Shown in pieces: positions 1 through 44,209 of a DNA stretch of 44,209 nucleotides. A program made the position numbers and the translations under genes. The notes under the pieces were generated by a model. It did no database searches. It was not told the DNA's origin and worked only from the letters and a program-made list of their open reading frames with translations. Where the stretch lies: UHGV virus genome UHGV-0377591. The stretch is one strand, 5' to 3'. Source of the DNA: a virus. How positions within the stretch are numbered: position 1 is the stretch's first letter; every line of letters begins with the position of its first letter.

Positions 1-2
1 AA

Positions 3-44
3 CCGAATGAAATGCTGGTAGTGACAGAAGAGGATTTGGAATAG
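3..44 (+). CDS. 3' end of an ORF entering from the left edge (…PNEMLVVTEEDLE*); probably the wrapped end of the primase/helicase gene
   Basis: Open frame from the window edge to TAG at 42-44. Codon phase matches ORF 42013..44209 if position 44209 joins position 1. Confidence 0.4.
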   Translation, partial: PNEMLVVTEEDLE

Positions 45-46
45 GT

Positions 47-76
47 AAAAAAAAAGAAAGGGGCGTTAAGCCCCTT
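47..76 (-). terminator. Rho-independent terminator after the HTH gene (also closes the rightward ORF ending at 44)
   Basis: Stem GGGGC-GTTA-GCCCC at 60-74 preceded on the plus strand by A9 (47-55), which is a T-run on the minus strand. Confidence 0.7.
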
Positions 77-281
77 CACCGAACGCCAGCCACTTGGCGT
101 CTACTTGCAGCACTTCCGCCAGTTTAAACAGCGTCGCCGGGCGGACGTCCTGAGTTACCCCAAGTGCCAGTTGGTTAATCGCGCCCTGGGAAACGCCAGT
201 CAGGACAGCCAGACGGCGCTGGGAGATGCCGAGTTCTTTGCGGCGTTGTTCTACACGGATGCCTAGTTCAGATGGTTGCAT
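66..281 (-). CDS. XRE-family helix-turn-helix transcriptional regulator (Cro/CI-like), 71 aa
   Basis: ORF track; HTH signature ELGISQRRLAVLTGVSQGAINQL; GGAG ribosome-binding site upstream; diverges from the early operon. Confidence 0.8.
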   Translation of the reverse strand: MQPSELGIRVEQRRKELGISQRRLAVLTGVSQGAINQLALGVTQDVRPATLFKLAEVLQVDAKWLAFGEGA

Positions 282-311
282 GTCAATTACTCCTTAGTCA
301 GTTGATATGTG

Positions 312-325
312 AATAGTACCATATT
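312..325 (-). promoter_or_regulatory. Imperfect operator palindrome AATAG-TACC-ATATT upstream of the HTH gene
   Basis: Minus-strand reading gives TACTATTCACAT about 30 nt upstream of the HTH start, the same core as the class II promoters below; no good -35. Confidence 0.4.
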
Positions 326-345
326 AATTATTTTAGAAAAGCCCA

Positions 346-374
346 TTGACATGTGAATAGTTCGCTATTATAGT
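346..374 (+). promoter_or_regulatory. Early sigma70-like promoter (class I) with operator palindrome in the spacer
   Basis: TTGACA (346-351), 17-bp spacer, TATAGT (369-374); AATAG-TTCG-CTATT at 356-369 lies inside the spacer. Confidence 0.6.
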
Positions 375-405
375 TAGTCCATACAAAACGAGAGGAGAGA
401 AACAA

Positions 406-903
406 ATGTTAGAACAATTTCTGAAATTACTGGAACGTTTCGTAGTTGCACACGAACTGATTGCAGCGAACAGTGCAAAACAAGTTGTTCATGCCGACGC
501 GCCGCTGGAAGTAGAGACAGTAGTGTATACCAAAAAAGCGGCGGGCGAGTGTGCCGAAGAAGCAAAAGAAATCACGGTTGAAGGTGAAGACGTCGTTGAC
601 ACTAAACCTGCGGAGGAAGAGAAGCCGAAACGCAAGACGCGTAAAGCTAAAGCAGAGGAACCGACGCCAGAGCCGGAAGAAGAGAAAAAAGAAGTAGATT
701 ACCAATCTCTGCGTGACCAGATTCAGGCTATCGACGATGCAATTAACGAAGGCCCGAGCGATGCCGCGTGCGATGATTCGGATGAACTGCTAGAAGAGTT
801 CACTGGCAAGAAGATGAAGATTGCCGCGATTAAAGACGAAGACCTGGCCGAATACCTGGAACGCCTGACGGCAATCAAGAACAAGTATTTCGAAGAAGAA
901 TAA
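406..903 (+). CDS. Highly acidic early protein, 165 aa, function unknown (candidate DNA mimic)
   Basis: ORF track; strong ribosome-binding site GAGAGGAGAGA; very high Glu/Asp content with a central Lys-rich stretch; ends KYFEEE. Confidence 0.7.
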   Translation: MLEQFLKLLERFVVAHELIAANSAKQVVHADAPLEVETVVYTKKAAGECAEEAKEITVEGEDVVDTKPAEEEKPKRKTRKAKAEEPTPEPEEEKKEVDYQSLRDQIQAIDDAINEGPSDAACDDSDELLEEFTGKKMKIAAIKDEDLAEYLERLTAIKNKYFEEE

Positions 904-910
904 CTATCTC

Positions 911-930
911 GCGGCCTTCGGGCCGCTTTA
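911..930 (+). terminator. Hairpin terminator or attenuator
   Basis: GCGGCC-TTCG-GGCCGC followed by TTTA; short T-run. Confidence 0.45.
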
Positions 931-946
931 ACTGAGGGTCGTAATT

Positions 947-1219
947 ATGATTTACCAACTCTACCGCGCCGTTGACTGGCGGGATAACGCAGAGGCGCTA
1001 TGGCTGTTGCGCGCTCCGTCCGGCGCACACCAGATGGAAGAGATGGCGTACTTAGGCAAAGTACCGCGGCCTAAAGACATAGGCCGTCACGTGTCGCAGA
1101 TTAAGCGCACGACTTTTGCCAAGCCTGACTTTTATGTCTTCGAGTCGATGTATGGGTGGGTCATGCATTGCCATCACCAGACACGGCATTTGATTGACCA
1201 GTGGGAGAACAGGGTATGA
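947..1219 (+). CDS. Hypothetical protein, 90 aa
   Basis: ORF track; stop overlaps the next start (ATGA at 1216-1219). Confidence 0.6.
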   Translation: MIYQLYRAVDWRDNAEALWLLRAPSGAHQMEEMAYLGKVPRPKDIGRHVSQIKRTTFAKPDFYVFESMYGWVMHCHHQTRHLIDQWENRV

Positions 1220-2457
1220 TTCTAAAAGAACGTGGCGGCAATAACGATGTGCACGCCTTACTGTCACCGTCAGGCGCTAAAAAGTGGCTAAGCTGCGCCG
1301 CATCGCTGGCCTGTGAAAAAGATATTCCTAACACATCTGGTAAAGACGCCGTTACAGGGACCGCGTGTCACACCATAGCCGAGGTCCATTTAAATCAGTA
1401 CATCAAAGGCACTGCGTTGCCGTTAGAGCGTGAAGTCGGTGCTTACGTGCTGGATGAAGGCAAAGGCCAGATTAAGGCGTTAATCAGCCCTATGAAAGGT
1501 GCGGTACTTATTACGGCGGACATGATTGAGCAGGTGCGTAAGTACACCGACTACTGCAAACCGATTATCGACGTAGCGACTTACGCCAAGCTGGAAATGC
1601 GCGTCAATCTTACAGAGGTGCTGCATCCGGGATATGAAGGCGTTGAGACGTTCGGGACCGCTGACCTTGTTGCCGTGCAGGAACTGGCGAACACCGACGA
1701 GCACATGCTCATTATTGGAGACCTTAAAACAGGACGGCACCGTGTTGAAGCGAAAGAAAACAAGCAGCTTATGCTTTATGCTCTCGGTGTTTATCGCCGA
1801 CTCAAGAGACGATATAACATCACAGTTGTTCGTCTGGTCATCTTCCAGCCGTACGCTGGGGGCGCGTCGGAGTGGGACATCTCGGTTGAAGGTCTGGAAC
1901 TGTTCGCTAAGTTCGCACGGAAACGTGCACTGTTAGCATTAGATGCGTATTTCCGTGGTAAAAAGAACCTTAAAGCGTCGGACTTCAAGCCGTCAGTAGA
2001 TGGTTGCCAGTGGTGTCGGTTCTCTGAACAGTGCGCCGCGCGTACAAAAACCGTTAACTCTGTACTGGCGGAAGAACTGGAAGATGACTTTGCGCCGGAG
2101 CTTACGCCGGAGCAACTCGTAACCGAGTATGAGAAGTTGCCGTTGTTGCGTCAACACATCGACAAGGTTGAGAAAGCTATGGCTGCCGCGTTGCATTCCG
2201 GTAAGAAAGTTCCGGGGTACAAGCTGGTCGAGGGTCGTCCTGGTAATCGTGCGTGGAAAGATGCAGAGAAAGTAGCAGAACTCTACGGCGACAAGCTGAC
2301 TAAAGAAGTGCTCATGACGCCGACAGAAGCTGTTAAAGTTATCCCGGAAGAAGAACTGAAAGACTTCATTACCCGTAAGCCGGGAGCGCCATGCGTCGCC
2401 GCGGCAGACGATAAACGGCCTGAGTGGGACAGTGTAACAGAGGAGGATTTAGAATGA
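1216..2457 (+). CDS. PD-(D/E)xK Cas4/RecB-like exonuclease with Fe-S cysteine cluster (DUF2800-type)
   Basis: Start moved to ATG 1216 (GGAG upstream). Motifs IGDLKTGR and QLMLYALG; C-terminal CQWCRFSEQC plus N-terminal Cys; ends VTEEDLE. Confidence 0.75.
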   Translation: MILKERGGNNDVHALLSPSGAKKWLSCAASLACEKDIPNTSGKDAVTGTACHTIAEVHLNQYIKGTALPLEREVGAYVLDEGKGQIKALISPMKGAVLITADMIEQVRKYTDYCKPIIDVATYAKLEMRVNLTEVLHPGYEGVETFGTADLVAVQELANTDEHMLIIGDLKTGRHRVEAKENKQLMLYALGVYRRLKRRYNITVVRLVIFQPYAGGASEWDISVEGLELFAKFARKRALLALDAYFRGKKNLKASDFKPSVDGCQWCRFSEQCAARTKTVNSVLAEELEDDFAPELTPEQLVTEYEKLPLLRQHIDKVEKAMAAALHSGKKVPGYKLVEGRPGNRAWKDAEKVAELYGDKLTKEVLMTPTEAVKVIPEEELKDFITRKPGAPCVAAADDKRPEWDSVTEEDLE

Positions 2458-2954
2458 GTTTAGTCCGGGAGCGTTTCATTTATGACAACGGGAAACTAAT
2501 CTATCGCCACAATACAAAAAGAATGTTAGCGGGTCATGAGGCAGGAAGCCTCCACCATTCAGGGTATGTGCAGATATACATTAATCGTAAGTCCTACCAA
2601 AGAAGCCGTTTAATATGGGAGTACCACAACGGCCCTATACCTGAAGGGTTTGAGGTGGACCATATAAATGCGATAAGAAATGATGACAGGATAGAGAATC
2701 TCCAGTTAATCGCCCATAGTGATAATGTGGCTAAAGGTGGTATTCAAACCGGAAGAAGTCATAACAAAAGTGGGTACACTGGCGTGTTTTGGCGCAAAAG
2801 CCACGGTAAATGGCAAGCTGGAATTACCGTAAACGGGCAATATCGTTACCTTGGACTATTCGAAACTCCTGAACATGCTAACGTGGCAAGAAAGAATTTT
2901 GAAAGTAATTTGCTAAAAGAAGTTGACTACCGAATAGCGAACTATTATAGTTAA
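2454..2954 (+). CDS. HNH homing endonuclease with AP2-like DNA-binding domain
   Basis: Start moved to ATG 2454 (AGGAGG upstream, ATGA overlap). HNH core EVDHIN…NDDRIENLQL; AP2-like GYTGVFWRKSHGKWQAGITVNGQYRYLGLFETPEHA. Confidence 0.8.
   Translation: MSLVRERFIYDNGKLIYRHNTKRMLAGHEAGSLHHSGYVQIYINRKSYQRSRLIWEYHNGPIPEGFEVDHINAIRNDDRIENLQLIAHSDNVAKGGIQTGRSHNKSGYTGVFWRKSHGKWQAGITVNGQYRYLGLFETPEHANVARKNFESNLLKEVDYRIANYYS
2923..2951 (+). promoter_or_regulatory. Early sigma70-like promoter (class I) embedded in the 3' end of the HNH gene
   Basis: TTGACT (2923-2928), 17-bp spacer, TATAGT (2946-2951); AATAG-CGAA-CTATT at 2933-2946. Confidence 0.55.
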
Positions 2955-2980
2955 ATCACTGGCCGGGCAGTTCCCGGAGT

Positions 2981-3015
2981 AAACTTAAAATCTAAACTTA
3001 AAATCTAAACTTAAT
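2981..3015 (+). repeat. 13-bp tandem direct repeat AAACTTAAAATCT, about 2.7 copies
   Basis: Two exact units at 2981-2993 and 2994-3006 plus a partial third; sits between the promoter and the SSB-like gene. Confidence 0.8.
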
Positions 3016-3027
3016 GAGGGCTGAACT

Positions 3028-3654
3028 GTGGGACTGAAATTAAATCTGCGTAAAGTAAACACTGCATGGGTTAACGTATTCGAACGCGAAAAAGACCGTG
3101 AAAACGATGATGGCTCAATCACTAAAGGCCAGTACAGCGCAACGATTATCCTGCCGTCTGACCATGCTCAAATCGATGCGCTCTACGACACCGTTTACGC
3201 GGTAGTTGAAGAAGCATTGGGCGCCGCCGCTGCCGAGAAGTGGATGAAATCCAACTACGGCGAAGGTAAGCACATGGATAAATGCGCGATTAAAGACATT
3301 GCCGAGCGCGACAATCCGTTTGAAGACTTCCCGGAAGGATTCTACTTCAAAGCGAAGGCGCAGAAACAGCCACTAATTGTAACCTCTAAAAAAGGTGAGA
3401 CACAGGTAGAGCAGGACTTCAATGCAGACGGCGAGCAGATTGAAGGTGAACAGGTTTACAGCGGCTGTGTTGCCAACGTAAGCGTTGAAATCTGGTTCAG
3501 CCAGAAATACAAAGTTCTCGGTGTTAACCTGCTGGCGATTAAATACGTCGGTGAAGGTAAGGCGTTCGGGGGTTCTAAAGTAGCCGCCAGCGTCGACGAC
3601 CTGGAAGACGACGAAGAGGGTGAAGCACCGCGCCGCGAACGTCGCCGCCGCTAA
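3028..3654 (+). CDS. Putative single-strand DNA-binding protein (DUF2815-like), 208 aa
   Basis: ORF track (GTG start after GAGGG). Sits between the Cas4-like exonuclease and the DNA polymerase; acidic C-terminal region DDLEDDEEGE. Function assigned from context and memory only. Confidence 0.5.
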   Translation: MGLKLNLRKVNTAWVNVFEREKDRENDDGSITKGQYSATIILPSDHAQIDALYDTVYAVVEEALGAAAAEKWMKSNYGEGKHMDKCAIKDIAERDNPFEDFPEGFYFKAKAQKQPLIVTSKKGETQVEQDFNADGEQIEGEQVYSGCVANVSVEIWFSQKYKVLGVNLLAIKYVGEGKAFGGSKVAASVDDLEDDEEGEAPRRERRRR

Positions 3655-3673
3655 TATCTGAATCAATTTAACT

Positions 3674-3697
3674 AAGGCCCTTCATTGGGCCTTTTTA
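3674..3697 (+). terminator. Hairpin terminator or attenuator ahead of the DNA polymerase gene
   Basis: AGGCCC-TTCATT-GGGCCT followed by TTTTT. Confidence 0.6.
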
Positions 3698-3715
3698 CTA
3701 AGGGTCGAAAATAAT

Positions 3716-5890
3716 ATGCAAGACTTACTGTTTAAAGATACTGAAACTTTTAGCGAAGCCGATTTGAAAAAGGTTGGGGCTTACCGGTACTCGGAAGACC
3801 CATCAACAGAGATTATTCTCGCCACTTACGCGTTTAACGATGAACCAGTGGAGGTTTACGACCCTACAAAAGGCCGAAATATACCTAGAGAACTGCGACG
3901 TTGCCTTGCTGGCCTTGAAAAGCCGAATTACGGGTTGAAACTTGTTGGTCACAATTTCCTTCAATTTGACAGACTCGTCATAGAGCGCTGCTGGGGTTAC
4001 AAAATTCACCCAACTAACATCATTGATACGATGCTTCTTGCGTTTCGACACGCGCTGCCCGGGTCACTGGCGGCGTTGTGTGAAGTACTTGGGGTGTCAG
4101 CAGAAAATGCGAAGGATAAACGCGGCAAGGCTCTGATTCAGCGTTTTTCTAAACCGACGCCGAAGAACTACAAAATACGTCGCTACACCGCGGATACACA
4201 CCCGGAAGAGTGGGCCTGGTTTATTAAGTACGGTATTAGCGACATTACATCGATGCGTGAAGTCTTCCATAAGCTGCCGCGTTGGGGTAACTCAGAGTTC
4301 GAGGACCGGGTACTGGAACTGGACCAATTAATCAACGACCGCGGGTTTAAGGTTGACGTCGCACTGGCGGAAGCCGCGATTGAAGCCGTGGAGAAGCACA
4401 AAGCGCAGTTACAGGAAGAAGCCCAGCGCAAATACGGCGGCTCGCTTACTGGTAAAGACTTCCTTCCTATTCTGCGTGAACTGGCCCCTGCGCATCGCAT
4501 CCATAACGCACAGAAGTCTACTCTTAACGACCTGCTGGCTGACGAGGATTTACCCGACGATGCACGCATGATTATCGAAATGCGCCTCGGGGCCGCGTCA
4601 ACTGCGTCAACGAAATATAACCCGCTGTTGCTAGGCCGCTCGTCTGACGACCGCCGTCGTGGTTGCATCCAGTACGGCGGAGCTAAGCGTACATTACGAT
4701 TTGCCGGTAAAGGCTTCCAGCCGCAGAACCTGGCGCGCGGGTATTATCATGATGAGGAACTGGATAAAGGCATTTCAGCGTTACTTAAGGGGCGGGCGCA
4801 CCGACGATTCGATGTCGCTAAATTAACGGCATCGACGGTGCGTAGCTGCATTATACCGGAAGCTGGGCATAAGTTTGTCGTTGCCGATTACTCTAACGTC
4901 GAAGGTCGTGGGTTGGCGTGGCTGGCTGGCGAAGACGATTTAATAGAAGTATTTGTAAACGGGGTTGATGTGTATAAGAAACTCGCATCAACCGTGTTCA
5001 ACGTGGCGTATGAAGACGTAACAAAGGACCAAAGACAAATAGCCAAAGCAATGGTTCTGGGCCTCGGCTACGCGGGGGGTGTCGGTGCTTTCGTCACGTT
5101 TGCTAAAAACTTAGGTCTTGATTTGAATGATATGACACGCACTTTAGACGGAACTTTCCCGGACCATATTTGGGCCGCTACCGCACGCGGTTACGAGTGG
5201 GCGCGTATCCAGGAAGCAAAGCGACCGCCGCATCCTGGTGAGAAGGATGACCGACCATCGTATATTCTTGATAAGAAAGTGTGGCGTACCTGTGATGCGT
5301 TAAAACGTATGTATCGGGAAGCTAATCCTGCAATAGTCCAATTCTGGCGAGATATTGAAGACGCGGCAATGGCAGCTATCCGCAATCCAGGTAAAGAGTT
5401 CACCGCAGGCCCGCGCGGCGTTAAGTTTTCGCGTAACGTAGAAACAGACAACAACGGCAACAAGGTCGCCGGTTGGTGGTTGCGTATGACGTTGCCGTCG
5501 GGCCGCGTTATGTCTTACCCTGGCGTCGGGTTAAGCGTGTCGAAAGAGACAGACGAAGACGGAAAGGTGTCTACTAACGTGCGCATCAAGTACCAGGGCG
5601 AAAACCAGTTAACCCGTCAGTGGGGCTTCCAGTACACCTACTCCGGTAAACTGGTGGAAAACTGCACGCAGGCGCTGTGCCGCGATTTGCTGGCTAATGC
5701 GCTGCTGAACGTTGAAGCAAACGGCTATCCAATTGTACTTCATGTTCACGATGAGATTATCTGCGAGACCCCAGATTTACCGGAATACAATGTAGCTGAA
5801 CTGGAACGATTGATGTGCGAATTACCGAAGTGGGCAGAGGGTTTCCCTCTTGTAGCGGAAGGTGCGGAGATGAAGCGTTATGCTAAGTAA
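3716..5890 (+). CDS. Family A (Pol I-like) DNA polymerase with 3'-5' exonuclease domain, 724 aa
   Basis: Exo I motif DTETFS near the N-terminus; polymerase motif C HVHDEIICE near the C-terminus. Confidence 0.9.
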   Translation: MQDLLFKDTETFSEADLKKVGAYRYSEDPSTEIILATYAFNDEPVEVYDPTKGRNIPRELRRCLAGLEKPNYGLKLVGHNFLQFDRLVIERCWGYKIHPTNIIDTMLLAFRHALPGSLAALCEVLGVSAENAKDKRGKALIQRFSKPTPKNYKIRRYTADTHPEEWAWFIKYGISDITSMREVFHKLPRWGNSEFEDRVLELDQLINDRGFKVDVALAEAAIEAVEKHKAQLQEEAQRKYGGSLTGKDFLPILRELAPAHRIHNAQKSTLNDLLADEDLPDDARMIIEMRLGAASTASTKYNPLLLGRSSDDRRRGCIQYGGAKRTLRFAGKGFQPQNLARGYYHDEELDKGISALLKGRAHRRFDVAKLTASTVRSCIIPEAGHKFVVADYSNVEGRGLAWLAGEDDLIEVFVNGVDVYKKLASTVFNVAYEDVTKDQRQIAKAMVLGLGYAGGVGAFVTFAKNLGLDLNDMTRTLDGTFPDHIWAATARGYEWARIQEAKRPPHPGEKDDRPSYILDKKVWRTCDALKRMYREANPAIVQFWRDIEDAAMAAIRNPGKEFTAGPRGVKFSRNVETDNNGNKVAGWWLRMTLPSGRVMSYPGVGLSVSKETDEDGKVSTNVRIKYQGENQLTRQWGFQYTYSGKLVENCTQALCRDLLANALLNVEANGYPIVLHVHDEIICETPDLPEYNVAELERLMCELPKWAEGFPLVAEGAEMKRYAK

Positions 5891-6011
5891 ATTAATTATC
5901 GCAGTACTGGCGGGATTCGCCGCAGGTGTCTACTGTCACGAGGGTCAATACGGATTGATGGTCGCTGTATTGGGTATGTTTATTGCAATTTATCTGTGGG
6001 TGTTGGAATGA
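5880..6011 (+). CDS. Small membrane protein, 43 aa (not in the ORF track)
   Basis: Manual translation MLSKLIIAVLAGFAAGVYCHEGQYGLMVAVLGMFIAIYLWVLE; two hydrophobic segments; overlaps the polymerase stop. Confidence 0.35.
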   Translation: MLSKLIIAVLAGFAAGVYCHEGQYGLMVAVLGMFIAIYLWVLE

Positions 6012-6106
6012 AAATTTACTGGTTATACGAGGAAGACTGTCGAATCTGTCCGCGCTGCGGGATTGAGCATACGAAACGTGAGGGGTGCGTAGATGAGTAC
6101 GCCTGA
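6008..6106 (+). CDS. Small four-cysteine zinc-ribbon-like protein, 32 aa (not in the ORF track)
   Basis: Manual translation MKIYWLYEEDCRICPRCGIEHTKREGCVDEYA; overlaps both neighbours. Confidence 0.3.
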   Translation: MKIYWLYEEDCRICPRCGIEHTKREGCVDEYA

Positions 6107-6380
6107 GGGGCGCGTGCAGAAATACGCAAAAGACCGATTCGAGGCCATCGGTGGCCTCGTACGCAAATTGTCGTACGAAAATAGAGTGGGTGCCCCTGAC
6201 CTGCTGGTAATTCTCCCCGGCGGCATTGTCTGGTTTATCGAGGTTAAGAAAGACGAAAACACGAAGCCAGACCCGCACCAGCTACGTGAACACGAGCGGA
6301 TGCGTAAACGCGGCGCGAATGTTTTTGTCGTTGGTTCGATAAAACAGGTTGACGACCTAATAGCGAACTATTATAGTTAG
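6093..6380 (+). CDS. VRR-NUC family PD-(D/E)xK nuclease, 95 aa
   Basis: Motifs GAPDLLVI and FIEVKKDEN; C-terminus IANYYS is encoded by the promoter/operator element. Confidence 0.75.
   Translation: MSTPEGRVQKYAKDRFEAIGGLVRKLSYENRVGAPDLLVILPGGIVWFIEVKKDENTKPDPHQLREHERMRKRGANVFVVGSIKQVDDLIANYYS
6349..6377 (+). promoter_or_regulatory. Early sigma70-like promoter (class I) embedded in the 3' end of the VRR-NUC gene
   Basis: TTGACG (6349-6354), 17-bp spacer, TATAGT (6372-6377); AATAG-CGAA-CTATT at 6359-6372. Confidence 0.55.
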
Positions 6381-6410
6381 TCACACACCAACAATATAAG
6401 GAATTGAGAA

Positions 6411-6605
6411 ATGAAACACGAATATGACCGCAAACCAGCACGTGACATCGTACCTGGCGATATGATTTTCAACGTTAAGACCCGTCGTCCTGTTGCCGTT
6501 GATACGGTGTTCGTCGAGTCGAACGGTAAACTGGTTATCGAAGACGTAACGGGTAATGTTACGGCGTTTGGGCGGAAGGAATTGGTACTCTACGTTAAGG
6601 GTTGA
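6411..6605 (+). CDS. Hypothetical protein, 64 aa
   Basis: ORF track; ribosome-binding site AAGGAATTGAGAA upstream. Confidence 0.6.
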   Translation: MKHEYDRKPARDIVPGDMIFNVKTRRPVAVDTVFVESNGKLVIEDVTGNVTAFGRKELVLYVKG

Positions 6606-6607
6606 TT

Positions 6608-8032
6608 ATGTCTAAATTTATCCGTCGAGAGTACCAGAAGCTCATGACTTCGTTCATGCTGCAACACCCGCGCTGTAATATTTGGGCCTCGATGGGCGCG
6701 GGCAAAAGTTCCGCAACGATGTGGGTTCTAAACCGCCTGTTCCGCAACGGGCAGCTTACGGAAGAGGACCGCGTGTTAATCCTCGCCCCGTTACGTGTTG
6801 CATCCGGTACGTGGCCCGCAGAACAAACTAAGTGGGGTTTCCCTTGTCTGAGTGTCGTCGATGCGACCGGTAGCGAGAGGCGTCGCATCGCGGCGCTGGA
6901 GTCGGACGCTAACGTGGTATGCACCAACTACGAAGTTATCGAGTGGCTGATTGACTACTACGGCAAAGACGACTGGCCTTTTACGGTTATCGTTGCCGAT
7001 GAGAGCACGAAACTGAAATCATTCCGCAGTCGTTCAGGCGGCAGCAAGCGGGCAAAGGCGCTTAGCAAGGTTGCGTTCGGTAAGGTCAAGCGTTTTATAA
7101 ACCTGACGGGAACGCCATCACCTAACGGCCTCAAAGACTTGTGGGGCCAGAACTGGTTTATCGACGCGGGCGAGCGCCTCGGCTCATCGTACACGGCATT
7201 CACCGACCGCTGGTTCAACTCGGTACAGAAAGGCAAATCGGCTATGGCGCGCGAATACCACGCTCGCCCTGGTGCGGATAATGAAATTCACCAGAATATG
7301 AAAGACATCAGCCTGACGATTGACGCCGCCGAGTGGTTTGGTTGTGAAGCACCTATTATCGTGCCGATGGAAATTGACCTGCCGAAGAAAGCGCGTCAGG
7401 CGTACATAGATATGGAGGAGAAGCTATTCGCAGAACTGGAAAGTGGGGAAGTTGAAGCGGCTAACGCCGCGGCGAAGACGTCGAAGTGCTTGCAGATTGC
7501 ATCTGGTGCCGTATATGTGTCAGGGCCGGACGGAGAAGCAACGAAAGACTGGGAGAAAGTGCACGACACGAAACTGGATGCGCTTGAGTCAATTGTTGAG
7601 GAGTTACAAGGTGCGCCGTTGCTGGTGGCCTATCAGTTCAAGCACGAACTGGAGCGCATCCTTAAGAGATTCCCACAAGCCCAGGCGTTCGCCAAAGGCG
7701 CGAATGGCAATAAGCAGATGGAAGCGTGGAACCGTGGTGAAATCGAAATCCTATGCGTGCACCCTGCGTCAGCCGGGCATGGTCTCAATTTACAGGACGG
7801 TGGCCATCATCTGGCGTTTATTTCGCAAGGGTGGAACCTTGAGCACTATTTGCAGGTTGTTGAGCGTATAGGTCCAGTCCGACAAAAACAGGCGGGCCAC
7901 GAACGACCGGTATTTCTCTACCACATCGTTGCTAAAGACACGCTGGATGAGGTTGTTGCCGCGCGTACAGACGAGAAGAAATCGGTCCAGGAAGAGTTGC
8001 TTAATTACATGAAGAGACGAGGTAAGAAATGA
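6608..8032 (+). CDS. SF2 (SNF2/DEAD-like) DNA helicase
   Basis: Start moved to ATG 6608 (AAGGG upstream). Walker A SMGAGKSS; motif II VIVADESTKLKS. Confidence 0.8.
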   Translation: MSKFIRREYQKLMTSFMLQHPRCNIWASMGAGKSSATMWVLNRLFRNGQLTEEDRVLILAPLRVASGTWPAEQTKWGFPCLSVVDATGSERRRIAALESDANVVCTNYEVIEWLIDYYGKDDWPFTVIVADESTKLKSFRSRSGGSKRAKALSKVAFGKVKRFINLTGTPSPNGLKDLWGQNWFIDAGERLGSSYTAFTDRWFNSVQKGKSAMAREYHARPGADNEIHQNMKDISLTIDAAEWFGCEAPIIVPMEIDLPKKARQAYIDMEEKLFAELESGEVEAANAAAKTSKCLQIASGAVYVSGPDGEATKDWEKVHDTKLDALESIVEELQGAPLLVAYQFKHELERILKRFPQAQAFAKGANGNKQMEAWNRGEIEILCVHPASAGHGLNLQDGGHHLAFISQGWNLEHYLQVVERIGPVRQKQAGHERPVFLYHIVAKDTLDEVVAARTDEKKSVQEELLNYMKRRGKK

Positions 8033-8214
8033 AACTTAATGTTGACGATGAAATATACAGCATACACTCATTCAATACTTTCACCATCGAGTACATATCG
8101 AAAGACGGCAACAGCTTTGTTTTGGTAAGCTCGGACGGTAAATACGAAAAGTCACGATGCTACACGCTGCCGGACATAAAGCGCAGTTTCAAGAAAAGCG
8201 AAGGTAAGAAATGA
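8029..8214 (+). CDS. Hypothetical protein, 61 aa
   Basis: ORF track; ATGA overlap with the helicase stop. Confidence 0.55.
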   Translation: MKLNVDDEIYSIHSFNTFTIEYISKDGNSFVLVSSDGKYEKSRCYTLPDIKRSFKKSEGKK

Positions 8215-8348
8215 ACATCACAGCCCCGATTCCAGCATTGCAAAAACGTATCAAGGAACTCGAAGAGGAGGTTCTACGACTACGGCAGCAAAGAGACGCC
8301 GCTAATGCTCAACTGGCGTTTGTACTGGAGAAGTTATCAGAAGAGTAG
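8211..8348 (+). CDS. Small coiled-coil protein, 45 aa (not in the ORF track)
   Basis: Manual translation MNITAPIPALQKRIKELEEEVLRLRQQRDAANAQLAFVLEKLSEE; ATGA overlap. Confidence 0.4.
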   Translation: MNITAPIPALQKRIKELEEEVLRLRQQRDAANAQLAFVLEKLSEE

Positions 8349-8350
8349 AG

Positions 8351-8378
8351 AAAAGGCCCCGTTTGGGGCCTTTTGTAT
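8351..8378. terminator. Bidirectional rho-independent terminator between the convergent early and late operons
   Basis: AAAA-GGCCCC-GTTT-GGGGCC-TTTT. Confidence 0.8.
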
Positions 8379-10751
8379 TTAAATGACGAATTGAGATGAA
8401 GATTTAACCGTTATTGTGTTACCGGAAGCCCCCTTGTTAATCAGGGCTATCTTGCCGCCAGAGTGACCAGTAACAGTTTGTTGAACAGTGCCGCCGGTAG
8501 TGGGTTTAACTGTTATTGTAGGTACTGAAGGTGCCAGGCCGGCTGTGAGCATGACTTCGCCGGTCACATCGCAAGTCAAGGTGCCGATAACAGTAAGTGC
8601 GCCAAAAAGCATCGTCGAGATCTCGATGCCAGTCGCCACTCGCTTGGCGACAACTCCACTTTGTGACGTGGGTTTGTAGTAAAAAACAACACCACAACCA
8701 ACGGGCAAAGCTGACAGGACAACATTTTGAACATTTGATGACTTAGTAGCGCCGTACATATCCGGTGCTTCATCATTTGCGGTTTCAGCCGCATATGACA
8801 ATAACAGATCAGCTTTATCCCTTAATTGACCGTAAACACCCTTTATCGCATTTGCAGCCAGGTATACAGAGGCGTTCTGAGAACATGATTCGTTCAGCTC
8901 TCCTCTGAATAACAGAGCGGGAGGGTATACTTTTGACGGCGTACCATCGTAAATAATCTCAATCTGATTCAGTCCTTTTCTAAGGATCCCAGTTCGTGTG
9001 GTGAGTTTGTTCGTAAACGATGAGACGCCATTACTCGCGATATTACCGGAGCTATATGCTGTATTACGGGTATCTTGTTGGCGTATTGATACAGTATTTG
9101 CGCGCCTGGAACCAATGTAAGTAGGGTTATATGGCTCAAAAATAACCATTGATATGTCAGAAGTATCACACCAGACAAAATATCGTATGGTTAAATTTTC
9201 AGTAGCGGGCTTAACCACGCCCCATCCGGTAAGCCCATCCAGGTATGAATTTCCGCTAAGTCGCTCCATAGAAACGTCATATGTACTGCCGGAAGGGTAC
9301 CCGAATGGTTGGATATCGTTAGGCGACACAGGCAGGAAATTATTCCCTTTTGTGGCCTTATGGACGCGATAAGGCATAACCTTGGTCGCGGCATAAGCGC
9401 CAATATATTGGTGACCAAGGGGCGCAAAGTGCGTGTAGTCGAAAGAGCCATCGGTAGGACGACGGCAAATTTCTCCTAAGGTGTAGCTACCGACATCTCT
9501 GTACATCTCAGTTACTGCCTGAGAGAGATCGAGGAACTCTACCGCGGGGAACAGGCGTTCAATATGCTTCTTGATTGATGCCTCGAGAGCCGCCCGTTGT
9601 GAGCCATTCTGGTTCATTGAAACAACGCAGACAGCACATCCATAGCCCCATGCTTTACGGATAAACTGCTCAAAACGGAATAAGTACTGATCGAACCCTA
9701 ACGTATCCAGTTGGCCGTTATCGTTAACGCCCATAGACATAAAGCAGACATCCGGTGGAACATTCCCGTATGCAGTGTTTTTGAAAAAGCCATGGTCGAA
9801 ATTACGATTAGCCCACCCGTCAATAAGTCGCTTTCCAGAAGATGCGCAGTTTTCTGCTTTAAAGATGAAAGCACCATTTTTTGTAAATCGGTTAAGCCAG
9901 TCCGTGAAGGTACGGAACCAGGAACCTGCGCCACCATTGCCATTGTGGTCGTAATTAGTCGAAGAAAGGTCCCCGTTTGAATCAGTTGGGTTGGCTACCC
10001 AGTCGGTTCCGTATGCGCCGTCTGTGATTGAGTCACCAATGATACCAACACGACATAGCGTATTGCGGCGAGCGAACTGGTTTATTACGTTGAATGCAGT
10101 GTATTTGCTCCCATGAGTTGCCAGTGAAACGTCGAAAATGTGCTCGTTACCCCATGGGTCGCGCGTGAGAATTTTTCCTTCACCAGTAAATTTTGTTACA
10201 TCATCATCTGGCAGGAAATTACAGCGTAGCTGGACGTCTTTTGGGATATAAACTTTGCCAGGGAATGCATACAATGCGGCCCGGTTATCTGTTGTGCTGT
10301 TTATAACCACCCCAGGAACATATTTAACGGCGGTTGCGTCCGTTCTGTACATGCCATTTTCAAGGTCATTGCGTAGATTCGGGTCTGTTTGCGGTTTCCA
10401 ATTTGTGTCCAGTAACGGGTTAGTTTCCGCGGGGACAACCTTTGGTAAAGAACCGCCCCATGAATACCAGGCCATGCTTACTGGGTCATAAACGACCTTA
10501 TTGCGGTCTGTAGCCGATAATGTCCCGCCGGTAGTGAAATCAAAAGATGCCGGGAAGAACCCCGCATCTCGCAACACGGCAGGGAGAGTCTTCTGCATCT
10601 GACCAGTAACCGCGTTGGTCGCATAATCGATATCCGCACCACCGGTTACGCCGCCGGATTTACCGGTAATAACCTCGGCTTCGAAAATCTGGTGCTTCTT
10701 GGCGGTTTGTAAATCCGCCAGGCTTAAAACGTCACCGCATCCGCTTGACAT
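8379..10751 (-). CDS. Tail fibre/spike protein with internal SGNH (GDSL) hydrolase-like domain, 790 aa
   Basis: GDSL block RVGIIGDSITDGAYG; last gene of the tail module; Ser/Thr/Gly-rich C-terminus. Confidence 0.75.
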   Translation of the reverse strand: MSSGCGDVLSLADLQTAKKHQIFEAEVITGKSGGVTGGADIDYATNAVTGQMQKTLPAVLRDAGFFPASFDFTTGGTLSATDRNKVVYDPVSMAWYSWGGSLPKVVPAETNPLLDTNWKPQTDPNLRNDLENGMYRTDATAVKYVPGVVINSTTDNRAALYAFPGKVYIPKDVQLRCNFLPDDDVTKFTGEGKILTRDPWGNEHIFDVSLATHGSKYTAFNVINQFARRNTLCRVGIIGDSITDGAYGTDWVANPTDSNGDLSSTNYDHNGNGGAGSWFRTFTDWLNRFTKNGAFIFKAENCASSGKRLIDGWANRNFDHGFFKNTAYGNVPPDVCFMSMGVNDNGQLDTLGFDQYLFRFEQFIRKAWGYGCAVCVVSMNQNGSQRAALEASIKKHIERLFPAVEFLDLSQAVTEMYRDVGSYTLGEICRRPTDGSFDYTHFAPLGHQYIGAYAATKVMPYRVHKATKGNNFLPVSPNDIQPFGYPSGSTYDVSMERLSGNSYLDGLTGWGVVKPATENLTIRYFVWCDTSDISMVIFEPYNPTYIGSRRANTVSIRQQDTRNTAYSSGNIASNGVSSFTNKLTTRTGILRKGLNQIEIIYDGTPSKVYPPALLFRGELNESCSQNASVYLAANAIKGVYGQLRDKADLLLSYAAETANDEAPDMYGATKSSNVQNVVLSALPVGCGVVFYYKPTSQSGVVAKRVATGIEISTMLFGALTVIGTLTCDVTGEVMLTAGLAPSVPTITVKPTTGGTVQQTVTGHSGGKIALINKGASGNTITVKSSSQFVI

Positions 10752-10763
10752 ATAGAGTCCTCT

Positions 10764-13394
10764 TTAATTAAAACCATCGCTGAATCCGTCGGAGAAATCG
10801 CTGCCGTATGGCGCGACGCCGTCGTATTTATAGAAATCTGCTTCATAGTTAATCCCGGTAATCTTAACCGTTCTGTCGTCTCCGGGGTCAACTGTAGAAA
10901 CAAGAATCATCTGAGCATTATGCCTTGCTTCGTTACCGAATGAAAACTCAGTTTTTAGTGCGCTATTCCCTGTGTATATCGCCTCTTGAGGCGCAGAGAG
11001 CATAACCACTTCACGGTCGTGGCTTCCAGGCACAACAGCAACACTTTGAACTCCGCCGTCTCTCTTCTTAAGAATCAGTGAGTGGTCATCCCCCGGAGTA
11101 AACGTAACCGGCTGAGAAAGAGTAAGGGTAAGCCCATTAACGGCAACGACATAACCATCTTGAGGTGCTACTCGCGAGCCTTTAACTACGCTTATTGCCC
11201 GTCCTGGAAGCACAAAAACCCCTTCTTCTGTCGCCGTGAATGATACCGTCACCTTCTTCAACAGGTTCTTCTGGTACCGACGGTACGCCGCCCAGTACGC
11301 CTGACGATAATTACGTATACCTTTAGAGTCATACGTTTCTGTGTTAACACCACCCTCGGCGGGAATGCTGATGGTCTCTTTTACGTTAGTATCTGGGTTG
11401 ATGTAGGAGAACTTAAGACTATCGTATACCTGAGCGTCGTTGAATGTGCGCGTCCACTTTTCCGAAGCTGTTGTCTTACTTCGATGTGTGAATACCATTT
11501 CCGGCCCCATACGCGGGCGCTCGAAATCCAGTAATATGTCTTGCCCTTTACGATATGGAGTGCAGAAAATAGCATCGGCTATTGTGCTGATGATATCCTG
11601 CATGGTCATTTTATAGTCGTCAAAAGTGTAGCAGAATTGACCCGCCTCCACGTTACCGAAATAATTCTCAATCTCGGTCTGAGTCGCTAACAACTTGTCC
11701 ATATTGGATGTTGTTAGGTTGAGATTACCTACTACTGGGTCACGGGCGAGACGTATTAATGATTGAATGGCCTGAGTATTCGGTGTCATTACGGTGTCGA
11801 ATACACCATTACCGAGGTATTTGTACACCATCTCTGTGGCGACCATACGTAACTGTGGTTGCTTAATCTCTGCGGCCCGCGGCGTCTGCTTACGTGCCGA
11901 GTGTACGGTAGTACGATTGCCGTAATGTGGCGTAGTGTCACGGACCTGACCGTAAAGGTTGATATAGGAAACCTCGTCTACCACGGTGCCCTTGAAATCA
12001 AGGTCCAGGTTGGTAACACGACGGGCACGTACCCTAACTTTCGACCTCATGGGCAAGTCGGCGTAAATAGTAACTCCGGTGTAGTCGGCGGACCGACCAG
12101 ATATAACGGCCTGTTTTGAATAGATACTCCCGTATGGGGCACCGGTTTCATCGAGTAGTTGGTATTGGAGTTCAATAGTTACCGACGTACGCAATTTACT
12201 GCCGTTGTCTTTATACATACCGTTAGCGGCAGCGATGTTGGCTACTACGCGTTCAACTTCCAGGCGGTTTAAGGTGGTCCAGTCGGTTAATGTTCTTTCA
12301 TACGTATCCACGGGGCCTACCCACGTGTCACTTCTCTGGGAAAGTGAATAGGTGGTTGAGCCTAAAGCAGCCCAATTAGACGCGCCGCCGGTGTCGACCC
12401 GCAGCTCGAAGTTATCGACATAAAGAACACGAAAGTTGCCGTTGGTATTTGTTACGTCCGGAACGTCAAAGTTATTGAACGACGCGGTGTCACCAACAGA
12501 TAATATTTCCGCGAAGCCAGAATCCCCCGTGTCGTCATACAGGTATCCAATTTTTGTAGCAGAGTCATATCTCACGCGGCCCGTGTCGCTTGGGTTGACC
12601 CGAATATCGTTCTGGGCTTTAAGAACGGCTCCATCTACTTCATTAGACGCGATAGTTATATAAAGATTCTGATTGATAGGTTCCCCCACCAGAAGCTGCG
12701 GGGTATTTGTATTGTTGGGGGATGTAAACGGCGCGTACACCGCGACAGAGGTCCCCGTAATCTCCTGTACCTTAGTATCGCCGTCGGTAATATCTTCGGC
12801 CTTGATGTCCAGATACCCACGACCGGCATCGTAGTATCCGTATTCAATAATGCGACCAGATTCATCGAATATTTTATAGGTAGTCATGAGGTCATTAGGG
12901 ATAGTCTGGACTCTGCCGCAAATATCATACGACCGTTCATATGGACGGGGTTTATTGTTTCGGTCCGTCAGGCTGTTGTTGGGGGACTCAGCCTGCTGGT
13001 TCGCTAAACTCGTTTTAGGCGTTTTCTGCGACGGAGAAATCAACTTGGTAACAAATTTAAGCACACCCAAAGGGTCCAGGAGTTTACCCAGAAAACCGCC
13101 ACCGCCACCAGCGCCTTCGATAATATGGAAAACATCGTCTTCTTTCAGCGCTTCGAAATCTTCAGTTACTTCCGTGTCCTCGCCGATCTCGCCACGGTAA
13201 ATACGTACAGGCACCCCGTCGGGGATGTTAGCGACGACGTATTCCATCGGCGGTACGTTGTGCCGTTCGCGGTCGAAAGTACCGTCTTCGTTACGGGTGT
13301 AATGTAATGTCAGCGCCAAAATTCTATCTCCGCATAAGTTTCGCGCAAGTCTTCCAGACGGTCTAACCGTACCTGGCGACTCGCCAGCTCGCAA
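10764..13394 (-). CDS. Tail tip / host-specificity protein (lambda J-like), N-terminus may include an I-like segment
   Basis: 876-aa ORF after the K-like gene. Start uncertain: the first codon overlaps the K-like gene by 85 nt; an internal ATG lies at 13250. Confidence 0.7.
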   Translation of the reverse strand: MRAGESPGTVRPSGRLARNLCGDRILALTLHYTRNEDGTFDRERHNVPPMEYVVANIPDGVPVRIYRGEIGEDTEVTEDFEALKEDDVFHIIEGAGGGGGFLGKLLDPLGVLKFVTKLISPSQKTPKTSLANQQAESPNNSLTDRNNKPRPYERSYDICGRVQTIPNDLMTTYKIFDESGRIIEYGYYDAGRGYLDIKAEDITDGDTKVQEITGTSVAVYAPFTSPNNTNTPQLLVGEPINQNLYITIASNEVDGAVLKAQNDIRVNPSDTGRVRYDSATKIGYLYDDTGDSGFAEILSVGDTASFNNFDVPDVTNTNGNFRVLYVDNFELRVDTGGASNWAALGSTTYSLSQRSDTWVGPVDTYERTLTDWTTLNRLEVERVVANIAAANGMYKDNGSKLRTSVTIELQYQLLDETGAPYGSIYSKQAVISGRSADYTGVTIYADLPMRSKVRVRARRVTNLDLDFKGTVVDEVSYINLYGQVRDTTPHYGNRTTVHSARKQTPRAAEIKQPQLRMVATEMVYKYLGNGVFDTVMTPNTQAIQSLIRLARDPVVGNLNLTTSNMDKLLATQTEIENYFGNVEAGQFCYTFDDYKMTMQDIISTIADAIFCTPYRKGQDILLDFERPRMGPEMVFTHRSKTTASEKWTRTFNDAQVYDSLKFSYINPDTNVKETISIPAEGGVNTETYDSKGIRNYRQAYWAAYRRYQKNLLKKVTVSFTATEEGVFVLPGRAISVVKGSRVAPQDGYVVAVNGLTLTLSQPVTFTPGDDHSLILKKRDGGVQSVAVVPGSHDREVVMLSAPQEAIYTGNSALKTEFSFGNEARHNAQMILVSTVDPGDDRTVKITGINYEADFYKYDGVAPYGSDFSDGFSDGFN

Positions 13395-13675
13395 TGACTA
13401 ACCATACCGTCATAGTATACTCCGGCGTGCCAGATTACACGGTTTCTGTGCCGTGTTGCCATCAGCACGGCATCGAAGTTTTGCGGAGTTTCTACGCGTA
13501 CAAGGCCTTTAGTATCTTTATGGCCTTCTTCGAAGGCGTCGTTAATCTGTGTTGGCGAAGCGACGTTAAACTCAGGCGTAAAGAGGCCTACATCCGCACG
13601 AACGTTACGGACATGGTGCCAGCAATTACGACGGCGAAAGTCGTACGGCAACCCTGTATAAGAATTAATATTCAT
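13310..13675 (-). CDS. Tail assembly protein, K-like NlpC/P60 peptidase domain
   Basis: Cys-His pair in RRNCWHHV; position between the L-like and J-like genes; ATGA overlap upstream. Confidence 0.55.
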   Translation of the reverse strand: MNINSYTGLPYDFRRRNCWHHVRNVRADVGLFTPEFNVASPTQINDAFEEGHKDTKGLVRVETPQNFDAVLMATRHRNRVIWHAGVYYDGMVSHCELASRQVRLDRLEDLRETYAEIEFWR

Positions 13676-14187
13676 GTGGACAAAACGCCCCGTAACAATG
13701 GGATTACTGAAGGGGTCATTAGTTCACCAGTGGACCTTTGGTTCAACATAGGAACGCCAACGTCGGCGGTAAATAGCCCCTTTTCCTGGTTTATCGACTG
13801 CAACTCGTACACAACAGGCCCGTCAGCCGGGTAAGACAAATCAGTACCAACAAAACGGCGGAATATGAATTTAGGTAGCACGGTATTATCAGGCGGTATC
13901 CTGTCCATCTCATCATCTAACTGGTTACCAATATCAGGTAATGCGAACGACGCCCGCTGGTCCATGTCGTTATTGTTGGCGGCCCCTTTAGCCTCCATAG
14001 GGGTAGCCTCAAACGTTACGACTTCTCCGGTCTCTAACGTCGCCGTCAGGTCGGAAGTTCCGCGCACAAGCAAATACCGCTTTGAAAGAAGCGGGTGTAC
14101 TATCTCCAGCGTCGTGTAGTCAATTTCGCCGTCGGGATTTGAGGCCAGCTTACGGCGATAGGCAGCTTCTACTGATTCCTGGCTCAT
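13672..14187 (-). CDS. Minor tail protein (L-like by position)
   Basis: ORF track; gene order tape measure - M-like - L-like - K-like - J-like. Confidence 0.45.
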   Translation of the reverse strand: MSQESVEAAYRRKLASNPDGEIDYTTLEIVHPLLSKRYLLVRGTSDLTATLETGEVVTFEATPMEAKGAANNNDMDQRASFALPDIGNQLDDEMDRIPPDNTVLPKFIFRRFVGTDLSYPADGPVVYELQSINQEKGLFTADVGVPMLNQRSTGELMTPSVIPLLRGVLST

Positions 14188-14190
14188 AAA

Positions 14191-15591
14191 TTAACCGTCC
14201 ACATTAAAGTCGATACGAGTGATGTATTTACTACCCCACGCCGAATCCGCTTGGGGTATGGAGGCATAACCGTCAACAGACGGAACGTTTACCACAGAGT
14301 CGTCGGAATATGTAATGTCGATGCTTGTTGCTCCGCTCATTACTACTTTTGCCGAGGCTGTAGGGCGTGTAATTAAATTTTCTTCGGTTTTAATATACGA
14401 CGATGAATTAGTAGATTTCTCCATTTGGGCACCAAAAACTGATATAGCACTAACACCATCACTTGGGAAAGACGTGTTGTTAGCAGCGTCAGAGGCCCAC
14501 ACAGACGCGTTTATACTTGTCGGGGAGGAATTAGTAATAACTCGCACCCATACTCTAAACCAGCCATCACCTACTGCTATTATACCGCATCTTGAATAGT
14601 CCTTAGCTGATGTTATCACCCCCGTAGATAGGTCTACATAAACAGGATTACTTGCCACCTGACTAGCAAATACTCCGATCTGAACAAGAGCATTATTGTA
14701 CCCATTTGCTTTCACAAAAACAGAATAGGTGTATGCCGTAGATGCTTCCGGGGTTATCAATTGTAAAACGTTATGAGTACCAGTGGTTGTTGTTGGGACT
14801 AGTTTGGATGCGCCCGTTCCGCCGGTAGGGTCTTGCGTTCCACCGTAGGTAACAGTAGTCCTTGTTTTCGCCCATACGGGATCCGATAAGTCCTCTGACA
14901 TTTTTAGTAGGTTTAGACCACCAACCTCCGGCGGCACACGCCCAACGGCAACACTATCAATAAATGTTAGAGGCCATTCATTAGTGGCTGATTGCACAAG
15001 ATTGCCGTTGCGGTTGATGTAATAAACCTGCGGCCCGTCGTACACAATGCGGCTATCCAGGGCGGACGCCAGAAGGTTAATCGGCGGGTATCCTGCGGGC
15101 CCTTCATCGCTCCAGATGCGCGGGAACGTAGTCTCATAGTTCGCGTATATTTTCAGGAAACTACCCAGACAATCCCCGTAGCAACCATACAAATCTGGCA
15201 GATTCTTAGTAAGACATGTGTCTTCCTGAATTGCTGTGCGCTCTGCTGTAGCCGTAAACGTAATGACCCAGTTCTTGCCGTCGTCTGTGCTATCGCTAAT
15301 ATCAGACGTAATAAGAACCTGGTGGTCTTCGATACCTAAACCGGTATCATGAGGCATGATGAACGAAGATGCCCCGCCGTCTATGTTATTCAGGAAGCTA
15401 TAGAAAGCCTGACGGCCTAGTGACGATACGACCAGGGTAACGCTAATAGGTACCGGTTCGAAGTATGTATCACGTCCCTGTCGAGGCACGCCACCTTGCA
15501 CTTCTGTACGCCAGATATTACTCCCTCGCGTTTGGGAGTACCCCTTCGACACTATTGGTCGAAGGGACATAGGGAATCTCAAATCACTCAT
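14191..15591 (-). CDS. Minor/distal tail protein (M-like by position) with a Thr/Ser-rich C-terminal extension
   Basis: ORF track; immediately downstream of the tape measure gene. Confidence 0.5.
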   Translation of the reverse strand: MSDLRFPMSLRPIVSKGYSQTRGSNIWRTEVQGGVPRQGRDTYFEPVPISVTLVVSSLGRQAFYSFLNNIDGGASSFIMPHDTGLGIEDHQVLITSDISDSTDDGKNWVITFTATAERTAIQEDTCLTKNLPDLYGCYGDCLGSFLKIYANYETTFPRIWSDEGPAGYPPINLLASALDSRIVYDGPQVYYINRNGNLVQSATNEWPLTFIDSVAVGRVPPEVGGLNLLKMSEDLSDPVWAKTRTTVTYGGTQDPTGGTGASKLVPTTTTGTHNVLQLITPEASTAYTYSVFVKANGYNNALVQIGVFASQVASNPVYVDLSTGVITSAKDYSRCGIIAVGDGWFRVWVRVITNSSPTSINASVWASDAANNTSFPSDGVSAISVFGAQMEKSTNSSSYIKTEENLITRPTASAKVVMSGATSIDITYSDDSVVNVPSVDGYASIPQADSAWGSKYITRIDFNVDG

Positions 15592-15594
15592 TGG

Positions 15595-17931
15595 TTAATA
15601 CCCCGGCTGGTTTCGTGTAGCCCGGCGGGACTTGGAGATTGCACTGTTGCTGTCTTGTAACGCCGCCGATACTGTTTCGCTGATGATAACACGTAACCGC
15701 CCTTCGTCGTCACGCTCTGTAACGGCGGAATCAACTCGTCCGGTGGTGTTGTTGACGATTGTCACGCTGTCACCGCCTGACTTGTTGCCGTTCTCGCCCA
15801 TAATCTGGCGCATCTGTTCCGCGGTACGTACGCGTGACGCCCCCGCAGGCATAATAACTTCCGGCTTGTTACGTTCTGCAATGGTGGATAGCTGCCCGGC
15901 AGCTAAGTTACCACCCTGCTCACGGGCCGAACGAATCTTGCTGATGTTAGCGAGACCTGCCGCTACCGCTGTAGCTGCTGCTATCGGCCCAAGTATCCAA
16001 CCAACAAAAGGAATCGCGGACGCAGATTTATAAGCCTCGATGGCGGATGTGTATGTGGCGATGGTGGCCTGGGCGATAGCAAACGCTTTATAAGCGGTAG
16101 ACGCTTCGCCAAGCGACGATTTAATATTATCCGCCATCATGCCGAAAGCGTTACCTGTAGCGTTGGCGCGTTTTAACGCGTACTGGTCGTTTATAGCATT
16201 AACCGCAGCCTGGTACTGTTCCTCGTTAATAAGATTCTGTTCACGGTATCGGTCCGCAACGTCCAGTTTTTGTTGTTCCTGAATTTCCAGAAGCTCAAGC
16301 TCGGTGGCATTCTGACCCATAATCTGAGCCATGAAGTCTTCGCCTTTCTGGTTCTTCTCCTGTCGTTCTTTCTCCCGCTTGGCGAGTTCTTCCTGGCGAG
16401 CGGTGTCCGCCTCCAACATAATCTGAGTTTTAGCGTTCTCGTATTGCTGGTCGCTAAGAAGCTGATTGCCGTAAAACTCCTGTAGCTTGGTTAGCTGCTG
16501 TTCCTGGTTGGCTTCTATTTTCTGGAATACGTCATCATTGAGATGAATCGACTGGTAGTAGAAATCCTCAGCGGCTTTCTTCTGGCGCTCGAACGCATCC
16601 GCAGCTTTCTTGGCGGCTTTTGCACTAGCGTTATCATCTTCTGACCCGCCACCGGCACCAGTTACCTTAAACTTACTAAGCCCTTCTTCCTTAGCGGCTT
16701 CTTTGTCGATGTCATATGCCGCGCGTTTAAGCGCGACGATATTTTGCTGAGCCTCCACCTGTTCGCGGAAACTTTTACGGGTCAGGTCCGCAACATCGCG
16801 CTGAGTATCCAGTGCCATCCCTAACTGGAAGTTAATGTTTTTTGCTACGTCTACAGATTCCCCTGGTGTGAAGGCAGCTTTCACCAACCGGCCAGCGTCC
16901 TGTGCCCCTTTAACCATATCTTCAAAGAATCGCTCCATCGCGGTAAATTCTTCCGCTATGAAATCGAGCGCATCGGCAGCTGATTCCGCGATGGTTGTCG
17001 CCGTTTGTTCGCCACTGTCGGTGATACTTTTACTGCTAAAATCCCAAAGTTCATTCAGCCCGTTTATTGCGTCGCCTACGAAACCAAATGCCGCGTCGAA
17101 CGACATCTCTATCGCGCTGCCCACTTCTGACGCGATGTCACCCCACATACGCATCTCAGCGGTGAGTTCGCCGGATGCTACCTGTGCGTTAAGTTCCTGG
17201 ATTAAATCATCGATGTACCGGATAGGTTCCGCAAGAGCACCAACATCAAGGCTGGTGGCCAGTGTCATTTTTAACTGCGACCATGAGTCGCTGGCACTGG
17301 CGATGGCCCCGTTAAGTGTGTTGGCCTGGTCCGCCATAGCCCCCGCGAAGTTTACGTTACCAATGTTGAGCAGGTATTGCTCGATGTCGGCAGCGCTCTT
17401 CTTAACTACCGTAGTGGTGCCCTGGAATGTAAATTCAACATCGTTTTTGTTCTGCTTGGCCTTGATACCAAATTCTTTAAGGCGCTCAAATTCAAATGTA
17501 CTAGCGTCCGCAACGGCCTCAATCATCTGATTAAGGTCTTTACCCATAGCAGCGGCAGTGTTGCCATAGGAGCGCAACGCTTCTTCTGAGGGGGTAAGGC
17601 CGAGAGCCACCAGTTTACGGAATCCCTCTACCGCCTGTTCAAGGCCATACGGAGTGTCGCGCGCGAAGTCTTGCAGGATGCTTAACGCCTGTCTTGCCCC
17701 CTGCGTGCTTCCGGTTAGCGTTTTCAGGCTGGCGGACATCTTGTCCAGTTGCCGTTGGGAGTCTACCAGTTCCTGTGCGGCCTTGTACGCTGTCGCGGCG
17801 ATAATTGAAGCGAGTCCAGCTACGGCTGCCCCCGCTACTTTTGCCGACTTGGAGAGATTATCAAGACGGTCCGATGTAGCTTTCGCGCCTTGCTCTGATA
17901 CCTTTACAACTAAACTAGCTACATCAGCCAT
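15595..17931 (-). CDS. Tail tape measure protein, 778 aa
   Basis: Long, Ala/Gln/Glu-rich, helical, low-complexity protein after the chaperone genes; Gly-rich hydrophobic segment near the C-terminus. Confidence 0.85.
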   Translation of the reverse strand: MADVASLVVKVSEQGAKATSDRLDNLSKSAKVAGAAVAGLASIIAATAYKAAQELVDSQRQLDKMSASLKTLTGSTQGARQALSILQDFARDTPYGLEQAVEGFRKLVALGLTPSEEALRSYGNTAAAMGKDLNQMIEAVADASTFEFERLKEFGIKAKQNKNDVEFTFQGTTTVVKKSAADIEQYLLNIGNVNFAGAMADQANTLNGAIASASDSWSQLKMTLATSLDVGALAEPIRYIDDLIQELNAQVASGELTAEMRMWGDIASEVGSAIEMSFDAAFGFVGDAINGLNELWDFSSKSITDSGEQTATTIAESAADALDFIAEEFTAMERFFEDMVKGAQDAGRLVKAAFTPGESVDVAKNINFQLGMALDTQRDVADLTRKSFREQVEAQQNIVALKRAAYDIDKEAAKEEGLSKFKVTGAGGGSEDDNASAKAAKKAADAFERQKKAAEDFYYQSIHLNDDVFQKIEANQEQQLTKLQEFYGNQLLSDQQYENAKTQIMLEADTARQEELAKREKERQEKNQKGEDFMAQIMGQNATELELLEIQEQQKLDVADRYREQNLINEEQYQAAVNAINDQYALKRANATGNAFGMMADNIKSSLGEASTAYKAFAIAQATIATYTSAIEAYKSASAIPFVGWILGPIAAATAVAAGLANISKIRSAREQGGNLAAGQLSTIAERNKPEVIMPAGASRVRTAEQMRQIMGENGNKSGGDSVTIVNNTTGRVDSAVTERDDEGRLRVIISETVSAALQDSNSAISKSRRATRNQPGY

Positions 17932-18283
17932 CGTTTCTACCCTCGAAAATAGCGTCTAAGCTCATGATGATGTCAGATTCGAACATGCCTATATTCTGGC
18001 CTGAAACGGTGCTGTATGCCACTAAATCCGACCATCTTAACTGTTCGCGCGGGTACATCTTGATGCCATCATCGTCCACTCGGCGGGTGAATTTGATTTC
18101 CCTGTACTTCTCGAAGGTGGTTAATAGCTCAGGGGGGCATTCCGGCCCTGTGTCCTGCGTTGCTTCCGGCGCGTCTTGCATAACCCCCATAGCAATTAGC
18201 GCGGCTTTATGCCCGTCGGCGATACTGTCAAACTCCCGCCGTTTGTGGCGGGTTATGAAGTTCCAACGGGCAAACTGGAGCAA
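17924..18283 (-). CDS. Tail assembly chaperone T-frame segment, expected as a G-T fusion by -1 frameshift
   Basis: The -1 frame is open from 18316 across the stop of the G-like ORF; candidate shifty sequence CAG-GAA-AAG-TAG (complement of 18289-18300). Confidence 0.5.
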   Translation of the reverse strand: MLQFARWNFITRHKRREFDSIADGHKAALIAMGVMQDAPEATQDTGPECPPELLTTFEKYREIKFTRRVDDDGIKMYPREQLRWSDLVAYSTVSGQNIGMFESDIIMSLDAIFEGRNDG

Positions 18284-18288
18284 CGCGT

Positions 18289-18705
18289 CTACTTTTCCTG
18301 CAATTGGTGAAGCTGTTCATTGTGGAAAACAACAACGTGTTCAGCGAGTCGTTTATATTGTGAGAAAAGAGTATTCAGGTTCTCTTTATTAAATTCATCG
18401 TCGAGACTCCAACCGTTAACCAGTTCAAGCGCTAACTGGCGGTTAAGGTCCGTTGCGGCGTCTTCCATCTTGATGTTGTATTCCGAGAAATCTTTCAGTT
18501 CCTCGCATTTATCGCGAAGCGGTTTCAATTTACCTAATGCCGCGCGGTACGCAAGTGTAAACGCCCTCATAGCTTTAACAGCAACGTCTGCCTCCGGTGA
18601 AACAACGTTCAGCCACTCCCCTGAATCGGTGCCGTCTTTCAGTGGTATCGGCATACGGGCGCCTTTTTCTGCCTCAGCTTCGTAATAAAAATCAGAAAGT
18701 TTCAT
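18289..18705 (-). CDS. Tail assembly chaperone (G-like)
   Basis: ORF track; immediately upstream of the tape measure gene; ribosome-binding site AAAGGA. Confidence 0.65.
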   Translation of the reverse strand: MKLSDFYYEAEAEKGARMPIPLKDGTDSGEWLNVVSPEADVAVKAMRAFTLAYRAALGKLKPLRDKCEELKDFSEYNIKMEDAATDLNRQLALELVNGWSLDDEFNKENLNTLFSQYKRLAEHVVVFHNEQLHQLQEK

Positions 18706-18813
18706 TCTTTAATCCTTTGGTTAAGAGGTTACAGGTTAATGGTAAATGCGCCAGACGGGAACCACCCGCTTTTCGTGTGCGACACTAGGCGCAAAATTAT
18801 TCTATCACATTAC

Positions 18814-18842
18814 TTGCGCACCCCAACATAATAGGATACTAT
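18814..18842 (+). promoter_or_regulatory. Class II promoter with operator palindrome overlapping the -10
   Basis: TTGCGC (18814-18819), 17-bp spacer, TACTAT (18837-18842); AATAG-GATA-CTATT at 18830-18843. Confidence 0.5.
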
Positions 18843-18883
18843 TCACTTACACCAACAATGTTAACTCAAACAGGATCTACACC

Positions 18884-19075
18884 ATGACAGGTATTACTAT
18901 GTTCTTCTTAATCATTATCGTTTTAGTTTATTTTATCCCATTTCTCGTGGCGCATATGCGCAACCATAAAGCTAAATTAGCGATATTCATGGCTAATCTG
19001 TTTCTCGGTTGGGTTCTGCTGCCGTGGGTATTTATTTTAATCTGGGCGTGCAACTCGAATGTCAAAGAGAAGTGA
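18884..19075 (+). CDS. Small two-transmembrane protein, 63 aa (candidate superinfection-immunity or holin-like)
   Basis: MTGITMFFLIIIVLVYFIPFLVAHMRNHKAKLAIFMANLFLGWVLLPWVFILIWACN; AGGA ribosome-binding site; first gene of the rightward insert. Confidence 0.55.
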   Translation: MTGITMFFLIIIVLVYFIPFLVAHMRNHKAKLAIFMANLFLGWVLLPWVFILIWACNSNVKEK

Positions 19076-19114
19076 GCTAGTATAGGACAAATCCTAAACA
19101 CGAGGAAGTAAAGC

Positions 19115-20245
19115 ATGGCTCATAAGAAAATAACCGACGAACAGTTACGGGAAGAATTGAACGCCGGAACAAAAATTATTGATATCGCACGTAAGTATGG
19201 AATCTCAGACCGCGTTATCCGTATCCGTAAAGCGAAGCTGGCTAAGAAAGGTGTAGGCCACGGTCGCGACGTTAGTCACCTTGTGCCTGACGGCTACAAG
19301 ATTAAAGGTACGTCGTCTCTGGTGGACGAGTTCGGCAACACTAAACTGCAATGGGTTAAGACCGACACTGACGCAGAACGTCAGGTCGAGTTGATGAAAG
19401 CTGTAATCGAGGGCATGAAGTCAGAGATTACGCCGATTGCGCCTGTTAAAGCCGTTCGCGCCAAACGTGACGATAAACTACTTAATCTTTACACTGTATC
19501 TGATTTCCATCTCGGTATGCTGGCCTGGGCCGACGAGAGCGGCGACGACTGGGACATGAAGATTGCAGAAGACCTGTTCTCCCGATGGTTCGATGCGGCG
19601 TTTCAGAAAGCACCAGATGCAGGAACTGGGGTTATTAACCTGCTGGGTGACTTCGCGCACTTCGATAGTCTGGATGCGGTTACGCCAGCGAGTGGTCATG
19701 TTCTTGATGCGGACACTCGTTATCAGAAACTGGTCCGCTACATGATTCGTATGGTACGCCGTGTTGTCGGTATGGCGCTGGTTAAGCATAAAAATGTTCG
19801 CTTGCTTATCGTGCAAGGGAATCACGACGAAAGTGGCATGATTTGGTTAGCTGAGATGTTTAGTACGCTGTACGACAATGAGCCGCGTGTGTTCGTAGAT
19901 ACGTCGCCGGATGTTTACAAGATGGTTCAACACGGCAAAACGACGCTGTTCTTTACACACGGCCATAAATGCAGGTTTGAGGTGGTCGAACCGATTATGA
20001 TTGCCAAGTTCCGCAAAGCGTTCGGCGAGAGCGTTTACAGCTACGCCCACGTAGGCCACCTGCACCATCAGAAGATTGTAGAAAGCCGTAACATGATTGT
20101 TGAGCAACACCGCACCTTAGCGGCTAAAGACGCCTACGCCTCGCGCGGCGGATGGATGTCGGGCCGTAGTGCAAATGTAATTACTTATAGCGCCGAATAT
20201 GGCGAGGTCGCACGTTTAACTATTTCACCGGAGATGCTGGGATGA
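19115..20245 (+). CDS. Calcineurin-like (Mre11/SbcD-type) metallophosphoesterase with N-terminal HTH-like domain, 376 aa
   Basis: Motifs VSDFHLG, LLGDFAHFD, VQGNHDE, FTHGHK, HVGHLHH; N-terminal TKIIDIARKYGISDRVIRIRK. Confidence 0.75.
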   Translation: MAHKKITDEQLREELNAGTKIIDIARKYGISDRVIRIRKAKLAKKGVGHGRDVSHLVPDGYKIKGTSSLVDEFGNTKLQWVKTDTDAERQVELMKAVIEGMKSEITPIAPVKAVRAKRDDKLLNLYTVSDFHLGMLAWADESGDDWDMKIAEDLFSRWFDAAFQKAPDAGTGVINLLGDFAHFDSLDAVTPASGHVLDADTRYQKLVRYMIRMVRRVVGMALVKHKNVRLLIVQGNHDESGMIWLAEMFSTLYDNEPRVFVDTSPDVYKMVQHGKTTLFFTHGHKCRFEVVEPIMIAKFRKAFGESVYSYAHVGHLHHQKIVESRNMIVEQHRTLAAKDAYASRGGWMSGRSANVITYSAEYGEVARLTISPEMLG

Positions 20246-20730
20246 AAGATATTGTGATTTTCGATTTAGACGGGACATTGGCGGACGGTACTCATCGTTT
20301 ACACCTGCTACCGAAAGATAACTACAACGAAACATGGGCGTGGAAGCCATTTAACATGGCGTGCAAAGATGATTCGCCGATATATGACAACATCCACTTG
20401 TGCAACACGCTGTGACATACCGGGATGACCATAATCATCCTTACCGGGCGAAGCGACGACGCCGAGGAAGAAACTCGTGAGTGGTTACGTAAAAACAATG
20501 TCAAGTTCGACGTTCTGTTAATGCGCAGCAAGCACGACAACAGAAAAGACATCGTAATTAAAGAAGAGGTGTTACGTGCTATCGGGCTGGAGAGAATATT
20601 GTGTGCGTTCGACGACTCTCCAGCGGTAATAAAGCATTTCCGCGGACTCGGTATAACCACTCACGCGGTTACTGAATACGACTGTAACGGGAACTCTACA
20701 CACTTAAAATCACACGGGAGCGATAAATAA
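20242..20730 (+). pseudogene. HAD-superfamily phosphatase (polynucleotide 3'-phosphatase-like) interrupted by an in-frame TGA at 20413-20415
   Basis: Motif I VIFDLDGTLA lies before the stop; motifs ILTGRSDD, HDNRKD and AFDDS lie after it in the same frame. By recollection resembles the phosphatase domain of T4 polynucleotide kinase. Confidence 0.6.
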
Positions 20731-21284
20731 TGGCTAAGGTAATTATTCTTAATGGCCCTGCGGGCTGCGGGAAAGACACACTTGCTATGGCGCTGGTAGA
20801 AATGGGCTTTGCGAAAGGAACTACCAGTTTCAAGAATCCAATGTTCAATATCGCTCTGGCGGCGTTAGGCCCGGATGCTTACCACGAGTTTCTCGACGGC
20901 TACGACGACCGGGCGCGGAAAGAAAAGCCAGAAGGCTTCCTTAATGGCTTGTCGCGGCGTCAGTTCATGATTGCTATATCTGAGCAATTCATTAAACCGG
21001 TACTTGGTAGTGATTATTTCGGTAAGTATCTTGCTGGAAACTTGCCAGACGGCGACGAAGTTTTTGTAGTGTCCGATGGCGGGTTCGCCAGCGAAGTAGC
21101 CCCTATCGTCGCCGCGGGTCATGATGTAAGAATCGTCCGCTTGCACCGAGAAGGCTATACGTTTGAGGGGGACAGCCGTGGTTATCTGTATGGCGTTGAT
21201 GGTGTAAAAGATTGCGACACCTACATCATACCGGGGGACATTAAATCGAACGTTATAGACATTGCTTTAAAATTAGGTTTGTAA
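20730..21284 (+). CDS. P-loop kinase (dNMP kinase-like or polynucleotide 5'-kinase-like), 184 aa
   Basis: Walker A ILNGPAGCGKDT; ATGA-type overlap with the HAD gene stop. Confidence 0.65.
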   Translation: MAKVIILNGPAGCGKDTLAMALVEMGFAKGTTSFKNPMFNIALAALGPDAYHEFLDGYDDRARKEKPEGFLNGLSRRQFMIAISEQFIKPVLGSDYFGKYLAGNLPDGDEVFVVSDGGFASEVAPIVAAGHDVRIVRLHREGYTFEGDSRGYLYGVDGVKDCDTYIIPGDIKSNVIDIALKLGL

Positions 21285-21285
21285 G

Positions 21286-21312
21286 AAAAAGGCCCCTTTC
21301 GGGGCCTTAGTT
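21286..21312. terminator. Bidirectional rho-independent terminator
   Basis: AAAAA-GGCCCC-TTTC-GGGGCC-TTAGTTTTA between the convergent kinase and major tail protein genes. Confidence 0.8.
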
Positions 21313-22479
21313 TTATGCGTAACTAATACGTTGAATTACGATAGACGACTGGTATTGGTTGCCTGTGGACTGCCCTTCTATACTTTGGGTAATTGATTCC
21401 GGGCCGGATATTTCTGGTGTAACCGCCGTAAGCTCTGCACGTTTCAAACTGAAAGACATAGCCCCGTTTACCCCCGCCAGAATAGAGTTAATCTCTACCT
21501 GCTGTTCGTTGATAAACTTCTGAATCATAGCCATGTCATACAGCTTGCCGGAGATGGAGAAGGTGTTAGCCGCGCGGCTACGTTCCACAAACGCTACGTT
21601 AGTGTTACCAAGTTCGAACTGCGCGGATGCACTGTTGTCGTTGGTGATGGTCAGGCTGTCACACCGCAACGGAGTAGAACCGTCGAACACAGAGACGTCA
21701 ACGGAGGAGAACGGCTCGTCACCAAACGTAACAGAAGAGAAATCAGAGCCGGACGGCGGCGTAGCGAGAATCTCCTGGCTGCGCCCGATGAACGGGAAGC
21801 TGCCCGTTACCATCGCGTTAACGGCCTGCTCCACGGTAAAACCGGAAACTTCCACACCTTTGGTCAGTGTGTACGCGTCGGCCCCACCGCACTGGCCTTT
21901 GTACCAGGTGAGGATAGAGAACGTCTTACACGCGTTACCAGTTTCCAGTTTATCGCCGGTTTTAGCGTCGGTTGTTACGGTCTCGGTGGTCAGAGTATGT
22001 TGGATCCCAGCACCGGTGACAACAGTCGCACTTACCTCGGTTACGATAAACGGTTTAGCGTTATCGCCCGTTAAGCCAGTAAACGCAATCAGGTCGCCTA
22101 CTTCAACGCCATCCGTAATGAAGCTACCGTCGGCACGAGTGAACGTCTTGCCCACCGGTGCGACGGTAATCGACAGCCCCGACAGAGAAACACCGGATTG
22201 CCACGTAGAGCCTAAAGCCCCCGCCAGCCAGTCGTCCTGGCTTTTCGAGCTAAGCTCGATGGCGTATTCTCCGCTAACCTGTTTGTTACCGGTGCGGATG
22301 GACGTAGTTTCACGGCTGCCGTCCAGTTCATTGGAGGTCAGCGTGTCGCGGGTAATAGCGGGAACGCCACCTGTGTTGCGCAACGGCGACCAGACCGGGT
22401 TGGTCGGTGTTACGCCCGGGGTCACTTCCGCCACATAGAATTGCGCGGTATTCGCGCCCTTAAAAGGAGTTGTAGCCAT
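21313..22479 (-). CDS. Major tail (tube) protein
   Basis: Start moved to ATG 22479 (AGAGG upstream); large protein followed by a strong terminator; position before the chaperones. Confidence 0.7.
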   Translation of the reverse strand: MATTPFKGANTAQFYVAEVTPGVTPTNPVWSPLRNTGGVPAITRDTLTSNELDGSRETTSIRTGNKQVSGEYAIELSSKSQDDWLAGALGSTWQSGVSLSGLSITVAPVGKTFTRADGSFITDGVEVGDLIAFTGLTGDNAKPFIVTEVSATVVTGAGIQHTLTTETVTTDAKTGDKLETGNACKTFSILTWYKGQCGGADAYTLTKGVEVSGFTVEQAVNAMVTGSFPFIGRSQEILATPPSGSDFSSVTFGDEPFSSVDVSVFDGSTPLRCDSLTITNDNSASAQFELGNTNVAFVERSRAANTFSISGKLYDMAMIQKFINEQQVEINSILAGVNGAMSFSLKRAELTAVTPEISGPESITQSIEGQSTGNQYQSSIVIQRISYA

Positions 22480-22481
22480 AT

Positions 22482-22898
22482 TCACAGCCTCTTGGTGAAT
22501 GCAATAAAGTTAATTGACAATGGTTTTTTGGCCCATCCGTTTTCTACAATCAGCGGCCCCAGGCTAACCGATTGAACCTCGGCGCAGATGTCGTTACGCG
22601 AAAATGACTTACCTGCTTTAAACGCCGTGTTAAGTAAGTCTGCCATTTTATTGATTGGCGCGCTACCTTTCACCGATGCGTAGTTAATATCTACCTGATA
22701 GACGCCCGCACGTTGTTCCGTGAAGAACAAATCAGCCTGTTCCGTATCCGCCAGCAACATGTAACTTGCCAGATACGGCGTATCGGTTGACGTCGGCGCA
22801 TCGATGTTTTCAAGCGCAACCTTGATGCCGTTGGCGGTTCCGAAGGCTACCAGCGGTACATCAAACGCTTTTGTTAAGTCCTCAAAGTAGCCCATCAT
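22482..22898 (-). CDS. Tail terminator / tail completion protein (by position)
   Basis: ORF track; ATGA coupling on both sides. Confidence 0.45.
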   Translation of the reverse strand: MMGYFEDLTKAFDVPLVAFGTANGIKVALENIDAPTSTDTPYLASYMLLADTEQADLFFTEQRAGVYQVDINYASVKGSAPINKMADLLNTAFKAGKSFSRNDICAEVQSVSLGPLIVENGWAKKPLSINFIAFTKRL

Positions 22899-23290
22899 TT
22901 CACCTTGTTGGCTTCTTCGTTAATGAGTTGCTGGAAGCGTGACACATTAGTCCTGACCATGCCTTGCGGCGCTTGTTGCGACCAGCCATACTCCAGCCGT
23001 TGTGCATACGGCAGGTTATTTGTCAGCGTGAACTCGCGCCAGTCGGCAGCTTTCAGTACGAAACTTGTAGCATTTCCGATTGCTATGTTTCCTGATTTAT
23101 CCGTAGCATCTGTAATCCCGGAGGTAGGAGTACCTCCAGATGCCATCCAGTTCATACGGAATCGACCAGTATCCACCGGGCTCGCCTTTATGATAGCGGA
23201 AAACAGCTTGATAGACACCTGACGCATCACCTTCTCAGGGTTCTTCTTCGCCTTTTCCACGAACTTAGAGACATCAAGCGCGAAACTCAT
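22895..23290 (-). CDS. Neck / head-tail adaptor protein (HK97 gp10-like by size and position)
   Basis: ORF track; translationally coupled. Confidence 0.45.
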   Translation of the reverse strand: MSFALDVSKFVEKAKKNPEKVMRQVSIKLFSAIIKASPVDTGRFRMNWMASGGTPTSGITDATDKSGNIAIGNATSFVLKAADWREFTLTNNLPYAQRLEYGWSQQAPQGMVRTNVSRFQQLINEEANKVK

Positions 23291-23646
23291 TTTCTCACCT
23301 GAATAAAGTATGCCACGACATCATCATTAACCATCTTCTTCTCTATGGCTACAACAGACCATTGCGCGTCGCCGAATTGCACCTTGTCTTCCATCTTAGG
23401 AGCGACACTGCAATCGGCTTTAACAATCATGTCGCCCGCCTGAATTGTAGTACCGTTCACCAGTCCTGCGTTAACAGGAACCGGAACGGCCTTCAACGGC
23501 AACACTTCATCGTCAGACCAGACGTACTCGCCGAGAACTTCATCCCACACTTTCGAGCCAGCACGAACCAGAGATACCGTGCTACCGAATTTGGTTAGCA
23601 GGCGTGTACCCACGCCTTGCATACGTTTACTGAAAGCAGTACCCAT
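23287..23646 (-). CDS. Neck protein, hypothetical
   Basis: Start moved to internal ATG 23646, which overlaps the upstream stop as TAATG. Confidence 0.45.
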   Translation of the reverse strand: MGTAFSKRMQGVGTRLLTKFGSTVSLVRAGSKVWDEVLGEYVWSDDEVLPLKAVPVPVNAGLVNGTTIQAGDMIVKADCSVAPKMEDKVQFGDAQWSVVAIEKKMVNDDVVAYFIQVRK

Positions 23647-24260
23647 TACGCGGCCTCCAGTCTCGAAATAACCAGTAGCGCGGATGGTGCGGTCCCCCAT
23701 GCAGTTACGGTAGCCGCTTGTAGGTATACTCCGCCGAAGTCACTCCCGGCGCTATCCCGCATAATCTGAACGGCAAACGTCTGGCCTGCGGTTGGGTTAA
23801 TAACGACGCGGGACTCAATCGGGATTGTGGTGTCGGCACTTACCAGTTTCGTAGCTGCCGGTGAGCCGTACTGAGCACCGTTTACCAGAATGCGTGATAA
23901 CAAAATAGACGTGCCGCTTGCTCCAGTGCGCCCGGCCTGTAACTTGATGCGAACGGCGTAGTTACCTGCGGTGTTGAACGTAACCAGCCCGGCCGCATTA
24001 ATCATTACCGGGTCGGATGCACTATCCTGAGCAGAGCCGAACGATAACTGCAATGCCGTATCTACAGCGGAAGGAGCTTGTGTCACGGTTGACGCGGCAC
24101 GGAGAACTTCAACCTCTTTAACACCAGGAGTGGCGTAAATAGGCGAGTCCGCCATCTGTGTTAGCACCCCGCGTAACTTCGCTGGCGTGATAAGCCCGGT
24201 TGTGTTGTCGGGTAGCTCGGATCCGATTAGCGTAAATATCTCTGTCTTAGTCTTCGCCAT
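23646..24260 (-). CDS. Structural protein, hypothetical, 204 aa
   Basis: ORF track; lies in the head-tail joining region. Confidence 0.5.
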   Translation of the reverse strand: MAKTKTEIFTLIGSELPDNTTGLITPAKLRGVLTQMADSPIYATPGVKEVEVLRAASTVTQAPSAVDTALQLSFGSAQDSASDPVMINAAGLVTFNTAGNYAVRIKLQAGRTGASGTSILLSRILVNGAQYGSPAATKLVSADTTIPIESRVVINPTAGQTFAVQIMRDSAGSDFGGVYLQAATVTAWGTAPSALLVISRLEAA

Positions 24261-24262
24261 TT

Positions 24263-24775
24263 TTAACCCCGGTACACGTTAAATGAGAAGCCATTGTTAA
24301 GACCACCACACAGTAACGGGCGCAAGGCGTCATCGGCTGCGGTAATTGCAGTAGTAGCTCCGCTGTTGCCATTGTTGAAGTAGGTCACTGTTACCGCACC
24401 CTCGACACGCTCAGTCTGCACGGCGCGGCCGTCTGAGTTAGCCCGGACTTCGGTGCCCTCGCCATATGTAGCGGCAGCGATTACCTGCGCAAGAATCACC
24501 TGTTTCGGAATGGCGTTGTTGGCCACCGCGAACCCGTTTAACGTAACGCCGGTGCGGGGGTATGCAAGAGACTGTTCGGCGGATACTCGACGACCGCACA
24601 TCTGCGGTTCTGCAAGCCCTACATAAGTAGCACCGTTGCGTAAGGCCACCTCTGCTGCGGTATCGTCTTCCGGCAGCTCAAGGCCATAATTAGCCGCTAA
24701 CGCGCGGGCGTCAGCCAGACTAATGTAACTGTCGGCATTTGGGACGATCACCCCAGTTTCCACGATTAGCGGCAT
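24263..24775 (-). CDS. Head completion / head-tail connector protein (putative)
   Basis: ORF track; position after the capsid genes. Confidence 0.45.
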   Translation of the reverse strand: MPLIVETGVIVPNADSYISLADARALAANYGLELPEDDTAAEVALRNGATYVGLAEPQMCGRRVSAEQSLAYPRTGVTLNGFAVANNAIPKQVILAQVIAAATYGEGTEVRANSDGRAVQTERVEGAVTVTYFNNGNSGATTAITAADDALRPLLCGGLNNGFSFNVYRG

Positions 24776-24778
24776 AAA

Positions 24779-24958
24779 TTATTCCTCTGACTTACGGCGA
24801 CGACGCTTAGTACCACCGCCGTTGTTGTGCCCTTCTTCGTTGTCCGGTTGAGTCGCAACCAGTTCATCCGCTTCTACAACACCGCGAACGGGCATCACCT
24901 GACCGTCAATAATATCAACGTGGGTGTACTTTTCGCGTATTACATAATTATCTGCCAT
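24779..24958 (-). CDS. Small protein with basic C-terminus, 59 aa (not in the ORF track)
   Basis: Manual translation MADNYVIREKYTHVDIIDGQVMPVRGVVEADELVATQPDNEEGHNNGGGTKRRRRKSEE. Confidence 0.4.
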   Translation of the reverse strand: MADNYVIREKYTHVDIIDGQVMPVRGVVEADELVATQPDNEEGHNNGGGTKRRRRKSEE

Positions 24959-24994
24959 GACCTTTCCTTATTACGACCCCGAAGGGCCGTTGTA

Positions 24995-25339
24995 TCAAGA
25001 CACAGTTGCTACAGTGCTGCTGGAGATAATATTACCATACACATCGTGAACAACCACTTTATACGTGCCGGAGTCGACAGACGCGACAGTGGTGGCTTTG
25101 GTGTAGGTAGCCGCGGTAGCGCCCGCGATAGCGTTGTTGTTCTTGTACCACTGGTAAGTGTACGGAGCCAGACCGCCAGTAGCCTCAACGGTAAGCGTCA
25201 ATGCGTAGGGCGCACTAACAGTGGTGGTGGCATTGAGTGGGGTAGAGAAAGATGCAGGGGCGATATTTGCCATATCGATTTTAGCGCCTACGGTATCAGC
25301 GGACACACCGGTAATACGACGTTTGATTACATCAACCAT
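24995..25339 (-). CDS. Ig-like domain virion protein (decoration-type)
   Basis: Motif APYTYQWYKNNNAIAG and all-beta Thr/Ser/Val-rich composition. Confidence 0.55.
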   Translation of the reverse strand: MVDVIKRRITGVSADTVGAKIDMANIAPASFSTPLNATTTVSAPYALTLTVEATGGLAPYTYQWYKNNNAIAGATAATYTKATTVASVDSGTYKVVVHDVYGNIISSSTVATVS

Positions 25340-25350
25340 TTTTAATCTCC

Positions 25351-25722
25351 TCAGGATGCGATGATTTTAGCGGCACGAAGCTGTGCCAGTAAGGCGTTAA
25401 GTTGCGACGCCACGTTGTTGACTGCGGTCTGTGCGGATGTAGCAACCGCGGCGGCCTCTTCACCAGTAATGGTCTGCGTGCCGACGTCGGGAACCGCGGT
25501 GCCCTGAACGAACTTATCGCCCGCCATCGCGGTAGTCGAAGTTGTTCCGATAACAAGGCTTGACGTACCCGCGCCAATAGCAGTACGCGCCGCCTCTTGG
25601 CTTTCCCCCGAGGCGATTACCGCGGGTTTGCCTGTTACTTCTTCCCATCCTACGCTGATATCCAGGTCGCTAAAGTCAACGTTCTGGAGACTACGCGGTA
25701 GGCCTTTTCCGGTCTTAGCCAT
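25351..25722 (-). CDS. Structural protein, hypothetical (possible head decoration)
   Basis: ORF track; immediately downstream of the major capsid gene. Confidence 0.5.
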   Translation of the reverse strand: MAKTGKGLPRSLQNVDFSDLDISVGWEEVTGKPAVIASGESQEAARTAIGAGTSSLVIGTTSTTAMAGDKFVQGTAVPDVGTQTITGEEAAAVATSAQTAVNNVASQLNALLAQLRAAKIIAS

Positions 25723-25747
25723 AATTTACCTCTTAGTAAATGAAAAG

Positions 25748-25768
25748 AGGGACCGAAGTCCCTCTCGA
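25748..25768 (-). terminator. Hairpin terminator/attenuator just after the major capsid gene
   Basis: GAGGGAC-CGAA/TTCG-GTCCCTC followed on the minus strand by TTTTCATTT. Confidence 0.55.
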
Positions 25769-25781
25769 TTATATCTTAACC

Positions 25782-26831
25782 TTAAGCCACTACACCAGTT
25801 ACCAGGAAGGCAATCGGTACATGCTTACGGTCGACAACACGGTTCCAGTTGGAGGCGTTCGCCAGATCCTGCCAGGAAGCGGAGCGTGCAACAGTCTCGG
25901 TGCCGTTACCGGTGATTACTGCGCTGGTGAAGCTGTAGCCCAGCGGGTGCAGCAACCAGGTCTTACGGGTCCACAGGGTTTCGACACCACCACCGTTACC
26001 ACGAGACGCTTCGCGTTCGTATTCCAGCGGGTTAGACGGGTTGCCTTCGCCGTAACCGATAGCGCCGTTGCCGAAGATGATAGAAATGAACTTACGGCTA
26101 CCGCCAGTACCAACTACGGTCATGCTGTCGTCAACAATCACACGGTAACCCTGGTAGGTGGCGAACAAGGTGTCGTTGTCCGCGTCTTTGATGAAGTCAA
26201 TAAGCTGCTGCTTACGCGCCTGCGCATAAACGAAGCTGTGCATCGCGATAGCGCCCAGCACTTCACCGCCGTTACCCATCAGAGCATCACCCATAGTCTG
26301 GGTAGCGTCGATGAATGCGCCTGCGTCGAAGCCCAGAGTAGCGGACACGTCGATAACCATGTCGTTCTGCTCGTGGTATGCATCGGTAGCGGCTACGTTG
26401 TCGTTGTACAGACCGAGCGCGGTAGCAATCAGACGACGTTGTGCCTGGCGCTGCCAGAAGTTATCAAGACGAGAAGCCACGGATTGCAGCGGATTCTGAC
26501 TGGTCAGTTCGACAGTCAGGTCAGCCTGGCCAAAACCTTCGTTCAGGTAGGCAACGCGCGCCATCATCTCACCAGTCTGCACATTACGCGGGGTTGCGAT
26601 ATCCTGGTATACATCGTTCGAGTAGTTCGGCTCGATAGAAGTATCAATCGCTTTCCAGAAAGGAATGTTTGCGATGTTGGACGGGCCGCGGGCAATCTCA
26701 GCGGCGTACGGAGTCGGGGTCAGGATACCGGACTGGAAGAACGCGGTTTTTTCTACCGGGTCCTCGGTCATATAAGACGCCAGGACCGGGATGTTGCCAG
26801 TTACGATATCGCCGATAGTGGTAATTGCCAT
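25782..26831 (-). CDS. Major capsid protein, 349 aa
   Basis: Follows the scaffold gene and is followed by a terminator; typical size; the long antisense ORF 25740..27329 is low-complexity and was rejected. Confidence 0.85.
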   Translation of the reverse strand: MAITTIGDIVTGNIPVLASYMTEDPVEKTAFFQSGILTPTPYAAEIARGPSNIANIPFWKAIDTSIEPNYSNDVYQDIATPRNVQTGEMMARVAYLNEGFGQADLTVELTSQNPLQSVASRLDNFWQRQAQRRLIATALGLYNDNVAATDAYHEQNDMVIDVSATLGFDAGAFIDATQTMGDALMGNGGEVLGAIAMHSFVYAQARKQQLIDFIKDADNDTLFATYQGYRVIVDDSMTVVGTGGSRKFISIIFGNGAIGYGEGNPSNPLEYEREASRGNGGGVETLWTRKTWLLHPLGYSFTSAVITGNGTETVARSASWQDLANASNWNRVVDRKHVPIAFLVTGVVA

Positions 26832-26833
26832 TA

Positions 26834-27535
26834 TTATTTCCTCAGGGCTTTAAGTTGCCGTTCAAATTCGGCAGGGTTCGATTTATACAGAGCTAAACGC
26901 TCCGCTTCACTCATGTCTTTAAACGCTGGTGCGGCCCCGCCGCCTTTGCCACCGGAAGCCCCGCCGCCGGAAGCTGCATTTGCTTTAATCAAATGCGAAA
27001 ACGCTTTGTGTTCACGCAGGTATTTGCGGAACTGTTCCGGGTCAGTCGTGATTACATTACCGTCTGCGCCCACAAACTTAGTAACCACATCATCACCTTC
27101 GAACTCAGTCTTAACGAACGGAGCAAGAATGTCTACTGCTTCCGGGGTAATAAAGTCACCTGCGAAAGAGCCTAACACCGCTTTACGTTCGCTGCCGAGG
27201 ATGCGCTCAGCCATTTTGGTGATGCGACCATCTTTCTCGGCTAACACCGGGTCATACTGGCTACGAATCGTCTTTTCGAACTCGTCCATCTTACCAGCGG
27301 CTTTTAGCGCCTCCTGGTGCGCGCGCTGACGTTCCTCTTCGGCCTCTTTTGCTTTACGGGCGGCTTCTTTCTTCTCCGCCAGCAATGCTTCCTGATTGGC
27401 CTTAAGTCCGGCAACTTCTTTCTCAATCATCGCCTGAACTTCTTCAGCGGTGAACATTTTTGGAGCGTCGCCACCGCCAGATTTATCTTCTGCCCCAGCT
27501 TCTTCCTGGAACGGATAGTGTAAAAAACGATTCAT
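26834..27535 (-). CDS. Scaffolding protein
   Basis: Start moved to ATG 27535 (the track start is TTG). Lys/Glu/Ala-rich coiled-coil EEVQAMIEKEVAGLKANQEALLAEKKEAARKAKEAEEERQRAHQEALKAAG. Confidence 0.7.
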   Translation of the reverse strand: MNRFLHYPFQEEAGAEDKSGGGDAPKMFTAEEVQAMIEKEVAGLKANQEALLAEKKEAARKAKEAEEERQRAHQEALKAAGKMDEFEKTIRSQYDPVLAEKDGRITKMAERILGSERKAVLGSFAGDFITPEAVDILAPFVKTEFEGDDVVTKFVGADGNVITTDPEQFRKYLREHKAFSHLIKANAASGGGASGGKGGGAAPAFKDMSEAERLALYKSNPAEFERQLKALRK

Positions 27536-27617
27536 AGTCAGTATGTCCCCTGGACGTTGGAATCCGGGCCTCCCGGATTTACATGTCAAGAATAAATTAT
27601 TCCAACATACAAGGCAA

Positions 27618-27881
27618 CTATTCCAGAATATTCCTCACGTAATCCTGCAACATGAACACTTTCAGTCTCAGTTGCCGTACACATTCGGCGTTCTGAACAT
27701 CGATAGCTAAATCCTCGTCAGCGTCGATACTTGGCGGTGCCAGTTTGCACGGCGGCTGCATCATCGTCGTATCCGGGGATGGAATTGGCGTTGGCAACGG
27801 CGTGGGACTTGAGCAGGACGCGAGCATCGTCGAAAGTGCACACGCTGCGGCCAGGCGTTTTAATGTACTTAACGACTTCAC
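27618..27881 (-). CDS. Outer-membrane spanin (Rz1-like lipoprotein), 87 aa
   Basis: GTG start with GAGG ribosome-binding site; lipobox LASC with Cys at position 23; proline-rich mature region SSPTPLPTPIPSPDTTMMQPP; starts inside the i-spanin gene in another frame. Confidence 0.7.
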   Translation of the reverse strand: MKSLSTLKRLAAACALSTMLASCSSPTPLPTPIPSPDTTMMQPPCKLAPPSIDADEDLAIDVQNAECVRQLRLKVFMLQDYVRNILE

Positions 27882-28113
27882 GGGTAATCACCTCTGATTT
27901 CGTCTTGCCTTCGTTGTCAGCGGCGGCGGCCTTAGATTCGTCCTGCTGCTGCCGTTGTGTTTTCTTCGCTAACTCAGCCTGTGCTTTCTGCTGTTGCTGC
28001 GAAACGAGATTCGCCCGGCCTTCGTTCCAGCCGCTGCGATACTGGTAGATTCCGTAGCCGTATGTCAGGAGAATGAAACATGCTCCAGCTACGACAGTTG
28101 CGTTAAGATTCAT
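27718..28113 (-). CDS. Inner-membrane spanin (Rz-like), 131 aa
   Basis: N-terminal transmembrane segment ATVVAGACFILLTYGYGIY followed by Gln-rich helical region QQQQKAQAELAKKTQRQQQ; strong AGGGGA ribosome-binding site. Confidence 0.7.
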   Translation of the reverse strand: MNLNATVVAGACFILLTYGYGIYQYRSGWNEGRANLVSQQQQKAQAELAKKTQRQQQDESKAAAADNEGKTKSEVITREVVKYIKTPGRSVCTFDDARVLLKSHAVANANSIPGYDDDAAAVQTGTAKYRR

Positions 28114-28363
28114 GTTTCCCCTTTCTCGATAAGTAAAGCCCCGCTTTAAGGCGGGGCGCTAGTCCTTATCATTTAAACATAGAAACGGCGTAATCTCAGT
28201 AAACCAGTTACTTTTTACACAAGCAATAGAGTATGGCCCTTCCGAACGCGTCAGCGTAACTACACTCAGGACTTACGTCCCGCTCCGTTACCTGCCCGCG
28301 CCGCGGTCGCTTGCTCATACTTCACAAGCTCAGGTGGAGCTTATCATATTTTCAGTGAAAAGT

Positions 28364-28379
28364 CAACTATTCGAATAGT
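28364..28379. promoter_or_regulatory. Perfect 16-bp palindrome AACTATTCGAATAGTT (everted operator half-sites)
   Basis: CTATT-CG-AATAG core; 55 bp upstream of the class II promoter. Confidence 0.5.
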
Positions 28380-28432
28380 TTATTCCAACGTTTACAATTG
28401 AGTGGAATAACTGGAATACGTAAATAAATAGT

Positions 28433-28461
28433 TTGCGCGCACCAACATAATAGGGTACTAT
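28433..28461 (+). promoter_or_regulatory. Class II promoter with operator palindrome overlapping the -10
   Basis: TTGCGC (28433-28438), 17-bp spacer, TACTAT (28456-28461); AATAG-GGTA-CTATT at 28449-28462. Confidence 0.5.
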
Positions 28462-28488
28462 TCAGTTAACTTAAACAGGAGATGAGAA

Positions 28489-29010
28489 ATGGTTACTACA
28501 GTAATTACTTTCCCTGCGTATGTAGGGGCGAAAATATGCAGGGCTAAAAATGATGTTCGCTACTATTTGAACGCTTTTTACATAGACCCTGAAGGATTGA
28601 TAGTGTCTACGGACGGTCATAGATTGTTCTGCGACAATGTGAAGACCAACGTTGAGAAAGGGACTCTCATAGACATCAAAGGGAGAGAGCCTTCTAAATT
28701 TAACTACGCGGAGGTAAACCACGACAACGGCAGTGTATCTTTCTATAACGATAATCGTGCGCTTATATGTACACTTCCGGTAGATGTTGTAGAAGGAAAC
28801 TTTCCTGACTGGAGACGCGTGGCGCACATCACACCGGGTGTTGTCGATAGTATAGGGTTCACCCTGCGTTATTTGGCAGACGCGTACAAGATTTCTAAGG
28901 CATACAAAAATGAAATTGCTCGTTTCGATTTCCAGGACCAAACCAGAGGATGCAAAATACAATTTTCAAACACGGCCTTTATGGTGTTAATGCCTGCGCG
29001 ATTTAAATAA
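28489..29010 (+). CDS. Hypothetical protein, 173 aa, encoded on the opposite strand inside the head-gene module
   Basis: ORF track; own promoter and AGGAGATGAGAA ribosome-binding site; own terminator. Confidence 0.65.
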   Translation: MVTTVITFPAYVGAKICRAKNDVRYYLNAFYIDPEGLIVSTDGHRLFCDNVKTNVEKGTLIDIKGREPSKFNYAEVNHDNGSVSFYNDNRALICTLPVDVVEGNFPDWRRVAHITPGVVDSIGFTLRYLADAYKISKAYKNEIARFDFQDQTRGCKIQFSNTAFMVLMPARFK

Positions 29011-29015
29011 AACTA

Positions 29016-29040
29016 AGGCCCCATTATGGGGCCTTTTATC
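29016..29040. terminator. Bidirectional rho-independent terminator
   Basis: AGGCCCC-ATTAT-GGGGCCT-TTTTAT. Confidence 0.75.
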
Positions 29041-29497
29041 ATCCTGGTTTAGAGACCTTCGCCGCTTTGCTTACGGCCTCCGCACCATCGGCATCAGTAA
29101 CTTTAACGAAGTATTCACCAGCCGCATTAACAGTCAGAGACAGAGCCTCTTCCGGGGCGTTCACCACTTCCTTCCCGTCTTTGTACCAGGTCAGTACATA
29201 CGGCGCTTTACCCGCCTTAACTTCGACAGTGATGGTGGCGCTACCGTCGACCAGCTCGGTGTCTTTCGGTTGCACAGAGAAATACACATCGCCAGCATCT
29301 GCCAGATACGGAATCTCATAAAGCATACCTGCCGCTGGAAGTGCAATACCGGTTTTATCTGCAAACGGCATATCATCTACCGGCGTACCCAGTACACTTT
29401 CGTCCTCAATAAATACCACGTTCTCACCAGAGCCAGACACGCGGGCGTACTGGACTACGCGTCGCGACGGTACATCAGTTACTTTGAAAAAGCACAT
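29039..29497 (-). CDS. Ig-like domain virion protein
   Basis: Motif APYVLTWYKDGKEV, paralogous in style to the 24995..25339 protein. Confidence 0.55.
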   Translation of the reverse strand: MCFFKVTDVPSRRVVQYARVSGSGENVVFIEDESVLGTPVDDMPFADKTGIALPAAGMLYEIPYLADAGDVYFSVQPKDTELVDGSATITVEVKAGKAPYVLTWYKDGKEVVNAPEEALSLTVNAAGEYFVKVTDADGAEAVSKAAKVSKPG

Positions 29498-29500
29498 AAA

Positions 29501-30124
29501 CTAAACCTCTTTCATTGAGTTAATCTTACGTAAGACGCCTTCGAAAAGGCGTGGGTCTATGCTATCGCAAAGACCTTTGTATTCATATGCTAATTCAATT
29601 TTTCTATGAAACCATGCTACGTGTGCCTCTTGAGCGGTTTCGTAAGCGCCTATTTGTTCAGATACGCCATCCACGGATACTTGAGCGATGAATCTTTTCT
29701 TTTGTTTATGGAAATGTACGCCGAGTGGGTGTTCGCCTCGAAGAGCGTCGTGGGCTGTTAGGAAAGTATTGAGGGATTTAGGGATAAAAACACAGTTAGA
29801 AGCATCGTAAACCTTATTTCCCGGGTTAAGTAAATCCTTATCTATCTGCCACCCAGGTACATAAAAATCATCAAACCAGACCTTGAAATTACTGAACACC
29901 AACCAATCGTCCGACACGCGGCAACCTATATAAGTTCTGTTTCTTTGCTGCCATTTCTTGTCGTAGCACCTCTTTAACATGTTCTTCCATACGGCGTAGG
30001 ACGCTATATGCACCCCTCCGCAACTTATTGGTGAAACATCGTTAATACCCACACCAAAAACAATTCCCATATTAAACCCTATAAGAAAACCCCATGAAGA
30101 TTGGTCGATGCCAGAGATAGGCAT
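29501..30124 (-). CDS. Putative homing endonuclease-like protein with AP2-like DNA-binding domain
   Basis: C-terminal AP2-like GVHFHKQKKRFIAQVSVDGVSEQIGAYETAQEAHVAW; N-terminal catalytic domain not assigned; true start probably internal. Confidence 0.45.
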   Translation of the reverse strand: MPISGIDQSSWGFLIGFNMGIVFGVGINDVSPISCGGVHIASYAVWKNMLKRCYDKKWQQRNRTYIGCRVSDDWLVFSNFKVWFDDFYVPGWQIDKDLLNPGNKVYDASNCVFIPKSLNTFLTAHDALRGEHPLGVHFHKQKKRFIAQVSVDGVSEQIGAYETAQEAHVAWFHRKIELAYEYKGLCDSIDPRLFEGVLRKINSMKEV

Positions 30125-30194
30125 ACCTTCATGGGGTTATATTCTTTCTCTATTTTTAGTAGTTCACCGACCAAAGCTAGCTACTAGATATACT

Positions 30195-31271
30195 TTATAC
30201 CGACCTAAGATATTCAGCAACCCTGTTATCTAACGCCGCCATCTCCTTCAAGGTTAAAGGTCTACCAAAAGCGTCGACGGATATTACCCGGAATTCCTCT
30301 GGGGATATCCCACTATTCCTGAATATAGCACCGCGGGTAGGTCCGAGTGCTTCATCCACGAACCATGCCGGTTGCTGTTTCAGGAACTCGTAATAGGTGG
30401 TGTCTGCGCTTACCTGCATACCGCCGTCCGCACCCTTAGCCGCGCGTTTTGCACCTTTATCTAGGAAGTCGAACTCCGAACTGATTACCGGTGCAGTGGT
30501 ACTTCGACATCCAAAATGGGCGGGGGGCATCGGACCTTTACCGATTTCCCACGTCATCCCGTCTCTGGCCCTGCAAATCGTACTGGTACGGCTGTCCAGC
30601 GTTGACACCCATTCGTATTTCTCGATGATGTCGTCGTTCTGGCGGTATGTCTCGTTGCGGGCTTCGTTGGATACGTGAGACAGCGCGGTGCGGATTACCG
30701 TAGCCGCGTTGCGTTCAGAGATGTCCGCCAGCCCACCAGCGCCTACGACATTTTTAACAATCTGCCGTGTGGTTTGGCCCTGAACAAACCCCATCTTAAC
30801 GCCAGTTACGAGGCGCGCGGCCTCCGTTTCACCCCAGCCTGCCATCAGCTTAGTGAAATCGACGGGCTTGTCGCTTAACGACAGCGGCTGAAACTCGGCA
30901 GCAGCCCACACCTGTTCGGCGGTAGGCGTAACAAATTCCGCGTCAACGTTGGCGGTCAGTGTTTTTACGTTCCACTCAGCCTCATATGCGGCCAGTTCCT
31001 TAAGGTCTTCTGTCAGCTTTGTTTGCCAGTCACCTGTAAGCCCCGTCAGTGCTTCTTCAAGGTCGCGTAACAGTTTATTCAGTCGCGCAGTGCTTCGCCC
31101 GTCGTCACCGAATAACAGCACCTGCCGTTTGATTTCGTCCCGCATCTCCTGAATGAACGGTGCGAGGTCTTTCACTTCACCGGACGCGGTGCGTTGCAGC
31201 CATATCTGGTGGCTGATTAGGGATGTAAGTAAGCTCATAGATAAACCCTGTGGCGCTAAAGTTAATAGCAT
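30195..31271 (-). CDS. Head morphogenesis protein (SPP1 gp7 / Mu F-like, by position and size)
   Basis: ORF track; immediately downstream of the portal gene. Confidence 0.65.
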   Translation of the reverse strand: MLLTLAPQGLSMSLLTSLISHQIWLQRTASGEVKDLAPFIQEMRDEIKRQVLLFGDDGRSTARLNKLLRDLEEALTGLTGDWQTKLTEDLKELAAYEAEWNVKTLTANVDAEFVTPTAEQVWAAAEFQPLSLSDKPVDFTKLMAGWGETEAARLVTGVKMGFVQGQTTRQIVKNVVGAGGLADISERNAATVIRTALSHVSNEARNETYRQNDDIIEKYEWVSTLDSRTSTICRARDGMTWEIGKGPMPPAHFGCRSTTAPVISSEFDFLDKGAKRAAKGADGGMQVSADTTYYEFLKQQPAWFVDEALGPTRGAIFRNSGISPEEFRVISVDAFGRPLTLKEMAALDNRVAEYLRSV

Positions 31272-31277
31272 ACTATA

Positions 31278-31300
31278 AGAAAGCCCCTTTCGGGGCTATA
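31278..31300 (-). terminator. Weak hairpin terminator/attenuator after the portal gene
   Basis: AGCCCC-TTTC/GAAA-GGGGCT followed on the minus strand by TTTCTTA. Confidence 0.4.
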
Positions 31301-31307
31301 GGCGAAC

Positions 31308-32789
31308 TTACTGCTGAGCGGTGTCTTGTTGCTGCGCCGACTGCGGAATCTCTCCTGCTACCCGAGCAACAGCACCTAACGGCAGCGGTGTATCCTCGAT
31401 AGCGTTCTGAATGTCTTCATCAGTCCAGTCGGTTACGCCAGCCTTACGCAGCGCGGCGTAATAAGCAGTGGCGGGTAACAAGCCAGCGTTAATATCCGCC
31501 ATCCACTGCGCGCGGTCCTGAGCGGTCATAGGTTGCAGGAAGAACTCCATATTCAGTTTGAACTCAATCTCTGTGCCTTCACGCAACCCTAGCATCGCAG
31601 CTACCCAGCGCAGCGCATCGGTATACGCCATGCTTACGTTACGTGCGATTGTCGCCATAACAGACGTATCAGCGCCACGTTGCAGACGGGCCGATTCAGC
31701 GGTGATTTGCTGAGTCGGGGTGATAAGCTGCGCGCCAATCTGGATGGCTTGGTTCTCTTTATCCAGCATGTTCTGCTTAGCGAGGTTGTTCTCTCCGGCC
31801 TGAACCAGAAACGCATTGCCGCCGTAACCGATGTTATGGCCCGAACGTGAACCCATTCGCACGCCGTGGGGGTTGGCCTCTTTCCACTGCTCCATGCTCA
31901 TATTCTCACCCGGGGCGATGAACAAAGTAGGCTGGCCTACTACGAAGCTGGATTCCTCATTGTCCGCGCTGTTGCGGAAATGCCCGATATTAAGTTCAGC
32001 CAACGGCAGCAAAGGCGCATCGTCTACAGTGGCGTCGTTGTTGCTTGCTCCGATGAACGTGAACGGGATTTTGCCGCGTAACTGTTCGCCAAGTTCCGGG
32101 AATATTTCGATTACTTCATCCTGGGCACCACCTCCGGCATCGAAGCGATAGATTCGCTGGCGATAGCGGCTGTCAATCAGGTCAAGGACACGGTATTGCT
32201 CACCGAACTTGGTTTCAAACTCTGCGCCAGGTTCTGAGTATTCCCACACCTCACGCAGCACGACCATTGTCACACGGTTAACCGAACCGATGCGGGTCAG
32301 TCGCCAGTTGATGATGTTCTCCGCAGTGTAGAACGCGATTACCGGGTTTAATAATCCTGCGTTCTGCTCTGCTGCCGTTGCCGCTGCTGTCTCCGGCGCG
32401 TCCACCAGCAGCCCGCCACGGCCAACCGAGTCAATCTCCATCAGCGTGTCCTGCGCGTGCTGCCACAGCCCAACACCGGAACCGTCGGCATTGTGCAACA
32501 GGTACTCCAGTTCAGGTGGAATAATTTGCTCGGGGTCTTTGCGCATGACACTGCCGACCATCCCGGCCAGGGTACGTTTAGTGAAGTTGTAGCAGATAGC
32601 GCCGTTCTCATATTCTTCCTGTCGCTGGGCTGCGTAGGTCGGGTCGGGTTCGTTCTTACCGACGTTGCGCAGATAGCTAATAAGGTCACCTTCCAGCGCA
32701 TGACGTACCTTCTGCCATTTATCGAAGTGGTGCAGCCATTCCCGGTGTTTTGTCTTAACACCTTGATTCTGACCGTTCATAGTTAACAT
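31308..32789 (-). CDS. Portal protein, 493 aa
   Basis: Size and position immediately after the large terminase gene. Confidence 0.85.
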   Translation of the reverse strand: MLTMNGQNQGVKTKHREWLHHFDKWQKVRHALEGDLISYLRNVGKNEPDPTYAAQRQEEYENGAICYNFTKRTLAGMVGSVMRKDPEQIIPPELEYLLHNADGSGVGLWQHAQDTLMEIDSVGRGGLLVDAPETAAATAAEQNAGLLNPVIAFYTAENIINWRLTRIGSVNRVTMVVLREVWEYSEPGAEFETKFGEQYRVLDLIDSRYRQRIYRFDAGGGAQDEVIEIFPELGEQLRGKIPFTFIGASNNDATVDDAPLLPLAELNIGHFRNSADNEESSFVVGQPTLFIAPGENMSMEQWKEANPHGVRMGSRSGHNIGYGGNAFLVQAGENNLAKQNMLDKENQAIQIGAQLITPTQQITAESARLQRGADTSVMATIARNVSMAYTDALRWVAAMLGLREGTEIEFKLNMEFFLQPMTAQDRAQWMADINAGLLPATAYYAALRKAGVTDWTDEDIQNAIEDTPLPLGAVARVAGEIPQSAQQQDTAQQ

Positions 32790-32801
32790 TGAATAATCCT
32801 C

Positions 32802-34052
32802 TTAAAGTGCGAAAGTCACCGGGATGTTGATTACTGGTTTAACCACCGGCATCTCGTAAACTACAGGATAGCCCAGGGCATCTGCCATATGGTCGATGAT
32901 GCCGTCTTTGGATGGCTCCCCGTTATCGTCATATGCCTGCTGCTCCAGCGTCTTCGCTATCTCAGGGCATAAGTGGTCGTTAACCCACAGCTTACCTTTT
33001 TCCAGTGCGGTATTCACCGCTAAAACACGGTCTTTAACCGGCGGGTTGGCAGATTTAGCGCGAACATCGAACCCCGCCTGCTGTAGTAAGGCAATATCGG
33101 AGATTGATGCCGAGTTTGTCTTGCGGTTCTTGCCGCTGGCGTCGGGGTACACGACGATGCGGTGGCCCTGCGACTTCCACTTCTCTGTAATTACGCGCAC
33201 GGTATCCGGCGTATCGAACAGGCCTTTCAGTTCTGCTACCGCGTGCCAGCCGTCTTTACGTTGCACATACACGGCGCTGGCGTTCTTCGTAACGTTGAAG
33301 TCCTGCCCGATGTACAGCGTGTCGCCCGGTTGGATTGTCTCTTTGCTGCGATGCTTACGTCGGTCGTAGGCGTAGTAGACGCTGCCGTATGTCAGGTTAA
33401 CGAACTCCCCATTCAGGTACGCGTTAATCAGTTGCGCTGGGTAAGTCTCGGTCAGCGAGCTAATGTAGTCAGGCGGCAGGAATCGCGCGTTCTCGTGGGT
33501 GGAAGCCTGCACCATTGAGTAACTCGGTGTCGGGTTCTCTTTGAACTTGGCGTAGACGAACTTGAACCCTTCCGGCGTCGTGGTGACGGAGATGTGGTTG
33601 GTTACACCAGGGATAACCAGACGCATACGGGCGACGATTTTGTTCCATGCCAGTTCAGCTTTTTCTCGGCTCAGTACGTCCAGTTCATCCACGACCGCGG
33701 CGGCGATTTTGAAACCCACAATCGAACCGGGGTTATCCATAGAACGACAGATAACCGTTCCGAGCACCGTCTTACCGCGAGTAACCACGACCTCTTTGTC
33801 TCCGGATTTAACCAGCACATCAAGGCCGAGCAGGTTAGCCGCTTCCTCGAATGTCGGGTAGAAGATGTCACGGATGGCGGGATAGGTAGGGCCGAAGTAG
33901 CCCAGGCGCGTACCAGGGTGCTTGAGCATAAACGTAAGCAGGTCAAGGCAGCCGACAAACGTCTTGCCACTACCGAAGCCGCCTACGTAGGCCTTGTATT
34001 TGTTGTCACAATTCAGGAACAGTGCCTGCGGCGCGGATAGCTGAATACTCAT
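32802..34052 (-). CDS. Terminase large subunit, 416 aa
   Basis: Walker A YVGGFGSGKT; Walker B AAVVDELD; followed by the portal gene. Confidence 0.9.
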   Translation of the reverse strand: MSIQLSAPQALFLNCDNKYKAYVGGFGSGKTFVGCLDLLTFMLKHPGTRLGYFGPTYPAIRDIFYPTFEEAANLLGLDVLVKSGDKEVVVTRGKTVLGTVICRSMDNPGSIVGFKIAAAVVDELDVLSREKAELAWNKIVARMRLVIPGVTNHISVTTTPEGFKFVYAKFKENPTPSYSMVQASTHENARFLPPDYISSLTETYPAQLINAYLNGEFVNLTYGSVYYAYDRRKHRSKETIQPGDTLYIGQDFNVTKNASAVYVQRKDGWHAVAELKGLFDTPDTVRVITEKWKSQGHRIVVYPDASGKNRKTNSASISDIALLQQAGFDVRAKSANPPVKDRVLAVNTALEKGKLWVNDHLCPEIAKTLEQQAYDDNGEPSKDGIIDHMADALGYPVVYEMPVVKPVINIPVTFAL

Positions 34053-34594
34053 TCCTCTACCTCACCCATGTTCGTTGTTACAATTTTACCTACAGGCTCC
34101 GCAACACTGAAAATAATCTCAGTCGGTGCCGTTTCTTCGGCGGATTCAACTGGTTTCTCTTTGCCAAGGCCAAGTTTCGCAGCGGCAAACGTAGCAGAGA
34201 TACCTGCGGCCCCTGTCTCAGTGAAGTATGCCTCTTCCAATGCCTGCGCTGTCTCCCATGCTTCTGCGAATGCGGGAATCTCGCGCAGCCACAGCTTAAT
34301 AATCGGGATAGTGACGCCGATGCGTAAGGCAAAGCGGGCCAGTGACGGCGGTTTGTCCTGAATCAGCGGGCGTTCGTCGCCTTTGGAGGTAGGCACAAGC
34401 TCCCACGACGTGCGGTCGAAGAAACGAATCAATTCGTCGCAATAGTCCGGGTCCCACAACGCGGCGGAATTACGGGATGATTGATAAAGGCTCTGTTTAC
34501 CGAGCGGTCGTTTACGGCGACGGTTTGCGCTAACAGCTTCTTCATGTGCAGCTTGCACCACCTCTGGCGATGGCTGCTTGAGTTTCAGCTTCAT
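34049..34594 (-). CDS. Terminase small subunit (putative)
   Basis: Start moved to ATG 34594 (AAGGGG upstream); ATGA overlap with the large terminase start. Confidence 0.55.
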   Translation of the reverse strand: MKLKLKQPSPEVVQAAHEEAVSANRRRKRPLGKQSLYQSSRNSAALWDPDYCDELIRFFDRTSWELVPTSKGDERPLIQDKPPSLARFALRIGVTIPIIKLWLREIPAFAEAWETAQALEEAYFTETGAAGISATFAAAKLGLGKEKPVESAEETAPTEIIFSVAEPVGKIVTTNMGEVEE

Positions 34595-34685
34595 ATAATC
34601 CCCTTGCATATGCGTCTGACCATCAGAGCGCACCAGACGCGCCCTACGCGTCTAAAGGGATTATATAAGGGGATTGGGCGGGATG

Positions 34686-34712
34686 TACAGAAAAGCCCTC
34701 CGTAGAGGGCTT
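34686..34712 (-). terminator. Rho-independent terminator
   Basis: GCCCTC-CGTA/TACG-GAGGGC followed on the minus strand by TTTTCT. Confidence 0.6.
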
Positions 34713-34804
34713 GTATCAGTTATACAGGCCGTGTCGTGGTGCTCTTTTACCATCGCCGCCGTAATGGTTGTTAGCTACAGCGATAGCCCAGACGTTAGGG
34801 ATGA

Positions 34805-35047
34805 TTAGTAGCCGCATTCGTTCTCCTCTTTAGCAATACGTTGCTCTGTTTTAGTGATACCCCGGCGCGTGAATAACACCGGGCTTGTCTTAACGTGCGT
34901 CATCAGACGATTGTTATAAATTACGTGGCGCTCGCAATCAACGTCTTTGCTGTACTTCGCAATCGTCATTTCGTTGATGCCGGTTTGTCGGCATGTCTCA
35001 GCCATCGTGCCGTATTCTTTAATCAGGTTCGGAATGCTGGTAATCAT
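34805..35047 (-). CDS. Small HTH-containing protein, 80 aa
   Basis: Start moved to ATG 35047 (GAGGAA upstream; ATGA coupling); helix-turn-helix-like MAETCRQTGINEMTIAKY. Confidence 0.5.
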   Translation of the reverse strand: MITSIPNLIKEYGTMAETCRQTGINEMTIAKYSKDVDCERHVIYNNRLMTHVKTSPVLFTRRGITKTEQRIAKEENECGY

Positions 35048-35214
35048 CCTAAGAAATTCCTCGTTGTCCACATCGCATTCGGATATTTGTTATCACGGTC
35101 CTGCACTACGGCAATCATGTTTCCTCGTTGCACAAGACAGAAGTGCCGCTGTTGCTCGCCGTTGTATCGACGCCAGATTGCTTCTTCTATTGCGGCGTTG
35201 ATGTCACTGAACAT
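35044..35214 (-). CDS. Hypothetical small protein, 56 aa (not in the ORF track)
   Basis: Manual translation MFSDINAAIEEAIWRRYNGEQQRHFCLVQRGNMIAVVQDRDNKYPNAMWTTRNFLG. Confidence 0.35.
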   Translation of the reverse strand: MFSDINAAIEEAIWRRYNGEQQRHFCLVQRGNMIAVVQDRDNKYPNAMWTTRNFLG

Positions 35215-35301
35215 TAATATCTACCCCACAGAAATCCAACCAATAACCCAATGAAGTAACTAAGACCGACCAGACCAATAACCACCTCAAGACTCATACT
35301 C

Positions 35302-35484
35302 TCACCCCACTATCTCATCACCAAGCCACGCCGTTTCTCGTATATCGTCGACCACACAGGCGGCGTGCTCCCGGCTGATTGCAAAAATGTAGAAGCTGAA
35401 CTTCTTCCCGTCGGCGTCGATGTGGTTAACCGAGTAGGGTTTCCATAGGACGCCATCAATAACTACCGGTTCAGGCGCTTTCAT
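35302..35484 (-). CDS. Hypothetical protein, 60 aa
   Basis: Start moved to ATG 35484 (GGGTGG upstream); the track start is TTG. Confidence 0.45.
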   Translation of the reverse strand: MKAPEPVVIDGVLWKPYSVNHIDADGKKFSFYIFAISREHAACVVDDIRETAWLGDEIVG

Positions 35485-35749
35485 CTGGCGACCACCCAAG
35501 GCCACTAAGCATGTTAGTAATCTCCGACTCAAGCCGTTGGCCTAACTCTGATTTAGTGCAATGCTCTGACCATTCTCCTGACTCCAGCAAGCCGAGCATA
35601 TTTTCTATGTCCGCCGTGAGTGCGAGTAACAACTTAAACGCCTCCAGTTGAAATTCACCGTTAATCGACAGTTGCCCGCCTAACGTCTGTTTCTCTGACT
35701 CAAGAACCTGAATACGGCGTTCGAGCGATGCGATTGTGATTTTAGGCAT
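35471..35749 (-). CDS. Hypothetical coiled-coil protein, 92 aa
   Basis: Start moved to ATG 35749 (AGGGTG upstream). Confidence 0.5.
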   Translation of the reverse strand: MPKITIASLERRIQVLESEKQTLGGQLSINGEFQLEAFKLLLALTADIENMLGLLESGEWSEHCTKSELGQRLESEITNMLSGLGWSPDESA

Positions 35750-35915
35750 TGGTATCACCCTTGTTCAGGTTGAAACGGTTGATAAGTTCGCGGCGGTGCT
35801 CTTGCCACTCTGCGAGTTGTTTTTCCAGGTGTTCGATCATCTCGTCCGCGCCTTTAAGCCACGCTTGCCCGGTCGCAGATTCGACGCATGCTTTTTCATA
35901 TTCGTTGTTAGTCAT
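35742..35915 (-). CDS. Hypothetical small protein, 57 aa (not in the ORF track)
   Basis: Manual translation MTNNEYEKACVESATGQAWLKGADEMIEHLEKQLAEWQEHRRELINRFNLNKGDTNA. Confidence 0.35.
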   Translation of the reverse strand: MTNNEYEKACVESATGQAWLKGADEMIEHLEKQLAEWQEHRRELINRFNLNKGDTNA

Positions 35916-36060
35916 TCTTTACGCTCTCCCCACATGCGATTTAGATACTTGTCCGGCCCCGGGAAACTGTTACGTTTCATCAGTTCCTCGCGTGTCGGGA
36001 ACGGGGTGTGACTGACTTTACGTCCTACACGTAATGGCTTGCTGGACCTTGTTCGCTCAT

Positions 36061-36086
36061 TTCTTCTCTCCTGCATAAGCTGCTTT
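36061..36086. repeat. 26-bp exact direct repeat TTCTTCTCTCCTGCATAAGCTGCTTT, second copy at 36323-36348
   Basis: Identical strings at both sites; each spans the end of an MKITDT-type small ORF. Confidence 0.85.
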
Positions 36087-36124
36087 CAGTTGCTTGTTTT
36101 TGAAGGCTTTGGTATCTGTGATTT

Positions 36125-36322
36125 TCATTCGTAGCCCTCAAACTTACGTAAATCGCCTTTAGTGATATACTTACGGCGGGCCAATATCGTGTCCACGTCA
36201 TAATCCATTAGTGCGCCCGTTTCTTCCCCATCTGGCGTCATACTCGGCCCGTAAACAGAGAGACCCATCTCATTAAGGTATGTCATGAACTTCTCTACCG
36301 TTTTCTTCTGGTAACGCTTCAT
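36125..36322 (-). CDS. Hypothetical protein, 65 aa
   Basis: ORF track; ATGA coupling on both sides. Confidence 0.5.
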   Translation of the reverse strand: MKRYQKKTVEKFMTYLNEMGLSVYGPSMTPDGEETGALMDYDVDTILARRKYITKGDLRKFEGYE

Positions 36323-36468
36323 TTCTTCTCTCCTGCATAAGCTGCTTTAAGTGCCTTCATCGCCGCGGTCCAGAACGCGTCCGCTGGAATATTGCTGCTC
36401 AGGTTACTTACGGCGATACGTGCCATCAGTTGTGCGTCTTCGAATGCTTCGGTGTCTGTGATTTTCAT
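36319..36468 (-). CDS. Hypothetical small protein, 49 aa (not in the ORF track); a truncated 23-aa copy lies at 36057-36128
   Basis: Manual translation MKITDTEAFEDAQLMARIAVSNLSSNIPADAFWTAAMKALKAAYAGEKK; the short copy reads MKITDTKAFKNKQLKAAYAGEKK. Confidence 0.35.
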   Translation of the reverse strand: MKITDTEAFEDAQLMARIAVSNLSSNIPADAFWTAAMKALKAAYAGEKK

Positions 36469-36473
36469 ATTCA

Positions 36474-36686
36474 TTATCCCGCGTTGAAGGAGCCAAGTAC
36501 GATTCCGCTTTCTTTCGGTTTCTTGATTTCGGTAACTTTTACGTCATCGTTGAAGTTATTCATGGTTATTGGGTCGTCCTTAGCGCGAACCAGGCACAAG
36601 GCTTCTTCTGGCGACTTAGCCCACACCACAAAAGAATCGTATTGGTCGTAATCACACCAGCTGGCTTCTACTAAATATAATTTCAT
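36474..36686 (-). CDS. Hypothetical protein, 70 aa
   Basis: ORF track; GGAG ribosome-binding site; TTGACT-17-TATATT promoter-like sequence on the minus strand at 36720-36748. Confidence 0.5.
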   Translation of the reverse strand: MKLYLVEASWCDYDQYDSFVVWAKSPEEALCLVRAKDDPITMNNFNDDVKVTEIKKPKESGIVLGSFNAG

Positions 36687-36769
36687 CTTCTCTACTCCGT
36701 TCTCGTTGTCGATGGAGTAAATATAGTAGGGTCGCAGGTAATAGTCAACTAGTCATTGCAGAAAATAGA

Positions 36770-36803
36770 TAAAAAAAAATCCCGGCTGGGTCAGGGCCGG
36801 GAT
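36770..36803 (-). terminator. Strong rho-independent terminator after the endolysin gene
   Basis: Stem ATCCCGGC/GCCGGGAT with a 9-nt loop, followed on the minus strand by T9. Confidence 0.85.
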
Positions 36804-36867
36804 AAAACTGGAGAGCAGAGGGATGGAACAGGAGGTGATTTAAGTATCGTCGGATTAGTCTTAGGTG

Positions 36868-37365
36868 TTAACCTTTCACCGCTCGCCCGATAGCCTCCGC
36901 CTCCTGCCACGGCTTACCATCGAACAGCGCCAGACGACCAGCGGTACGGCGCCGGAGACCAAGCAGTTTCCTGCCTTTCTGGTAGACAAACTGACCCATA
37001 ATCCGACGGCACTCCGCTACATTTCCCAGGCGCACCGCGTCATCGAAGTCGGCTAGCTGGTTATCTTTCTCTATAACCCCTGTACCCACGTTGAAACAAA
37101 GGTCACAAATTGCGTCGAACTGCGCTTGATTGAATATCGGGTGCACTAATTCGTCGGCTTTCCTGACGGCCCTAGCCATATCGCGATTAAGTAGCAGGAG
37201 GCCTTGTCCGGGAGTGATGGTCTTGCCCGGTGTTACGTCCGGTCCGTAGTGGCCGTAGCCTATCGTCAGGTACTTCTCGTTTGACGTAGCACGATACGCA
37301 GTTCCGCGGAATCCCTCGAACGCGGCGGTGAAATGCAGTCCATTATCTGAAATGTTTCGAGACAC
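36868..37365 (-). CDS. Endolysin, GH24 (T4-lysozyme-type) muramidase
   Basis: Start moved to GTG 37365 (GGAGGA upstream). Catalytic signature FEGFRGTAYRATSNEKYLTIGYGH. Confidence 0.8.
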   Translation of the reverse strand: MSRNISDNGLHFTAAFEGFRGTAYRATSNEKYLTIGYGHYGPDVTPGKTITPGQGLLLLNRDMARAVRKADELVHPIFNQAQFDAICDLCFNVGTGVIEKDNQLADFDDAVRLGNVAECRRIMGQFVYQKGRKLLGLRRRTAGRLALFDGKPWQEAEAIGRAVKG

Positions 37366-37615
37366 GCTTATGTCCTCCGTATGACAGCCACGCCTGTCGA
37401 ATCTGACGCAGCGCAACTAATGTGATTAACGTCTCTGGCAGCGTTGGTGACATGCTGCCCTGTAACAGGTGGATACATCCGGCGGCGCAGACGATAGCAG
37501 TCAGGATATAGAGCACCCGGCCGAACAGCCCGTCGTCAACGCTGGGGTGATACACATTAAACAGCGATGTACCCCCGATTGCCAGCATACCGCCGAACCA
37601 GAATAACTCATTCAT
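37343..37615 (-). CDS. Two-transmembrane lysis-cassette protein (antiholin or second holin)
   Basis: Start moved to ATG 37615 (ATGA overlap with the holin stop); transmembrane segments LFWFGGMLAIGGTSLF and VLYILTAIVCAAGCIHLL. Confidence 0.45.
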   Translation of the reverse strand: MNELFWFGGMLAIGGTSLFNVYHPSVDDGLFGRVLYILTAIVCAAGCIHLLQGSMSPTLPETLITLVALRQIRQAWLSYGGHKRVSKHFR

Positions 37616-37916
37616 CCGGGCCCCCTCGACGTGCGATGTATTCTCCGGCAACGATACCGGAGAGACGGGAATAAATAGGCATCCAGAGAACGGCGATGAT
37701 AAAGCCCAGGCCAGCTATCTCGCGCTCCCCGGTAATACCGAACCATTGGGCTGCGAGAGGTGCACCAAATACGGCGCAGGTGAAGCCAGTTACGATAAAG
37801 AAGAAGCCGTCGATAGGGCCGGAAATAACGGACTTATGTTGTCGTAGTCCGATGACCCCTCCGGCGAGTGCGGCAGCCAGAAGCCAGCCTGTCACTGTTT
37901 CAGTAAATTTATCCAA
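37608..37916 (-). CDS. Holin (three predicted transmembrane segments)
   Basis: Hydrophobic segments WLLAAALAGGVIGL, FFFIVTGFTCAVFGAPLAA and LGFIIAVLWMPIY; first gene of the lysis cassette. Confidence 0.6.
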   Translation of the reverse strand: MDKFTETVTGWLLAAALAGGVIGLRQHKSVISGPIDGFFFIVTGFTCAVFGAPLAAQWFGITGEREIAGLGFIIAVLWMPIYSRLSGIVAGEYIARRGGPDE

Positions 37917-37975
37917 GATGAATCCTCCAGGTGCGTATTAAGTATGCAGTAACTGGAGGATACCACGGGTAGGAA

Positions 37976-38416
37976 TTATCCTAATAGTTGTTTGGTAATA
38001 ATCTTGCCGCCGTTGTTGGTGTCGAACTTCGATGCAACGGCTACGCCACCATGTGCCGAATACTCACATTCCATGGCCGCTAGTGCATAGGGTGCGCCAG
38101 ACCCAACGGCGGCAAAGCTATCGGCAACAGGAATAACAGAACTTAGTGCGCAATCCCATGATTTATAAAACGCGACTTTATACACCTTTTCTGTGTCTTT
38201 CACAAACACCAGGGCTTCGAAATCGAAGTCATAGTGCTTAGGCACTAAAATTCCCCGGTCACCAACGAGAATATCCCCTACCCCAGCATCGCCAGCGACC
38301 CCAATGACAGCGAAATAATTCTCGTATATCTTGGTATCTGTGTTGTAGCAGTTACTTCCGCACACAACACGGGTGTCACAGGCCATCGTCTTTCCGTCGA
38401 ACGCGATAGTAGTCAT
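37976..38416 (-). CDS. HslV / proteasome-beta-like N-terminal nucleophile hydrolase, 146 aa
   Basis: Thr right after the start Met (MTTIAFDG); AVIGVAGDAGVGD and AAVGSGAPYALAA blocks parallel bacterial HslV as recalled; GGAG ribosome-binding site. Confidence 0.6.
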   Translation of the reverse strand: MTTIAFDGKTMACDTRVVCGSNCYNTDTKIYENYFAVIGVAGDAGVGDILVGDRGILVPKHYDFDFEALVFVKDTEKVYKVAFYKSWDCALSSVIPVADSFAAVGSGAPYALAAMECEYSAHGGVAVASKFDTNNGGKIITKQLLG

Positions 38417-38706
38417 TTGCGTCTCCAGATGTATTGTCGTCTCTGCGGTTTCGTCGGAATATCATCGTATCCCAGCGATTTCCAGTAATTAAATAGCCGA
38501 TTAGCGATAGCGGCGCGCTCCTTTGTTTTAAACTCACCGAGATTCACGGCCTTCCCGTTCTGGAATCCACAGGCGCGGACCGCTTTGCGTCTGGCCTGAA
38601 TCTCAGGGTACATCGCGTTACCCCGACGCTTGTATATCCGGGTGTTCGCTCTCGGCGACAGCGGCGCAAGGCCGCTTCGTTCCAGGATGTCAGTTGCGAG
38701 GCTCAT
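38413..38706 (-). CDS. Hypothetical basic protein, 97 aa
   Basis: Start moved to ATG 38706 (ATGA coupling; the track start is TTG). Confidence 0.45.
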   Translation of the reverse strand: MSLATDILERSGLAPLSPRANTRIYKRRGNAMYPEIQARRKAVRACGFQNGKAVNLGEFKTKERAAIANRLFNYWKSLGYDDIPTKPQRRQYIWRRK

Positions 38707-38897
38707 ATTCCGAGAATCTCGCGGGCCATTTCTTCTGTAACTTTCGAACAAGGTGCGTACATTACCTGTTCGGCGAATTCACGTAACTTTGCTTCAAGTT
38801 TCAGATAAGCGTCGTATTCTACATAATCGCCGTATGCATACTCAGCCATCTCAGGCTCTGGCAGACCCCACGCTTTTACCTCATATCTCTGCACCAT
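38703..38897 (-). CDS. Small hypothetical protein (paralog A), 64 aa
   Basis: Start moved to ATG 38897 (TGATG coupling). Shares YVEYDAYLKLEAKLREF with paralog B. Confidence 0.5.
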   Translation of the reverse strand: MVQRYEVKAWGLPEPEMAEYAYGDYVEYDAYLKLEAKLREFAEQVMYAPCSKVTEEMAREILGI

Positions 38898-39079
38898 CAA
38901 TCCACCCCTTCCACATGTGTAACCGACCCACAGTTCGCGCACTCGACGTAATCCGGAAACTGGTCTTTGTATTTCTGTAACTCGGCTTCGAGTTTCGCGT
39001 AGTCTTCATAACTTACGTACTCCCCGTTTACTTTGCTATCGAAGTGGCCATCTTCATAAAAGCCTTTGCGAACAGCCAT
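38897..39079 (-). CDS. Small hypothetical protein (paralog B) with C-terminal CxxC, 60 aa
   Basis: ORF track; YVSYEDYAKLEAELQKY; ends ECANCGSVTHVEGVD. Confidence 0.5.
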   Translation of the reverse strand: MAVRKGFYEDGHFDSKVNGEYVSYEDYAKLEAELQKYKDQFPDYVECANCGSVTHVEGVD

Positions 39080-39081
39080 AA

Positions 39082-39285
39082 TTATCTCTCCTGTTTACCA
39101 AGTCGCTTAGGTGAGCAGATAGCGCGTACCTCTGAATCGTTGGGCTTGTCGCCCTGAAACAGGAAGTGCGCGTTCTCTGCGGCGCGTGCCGCTGACTGGC
39201 ACGCCTCCATCGAGTAAAACGTTTCTGATGCCGCCAGTTGCATCTGGCCTGCGGTAAGTGTCCAGATAAATAAGATGCTGGTCAT
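39082..39285 (-). CDS. Small protein with N-terminal hydrophobic segment, 67 aa
   Basis: Start moved to ATG 39285 (ATGA coupling); begins MTSILFIWTLTAGQMQLAAS. Confidence 0.45.
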   Translation of the reverse strand: MTSILFIWTLTAGQMQLAASETFYSMEACQSAARAAENAHFLFQGDKPNDSEVRAICSPKRLGKQER

Positions 39286-39620
39286 TTCTTTAGTCCGCAT
39301 ATTCTGCACATCATTGCGGAAGGTGACTTACGACTCCCAACGAATCGCCAGTGATGGGAACATTCCGACGTATCCCCCTTGCAGCAACCAGATTGCTCGG
39401 ACACTTGCGCGCACTTGCGGATAAGTTTGTACGCCTCCACGTCACCTGTAGCCAACGCCTTATGCAACTCCTTAATATGTTCTGACGCATCACGTAACTG
39501 ATTCTTGAGTGACAACACCTCGTGCGCCAGGTCTTCGCACTGTTGCTTGTACGGGCTGTTGTTCACCTGCTGCCGTAGTTGGTCGATCAGGTACTCGAAT
39601 ACTTCGTTTTTGTTACTCAT
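39282..39620 (-). CDS. Hypothetical protein with Cys-rich C-terminus, 112 aa
   Basis: ORF track; C-terminal CCKGDTSECSHH…CRIC. Confidence 0.5.
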   Translation of the reverse strand: MSNKNEVFEYLIDQLRQQVNNSPYKQQCEDLAHEVLSLKNQLRDASEHIKELHKALATGDVEAYKLIRKCAQVSEQSGCCKGDTSECSHHWRFVGSRKSPSAMMCRICGLKK

Positions 39621-39763
39621 CAGCTACCTCCAGTTCGCCGTAAACATGCTCGTTGTCGCCGCTGCATACACTGCAAACTCGCAACTCAGCATAAAGCTGT
39701 TCCAGTTTCTCAACCGTCAGATACTTATACATCTTCCGTCTCTCCTCTCGTTTGTGTAAATGA

Positions 39764-39792
39764 ATAGTAGCCTATTCTATCTTAATGTGCAA
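39764..39792 (-). promoter_or_regulatory. Class II promoter (leftward) with operator palindrome
   Basis: Minus strand TTGCAC, 17-bp spacer, TACTAT; plus-strand AATAG-TAGC-CTATT at 39763-39776. Confidence 0.5.
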
Positions 39793-40024
39793 GTAAATTT
39801 TATTGGTGTTTTAAAGATAATCGTTCACTGCGAATCCAGTAGTACCTCGGGCGTCGTACCCACTGACGCCATCGCATAACACGGTACTTGTTGCCGTCTG
39901 ACACAACAATAAGCCCGAATCGCTTTTCTCCGTTTCTACCGTCCAGGTTACGATGTCATTCGGTTTCATTGTTGCATCTCCTGCAATAGTCGCTTCGATT
40001 GTTGCGTTTGGTGAAATAGAACAA

Positions 40025-40060
40025 AAATGAGAAAAATGATACGCTGCTGTGTAGCAGCGT
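40025..40060 (-). terminator. Rho-independent terminator
   Basis: Perfect 8-bp stem ACGCTGCT-GTGT-AGCAGCGT (40041-40060) followed on the minus strand by a T-rich run. Confidence 0.6.
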
Positions 40061-40106
40061 AAGTCACTCAGTAAAATCTTAAACTATTGACCTGTTACAC
40101 CACCTG

Positions 40107-40319
40107 TTACACCAGCGATGGCGTCTTAGGCAGCGGCATCCAGTGGGTTACATCTTCAAGGGTATTTCCGGATAAATACGTGAAACCTCTATATTTCTTA
40201 TAATCGATTGGGCTTACAACCCAGTTCCAATATGCTGCCACGATTTCACCTTGACTAAATGCAAGTAACATTTGCGTATATTCCGGCATCCGCCCACTAC
40301 ACTTAATCCACTCGCCCAT
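40107..40319 (-). CDS. DUF551-like phage protein, 70 aa
   Basis: N-terminal EWIKCSGRMPE and C-terminal VTHWMPLPKTP match the family hallmarks as recalled. Confidence 0.55.
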   Translation of the reverse strand: MGEWIKCSGRMPEYTQMLLAFSQGEIVAAYWNWVVSPIDYKKYRGFTYLSGNTLEDVTHWMPLPKTPSLV

Positions 40320-40322
40320 ATC

Positions 40323-40514
40323 TCACTTCTGATTCGCTATAAACAACACACCAGCTTTCCACGCCCGCCACGCGAGACGCGTCTTAACGTTCAGGTACTC
40401 TTTCTTAGAGCCCTTGTTAACAGGCAGACCCTCGACGACGGCCCACCGTTCAAATGCTTCTCTCATAACTAATAACTCCGATAACTTTAGATTTCTCGCG
40501 CCTGGCGCAACCAT
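40323..40514 (-). CDS. Hypothetical protein
   Basis: ORF track; start uncertain. Confidence 0.4.
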   Translation of the reverse strand: MVAPGARNLKLSELLVMREAFERWAVVEGLPVNKGSKKEYLNVKTRLAWRAWKAGVLFIANQK

Positions 40515-40705
40515 GTTCTATGTAGTAGCGCGCCTGCTTGACGCTTTCGCAACGCGTCAGAGTAACCCACCAGAAAAAAGCCAACGCGAACCTGCACGGC
40601 AGGTGTAATTCGTTTCTCACCGAAGGCGGTAACCCACTCTTCGCTAACTATGCGGTATTTACTTAACACGGCAACCTCCCTGGGAGTCGTCGGCACGAGC
40701 ATCAT
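40487..40705 (-). CDS. Hypothetical protein
   Basis: ORF track; overlaps both neighbours, start uncertain. Confidence 0.4.
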   Translation of the reverse strand: MMLVPTTPREVAVLSKYRIVSEEWVTAFGEKRITPAVQVRVGFFLVGYSDALRKRQAGALLHRTWLRQAREI

Positions 40706-40868
40706 GATTCGATGCCGTTCGTATTGCTCGTAAACTATTTAACATTCTCTCACTAGTAGATGTAATAACCGTTATACCATCCACCAGGTGGATCTCGTAA
40801 CGTTCGGCTACGAAGTATATTTCCTCGAATTCATGATGTTTCAGTTCTTCAAATAATTCTTCCATCAC
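40659..40868 (-). CDS. Hypothetical acidic protein
   Basis: ORF track; start uncertain. Confidence 0.4.
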   Translation of the reverse strand: MMEELFEELKHHEFEEIYFVAERYEIHLVDGITVITSTSERMLNSLRAIRTASNHDARADDSQGGCRVK

Positions 40869-41056
40869 TTCGCCCCTTTGAATTTAAAATTGTTGCCGAT
40901 GAGTTCTAAATCTCCCCCAGGCATGCGTATTACCGAGTTTACTCCTCCCACATTTTGCACAATCACGATGTACTCCCCTGGAAATAAATCAGATTTTAAT
41001 TCAATTATGCCGTGGCTACCGTCGGCACATTTCACCAACTGACCCTCCTTAAACAT
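40865..41056 (-). CDS. Hypothetical protein, 63 aa; first gene of the leftward accessory operon
   Basis: ORF track; class II promoter about 35 nt upstream. Confidence 0.5.
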   Translation of the reverse strand: MFKEGQLVKCADGSHGIIELKSDLFPGEYIVIVQNVGGVNSVIRMPGGDLELIGNNFKFKGAK

Positions 41057-41090
41057 AACCCTAACTCCTCTGTCTCGTTTCGATAAGTGA

Positions 41091-41119
41091 ATAGTATCCT
41101 ATTATATTGGGGTGTGCAA
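41091..41119 (-). promoter_or_regulatory. Class II promoter (leftward) with operator palindrome
   Basis: Minus strand TTGCAC, 17-bp spacer, TACTAT; plus-strand AATAG-TATC-CTATT at 41090-41103; extra half-site GAATAGTT at 41122-41129. Confidence 0.55.
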
Positions 41120-41492
41120 GAGAATAGTTACGTTGCCGTTGTGATTCTTTAGGGAAGGTTGTGCCTTTATTCTTATTACTTGGTAACTAAAGGGCAGGCC
41201 TTAAGCCTGCCCAATAATCGTTACATTTTTACGGTTGCGAATCTACGGCACATTAAGAAAATCAGATACTTAAGATATATGCTGCCGATGAGAATAGAGC
41301 TTGCCCAAGGCAACCGGAGATACTAAGAAAGGAAAGTTACTATAATTCTCATGTTCAGTAAACTGCCGCCTAACACTTCGCGTTGGGCGCTCGTTTTCGG
41401 CGGGTTTTACAAGGTGAACAGGAATCAAAGTAACTAAGATATAGAAGCACCTTAAACGAAGATTTTCATAATGTCAATAGTTGAGATTATGT

Positions 41493-41521
41493 TTGATTTC
41501 CCATTATTCGCAATGTATACT
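41493..41521 (+). promoter_or_regulatory. Sigma70-like promoter for the rightward regulator/primase operon
   Basis: TTGATT (41493-41498), 17-bp spacer, TATACT (41516-41521); no operator palindrome. Confidence 0.5.
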
Positions 41522-41553
41522 TGGTTTCGTTAACTGATGATGAGGGGTTGAGA

Positions 41554-41724
41554 ATGACACAGAATGAAGTAGCTGAGCGTATTGGGGTTACTCGCCGCAC
41601 GCTTAATAACTGGTTAAAGAGTGGGAAGTTCCCGGATTGTTGTATCCGCATTATGGGCCGCCGGCAGCCGGGTACGTTTGACCCGGAGAAAGTGGAAGCG
41701 TGGATTAAGGAGAACGTGAAATGA
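41554..41724 (+). CDS. Small HTH DNA-binding protein (AlpA/excisionase-like fold), 56 aa
   Basis: Start moved to ATG 41554 (GAGGGG upstream). MTQNEVAERIGVTRRTLNNWLKSGKFP. Confidence 0.6.
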   Translation: MTQNEVAERIGVTRRTLNNWLKSGKFPDCCIRIMGRRQPGTFDPEKVEAWIKENVK

Positions 41725-41954
41725 CCGAATTTCAGTCGCGCGTATTTACGGCAGTCGTTTCCTTAACACGTAAAAAAGGGTCGTGCAGCGTTATCGACTT
41801 GCGCCGCAGTTATTTTACGTACTATAGTTCTGCCATTATTGAAGGGTCGTTGAAAGTGCTGGTTAAATCCGGTGTCGTGAAAAACGTTGGCGGGAAATAT
41901 AGCGCTGTTGCTGAAGTTCGCGGAATGATCGCTACTTTAGAAGACCTGGAATAA
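41721..41954 (+). CDS. Hypothetical protein, 77 aa
   Basis: ORF track; ATGA coupling. Confidence 0.55.
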   Translation: MTEFQSRVFTAVVSLTRKKGSCSVIDLRRSYFTYYSSAIIEGSLKVLVKSGVVKNVGGKYSAVAEVRGMIATLEDLE

Positions 41955-42012
41955 AAGAAAGCCCCGACGCGGTGAACGCCGAGGCCAAATTACTTGCTGA
42001 AGGAAATACAAC

Positions 42013-44209
42013 ATGTCCGATGTAATTTTATCCTACTCGTGGTCACGTCGCAACGCGCGGGCAGAGAAAAAGGATATAAACGTCAGAACCACACACACGG
42101 CAACACTGGACGACCTGAAAGAGCTAATTCAGCCGCTTGATGCTGTTCGTGACGGAATTAACCCGAAGACCGCGCCGGGGTATATCACTGCCGCGTGTGA
42201 CTCTACGCACAGCACCGTAAAAGACCCTGAAACCGCTGACTTTAAGCAAGCACGTAAAGGCTTCTTCTATCGCTGCGACGCGTCTGTAAGCAAATCGTCG
42301 CTCGCCTATCTGGACTTCGACAGCGCAACACCGGAAGAGTATCAGGAAGCTGTGCGCCTGGTTAAGCGCAGCCGCCTGGCTATGTGCCTCTACACCACGG
42401 CATCCCATACCGATGAGTCACCACGCTTTCGCGTCGTCATGCCGATGGCCCGTCCTGTTGAGGGTGGTGACATCATCCGTGTTCGTCATGGCTTGCTTGA
42501 GCACTTCTTCAAAGGCATGGGCGCTGACCGCAGCGGGTTTACTCTGTCACAACCGATGTACCTGCCGCCGGTTGGCTCTACGGTTATCTGGTCGCGCCGC
42601 AACGACCTGATTGACCCGGACGAGTTACTGGAAGGTATCCCCGCCGTTGACGTTAGCAGCGCATCGGATTACCAGATACCGGAAGAACTGCGTACCGCGT
42701 TTACTGATGCGTTTGAGGCGCTGGCGTTTGAGTACGGCGGTGTTATGACGCCCCGCGGCCTTAAGATGCCAGCTACGCCGGAACATGCAGAAAATTACAG
42801 CGACCCTACGCCGCGGCCGGACGACTTCCTGCTGTGCTTCCCGCGCGAGGGCTACGAAGCGCCGAACGTAACCATGATCCACGACACTGACATTACGGCA
42901 ACCGAAGGCATGTCGCCGAAAGAGGTGTGGAAGTATGCGTGTGATGCGACCGGGCTGCCGTTCAGTGAAGTCGCCGAGGCTATCGGATGGGGTGCGCGTG
43001 AATCTGTTTCATGCAGCCTGGACGACCTGGAAGACGATGATGGCTCAGAGGAGGACGAGCTACCGGAACCGGTAAAGGCTGATTTCGTCGTTGAAGGTTA
43101 TATGCCGTCAGACTGCATCTGGGATATCGTCGGGGAGTCGGGCACATACAAATCGTTCTATACGCTGGGGATGATGTATCTTAGCGCCGCCGGATACCGG
43201 TTCGCCGGGGCGGACACCCAGCGTTGCCATCACTTCTATATCGACGGTGAGGGTGGCGCGGCTACACGCACACGTATTGACGCACTCGCGGCTAAATACG
43301 GCGAGGAAGGTAAAGATTATGTACATGTCATCGACATGGGCGAAGTCGGAAAACTGAAAAGCCTGATTAAGTTAATGCGCGAAACTGCGGGGGATGAACC
43401 TATTGGCATGGTTGCGTTTGACACCCTCAACCAGACGCTGGCCCTGACGATCGATAAGTTCGACGAGAACAGCTCATCAACGGCAATCGGTATGGGTAAA
43501 GTTATCGCCATCCTGAAAGAAGTACGCGACGCAACTAAAGCTGCGGTGGGTGTTGTCCACCATACACCGAAGGGCGGAAAGAAAGCCCGTGGTAGCGGGG
43601 CACTGTATGCTGGCGTCGACGTGGAACTGACAATCGAACGTGCAACCGTCCGCCAGATAAACGTATACCACTCTAAATTCAAACATGGGCCTCAACAGAA
43701 AACGGTTGGCATGGTGCTGGAGTCTGTACAGTTCCGTGAAGCACCACCGCCGAAAGAGTACCGTGCTGTCGAGTTCCTGGGTAGCACAGAGGAGTACGGC
43801 ACAATCGTAAACCTGGACCTGCCTGAGCCGCACAAGGCGCTTGTGCTGATGCCGTGGGGCTTCGAGCCGTTCAAGACTGACGAGGAGAAAGAGCGGGAAG
43901 AAGGGCTGACAAAGGAAGGTAAAGAAAACGTAAAGAATGCTGTAAAACGTGGGAAGGATGAAGGGCGTAAGGAATCGATACTCGCCGCGCTTGAAGACCT
44001 GCAACAGTCAGATGACACAGGTCGCGGTTTTACTCAGCAGCAGATAGTGGCCCGTTCCGGTGACTTTTCTGTGACTAACACCCATCTTGATAAAATGCTG
44101 AAAGATGGTGAACTAATGCTAGGCTGTGATGCTAATGGCGAAGTAGTACCGAGAACGTATCGTATGCCTGAAAGAATAGGGGATAGACTAAGACCGAAGA
44201 CAATATACG
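42013..44209 (+). CDS. Primase/helicase: AEP (Prim-Pol) N-terminal domain plus RecA-like helicase domain; 3'-truncated by the window edge
   Basis: Open frame from ATG 42013 to the window end (732 codons; absent from the track because it has no stop). AEP-like LAYLDFDS and TASHTDE; Walker A IVGESGTYKS; Walker B MVAFDTLN. Confidence 0.8.
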   Translation, partial: MSDVILSYSWSRRNARAEKKDINVRTTHTATLDDLKELIQPLDAVRDGINPKTAPGYITAACDSTHSTVKDPETADFKQARKGFFYRCDASVSKSSLAYLDFDSATPEEYQEAVRLVKRSRLAMCLYTTASHTDESPRFRVVMPMARPVEGGDIIRVRHGLLEHFFKGMGADRSGFTLSQPMYLPPVGSTVIWSRRNDLIDPDELLEGIPAVDVSSASDYQIPEELRTAFTDAFEALAFEYGGVMTPRGLKMPATPEHAENYSDPTPRPDDFLLCFPREGYEAPNVTMIHDTDITATEGMSPKEVWKYACDATGLPFSEVAEAIGWGARESVSCSLDDLEDDDGSEEDELPEPVKADFVVEGYMPSDCIWDIVGESGTYKSFYTLGMMYLSAAGYRFAGADTQRCHHFYIDGEGGAATRTRIDALAAKYGEEGKDYVHVIDMGEVGKLKSLIKLMRETAGDEPIGMVAFDTLNQTLALTIDKFDENSSSTAIGMGKVIAILKEVRDATKAAVGVVHHTPKGGKKARGSGALYAGVDVELTIERATVRQINVYHSKFKHGPQQKTVGMVLESVQFREAPPPKEYRAVEFLGSTEEYGTIVNLDLPEPHKALVLMPWGFEPFKTDEEKEREEGLTKEGKENVKNAVKRGKDEGRKESILAALEDLQQSDDTGRGFTQQQIVARSGDFSVTNTHLDKMLKDGELMLGCDANGEVVPRTYRMPERIGDRLRPKTIY

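What the first reader, a model, noticed from the sequence alone, without database searches (positions are those of the whole stretch)
38703..39079. Tandem paralogous small genes in the accessory operon
Adjacent, translationally coupled ORFs (38703..38897 and 38897..39079) share a core: GDYVEYDAYLKLEAKLREF versus GEYVSYEDYAKLEAELQKY. The second carries a C-terminal CxxC. Tandem duplication followed by divergence in an accessory region is a common signature of genes under host-driven selection.
Basis: seen in the sequence. Interest (0 to 1): 0.4.

Follow-up and report, generated by a model that had tools for sequence, protein, structure and literature searches.

The report
Tandem paralogous, module-shuffled small phage genes
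Two adjacent 60- and 64-residue genes of this E. coli phage are true relatives of each other, but they belong to a family of unknown function whose front and back halves are swapped between related phages, so they are not a simple local duplicate pair.

Summary
On the minus strand, B (39079..38897, 60 aa, with CANC) and A (38897..38703, 64 aa) overlap by one base (TGATG). They are homologous: BLASTP E=2e-7, Smith-Waterman 72 against 23.5±4.5 in 20,000 shuffles, and hhalign 98.6% over 51 columns.

The window is a Kagunavirus, about 95% identical to phage Schulenburg. The shared part is a ~40-residue N-terminal domain absent from Pfam: M-V-x-R-Y, a variable 10-25 residue loop, then G-x-Y-V-x-Y-E-D-Y-x-x-L-E-A. 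It occurs in 343 protein clusters carrying many different C-termini.

In Kagunaviruses, the slot between two conserved genes holds 0, 1 or 2 family genes (7, 19 and 12 of 38 contigs). N-modules and C-modules recombine combinatorially, and all four combinations of the window's own modules exist elsewhere. One relative has a crossover inside the shared core. Another lacks exactly gene A.

Within modules selection is purifying (dN/dS 0.05-0.16), and no positive selection was shown. Function is unknown. B is not a Lar-family member, because its Pfam score is below threshold. My best guess is dispensable, acidic, probably oligomeric accessory proteins that bind a host or defence factor. This is an ordinary kind of phage mosaicism in an undescribed small domain.

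The parts
38897..39079 (-). Gene B, 60 aa: divergent MVxRY-type N-domain, a helix, then the 'c1' C-module with a single CxxC
   Evidence: ORF. phrog_29624 at E=1.5e-28. 373 homologues, all from roughly 44-kb Kagunavirus-like contigs. AF2 has low confidence (pLDDT 53) and predicts helix 24-40 plus hairpin 44-55.
38703..38897 (-). Gene A, 64 aa: canonical MVQRY N-domain plus the 'c2' helical-hairpin C-module
   Evidence: ORF. The ATG at 38897 is taken as the start because nearly all homologues begin MVQRY. 42 homologues. AF2 pLDDT is 75, with helices 28-47 and 52-62 above 90.
38969..39025 (-). Shared core in B (GEYVSYEDYAKLEAELQKY, residues 19-37)
   Evidence: This is the most conserved part of the wider family.
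38775..38831 (-). Shared core in A (GDYVEYDAYLKLEAKLREF, residues 23-41); recombination junction seen in relatives
   Evidence: In L019 the alignment to window 39285..38987 and the alignment to 38831..38415 overlap by 39 nt exactly at the core.
38900..38983 (-). c1 module of B (ELQKYKDQFPDYVECANCGSVTHVEGVD); the CxxC codons are at 38930..38941
   Evidence: 23 invariant and 4 nearly invariant of 28 columns among 41 sequences. dN/dS 0.07 at dS 0.34. Only sub-threshold Lar_restr_allev similarity.
38706..38789 (-). c2 module of A (KLREFAEQVMYAPCSKVTEEMAREILGI)
   Evidence: Conserved among 20 sequences. Confident helix-loop-helix in AF2. hhalign aligns PCSKVT with NCGSVT of c1.
38895..38912 (-). 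Coupling junction: SD-like GGAAGGGG (38912..38905) inside B's last codons, then the TGATG stop/start overlap (38899..38895)
   Evidence: Sequence. The same 1-nt overlap is found in all 16 distinct tandem pairs examined.
39087..39092 (-). SD-like AGGAGA, 7 nt upstream of B's ATG
   Evidence: Sequence.
39082..39285 (-). Conserved upstream flank of the slot: small phrog_3766 protein with a hydrophobic N-terminus
   Evidence: E=2.2e-34. Present next to the slot in nearly all related contigs.
38413..38706 (-). Conserved downstream flank of the slot: basic 97-aa phrog_9632 protein whose start overlaps A's stop (ATGA)
   Evidence: E=6.5e-53. pI 11. Used as the anchor for the unbiased copy-number sample.

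Best explanation
A and B are two full-length paralogues of a small, acidic protein family of Kagunavirus-type phages. Each consists of three parts. (i) A ~40-residue N-terminal domain: M-V-x-R-Y, a loop of 10-25 residues that differs completely between alleles, then [D/E]-G-x-[Y/W/F]-V-x-Y-E-D-Y-x-x-L-E-A, which starts a helix. (ii) An optional coiled-coil insert. (iii) An exchangeable C-terminal module. In B this is a highly conserved knuckle with one CxxC. In A it is a helical hairpin that keeps only one of the Cys residues. The genes occupy a dispensable slot between two conserved genes, in a translationally coupled operon that continues into the lysis cassette. Shown: the pair is old, not a recent local duplication, and the family diversifies mainly by recombination between co-circulating phages. 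The crossovers lie in the conserved core (the ...YEDYAKLEAEL-coding stretch) and at the conserved stop/start junctions, so N- and C-modules are reassorted and whole genes are gained or lost as cassettes. Inferred, not shown: the proteins act as small oligomeric accessory factors that bind a host or host-defence component. On this reading the conserved helix and C-module provide oligomerisation or the effector contact, the variable N-loop provides specificity, and B's lone CxxC would need a second chain to complete a zinc site.
For: Paralogy. The genome is a Kagunavirus and the genes are conserved as 'hypothetical proteins'. Wider N-domain family: a profile search found 343 clusters at E<=1e-3, and the distant ones match only profile positions 1 to about 43 at their own N-terminus, on proteins of 39-306 aa. 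Four of the listed sequences I read carry two copies (P0187, P0188, P0194, P0236). Combinatorial modules. All four N x C combinations of the window's modules exist: B-N/c2 in L019 and A-N/c1 in P0052, P0056 and L026. DNA junctions: L019 equals the window without roughly 38986..38832, with the crossover in the core; L003 lacks exactly 38894..38702, which is gene A; L026 joins A's N-module (95% identity) to B's c1 module (92%). Slot occupancy is 0/1/2 in 7/19/12 of 38 anchor-selected contigs. Of the tandem pairs, 15 of 16 have c1 first, all have a 1-nt overlap, and the partners' N-loops are at most 33% identical. Purifying selection within modules at dS 0.34-0.49 shows they are real proteins. 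The family is acidic, median pI 4.46. The helix and hairpin architecture comes from AF2.
Against: No functional evidence of any kind. There is no significant Pfam, NCBIfam, PADLOC or PDB sequence hit and no fold match with E<1. The N-domain is predicted with low confidence, so the strand-loop-strand picture of it is an inference from the sequence pattern. Oligomerisation, zinc binding and target binding are untested. The genes lie in the same operon as the holins and endolysin, so a role in lysis timing or another late function cannot be excluded. The dN/dS values come from regex-selected sequences and are biased low. The copy-number sample is from IMG/VR contigs, some of which are near-duplicates.
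Confidence: 0.7

Rival explanations
1. One reading: a local tandem duplication in this lineage, followed by point-mutational divergence driven by host selection.
For: The two proteins are homologous over about 51 columns, including the C-terminal Cys region, so an ancestral duplication did occur. One N-module cluster has a 6-codon loop tip with dN 0.46 against 0.02-0.03 in the flanks.
Against: The cores are only about 70% identical at DNA level. The same c1-first, non-c1-second arrangement occurs in many relatives with different partners. Modules reassort. dN/dS is below 1 everywhere it was measured.
Confidence: 0.15
2. B is a Lar-type zinc-ribbon restriction-alleviation protein, and A is a degenerate copy of it.
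For: There are weak but recurrent hits of the c1 module to PF14354 and phrog_3592: B at E=0.082 and 0.0074, and C-terminally extended relatives up to 23.3 bits, E=7.7e-5. Parts of phrog_3592 also match the N-domain.
Against: All scores are below the Pfam gathering threshold of 28.6 bits. Only model positions 14-38 align in B. B has one CxxC, not two knuckles. The PHROG label is an annotation, not an assay.
Confidence: 0.1
3. The proteins serve the lysis or late programme of the phage, for example by regulating the holins, the HslV-like peptidase or the neighbouring basic protein, rather than host takeover.
For: They are in the same coupled gene chain as the HslV-like peptidase, two holins and the endolysin. 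Terminator-like hairpins occur only upstream at 40061..40040, and downstream of the endolysin in Schulenburg.
Against: The slot is empty in 7 of 38 relatives that keep the lysis genes. Extreme allelic diversity is unusual for a partner of conserved phage proteins.
Confidence: 0.1
4. The similarity is a chance or low-complexity (coiled-coil) artefact, or the ORFs are not genes.
For: The proteins are short and the shared part includes a charged helix.
Against: 0 of 20,000 shuffles reach the score. HMM and HHalign hits are reciprocal. There are hundreds of conserved homologues with dN/dS far below 1 at dS of about 0.35.
Confidence: 0.01

Closest known systems
PHROG phrog_29624 (unknown function)
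   Same: B matches it end to end (E=1.5e-28). Relatives with other N-modules also match.
   Different: It is only a sequence cluster with no function attached. A matches it only at E=0.054.
Lar restriction-alleviation family (Pfam PF14354; phrog_3592 'Lar-like')
   Same: Small phage or prophage protein with a Cys knuckle. Recurrent weak alignment of the c1 module to the middle of the model.
   Different: Scores are below threshold and only half of the model is covered. B has a single CxxC. B also has an N-terminal domain and helix that PF14354 (58 positions) does not include.
Ea22 / Ead / EaE-type accessory proteins of lambdoid and P22-like phages
   Same: The layout is the same. Ea22 is described as a short N-terminal domain, a coiled coil and a C-terminal domain, and is tetrameric (PMC10834534). 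It is an early, non-essential and sequence-diverse gene (PMC7093339). Distant carriers of the MVxRY N-domain have C-terminal parts that match HK97 gp37 and genes annotated 'Ead/Ea22-like' or 'EaE'.
   Different: A and B have no Ea22-type C-terminal domain and no direct sequence match to these proteins. They are 60-64 aa, belong to a virulent siphophage, and lie in the lysis operon.
T7 Gp5.9-type small acidic inhibitors (DNA mimics), named from my own knowledge
   Same: Small and strongly acidic (pI about 4.5), with a helix likely to pair.
   Different: Neither A nor B matches phrog_9014. Only the neighbouring 112-aa ORF does, at a non-significant E=0.032. This is a resemblance only.

Membership tests
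   Smith-Waterman 72 against 23.5±4.5, with 0 of 20,000 shuffles reaching it. BLASTP E=2e-7. hhalign 98.6%.
   About 70% DNA identity in the core. Each module is 90-95% identical to modules placed differently in other phages.
phrog_29624 | Significant full-length HMM match | tested here: met
   B: E=1.5e-28, residues 12-60. A: only E=0.054, so A itself is not a member by this test.
Lar_restr_allev (PF14354) | Score at or above the Pfam gathering threshold (28.6 bits) | tested here: not met
   B scores 13.6 bits. The best extended relative, P0083, scores 23.3 bits.
Lar_restr_allev (PF14354) | Complete zinc ribbon with two Cys knuckles (feature named from my own knowledge of the family) | tested here: not met
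   B has one CxxC (C47, C50). The alignment covers only model positions 14-38 of 58.
Lar_restr_allev (PF14354) | Alleviation of type I restriction | not testable with these tools
   Needs plating assays.
Ea22 / Ead-like | Short N-domain, coiled coil and Ea22-type C-terminal domain (PMC10834534) | tested here: not met
   A and B end after a short helix plus a 28-residue module. Neither gave a hit to phrog_368, 492 or 614, whereas distant N-domain carriers do.
New 'MVxRY' N-terminal domain family (defined here) | N-terminal M-V-x-R-Y ... G-x-[YWF]-V-x-Y-x-D-Y-x-x-L-E motif detected by the family profile | tested here: met
   Both A and B are in the seed alignment. 343 clusters are retrieved, and the distant ones match only through this domain. 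No Pfam or NCBIfam model covers it.
Known anti-phage defence components (PADLOC) | Significant HMM match | tested here: not met
   No hit for A. B's best hit is E=0.022, 12 bits, to a methyltransferase model.

The most novel reading that the evidence does not exclude
The ~40-residue MVxRY domain is an undescribed scaffold that displays a variable loop. On this reading, Kagunaviruses keep a population-level combinatorial library (at least 30 N-loops times at least 5 C-modules, in one or two expressed copies per genome) of small acidic binders directed at host defence or takeover targets. The slot would then be a miniature anti-defence island whose diversity is generated by recombination at a conserved ~40-nt core.
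Probability: 0.2. Interest if true: 0.65.

Novelty: new member of a known kind. Interest (0 to 1): 0.4.

Why it matters
If the functional guess is right, this slot would be a compact natural example of how virulent phages diversify small host-interaction proteins. They would do it by reassorting sub-gene modules of 20-30 codons rather than by point mutation. The MVxRY domain, found in 343 clusters and absent from Pfam, would deserve a family definition and a structure. In practical terms, the result corrects a start-codon annotation in a reference phage. It also warns that 'tandem paralogue' signals in phage accessory regions may reflect old, recombining gene families rather than recent duplication. 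As it stands the function is unknown and the phenomenon, mosaic accessory genes, is familiar.

Tried and rejected
1. Structure-based annotation led nowhere. The AF2 model of B is too poor to search (pLDDT 53). The model of A is a generic helical hairpin, and Foldseek against PDB and BFVD found nothing with E<1.

2. A PDB sequence-profile search gave only chance-level hits.

3. Pfam, NCBIfam and PADLOC scans of A, B, their neighbours and ten long distant relatives found no family above threshold.

4. Lar membership was considered because of the weak hits, and rejected because the scores are sub-threshold and the ribbon is incomplete.

5. I looked for a third family member in the window. There is none. 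The 112-aa ORF at 39282..39620 reaches only E=0.48, although chimeras with it exist elsewhere.

6. The positive-selection test on a hypervariable loop tip gave dN/dS 0.22 with saturated dS, so it is not evidence for positive selection.

7. Literature searches for Kagunavirus variable regions and for the peptide motifs found nothing relevant.

8. Cluster look-ups and one genomic context look-up for distant relatives gave only unnamed small genes.

9. A diversity-generating retroelement origin of the variable loop was considered unlikely, because loop lengths vary from 10 to 25 residues. I did not test it formally.

Full report
**What is there**

The window is a Kagunavirus (Guernseyvirinae) E. 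coli siphophage. Region 38300-39700 is about 95% identical to Escherichia phage Schulenburg, and 304 phage records match it.

The two ORFs of the finding lie on the minus strand:
- B runs 39079..38897 (60 aa).
- A runs 38897..38703 (64 aa).
- B's TGA and A's ATG overlap as TGATG. An SD-like GGAAGGGG lies 7 nt upstream of A's ATG, inside B's last codons.
- B has its own AGGAGA 7 nt upstream of its ATG.
- A's stop in turn overlaps the ATG of the next gene (ATGA).

The pair is part of a chain of coupled small genes. The chain starts after a terminator-like hairpin at 40061..40040 and runs on through an HslV-like peptidase, two holins and the endolysin.

**Is the similarity real?**

Yes.
- BLASTP gives E=2e-7.
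- The Smith-Waterman score is 72, against 23.5±4.5 (maximum 54) in 20,000 shuffles of both sequences.
- HMMs built from each protein's own homologues find the other protein at 6e-8 and 1.5e-8 among all window ORFs, and find nothing else.
- Profile-profile comparison gives 98.6% probability over 51 columns. The alignment runs from the N-terminus to the Cys of both C-termini, pairing NCGSVT with PCSKVT.

At DNA level the cores are only about 70% identical, with many synonymous differences. Conservation is therefore at protein level, and the duplication is old.

**What the shared part is**

Homologues of B (373 proteins) and of A (42 proteins) all come from roughly 44-kb Kagunavirus-like contigs and carry no Pfam domain. 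Their sequences show a modular plan:
- MVQRY at the N-terminus;
- a segment of 10-25 residues that is unalignable between alleles (about 31 types at 55% identity);
- [D/E]-G-x-[Y/W]-V-x-Y-E-D-Y-A-K-L-E-A-E-L;
- an optional coiled-coil insert flanked by a repeated LEAEL;
- one of several C-modules.

The C-modules are:
- c1, ELQKYKDQFPDYVECANCGSVTHVEGVE, as in B. It has 23 invariant and 4 nearly invariant columns out of 28.
- c2, KLREFAEQVMYAPCSKVTEEMAREILGI, as in A.
- At least three further kinds.
- Sometimes an extra C-terminal C-x-H-x-W...C-x-x-C-G extension.

A profile of the family was searched against 1.84 billion representative proteins. It found 343 clusters at E<=1e-3. The distant ones match only profile positions 1 to about 43, always at their own N-terminus, on proteins of 39-306 residues. 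Four of the listed sequences I read contain the domain twice.

This domain has no model in Pfam, NCBIfam or PADLOC. In other phages the C-terminal parts of some carriers match HK97 gp37 and genes annotated 'Ead/Ea22-like' or 'EaE'.

**How the pair relates to other phages**

I used the conserved downstream gene as an unbiased anchor. Of 38 Kagunavirus-type IMG/VR contigs, 7 carry no family gene in the slot (6 have the flanking genes abutting), 19 carry one, and 12 carry two. None carries three.

Among 16 distinct tandem pairs:
- 15 have a c1-type gene first and a non-c1 gene second;
- all share the 1-nt stop/start overlap;
- the two partners never carry the same N-loop (at most 33% identity).

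Modules reassort. Ten N-module types occur with two or more C-module types. All four combinations of the window's own modules exist: B-N/c1 and A-N/c2 here, B-N/c2 as the single gene of L019, and A-N/c1 in P0052, P0056 and L026.

The DNA junctions are sharp:
- L019 matches window 39285..38987 (91%) and 38831..38415 (88%), and the two alignments overlap by 39 nt exactly at the core. This is the product expected from a crossover between the two cores, or its reverse.
- L003 lacks precisely 38894..38702, which is gene A from start codon to start codon.
- L026 joins A's N-module (95%) through an insert to B's c1 module (92%).

Phages that share one first-position allele carry quite different second genes, or none.

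**Selection**

Within each module type, dN/dS is 0.05-0.16 at dS 0.34-0.49, similar to the conserved flanking gene at 0.03. The sequences were selected by regular expression, so dN is biased low.

In eight alleles of the 'SNNGFCV' N-module, six loop-tip codons have dN 0.46 against 0.02-0.03 in the flanks. But dS is also saturated there, and dN/dS is 0.22. This is a local peak of old divergence, not demonstrated positive selection.

**Structure and function**

- AF2 models A with two confident helices (28-47 and 52-62, pLDDT above 90) and an unconfident N-domain.
- AF2 models B poorly (pLDDT 53), as a helix followed by a short hairpin carrying the CxxC.
- Foldseek and a PDB profile search gave nothing significant.
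- The family is uniformly acidic, with median pI 4.46.
- The c1 module gives recurrent but sub-threshold hits to the Lar restriction-alleviation zinc ribbon. B scores 13.6 bits and extended relatives up to 23.3 bits, against a threshold of 28.6. B covers only half the model and has one CxxC. I therefore do not file B as a Lar protein.

**Most likely explanation**

Two points are shown. A and B are old paralogues of a modular family. The family diversifies by recombination at the conserved core and at the gene junctions, within a dispensable slot.

The function is inferred, at roughly 30% confidence. The proteins would be small, acidic, oligomerising accessory factors that bind a host or defence component. 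The invariant helix and C-module would serve as the constant part and the N-loop as the variable part. B's single CxxC would complete a metal site only between chains.

The main rivals are:
- a Lar-like anti-restriction role;
- a role in the lysis or late programme, suggested by the operon context.

**Comparison with what is known, and novelty**

The closest named entities are:
- phrog_29624, a cluster of unknown function. B is a member.
- The Lar family. Membership was not met.
- The Ea22/Ead class of early accessory proteins. The three-part layout and the diversity are the same (PMC10834534, PMC7093339), but membership was not met.

Mosaic accessory genes and tandem paralogues are a familiar kind in phages. 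Three things are new here: the definition of the N-terminal domain, the sub-gene scale of the shuffling, and the 0/1/2-copy slot. I rate it as a new member of a known kind, with interest 0.4.

Noticed in passing
window 38897..38942 (-); Schulenburg MK931438 gene 069: The reference phage annotates the A homologue from an upstream GTG (79 aa, overlapping B by 46 nt). The family alignment (nearly all members start MVQRY) and the SD-like GGAAGGGG at 38912..38905 point to the ATG at 38897 as the start.
   Followed up: yes
window 39282..39620 (-): This 112-aa ORF (phrog_6094) is a coiled coil plus a C-terminal C-x-H-x-W...C-x-x-C-G module. The same module is the optional C-extension of c1-type family members. 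Chimeras also exist between this gene and the family: P0159 is its N-part plus c2, and P0183 and the second gene of L097 are a family N-domain plus its C-part. A third gene of the window therefore takes part in the module exchange.
   Followed up: partly
window 37976..38416 (-): An HslV-family peptidase-like gene (phrog_1040, E=3.5e-32; Pfam Proteasome only 16 bits) sits directly upstream of two holins and the endolysin, in the same coupled gene chain.
   Followed up: no
window 38413..38706 (-): A very basic (pI 11) 97-aa protein, phrog_9632, is conserved in nearly all relatives and immediately follows the variable slot. It has no Pfam or NCBIfam family, and more distant versions (30-39% identity) occur in related ~40-44-kb viral contigs.
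   Followed up: partly
L037 2173..2418; L048 1715..2020; L058 2286..2504; L101 580..735: In some relatives the same slot also holds unrelated small genes (81, 101, 72 and 51 aa). The slot is therefore a general insertion hot spot, not one reserved for this family.
   Followed up: no
P0187, P0188, P0194, P0236 (distant relatives; P0188 is in a Wifcevirus-like 68-kb contig, L096 4001..4582): Some distant relatives carry two MVxRY domains in one polypeptide. P0188 lies in a long chain of coupled small genes with no recorded Pfam hit.
   Followed up: partly
L063 2172..2504: A 110-aa single gene in which c1 is cut after ...QFPDYV and continues as KLELKLRRLAKRV...PCDWKT...ILDL, a c2-like module. This looks like a crossover between c1's 'PDYVE' and the 'GDYVE' of a following gene's core. 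The same weak internal resemblance appears as the second BLASTP segment.
   Followed up: no

What the first reader, a model, noticed from the sequence alone, without database searches (positions are those of the whole stretch)
41130..41520. 390-bp AT-rich noncoding region with ACTAAGA-type direct repeats next to the primase operon
This is the longest noncoding stretch in the window, between the leftward accessory operon promoter and the rightward regulator/primase promoter. It contains GATACTTAAGATATA (about 41274-41290), GAGATACTAAGAAAGG (about 41327-41342), GTAACTAAGATATAG (about 41440-41456), a GC-rich hairpin (GGGCAGGC-CTTAA-GCCTGCCC at 41191-41212) and a second at about 41375-41412. Repeats beside a primase/helicase gene are a common origin-of-replication arrangement; a small RNA is an alternative.
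Basis: inference. Interest (0 to 1): 0.45.

Follow-up and report, generated by a model that had tools for sequence, protein, structure and literature searches.

The report
Transcribed hairpin leader between divergent phage promoters
The AT-rich gap next to the primase genes of this E. coli phage is best read as a promoter hub whose interior is transcribed leftward into a conserved, hairpin-rich non-coding leader RNA, an ordinary kind of control region; a role as replication origin is neither shown nor excluded.

Summary
The window is a complete Kagunavirus (Guernseyvirinae) genome. The described features exist, but the three motif coordinates are about 10 nt too high, and the gap is really 41057-41553 (497 bp, 39.6% GC against 50.4%).

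New here:
- A leftward sigma-70-type promoter, TTGACA-N17-TAAGGT (41477->41449), sits back-to-back with the rightward promoter TTGATT-N17-TATACT (41493-41521).
- Its hexamers and spacing are invariant in 45 distinct relatives, across three unrelated spacer classes. A fourth class has TTGAAA-N18-TATAAT at the same place.
- So the "non-transcribed" interval is probably transcribed leftward.
- It contains two imperfect palindromes of about 100 nt (41335-41435 and 41161-41251), which include both reported hairpins. No ORF is conserved.
- The GGGCAGGC hairpin plus UUUAGUU looks like a minus-strand terminator just upstream of the known leftward "box" promoter.
- A second cassette of the same design (28366->28114) heads the spanin/capsid genes.
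- The repeat AG[AT][AT]ACT(T)A[AG]G is real: 3 of its 4 genomic copies lie in the gap.

Against an origin: irregular repeat spacing, no DnaA boxes, GC skew that follows coding strand, and modules that reassort independently of helicase-primase type.

Best reading: a promoter plus structured leader/attenuator region (about 0.55). Origin is about 0.2.

The parts
41084..41120 (-). P-left 'box' promoter of the leftward accessory operon. It reads TTGCAC (41119->41114), N17, TACTAT (41096->41091), with the palindromic core AATAGGATACTATT.
   Evidence: The 37-nt box is repeated at 18813-18849(+) and 28442-28464(+). Its 17-nt core has 6-7 copies against 0.06 expected. The same consensus was annotated as a 'phage promoter' in fBC-Eco01.
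41121..41150 (.). Spacer S0 (AGAATAGTTACGTTGCCGTTGTGATTCTTT) between the box promoter and hairpin element 1.
   Evidence: It is conserved in all Kagunavirus variants examined and in several Jerseyviruses, whatever module follows it.
41161..41251 (-). Hairpin element 1 ('module A1'), a roughly 90-nt imperfect palindrome. GTGCC...GGCAC closes GTAAC...GTTAC, which closes the GC hairpin.
   Evidence: Folding z-score is -4.0 on the minus strand. Identity to Salmonella phage SE2 is 95%, against a genome median of 73%. Only the loop, the top pair and two adjacent bases vary among 21 distinct copies. In other relatives it is replaced by the non-homologous palindromic modules A2, A3 or B.
41182..41212 (-). 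Terminator-like hairpin GGGCAGGC-UUAAG-GCCUGCCC (41212->41192) followed by UUUAGUUACC (41191->41182).
   Evidence: The terminator scan flags it on the minus strand only, with 9 pairs of which 7 are G-C. It is annotated as a terminator on the same strand in fBC-Eco01. Its top pair changes C-G to T-A, with a G/A mismatch in one phage.
41264..41275 (+). Repeat copy AGATACTTAAGA, at the junction between module A1 and segment S2.
   Evidence: The core TCAG-NN-ACTT is kept at this junction in every sequence class.
41301..41313 (-). Small hairpin UUGCC-UUG-GGCAA followed by a pyrimidine-rich tail.
   Evidence: It is flagged as weakly terminator-like on the minus strand. It is conserved with small changes.
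41318..41328 (+). Repeat copy AGATACTAAGA. On the minus strand it lies within the U-rich tract UUUCCUUUCUUAGUAUCU that follows hairpin element 2.
   Evidence: It is conserved in Kagunaviruses and Jerseyviruses.
41335..41435 (-). Hairpin element 2, a 101-nt imperfect palindrome. Its base is AGTTACT/AGTAACT, its lower stem is conserved, and its GC-rich tip is replaced between lineages.
   Evidence: Six sequence variants all fold into the same long hairpin, with z-scores from -4.2 to -8.5 and 0 of 200 shuffles as stable. Pairs change on both sides while staying paired, for example G-C to A-U to U-A at one pair. No ORF is conserved through it.
41429..41439 (+). Repeat copy AGTAACTAAGA. It is the right-hand base of hairpin element 2 and covers the first transcribed bases of the P-L2 transcript.
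41449..41477 (-). P-L2, a newly recognised leftward sigma-70-type promoter. It reads TTGACA (41477->41472), N17, TAAGGT (41454->41449), with an inferred start near 41442.
   Evidence: TTGAC[AT]-N17-TAAG[GTC]T is invariant in 45 distinct relatives of three spacer classes that share no spacer sequence. Only 2 exact matches occur in the genome against 0.08 expected. In fBC-Eco01 the equivalent TTGAAA-N18-TATAAT coincides with the depositors' predicted host promoter. The standard scan missed P-L2 because its -10 matches only 3 of 6 positions.
41493..41521 (+). P-right, TTGATT-N17-TATACT, the promoter of the HTH, 77-aa protein and helicase-primase operon.
   Evidence: Promoter scan. Both hexamers are conserved in all classes despite differing spacers.
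41554..41724 (+). Gene for a 56-aa excisionase-family HTH protein (HTH_17). It is a candidate binder of the direct repeats; this is inference only.
   Evidence: Pfam HTH_17 E=2e-7 and PHROG 'excisionase and transcriptional regulator'.
28114..28366 (-). Second cassette of the same design. It comprises promoter TTGACT-N17-TAAGCT (28366->28338), a leader of about 220 nt, a terminator-like hairpin GCCCCGC..GCGGGGC plus UUUACUUAUC (28157->28138), and then the RBS and ATG at 28113.
   Evidence: Segment 28224-28366 is 77-86% identical to the leader that sits upstream of the HTH gene in other Kagunaviruses. It is 95-99% identical in 147 of 181 phage records, Salmonella phages included.

Best explanation
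The gap is the transcription control hub at the point where the phage's two gene arms diverge. It is not a silent spacer, and it holds three host-type promoters.

P-right (41493-41521) drives the HTH, 77-aa protein and helicase-primase operon. P-L2 (41477->41449) lies back-to-back with it and fires leftward. P-left, the 'box' promoter (41120->41084), sits about 360 bp further left, directly before the accessory genes.

That RNA would begin near 41442 and fold first into a 100-nt hairpin (41435->41335) followed by a U-rich tract. A small hairpin follows, then a second long hairpin element (41251->41161). The GC-rich tip of that element plus UUUAGUU resembles an intrinsic terminator ending near 41185.

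I infer that this leader limits or times how much transcription from P-L2 enters the leftward arm (accessory genes, then lysis, terminase and structural genes). It would do so by termination or attenuation, possibly also by processing or stabilisation at the long hairpins. The ACTAAGA-type repeats are parts of this unit: the transcript start and hairpin base, the two hairpin tails, and a module junction. They may also be binding sites for a phage DNA-binding protein such as the neighbouring HTH.

Shown here: conservation of the promoters, conservation of the hairpins, absence of a conserved ORF, and the second cassette. Inferred: that the transcript exists, where it ends, and what it regulates.
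For: 1. Promoter. TTGAC[AT]-N17-TAAG[GTC]T is invariant in 45 distinct relatives, while the 17-nt spacer falls into three unrelated classes. A fourth class has TTGAAA-N18-TATAAT at the same position, and the fBC-Eco01 depositors annotated that independently as a host promoter on the same strand. The genome has only two exact matches to the pattern. Both are on the minus strand, and both lie in the two large divergent intergenic regions (also in phiWAO78-1).

2. Structure. Element 2 folds as one long hairpin in six sequence variants, with z-scores from -4.2 to -8.5. Its tip is replaced between lineages and some pairs change on both sides. Element 1 and its substitutes A2 and B are also whole-module palindromes.

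3. Terminator-like ends lie on the minus strand only. The A1 hairpin is annotated as a terminator in fBC-Eco01.

4. Not coding. No ORF is conserved on either strand, and one-base length changes occur in a T run.

5. Paralogous design. A promoter, a leader of about 220 nt, a GC hairpin with a U-rich tail and then a gene occur at 28366->28113. In 'class III' Kagunaviruses a copy of that leader replaces hairpin 2 upstream of the HTH gene. Of 181 phage records matching the locus-2 leader, 43 extra places were counted, consistent with records that carry it at both loci.

6. Constraint. Module A1 is 95% identical to Salmonella phage SE2, against a genome median of 73%. The locus-2 leader is 95-99% identical across the two genera.

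7. The few wobble pairs favour the minus strand: a G-U pair in 14 sequences would be an A-C mismatch on the plus strand.
Against: - No expression data exist, so the transcript, its start and its ends are predictions.
- The -10 hexamer TAAGGT is weak, matching 3 of 6 positions.
- The substitute modules A2, A3 and B have no U tract after their GC hairpins. Termination therefore cannot be the shared function of that position.
- Hairpin 2 has an A-U-rich base, which is poor for intrinsic termination.
- The stems are almost fully Watson-Crick on both strands, with 1-2 G-U in 35-40 pairs. A DNA-level palindrome would look the same.
- The single-stranded parts of A1 are invariant. That points to sequence-specific recognition, which this model does not explain.
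- Part of A1's near-identity between genera may come from exchange of a box-S0-A1 cassette rather than from constraint (Kenya-K9 and SE-W109).
- The two leaders share no significant sequence.
Confidence: 0.55

Rival explanations
1. Replication origin. The AT-rich interval between two divergent promoters is where replication starts. The four direct repeats bind an initiator, either the HTH or the 77-aa protein. The long palindromes extrude or melt under the negative supercoiling made by divergent transcription. The helicase-primase then loads there, or the P-L2 or P-right transcript primes the phage's family-A polymerase, as at the T7 primary origin or ColE1.
For: The gap has the lowest-GC composition class in the genome, 39.6%. 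It lies at the divergence of the two gene arms and next to the replication genes. A direct repeat is enriched there. It holds two palindromes of about 100 bp that are almost fully Watson-Crick on both strands. It contains a strongly conserved non-coding island with invariant unpaired stretches. The phage encodes its own helicase-primase (AAA_25, the same P-loop type as plasmid RepA helicases), a Pol I and an SSB.
Against: Repeat spacing is 82, 54 and 111 bp, which is neither phased nor arrayed. No DnaA boxes are present. GC skew follows coding strand, including the reversed gene block at 19-21 kb, so it gives no independent origin signal. Leader classes and A modules combine freely with the two helicase-primase N-terminal types, which are about 25% identical. 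The promoter-hairpin-terminator design recurs upstream of structural genes. No plasmid or host homologue was found. No published origin mapping for this subfamily was found.
Confidence: 0.2
2. Free-standing trans-acting small RNA(s). The P-L2 transcript ends at the hairpin tails, giving RNAs of about 115 nt (ending near 41325) and/or about 255 nt (ending near 41185). These act in trans on host or phage mRNAs or proteins. The invariant single-stranded stretches of module A1 would be the seed or binding surface.
For: The unit has a promoter, a structured body, a terminator-like end and no ORF. A 37-nt unpaired stretch of A1 is invariant across E. coli and Salmonella phages.
Against: The U tracts are short and interrupted. 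The substitute modules lack them altogether. No extended complementarity was found to the phage genome, and no similarity to E. coli genomes. No Rfam family matches. At the second locus the equivalent RNA runs directly into a ribosome-binding site and gene, which is leader behaviour.
Confidence: 0.15
3. A micro-protein gene. A + strand ORF of 28-31 codons (41351-41437, MFSKLPPNTSRWALVFGGFYKVNRNQSN) would be expressed from the TATAAT at 41341.
For: An ORF in this frame is open in several variants, and its ends are similar (FSKL......YKVNRNQSN). Most length variants differ by multiples of 3.
Against: The frame is broken in L018 and L020, where the element is 108 nt long. There is no Shine-Dalgarno sequence. 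The start codon is ATG, GTG or TTG, or absent. The TATAAT is not conserved: it is GATAAT, AATAAT or GGTAAT in Kagunaviruses and absent in Jerseyviruses. The variable bases fall in an internal loop of the hairpin, and the conserved ends are the paired arms of the palindrome.
Confidence: 0.03

Closest known systems
Lambda late control region (PR' promoter, 6S leader RNA, tR' terminator, Q antiterminator)
   Same: A host-type promoter sits at the head of a long arm ordered lysis, terminase, head, tail. It is followed by an untranslated leader of roughly 200-250 nt that ends in an intrinsic-terminator-like hairpin.
   Different: No Q-like protein was identified. The neighbouring 56-aa HTH is too small to be a Q/AlpA-type factor; AlpA has at least 142 residues and an N-terminal ring (PMC9371919), and the HTH has no significant match (E below 0.4) to any solved structure. 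A second promoter follows the terminator. The leader contains 100-nt hairpins. Termination and read-through are untested.
HK022 put elements (cis-acting leader RNA hairpins that make RNA polymerase terminator-resistant; from my own knowledge)
   Same: Structured RNA lies just downstream of promoters that head long operons. There are two loci per genome, and in some relatives the two carry copies of the same leader.
   Different: There is no sequence or Rfam similarity. The put elements are two short stem-loops, not 100-nt hairpins. No test of antitermination was possible. This is a resemblance only.
Iteron-type and primase-linked origins (lambda ori, P4 ori/crr, RSF1010 oriV with its ssiA/ssiB palindrome; from my own knowledge)
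   Same: The interval is AT-rich, has a repeated short motif and palindromes, and lies beside a helicase-primase gene whose ATPase domain is of the RepA/AAA_25 type.
   Different: The repeats are irregularly spaced. There is no co-variation with the helicase-primase type. The design is duplicated at a structural-gene promoter. A conserved promoter transcribes through it.
RNase III processing hairpins in T7 early mRNA and the lambda N leader (from my own knowledge)
   Same: Long imperfect hairpins with internal loops lie in untranslated parts of phage operon transcripts. Structure is kept while sequence drifts.
   Different: Cleavage cannot be tested here. These hairpins are longer (35-40 pairs) and sit at the very 5' end of the transcript.

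Membership tests
Sigma-70-type bacterial promoter (P-L2) | -35 and -10 hexamers at 16-18 bp spacing, kept in relatives | tested here: met
   TTGACA-N17-TAAGGT. The hexamers and the 17-bp spacing are invariant in 45 distinct sequences of three spacer classes. There are 2 genomic matches against 0.08 expected. The -10 matches the consensus at only 3 of 6 positions, but these include the key A2 and T6.
Sigma-70-type bacterial promoter (P-L2) | A transcription start a few bases downstream of the -10 | not testable with these tools
   This needs 5'-end mapping of RNA from infected cells.
Intrinsic (Rho-independent) terminator | GC-rich stem-loop followed directly by a U-rich tract on the transcribed strand | tested here: inconclusive
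   The A1 hairpin has 9 pairs (7 G-C) plus UUUAGUU, on the minus strand only, and is annotated as a terminator in fBC-Eco01. The U tract is short and interrupted. The substitute modules A2, A3 and B have no U tract.
Iteron-type replication origin | Three or more direct repeats in a regular, helically phased array | tested here: not met
   Four copies start at 41182, 41264, 41318 and 41429, giving spacings of 82, 54 and 111 bp.
Iteron-type replication origin | Adjacent AT-rich unwinding region | tested here: met
   The gap is 39.6% GC against 50.4% for the genome. Other promoter-bearing intergenic regions are equally AT-rich, for example 39% at 18.8-19.2 kb.
Iteron-type replication origin | Host DnaA boxes (present in many origins, not all) | tested here: not met
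   No TTATCCACA with up to 1 mismatch occurs in 41057-41553. Genome-wide there are 10 against 8.2 expected.
Iteron-type replication origin | Origin sequence co-varies with its initiator protein | tested here: inconclusive
   Leader classes and A modules combine with both helicase-primase N-terminal types, which argues against recognition by that domain. The initiator is unknown and could be the HTH or the 77-aa protein.
Iteron-type replication origin | Supports replication; copy-number peak during infection | not testable with these tools
   This needs origin cloning or marker-frequency analysis. GC skew is confounded by gene orientation.
Any described RNA family (Rfam 15) | Covariance-model score at or above the family's gathering threshold | tested here: not met
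   There are no matches at gathering scores in the whole window. The relaxed search around the gap gave only sub-threshold hits driven by the terminator-like hairpin (E 3-5, 18-20 bits against 70-79 needed).
Structured cis-regulatory leader RNA / non-coding RNA gene | Promoter, conserved secondary structure with compensatory change, and no conserved ORF | tested here: met
   Expression itself is untested. The transcribed strand is supported only weakly by wobble pairs.
Q/AlpA-type antitermination system | An antiterminator protein with an RNA-exit-channel ring domain plus an HTH | tested here: not met
   The adjacent HTH has 56 aa and matches HTH_17 only. It has no significant match (E below 0.4) to any solved chain, AlpA and Q included. 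AlpA uses residues up to at least 142 (PMC9371919). The other phage proteins were not screened.

The most novel reading that the evidence does not exclude
The two long hairpin leaders that follow the TTGAC-N18-TAAGNT promoters would be a new family of phage cis-acting RNA elements. They would control entry of host RNA polymerase into the late arm without a Q-like protein, in the manner of the put elements. Alternatively, the P-L2 transcript would double as the primer or activator of a transcription-dependent origin for the phage's own polymerase and helicase-primase. Parts of these leaders are 95-99% identical between E. coli and Salmonella phages whose genomes are about 74% identical. Either case would be a new regulatory RNA class conserved across Guernseyvirinae.
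Probability: 0.15. Interest if true: 0.65.

Novelty: new member of a known kind. Interest (0 to 1): 0.35.

Why it matters
Guernseyvirinae (Kagunavirus, Jerseyvirus) are among the most frequently isolated therapeutic and biocontrol phages of E. coli and Salmonella. I found no published account of their promoters beyond software predictions, and none of their origin or of any non-coding RNA.

This analysis gives a concrete, testable map of the central control region. It has three promoters and a leftward non-coding leader with two conserved 100-nt hairpins. A sister cassette lies in front of the capsid genes.

If the leader gates late transcription, it explains how a phage without its own RNA polymerase or a Q-like protein times its late genes. 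It would also point to sites to avoid or exploit when engineering these phages.

If the reading holds only as stated, this is an ordinary phage regulatory region, and the origin remains unmapped.

Tried and rejected
- Rfam: no family at gathering scores in the whole window. The relaxed search gave only sub-threshold hits to the terminator-like hairpin.
- tRNA and tmRNA: none found.
- DnaA boxes: none in the gap.
- GC skew as an origin marker: rejected, because it tracks coding strand.
- Exact ACTAAGA enrichment: not significant.
- Homology to E. coli genomes or plasmids: none. One 28-nt plasmid hit probably comes from a phage-like record.
- A + strand promoter at the TATAAT (41341-41346): rejected. 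It is not conserved, and its variable bases fall in a hairpin internal loop.
- The minus-strand promoter TTGCGA-16-CATAAT proposed by the scan (41513->41486): its -35 is not conserved in Jerseyviruses.
- The 52-aa minus-strand ORF (41270-41428) and the 55-aa + strand ORF (41159-41326): not conserved. A 1-nt deletion in SE2 and Ent3 breaks the 55-aa + strand ORF.
- Deciding the strand from wobble pairs and mirrored-structure energies: too few G-U pairs to decide.
- RNAalifold on MAFFT alignments recovered only the lower stem, because the tips are not alignable.
- The adjacent HTH as an AlpA-like antiterminator: rejected on size and lack of similarity.
- Distant contexts of the HTH (L058, L059) were unrelated proteins.
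- The helicase-primase homologue search returned only Guernseyvirinae, so no distant context was available.
- PDB sequence search with the helicase-primase: nothing.
- Shared motifs between the two leaders: not significant, P about 0.25.
- Literature searches for an origin, promoters, transcriptomes or small RNAs in this subfamily, and for phage MB78: nothing relevant beyond the fBC-Eco01 software predictions.
Full report
**Identity and context**

The window is a complete, circularly permuted genome of a Kagunavirus (Guernseyvirinae). It is about 93% identical to Escherichia phage phiWAO78-1 around the finding. The helicase-primase ORF starts at 42013, runs off the end of the window and stops at bases 42-44.

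Gene order in the annotated relative shows that the gap under study is where the two arms of the genome diverge. To the right lie a 56-aa HTH protein, a 77-aa protein, the helicase-primase and further replication genes. To the left lie small accessory genes, then lysis, terminase, head and tail genes.

**Checking the observation**

The non-coding gap is 41057-41553 (497 bp), between the ATG at 41056 (minus strand) and the ATG at 41554. GC content is 39.6% against 50.4% for the genome.

The GGGCAGGC hairpin is at 41192-41212, as stated. The three quoted motifs exist but lie about 10 nt lower than stated (41265-41279, 41317-41332, 41430-41444). The 'second hairpin' is the tip of a much larger palindrome.

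Exact ACTAAGA is not enriched in the genome (7 copies against 4.1 expected). The longer motif AG[AT][AT]ACT(T)A[AG]G occurs only four times in 44 kb. Three of those are in the gap, all on the + strand, and a relaxed fourth copy is at 41182. The pattern was defined after inspection, so its statistics are indicative only. The copies are conserved in relatives.

**Comparative anatomy**

The gap is conserved in 450 phage records of E. coli and Salmonella phages. I aligned 14 annotated loci and then about 45 more from IMG/VR. The region turns out to be a mosaic of modules.

(i) The leftward 'box' promoter (41084-41120). It reads TTGCAC-N17-TACTAT around the palindrome AATAGGATACTATT. It recurs at 6-7 sites in the genome. 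The fBC-Eco01 authors predicted the same consensus as a 'phage promoter'.

(ii) A conserved 30-nt spacer, S0 (41121-41150).

(iii) 'Module A1' (41161-41251). This is a three-tier imperfect palindrome whose tip is the GGGCAGGC hairpin.

(iv) Segment S2, which contains a small hairpin (41301-41313).

(v) A 101-nt imperfect palindrome (41335-41435).

(vi) The rightward promoter TTGATT-N17-TATACT (41493-41521).

**The new promoter**

On the minus strand, TTGACA (41477->41472), 17 nt, then TAAGGT (41454->41449) lies back-to-back with P-right. The two -35 hexamers are 15 bp apart.

In 45 distinct relatives the hexamers TTGAC[AT] and TAAG[GTC]T and the 17-bp spacing never change. The spacer itself falls into three unrelated sequence classes. 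A fourth class, fBC-Eco01, has TTGAAA-N18-TATAAT at the same place. That coincides exactly with the host promoter the depositors predicted on that strand.

The pattern TTGAC-N18-TAAGNT has only two exact matches in the genome (0.08 expected). Both are on the minus strand. The consensus scan missed this promoter because its -10 matches only 3 of 6 positions.

**What that transcript would look like**

It would fold at once into the 41435->41335 hairpin. Six sequence variants of this element share the lower stem but have unrelated GC-rich tips. All fold into the same long hairpin, with z-scores from -4.2 to -8.5 and none of 200 shuffles as stable.

Pairs change on both sides while staying paired (G-C, A-U and U-A at one pair). 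One pair is G-U in 14 sequences on the minus strand, which would be an A-C mismatch on the plus strand. Overall there are too few wobble pairs to fix the strand.

The hairpin is followed by UUUCCUUUCUUAGUAUCU, then by the small hairpin. Next comes module A1, whose tip plus UUUAGUUACC is terminator-like on the minus strand only. That tip is annotated as a terminator in fBC-Eco01. The box promoter follows directly.

They are the transcript start and hairpin base (41429), the tail after hairpin 2 (41318), a module junction (41264) and the terminator tail (41182).

No ORF is conserved on either strand, and single-base length changes occur. The TATAAT at 41341 is not conserved.

**A sister cassette**

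The other exact match to the promoter pattern (28366->28338) is followed by a leader of about 220 nt. Then comes a GC hairpin with the tail UUUACUUAUC (28157->28138), and then the ribosome-binding site and ATG at 28113.

Segment 28224-28366 is 77-86% identical to the leader that replaces hairpin 2 upstream of the HTH gene in 'class III' Kagunaviruses. The locus-2 leader query matched 224 places in 181 phage records, consistent with some phages carrying the leader at both loci.

The promoter, hairpin and terminator design is therefore a general way of heading leftward operons in these phages. It is not something peculiar to the primase neighbourhood.

**Conservation**

Against Salmonella phage SE2 the genome averages 74% identity. 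Module A1 (41161-41280) is 95% identical, among the four best 120-nt windows in the genome. The others fall inside two well-conserved coding blocks.

Among 21 distinct A1 copies only the hairpin loop, its top pair (C-G, T-A, and one G/A) and two adjacent bases vary. The locus-2 leader is 95-99% identical in 147 of 181 records, Salmonella phages included.

Part of this could reflect exchange of cassettes. Kenya-K9 and SE-W109 carry a Kagunavirus-like box-S0-A1 block. However, A1 can be replaced by the non-homologous palindromic modules A2, A3 or B. This suggests a structural role at that position.

**Origin hypothesis**

Points in favour are the AT-richness, the palindromes, the enriched direct repeat, the position beside the replication genes and the conserved island.

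Points against:
- The repeats are spaced irregularly (82, 54 and 111 bp).
- There are no DnaA boxes.
- GC skew flips with coding strand, even for the small reversed gene block at 19-21 kb, so the skew minimum at 41.2 kb says nothing independent.
- Leader classes and A modules combine freely with two helicase-primase N-terminal types that are only about 25% identical.
- The same design sits in front of structural genes.
- No host or plasmid homologue exists.
- I found no published mapping of an origin, promoters or RNAs for this subfamily beyond software predictions.

An origin here, for example one activated or primed by the divergent transcription, remains possible. I rate it at about 0.2.

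**Comparison with known systems**

The arrangement works most like the head of the lambda late operon: a promoter, an untranslated leader and a terminator in front of lysis and morphogenesis genes. It also loosely resembles the HK022 put leaders.

I found no Q-like factor, although I did not screen the other phage proteins. The neighbouring HTH has 56 residues and matches HTH_17 only. It has no significant match (E below 0.4) to solved AlpA or Q structures. AlpA itself needs an N-terminal ring domain and more than 140 residues (PMC9371919). No Rfam family matches.

I therefore file the region as a new, undescribed member of a familiar kind: a phage promoter hub with a structured leader or attenuator RNA. 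Its exact mechanism (termination, processing, stabilisation or antitermination) is inferred, not shown.

**Verdict**

The origin interpretation is unsupported but not excluded.

Confidence in the promoter-hub and transcribed-leader reading is about 0.55. Interest is moderate at 0.35. A conserved pair of hairpin leaders in a therapeutically important phage group is worth an RNA-mapping experiment, but a regulatory region between divergent operons is not surprising in itself.

Noticed in passing
window 309-325(-), 353-369(-), 18830-18846(+), 28449-28465(+), 39760-39776(-), 41087-41103(-): A family of 'box' promoters (TTGCRC-N17-TACTAT) is built around the palindrome AATAGGATACTATT. Two copies sit in tandem where the Cro/DicA-like HTH_3 gene lies in phiWAO78-1. 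The palindrome may therefore be that repressor's operator, and the boxes a co-regulated early class.
   Followed up: partly
window 28114-28366 (-): This is a second cassette of promoter (TTGACT-N17-TAAGCT), leader and terminator-like hairpin, in front of the spanin, scaffold and capsid genes. Its leader is 95-99% identical in most of 181 E. coli and Salmonella phage records. That makes it a second strongly conserved non-coding island.
   Followed up: partly
window 42013-44209 and 1-44; loci L002, L030, L035-L047: The helicase-primase N-terminal region comes in two types among Kagunaviruses (MSDVILSYSW... and MNIVFATLRN..., about 25% identical). These reassort with the upstream non-coding modules. 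Only an AAA_25 domain is recognised by Pfam, and the primase fold is unidentified.
   Followed up: partly
L035 and L056, module A3 (the position equivalent to window 41151-41262): Module A3 contains a (GAGT)n tetranucleotide run of variable length: six copies in L035 and three in L056. A related CTCA run occurs in an A2 variant (L053). This could be a slippage-prone tract in the leader.
   Followed up: no
window 41960-41986: A strong terminator-like hairpin (11 pairs, tail UUCUUUUAUU) is scored on the minus strand. It lies inside the rightward operon, between the 77-aa gene and the helicase-primase gene. No minus-strand gene ends there. It may act in both directions or stop antisense transcription.
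   Followed up: no
L003 (Kenya-K9) 1341-1979 and L006 (SE-W109): These Salmonella Jerseyviruses carry a Kagunavirus-like block of box promoter, spacer and module A1, about 90-93% identical. Kenya-K9 has this in addition to its own box and module B, which gives it two box promoters in tandem. This is evidence of cassette exchange between the two genera.
   Followed up: partly
L007-L010 (Jerseyviruses UPWr_S5, SE2, Ent3, SS3e): The unannotated stretch upstream of the HTH gene is about 1 kb or more in these phages (975 to about 1,270 nt), roughly twice that of the window. It holds an extra palindromic module B and further sequence that I did not analyse.
   Followed up: no

What the first reader, a model, noticed from the sequence alone, without database searches (positions are those of the whole stretch)
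42013..44209. Window is probably a complete circular or circularly permuted genome opened inside the primase/helicase gene
The primase/helicase frame is open to the last base of the window. If base 44209 is followed by base 1, the frame continues without a stop (…KTIY-E-PNEMLVVTEEDLE) to the TAG at 42-44, directly ahead of the terminator at 47-76. The phase match has a one-in-three chance by accident, and 14 further codons are open. The gene content is also that of a whole phage: replication, packaging, head, tail and lysis.
Basis: inference. Interest (0 to 1): 0.5.

Follow-up and report, generated by a model that had tools for sequence, protein, structure and literature searches.

The report
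Whole phage genome, cut inside one gene
The window is one complete copy of an E. coli tailed-phage genome (genus Kagunavirus) whose circular assembly was cut open inside the helicase-primase gene, which is an ordinary by-product of how such phages package DNA and how assemblers report circles.

Summary

- **Frame across the ends:** the ORF starting at 42013 is open to base 44209. Joined to base 1 it runs to TAG 42-44 and gives a 746-aa protein.
- **Match to relatives:** the joined protein is 96.5-96.9% identical, end to end, to the 745-746-aa helicase-primases of Kagunavirus phages EM1, HSE2 and Bas73. It covers phrog_3228 from 1 to 766 of 766 positions.
- **Junction in other phages:** 59 phage records carry the joined ends as one uninterrupted stretch. 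Five aligned relatives show no indel at 44209|1.
- **Junction in other assemblies:** two other public assemblies of the same sequence cross the junction with zero mismatches.
  - One is a MEGAHIT contig of 44,324 b whose first and last 115 b are identical. 44,324 - 115 = 44,209, the window length.
  - The window itself starts at base 1 of a SPAdes contig of 44,264 b (= 44,209 + 55).
- **Completeness:** the window is colinear with the whole genome of phage Snoke.
- **Virion DNA form (inferred):** it is most likely linear, circularly permuted and terminally redundant, from pac-type headful packaging. This rests on Snoke's near-identical terminase and published PhageTerm results, not on reads.
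- **Correction:** the hairpin after the stop has its T-run on the minus strand, so it terminates the convergent HTH gene.

This is ordinary and of low interest.

The parts
42013..44209 (+). Helicase-primase gene, codons 1-732 plus the first base of codon 733. It is cut by the end of the window.
   Evidence: phrog_3228 matched at E 7.7e-301.
1..44 (+). Last two bases of codon 733, codons 734-746 and the TAG stop (42-44) of the same gene.
   Evidence: Five relatives align across 44209|1 without any indel. Other assemblies cross the junction with 0 mismatches.
42265..42642 (+). Core of the N-terminal AEP-type primase domain (about residues 85-210). It holds the DxD motif (D101, D103), the TxSH motif (H132) and R140.
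43066..43578 (+). RepA/DnaB-like P-loop helicase domain (AAA_25, residues 352-522). Its Walker A reads GESGTYKS.
   Evidence: Pfam PF13481, E 2.7e-17. Alignment.
47..77 (-). Intrinsic terminator of the convergent HTH gene: hairpin 57-77 followed by T9 (47-55 read on the minus strand).
   Evidence: The same site is annotated on that strand in Snoke and fBC-Eco01.
66..281 (-). Cro/C2-like HTH_3 regulator (71 aa), convergent with the helicase-primase gene.
   Evidence: Pfam HTH_3, E 1.1e-12. Snoke ortholog annotation.
302..374 (.). Divergent promoter-like region with two 25-nt direct repeats (302-326 and 346-370).
34049..34633 (-). Small terminase subunit.
   Evidence: phrog_3064, E 5.6e-71. 181/194 residues identical to Snoke TerS.
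32802..34052 (-). Large terminase subunit.
   Evidence: Terminase_6N and Terminase_6C. 407/416 residues identical to Snoke TerL.
31308..32789 (-). Portal protein.
   Evidence: phrog_145, E 4.9e-148.

Best explanation
The window is one full unit length (44,209 bp) of a Kagunavirus (Guernseyvirinae) E. coli siphophage genome, taken from a metagenome assembly. The assembly graph closed into a circle, and the assembler broke the circle at an arbitrary k-mer. That break fell in codon 733 of the 746-codon helicase-primase gene, and the k-mer overlap was trimmed off. Bases 44209 and 1 are therefore true neighbours.

Inferred steps: in virions the DNA is most likely linear, terminally redundant and circularly permuted. 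The small and large terminase would cut concatemers by the headful starting from a pac site, so reads have no fixed ends and tile a circle. After injection the redundant ends would recombine to give the circular replicating form.

The split gene encodes a fusion of an AEP-type primase domain and a RepA/DnaB-like helicase domain. It is the replicative primase-helicase of a module that also contains a family-A DNA polymerase and a gp2.5-like single-strand-binding protein.
For: Shown:
- Frame continuity.
- End-to-end identity of the joined protein to orthologs of the same length, and full coverage of phrog_3228.
- 59 of 117 matching phage records hold the joined ends as one contiguous place. That place lies at widely different record positions and on both strands.
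- No indel at the junction in five relatives. 58 nt crossing the junction are conserved even in Snoke.
- The exact 746-aa protein is present in public assemblies.
- ENA contig k115_217878 (44,324 b) has an exact 115-b end overlap and matches the circularised window with 0 mismatches across the junction. Logan contig SRR3313046_33378 does the same.
- ENA contig NODE_395_length_44264 starts at window base 1, and 44,264 - 55 = 44,209.
- Colinearity with all of Snoke.
- No prophage copy in 5,426 complete E. coli genomes.

Inferred (headful packaging):
- TerL is 97.8% and TerS 93.3% identical to those of Snoke.
- Snoke is predicted pac-type by PhageTerm (PMC6776784).
- PhageTerm found no obvious termini in fBC-Eco01, whose assembly had a median read depth of 651 (PMC9825357).

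Primase domain.
Against: - No reads were available, so coverage across the junction, a pac site and the terminal redundancy were not observed.
- The last 55 b of the SPAdes contig could not be read, so the k=55 overlap is inferred from the contig's name.
- The three assemblies agree at every base read. They may therefore come from one sample or one sequencing run, which would make them independent assemblies but not independent samples.
- A circular assembly is also produced by genomes with collapsed direct terminal repeats or by cos genomes.
- The fBC-Eco01 paper mentions a cos site. It does so in a generic passage about terminase and gives no data on ends.
Confidence: 0.85

Rival explanations
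1. The genome has fixed physical ends (cohesive ends or a short direct terminal repeat). The circle is an assembly effect of a collapsed repeat or of ligated or concatemeric molecules. Bases 44209 and 1 are still neighbours, but the virion DNA is not permuted.
For: Circular contigs arise this way too (established knowledge). The fBC-Eco01 paper speaks of a cos site in a generic sentence. TerL falls below the curated cutoff of TIGR01547, the PBSX-type terminase model, so the terminase type is not settled by sequence here.
Against: PhageTerm predicts pac-type headful packaging for Snoke, whose TerL is 97.8% identical. PhageTerm found no obvious termini in fBC-Eco01, whose assembly had a median read depth of 651. 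Relatives' records are opened at many different points.
Confidence: 0.08
2. The DNA is a real covalently closed circular episome, that is, plasmid-like carriage of the phage in its host, and not only a circular map.
For: A Kagunavirus genome is deposited as a circular 44,086-bp 'plasmid' (CP088689.1) of a human blood E. coli isolate. The phage has an HTH regulator pair with divergent promoters.
Against: No integrase or partition genes appear in the colinear Snoke annotation. The plasmid record is typed non-mobilizable and no replicon type is listed for it. Published members are described as virulent. One such record is more simply explained by phage DNA carried along in a culture.
Confidence: 0.05
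3. The window is incomplete or chimeric, and its two ends are not neighbours in the real genome.
For: In Snoke and three close relatives a 311-bp insert with a 98-aa gene lies between the helicase stop and the terminator. A piece could in principle be missing here.
Against: The frame, the protein length, 59 contiguous relatives, zero-mismatch crossing in two other assemblies and contig lengths equal to 44,209 + k all agree. The Snoke insert lies after the stop codon, not at 44209|1.
Confidence: 0.01

Closest known systems
Escherichia phage Snoke (MK931441) and other Kagunavirus genomes such as EM1, HSE2, Bas70-76, fBC-Eco01 and LF7074P1
   Same: The whole gene order is the same. Window 6117-20252 is 97% identical to Snoke. 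TerL is 97.8% identical. The tailspike is in the same 90%-identity cluster. The helicase-primase is 96.5-96.9% identical to those of EM1, HSE2 and Bas73.
   Different: - It is mosaic: about 83% of the window aligns to Snoke.
- The helicase-primase is a different allele from Snoke's, at 30% identity.
- It lacks Snoke's gene 051 and the intein in the head-morphogenesis gene.
- It has two free-standing HNH genes.
- No record in the phage collection matches the whole genome at 95% or more.
pac-type headful packaging phages (P22, SPP1, Sf6)
   Same: The assembly is circular with no fixed ends. The layout is small terminase, large terminase, portal. Snoke's TerS is reported by its annotators as P22 gp3-like, and Snoke is predicted pac-type.
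   Different: No pac site was identified here, and no reads were examined. TerL has no detectable sequence relative among solved structures.
AEP primase-helicase fusions (cyanophage S-2L PrimPol, RSF1010 RepB'/RepA, NrS-1 and pRN1-type prim-pols)
   Same: The N-terminal domain has an AEP fold with DxD and sxH motifs. A P-loop helicase domain follows it.
   Different: No Pfam model matches the N-terminal domain. The helicase is RepA/DnaB-like (AAA_25), not superfamily 3. The Walker A has Tyr where Gly is canonical.
T7 gp4 primase-helicase
   Same: It has the same role: one polypeptide joins a primase and a RecA-fold replicative helicase, next to a family-A polymerase and a gp2.5-like SSB. The C-terminal tail is acidic.
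   Different: The primase is AEP-type, not a zinc-ribbon plus TOPRIM type. No such Pfam hit was found, and the fold matches AEPs.

Membership tests
Kagunavirus (Guernseyvirinae) | Genome-wide nucleotide similarity to genus members (the ICTV genus guide is about 70%) and shared gene order. | tested here: met
   83% of the window aligns to Snoke at 77-97% identity, colinear around the whole circle. All top records are Kagunavirus.
Kagunavirus (Guernseyvirinae) | Siphovirus virion, and a lytic life cycle on Escherichia using a surface glycan as receptor. | not testable with these tools
   There is only indirect support: a G7C gp63.1-like tailspike and no prophage copy in 5,426 E. coli genomes.
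Complete, circularly closed genome | The two ends are adjacent in independent sequence, with nothing missing or duplicated. | tested here: met
   The parts read of contig k115_217878 (30,423 of its 44,324 b) and of the Logan contig SRR3313046_33378 cross 44209->1 with 0 mismatches. The exact end overlap of 115 b gives 44,324 - 115 = 44,209. No indel in five relatives.
pac-type headful (circularly permuted, terminally redundant) phages | No fixed termini, with read starts spread around the genome and a pac-proximal signature. | not testable with these tools
   No reads were available. Support is indirect: PhageTerm results for Snoke and fBC-Eco01.
pac-type headful (circularly permuted, terminally redundant) phages | A terminase of a type shown or predicted to package by the headful. 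| tested here: inconclusive
   TerL is 407/416 identical to that of Snoke, which is predicted pac-type. Pfam gives Terminase_6N and 6C. TIGR01547 scores 55 bits against a cutoff of 105. No relative among solved structures.
phrog_3228 replicative helicase-primase | Full-length match to the family profile. | tested here: met
   Residues 1-746 match profile positions 1-766/766, E 7.7e-301.
AEP (archaeo-eukaryotic primase) superfamily | AEP catalytic fold with motif I (DxD) and motif II (sxH). | tested here: met
   - D101, D103 and R140 are invariant, and H132 is conserved in at least 90% of 40 relatives.
- The model has pLDDT 84.6.
- The top Foldseek hit is 6zp9 at E 1.5e-3.
- The scores are moderate, and no Pfam model matches.
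AEP (archaeo-eukaryotic primase) superfamily | Primer synthesis activity. | not testable with these tools
   This needs biochemistry.
RepA/DnaB-like (SF4) helicases | RecA-fold P-loop domain with a canonical Walker A, GxxxxGK[ST]. | tested here: inconclusive
   AAA_25 matched at E 2.7e-17. The Walker A reads GESGTYKS, with Tyr in place of the Gly before Lys. This holds in all four relatives aligned that carry this helicase allele, whereas Snoke has AKSHTGKS.
T7 gp4-type primase-helicase | Zinc-ribbon plus TOPRIM (DnaG-like) primase domain. | tested here: not met
   No Toprim or zinc-ribbon hit even at E 10. The N-terminal domain has an AEP fold.

The most novel reading that the evidence does not exclude
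The circle is not only a map. Phages of this genus might persist as closed circular, plasmid-like episomes in E. coli (a carrier state), maintained by the AEP primase / RepA-like helicase and the HTH regulator pair. The hint is a Kagunavirus genome deposited as a circular 44-kb 'plasmid' of a clinical blood isolate (CP088689.1).
Probability: 0.05. Interest if true: 0.4.

Novelty: new member of a known kind. Interest (0 to 1): 0.08.

Why it matters
Mostly for bookkeeping. The contig can be treated as a complete genome. It should be rotated, for example to start at the small terminase gene, so that the helicase-primase is annotated as one 746-aa protein and not as a truncated gene plus an orphan 13-codon tail. 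It adds one more mosaic Kagunavirus, probably a separate species by the 95% rule, to a genus used in phage therapy and synthetic-biology work. Nothing here challenges current knowledge.

Tried and rejected
- **Terminal repeat:** an exact repeat of 5-400 b was searched for and none was found, so the overlap was already trimmed.
- **Solved-structure sequence searches** for TerL, TerS and the helicase-primase found nothing significant.
- **Single-sequence AF2** of residues 1-353 gave pLDDT 33 and was unusable.
- **The search for homologous proteins** with the N-terminal domain returned only 3 hits, one near-identical over the full length and two partial, so no alignment could be built from it.
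- **PDB profile searches:** with A1 the hits fell only on the helicase/VapE parts. With A2 the only relevant hit was a non-significant one to 6zp9, E 1.3.
- **End of NODE_395:** it could not be displayed because that place was merged with the Logan place.
- **Prophage or plasmid origin:** only 190-bp DUF551 matches in E. coli chromosomes, and one phage-as-plasmid record.
- **RNA genes:** no tRNA and no Rfam family.
- **Sample accessions:** a paper search for them found nothing.

Full report
**1. The observation**

The ATG of the last ORF is at 42013-42015, and the frame is open to the last base. Base 44209 is the first base of codon 733. Appending base 1 gives GAA (Glu), then PNEMLVVTEEDLE, then TAG at 42-44, for a 746-aa product. 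It is weak taken alone. No exact terminal repeat of 5-400 b is present.

**2. What the window is**

Megablast places the whole window in the genus Kagunavirus (Guernseyvirinae), the E. coli siphophages of 40.6-45.8 kb. It is colinear in reverse orientation with the complete 44,454-bp genome of phage Snoke:
- Window 51-34645 corresponds to Snoke 34418-1.
- Window 34823-41724 corresponds to Snoke 44214-37391.
- The remainder (41725-44209 plus 1-50) corresponds to Snoke's helicase region, where the two phages carry divergent alleles.

Snoke's annotation covers terminase, portal, capsid, tail, tailspike, lysis and replication genes, so the window has the content of a whole phage. About 83% of it aligns to Snoke. 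No record in the collection matches the whole genome at 95% or more, so it is probably a separate species of a known genus.

**3. Are 44209 and 1 neighbours?**

Four independent lines say yes.

(a) Protein. The joined 746-aa protein aligns end to end with the helicase-primases of EM1 (746 aa, 96.6% identity), Bas73 (746 aa, 96.9%) and HSE2 (745 aa, 96.5%). Even Snoke's 30%-identical allele ends in PKTIYEPNEMLIVTEEDLE. The protein covers phrog_3228 'replicative helicase-primase' from 1 to 766 of 766 positions, E 7.7e-301.

(b) DNA of relatives.
- A 675-b probe made of the last 295 and first 380 bases hits 117 phage records, 59 of them as one contiguous place at 91-94% identity.
- That place lies anywhere from position 839 to 41414 of the records and on either strand. 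This shows that records of this genus are opened arbitrarily.
- Five relatives aligned base by base show no indel at the junction. The only length difference nearby is A9 in the window against A5 at 47-55.
- In Snoke, 58 nt crossing the junction are 94.8% identical.

(c) The same genome elsewhere.
- The exact 746-aa sequence is on record as a called gene product.
- Looking up neighbouring genes retrieved three contigs: ENA ERZ1688061 NODE_395_length_44264_cov_7.75, ENA ERZ27313269 k115_217878 (44,324 b), and Logan SRR3313046_33378 (36,308 b).
- NODE_395 begins at window base 1, with 0 mismatches over 10,903 b.
- The first and last 115 b of the k115 contig are identical, and 44,324 - 115 = 44,209.
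- The parts read of the k115 and Logan contigs match the circularised window with 0 mismatches. Both run straight through 44209->1 with the helicase-primase intact.
- 44,264 - 55 = 44,209 implies the window is the SPAdes contig with its k=55 overlap trimmed. This last step is inferred from the contig name, because the contig's end could not be displayed.
- All three assemblies agree at every base read, so they may share a sample. They are independent assemblies, not proven independent samples.

(d) Completeness. This follows from the colinearity described in section 2.

**4. Physical form (inferred, not shown)**

A circular assembly fits a permuted genome, a collapsed terminal repeat, cos ends or a true circle. 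Three points favour pac-type headful packaging:
- The terminase subunits are 97.8% (TerL) and 93.3% (TerS) identical to Snoke's.
- Snoke is predicted by PhageTerm to use pac-type headful packaging (PMC6776784).
- PhageTerm found no obvious termini in fBC-Eco01, whose assembly had a median read depth of 651 (PMC9825357).

No prophage copy exists in 5,426 complete E. coli genomes. The most likely picture is linear, terminally redundant, circularly permuted virion DNA that circularises by recombination after injection. The phage encodes a PD-(D/E)XK exonuclease and a gp2.5-like annealing and single-strand-binding protein.

**5. The split gene**

Pfam finds only AAA_25, a RepA/DnaB-like P-loop domain, at residues 352-522. 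Nothing matches the first 353 residues even at E 10.

An exhaustive search found 156 relatives of the N-terminal domain. Their other domains are the usual partners of AEP primases: PriCT_1 and PriCT_2, D5_N, DUF5906, VapE, the NrS-1 helix-bundle domain, DnaB_C and AAA_25. A 40-sequence core alignment has invariant D101, D103 and R140, and near-invariant H132.

AlphaFold2 with that alignment gave pLDDT 84.6. Its best structural matches are AEP enzymes:

The name 'primase/helicase' is therefore justified. The primase is AEP-type, however, not the zinc-ribbon/TOPRIM type of T7 gp4. The protein works like gp4 but is not a member of that family.

**6. Correction on the terminator**

The hairpin is at 57-77 and its T9 run lies on the minus strand. 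It terminates the convergent Cro/C2-like HTH gene at 66-281(-). Snoke and fBC-Eco01 are annotated the same way. For the helicase-primase transcript it is a hairpin with no U-tract.

**7. Verdict**

The finding is correct and ordinary. The practical consequence is to rotate the sequence before annotation.

Noticed in passing
window 20242-20730 (+), stop at 20413-20415: A HAD-family polynucleotide phosphatase gene (PF25109, phrog_415) is interrupted by an in-frame TGA where phage EM1 has TGG (Trp58). The other 161 residues are identical to EM1 although 19 nt differ. Possible causes are a fresh nonsense mutation, an error in a 7.75x-coverage contig, or leaky UGA read as Trp. The other loci I fetched do not cover this site.
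   Followed up: partly
window 44153-44209 + 1-41; Snoke L002 34730-34787: The last 19 aa (PKTIYEPNEML(V/I)VTEEDLE) and last 58 nt of the helicase-primase are conserved even between alleles that are only 30% identical overall. The tail is acidic. It could be a docking tail for the polymerase or SSB, as in T7 gp4, or a recombination joint.
   Followed up: partly
window 42013-44209; L001 1132-3339: The helicase-primase is mosaic. fBC-Eco01 combines Snoke's N-terminal primase type with the window's helicase type, and the switch lies at the acidic linker ...DDELPEPVKADFVVEGYM.
   Followed up: partly
window about 43090-43113 (residues 360-367): The Walker A reads GESGTYKS, with Tyr where the canonical motif has Gly before Lys. 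This holds in all four relatives aligned that carry this helicase allele, while Snoke's allele has AKSHTGKS.
   Followed up: no
Snoke L002 34419-34729: Snoke has a 311-bp insert with a 98-aa gene (CPT_Snoke_051) between the helicase stop and the shared terminator. The insert is absent from the window and from the five relatives aligned across this site.
   Followed up: partly
window 29501-30070 (-) and 2454-2954 (+): There are two free-standing HNH endonuclease genes (phrog_953; HNH_3 plus AP2). The first sits just downstream of the Mu-F-like head-morphogenesis gene, the gene that carries a 273-residue intein in Snoke.
   Followed up: partly
window 8379-10751 (-): The tailspike (790 aa) has G7C gp63.1-type domains and a GDSL esterase domain. 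It is in the same 90%-identity cluster as the tailspikes of Snoke, Schulenburg, Sciku and Shashou. This suggests an O-antigen-modifying spike and an E. coli 4s-like host.
   Followed up: partly
plasmid record CP088689.1 (L021): A 44,086-bp circular 'plasmid' of a human blood E. coli isolate is a Kagunavirus genome. It aligns to 67% of window 19210-44209 at 89% identity, and its helicase is annotated 'RepA family'.
   Followed up: partly
window 302-326 and 346-370: Two 25-nt direct repeats (84% identical), each starting with a -35-like TTGAYA, lie between the divergent HTH gene and gene 406-903. They overlap promoter-like sites on both strands and are candidate operators.
   Followed up: no
window 3028-3654 (+) and residues about 325-340 of the helicase-primase: The gp2.5-like SSB ends in ...SVDDLEDDEEGEAPRRERRRR, and the helicase-primase linker has a similar SLDDLEDDDGSEEDE stretch.
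   Followed up: no
window 47-55: The A-run (the T-run of the minus-strand terminator) is 9 long here and 5 long in five relatives.
   Followed up: no
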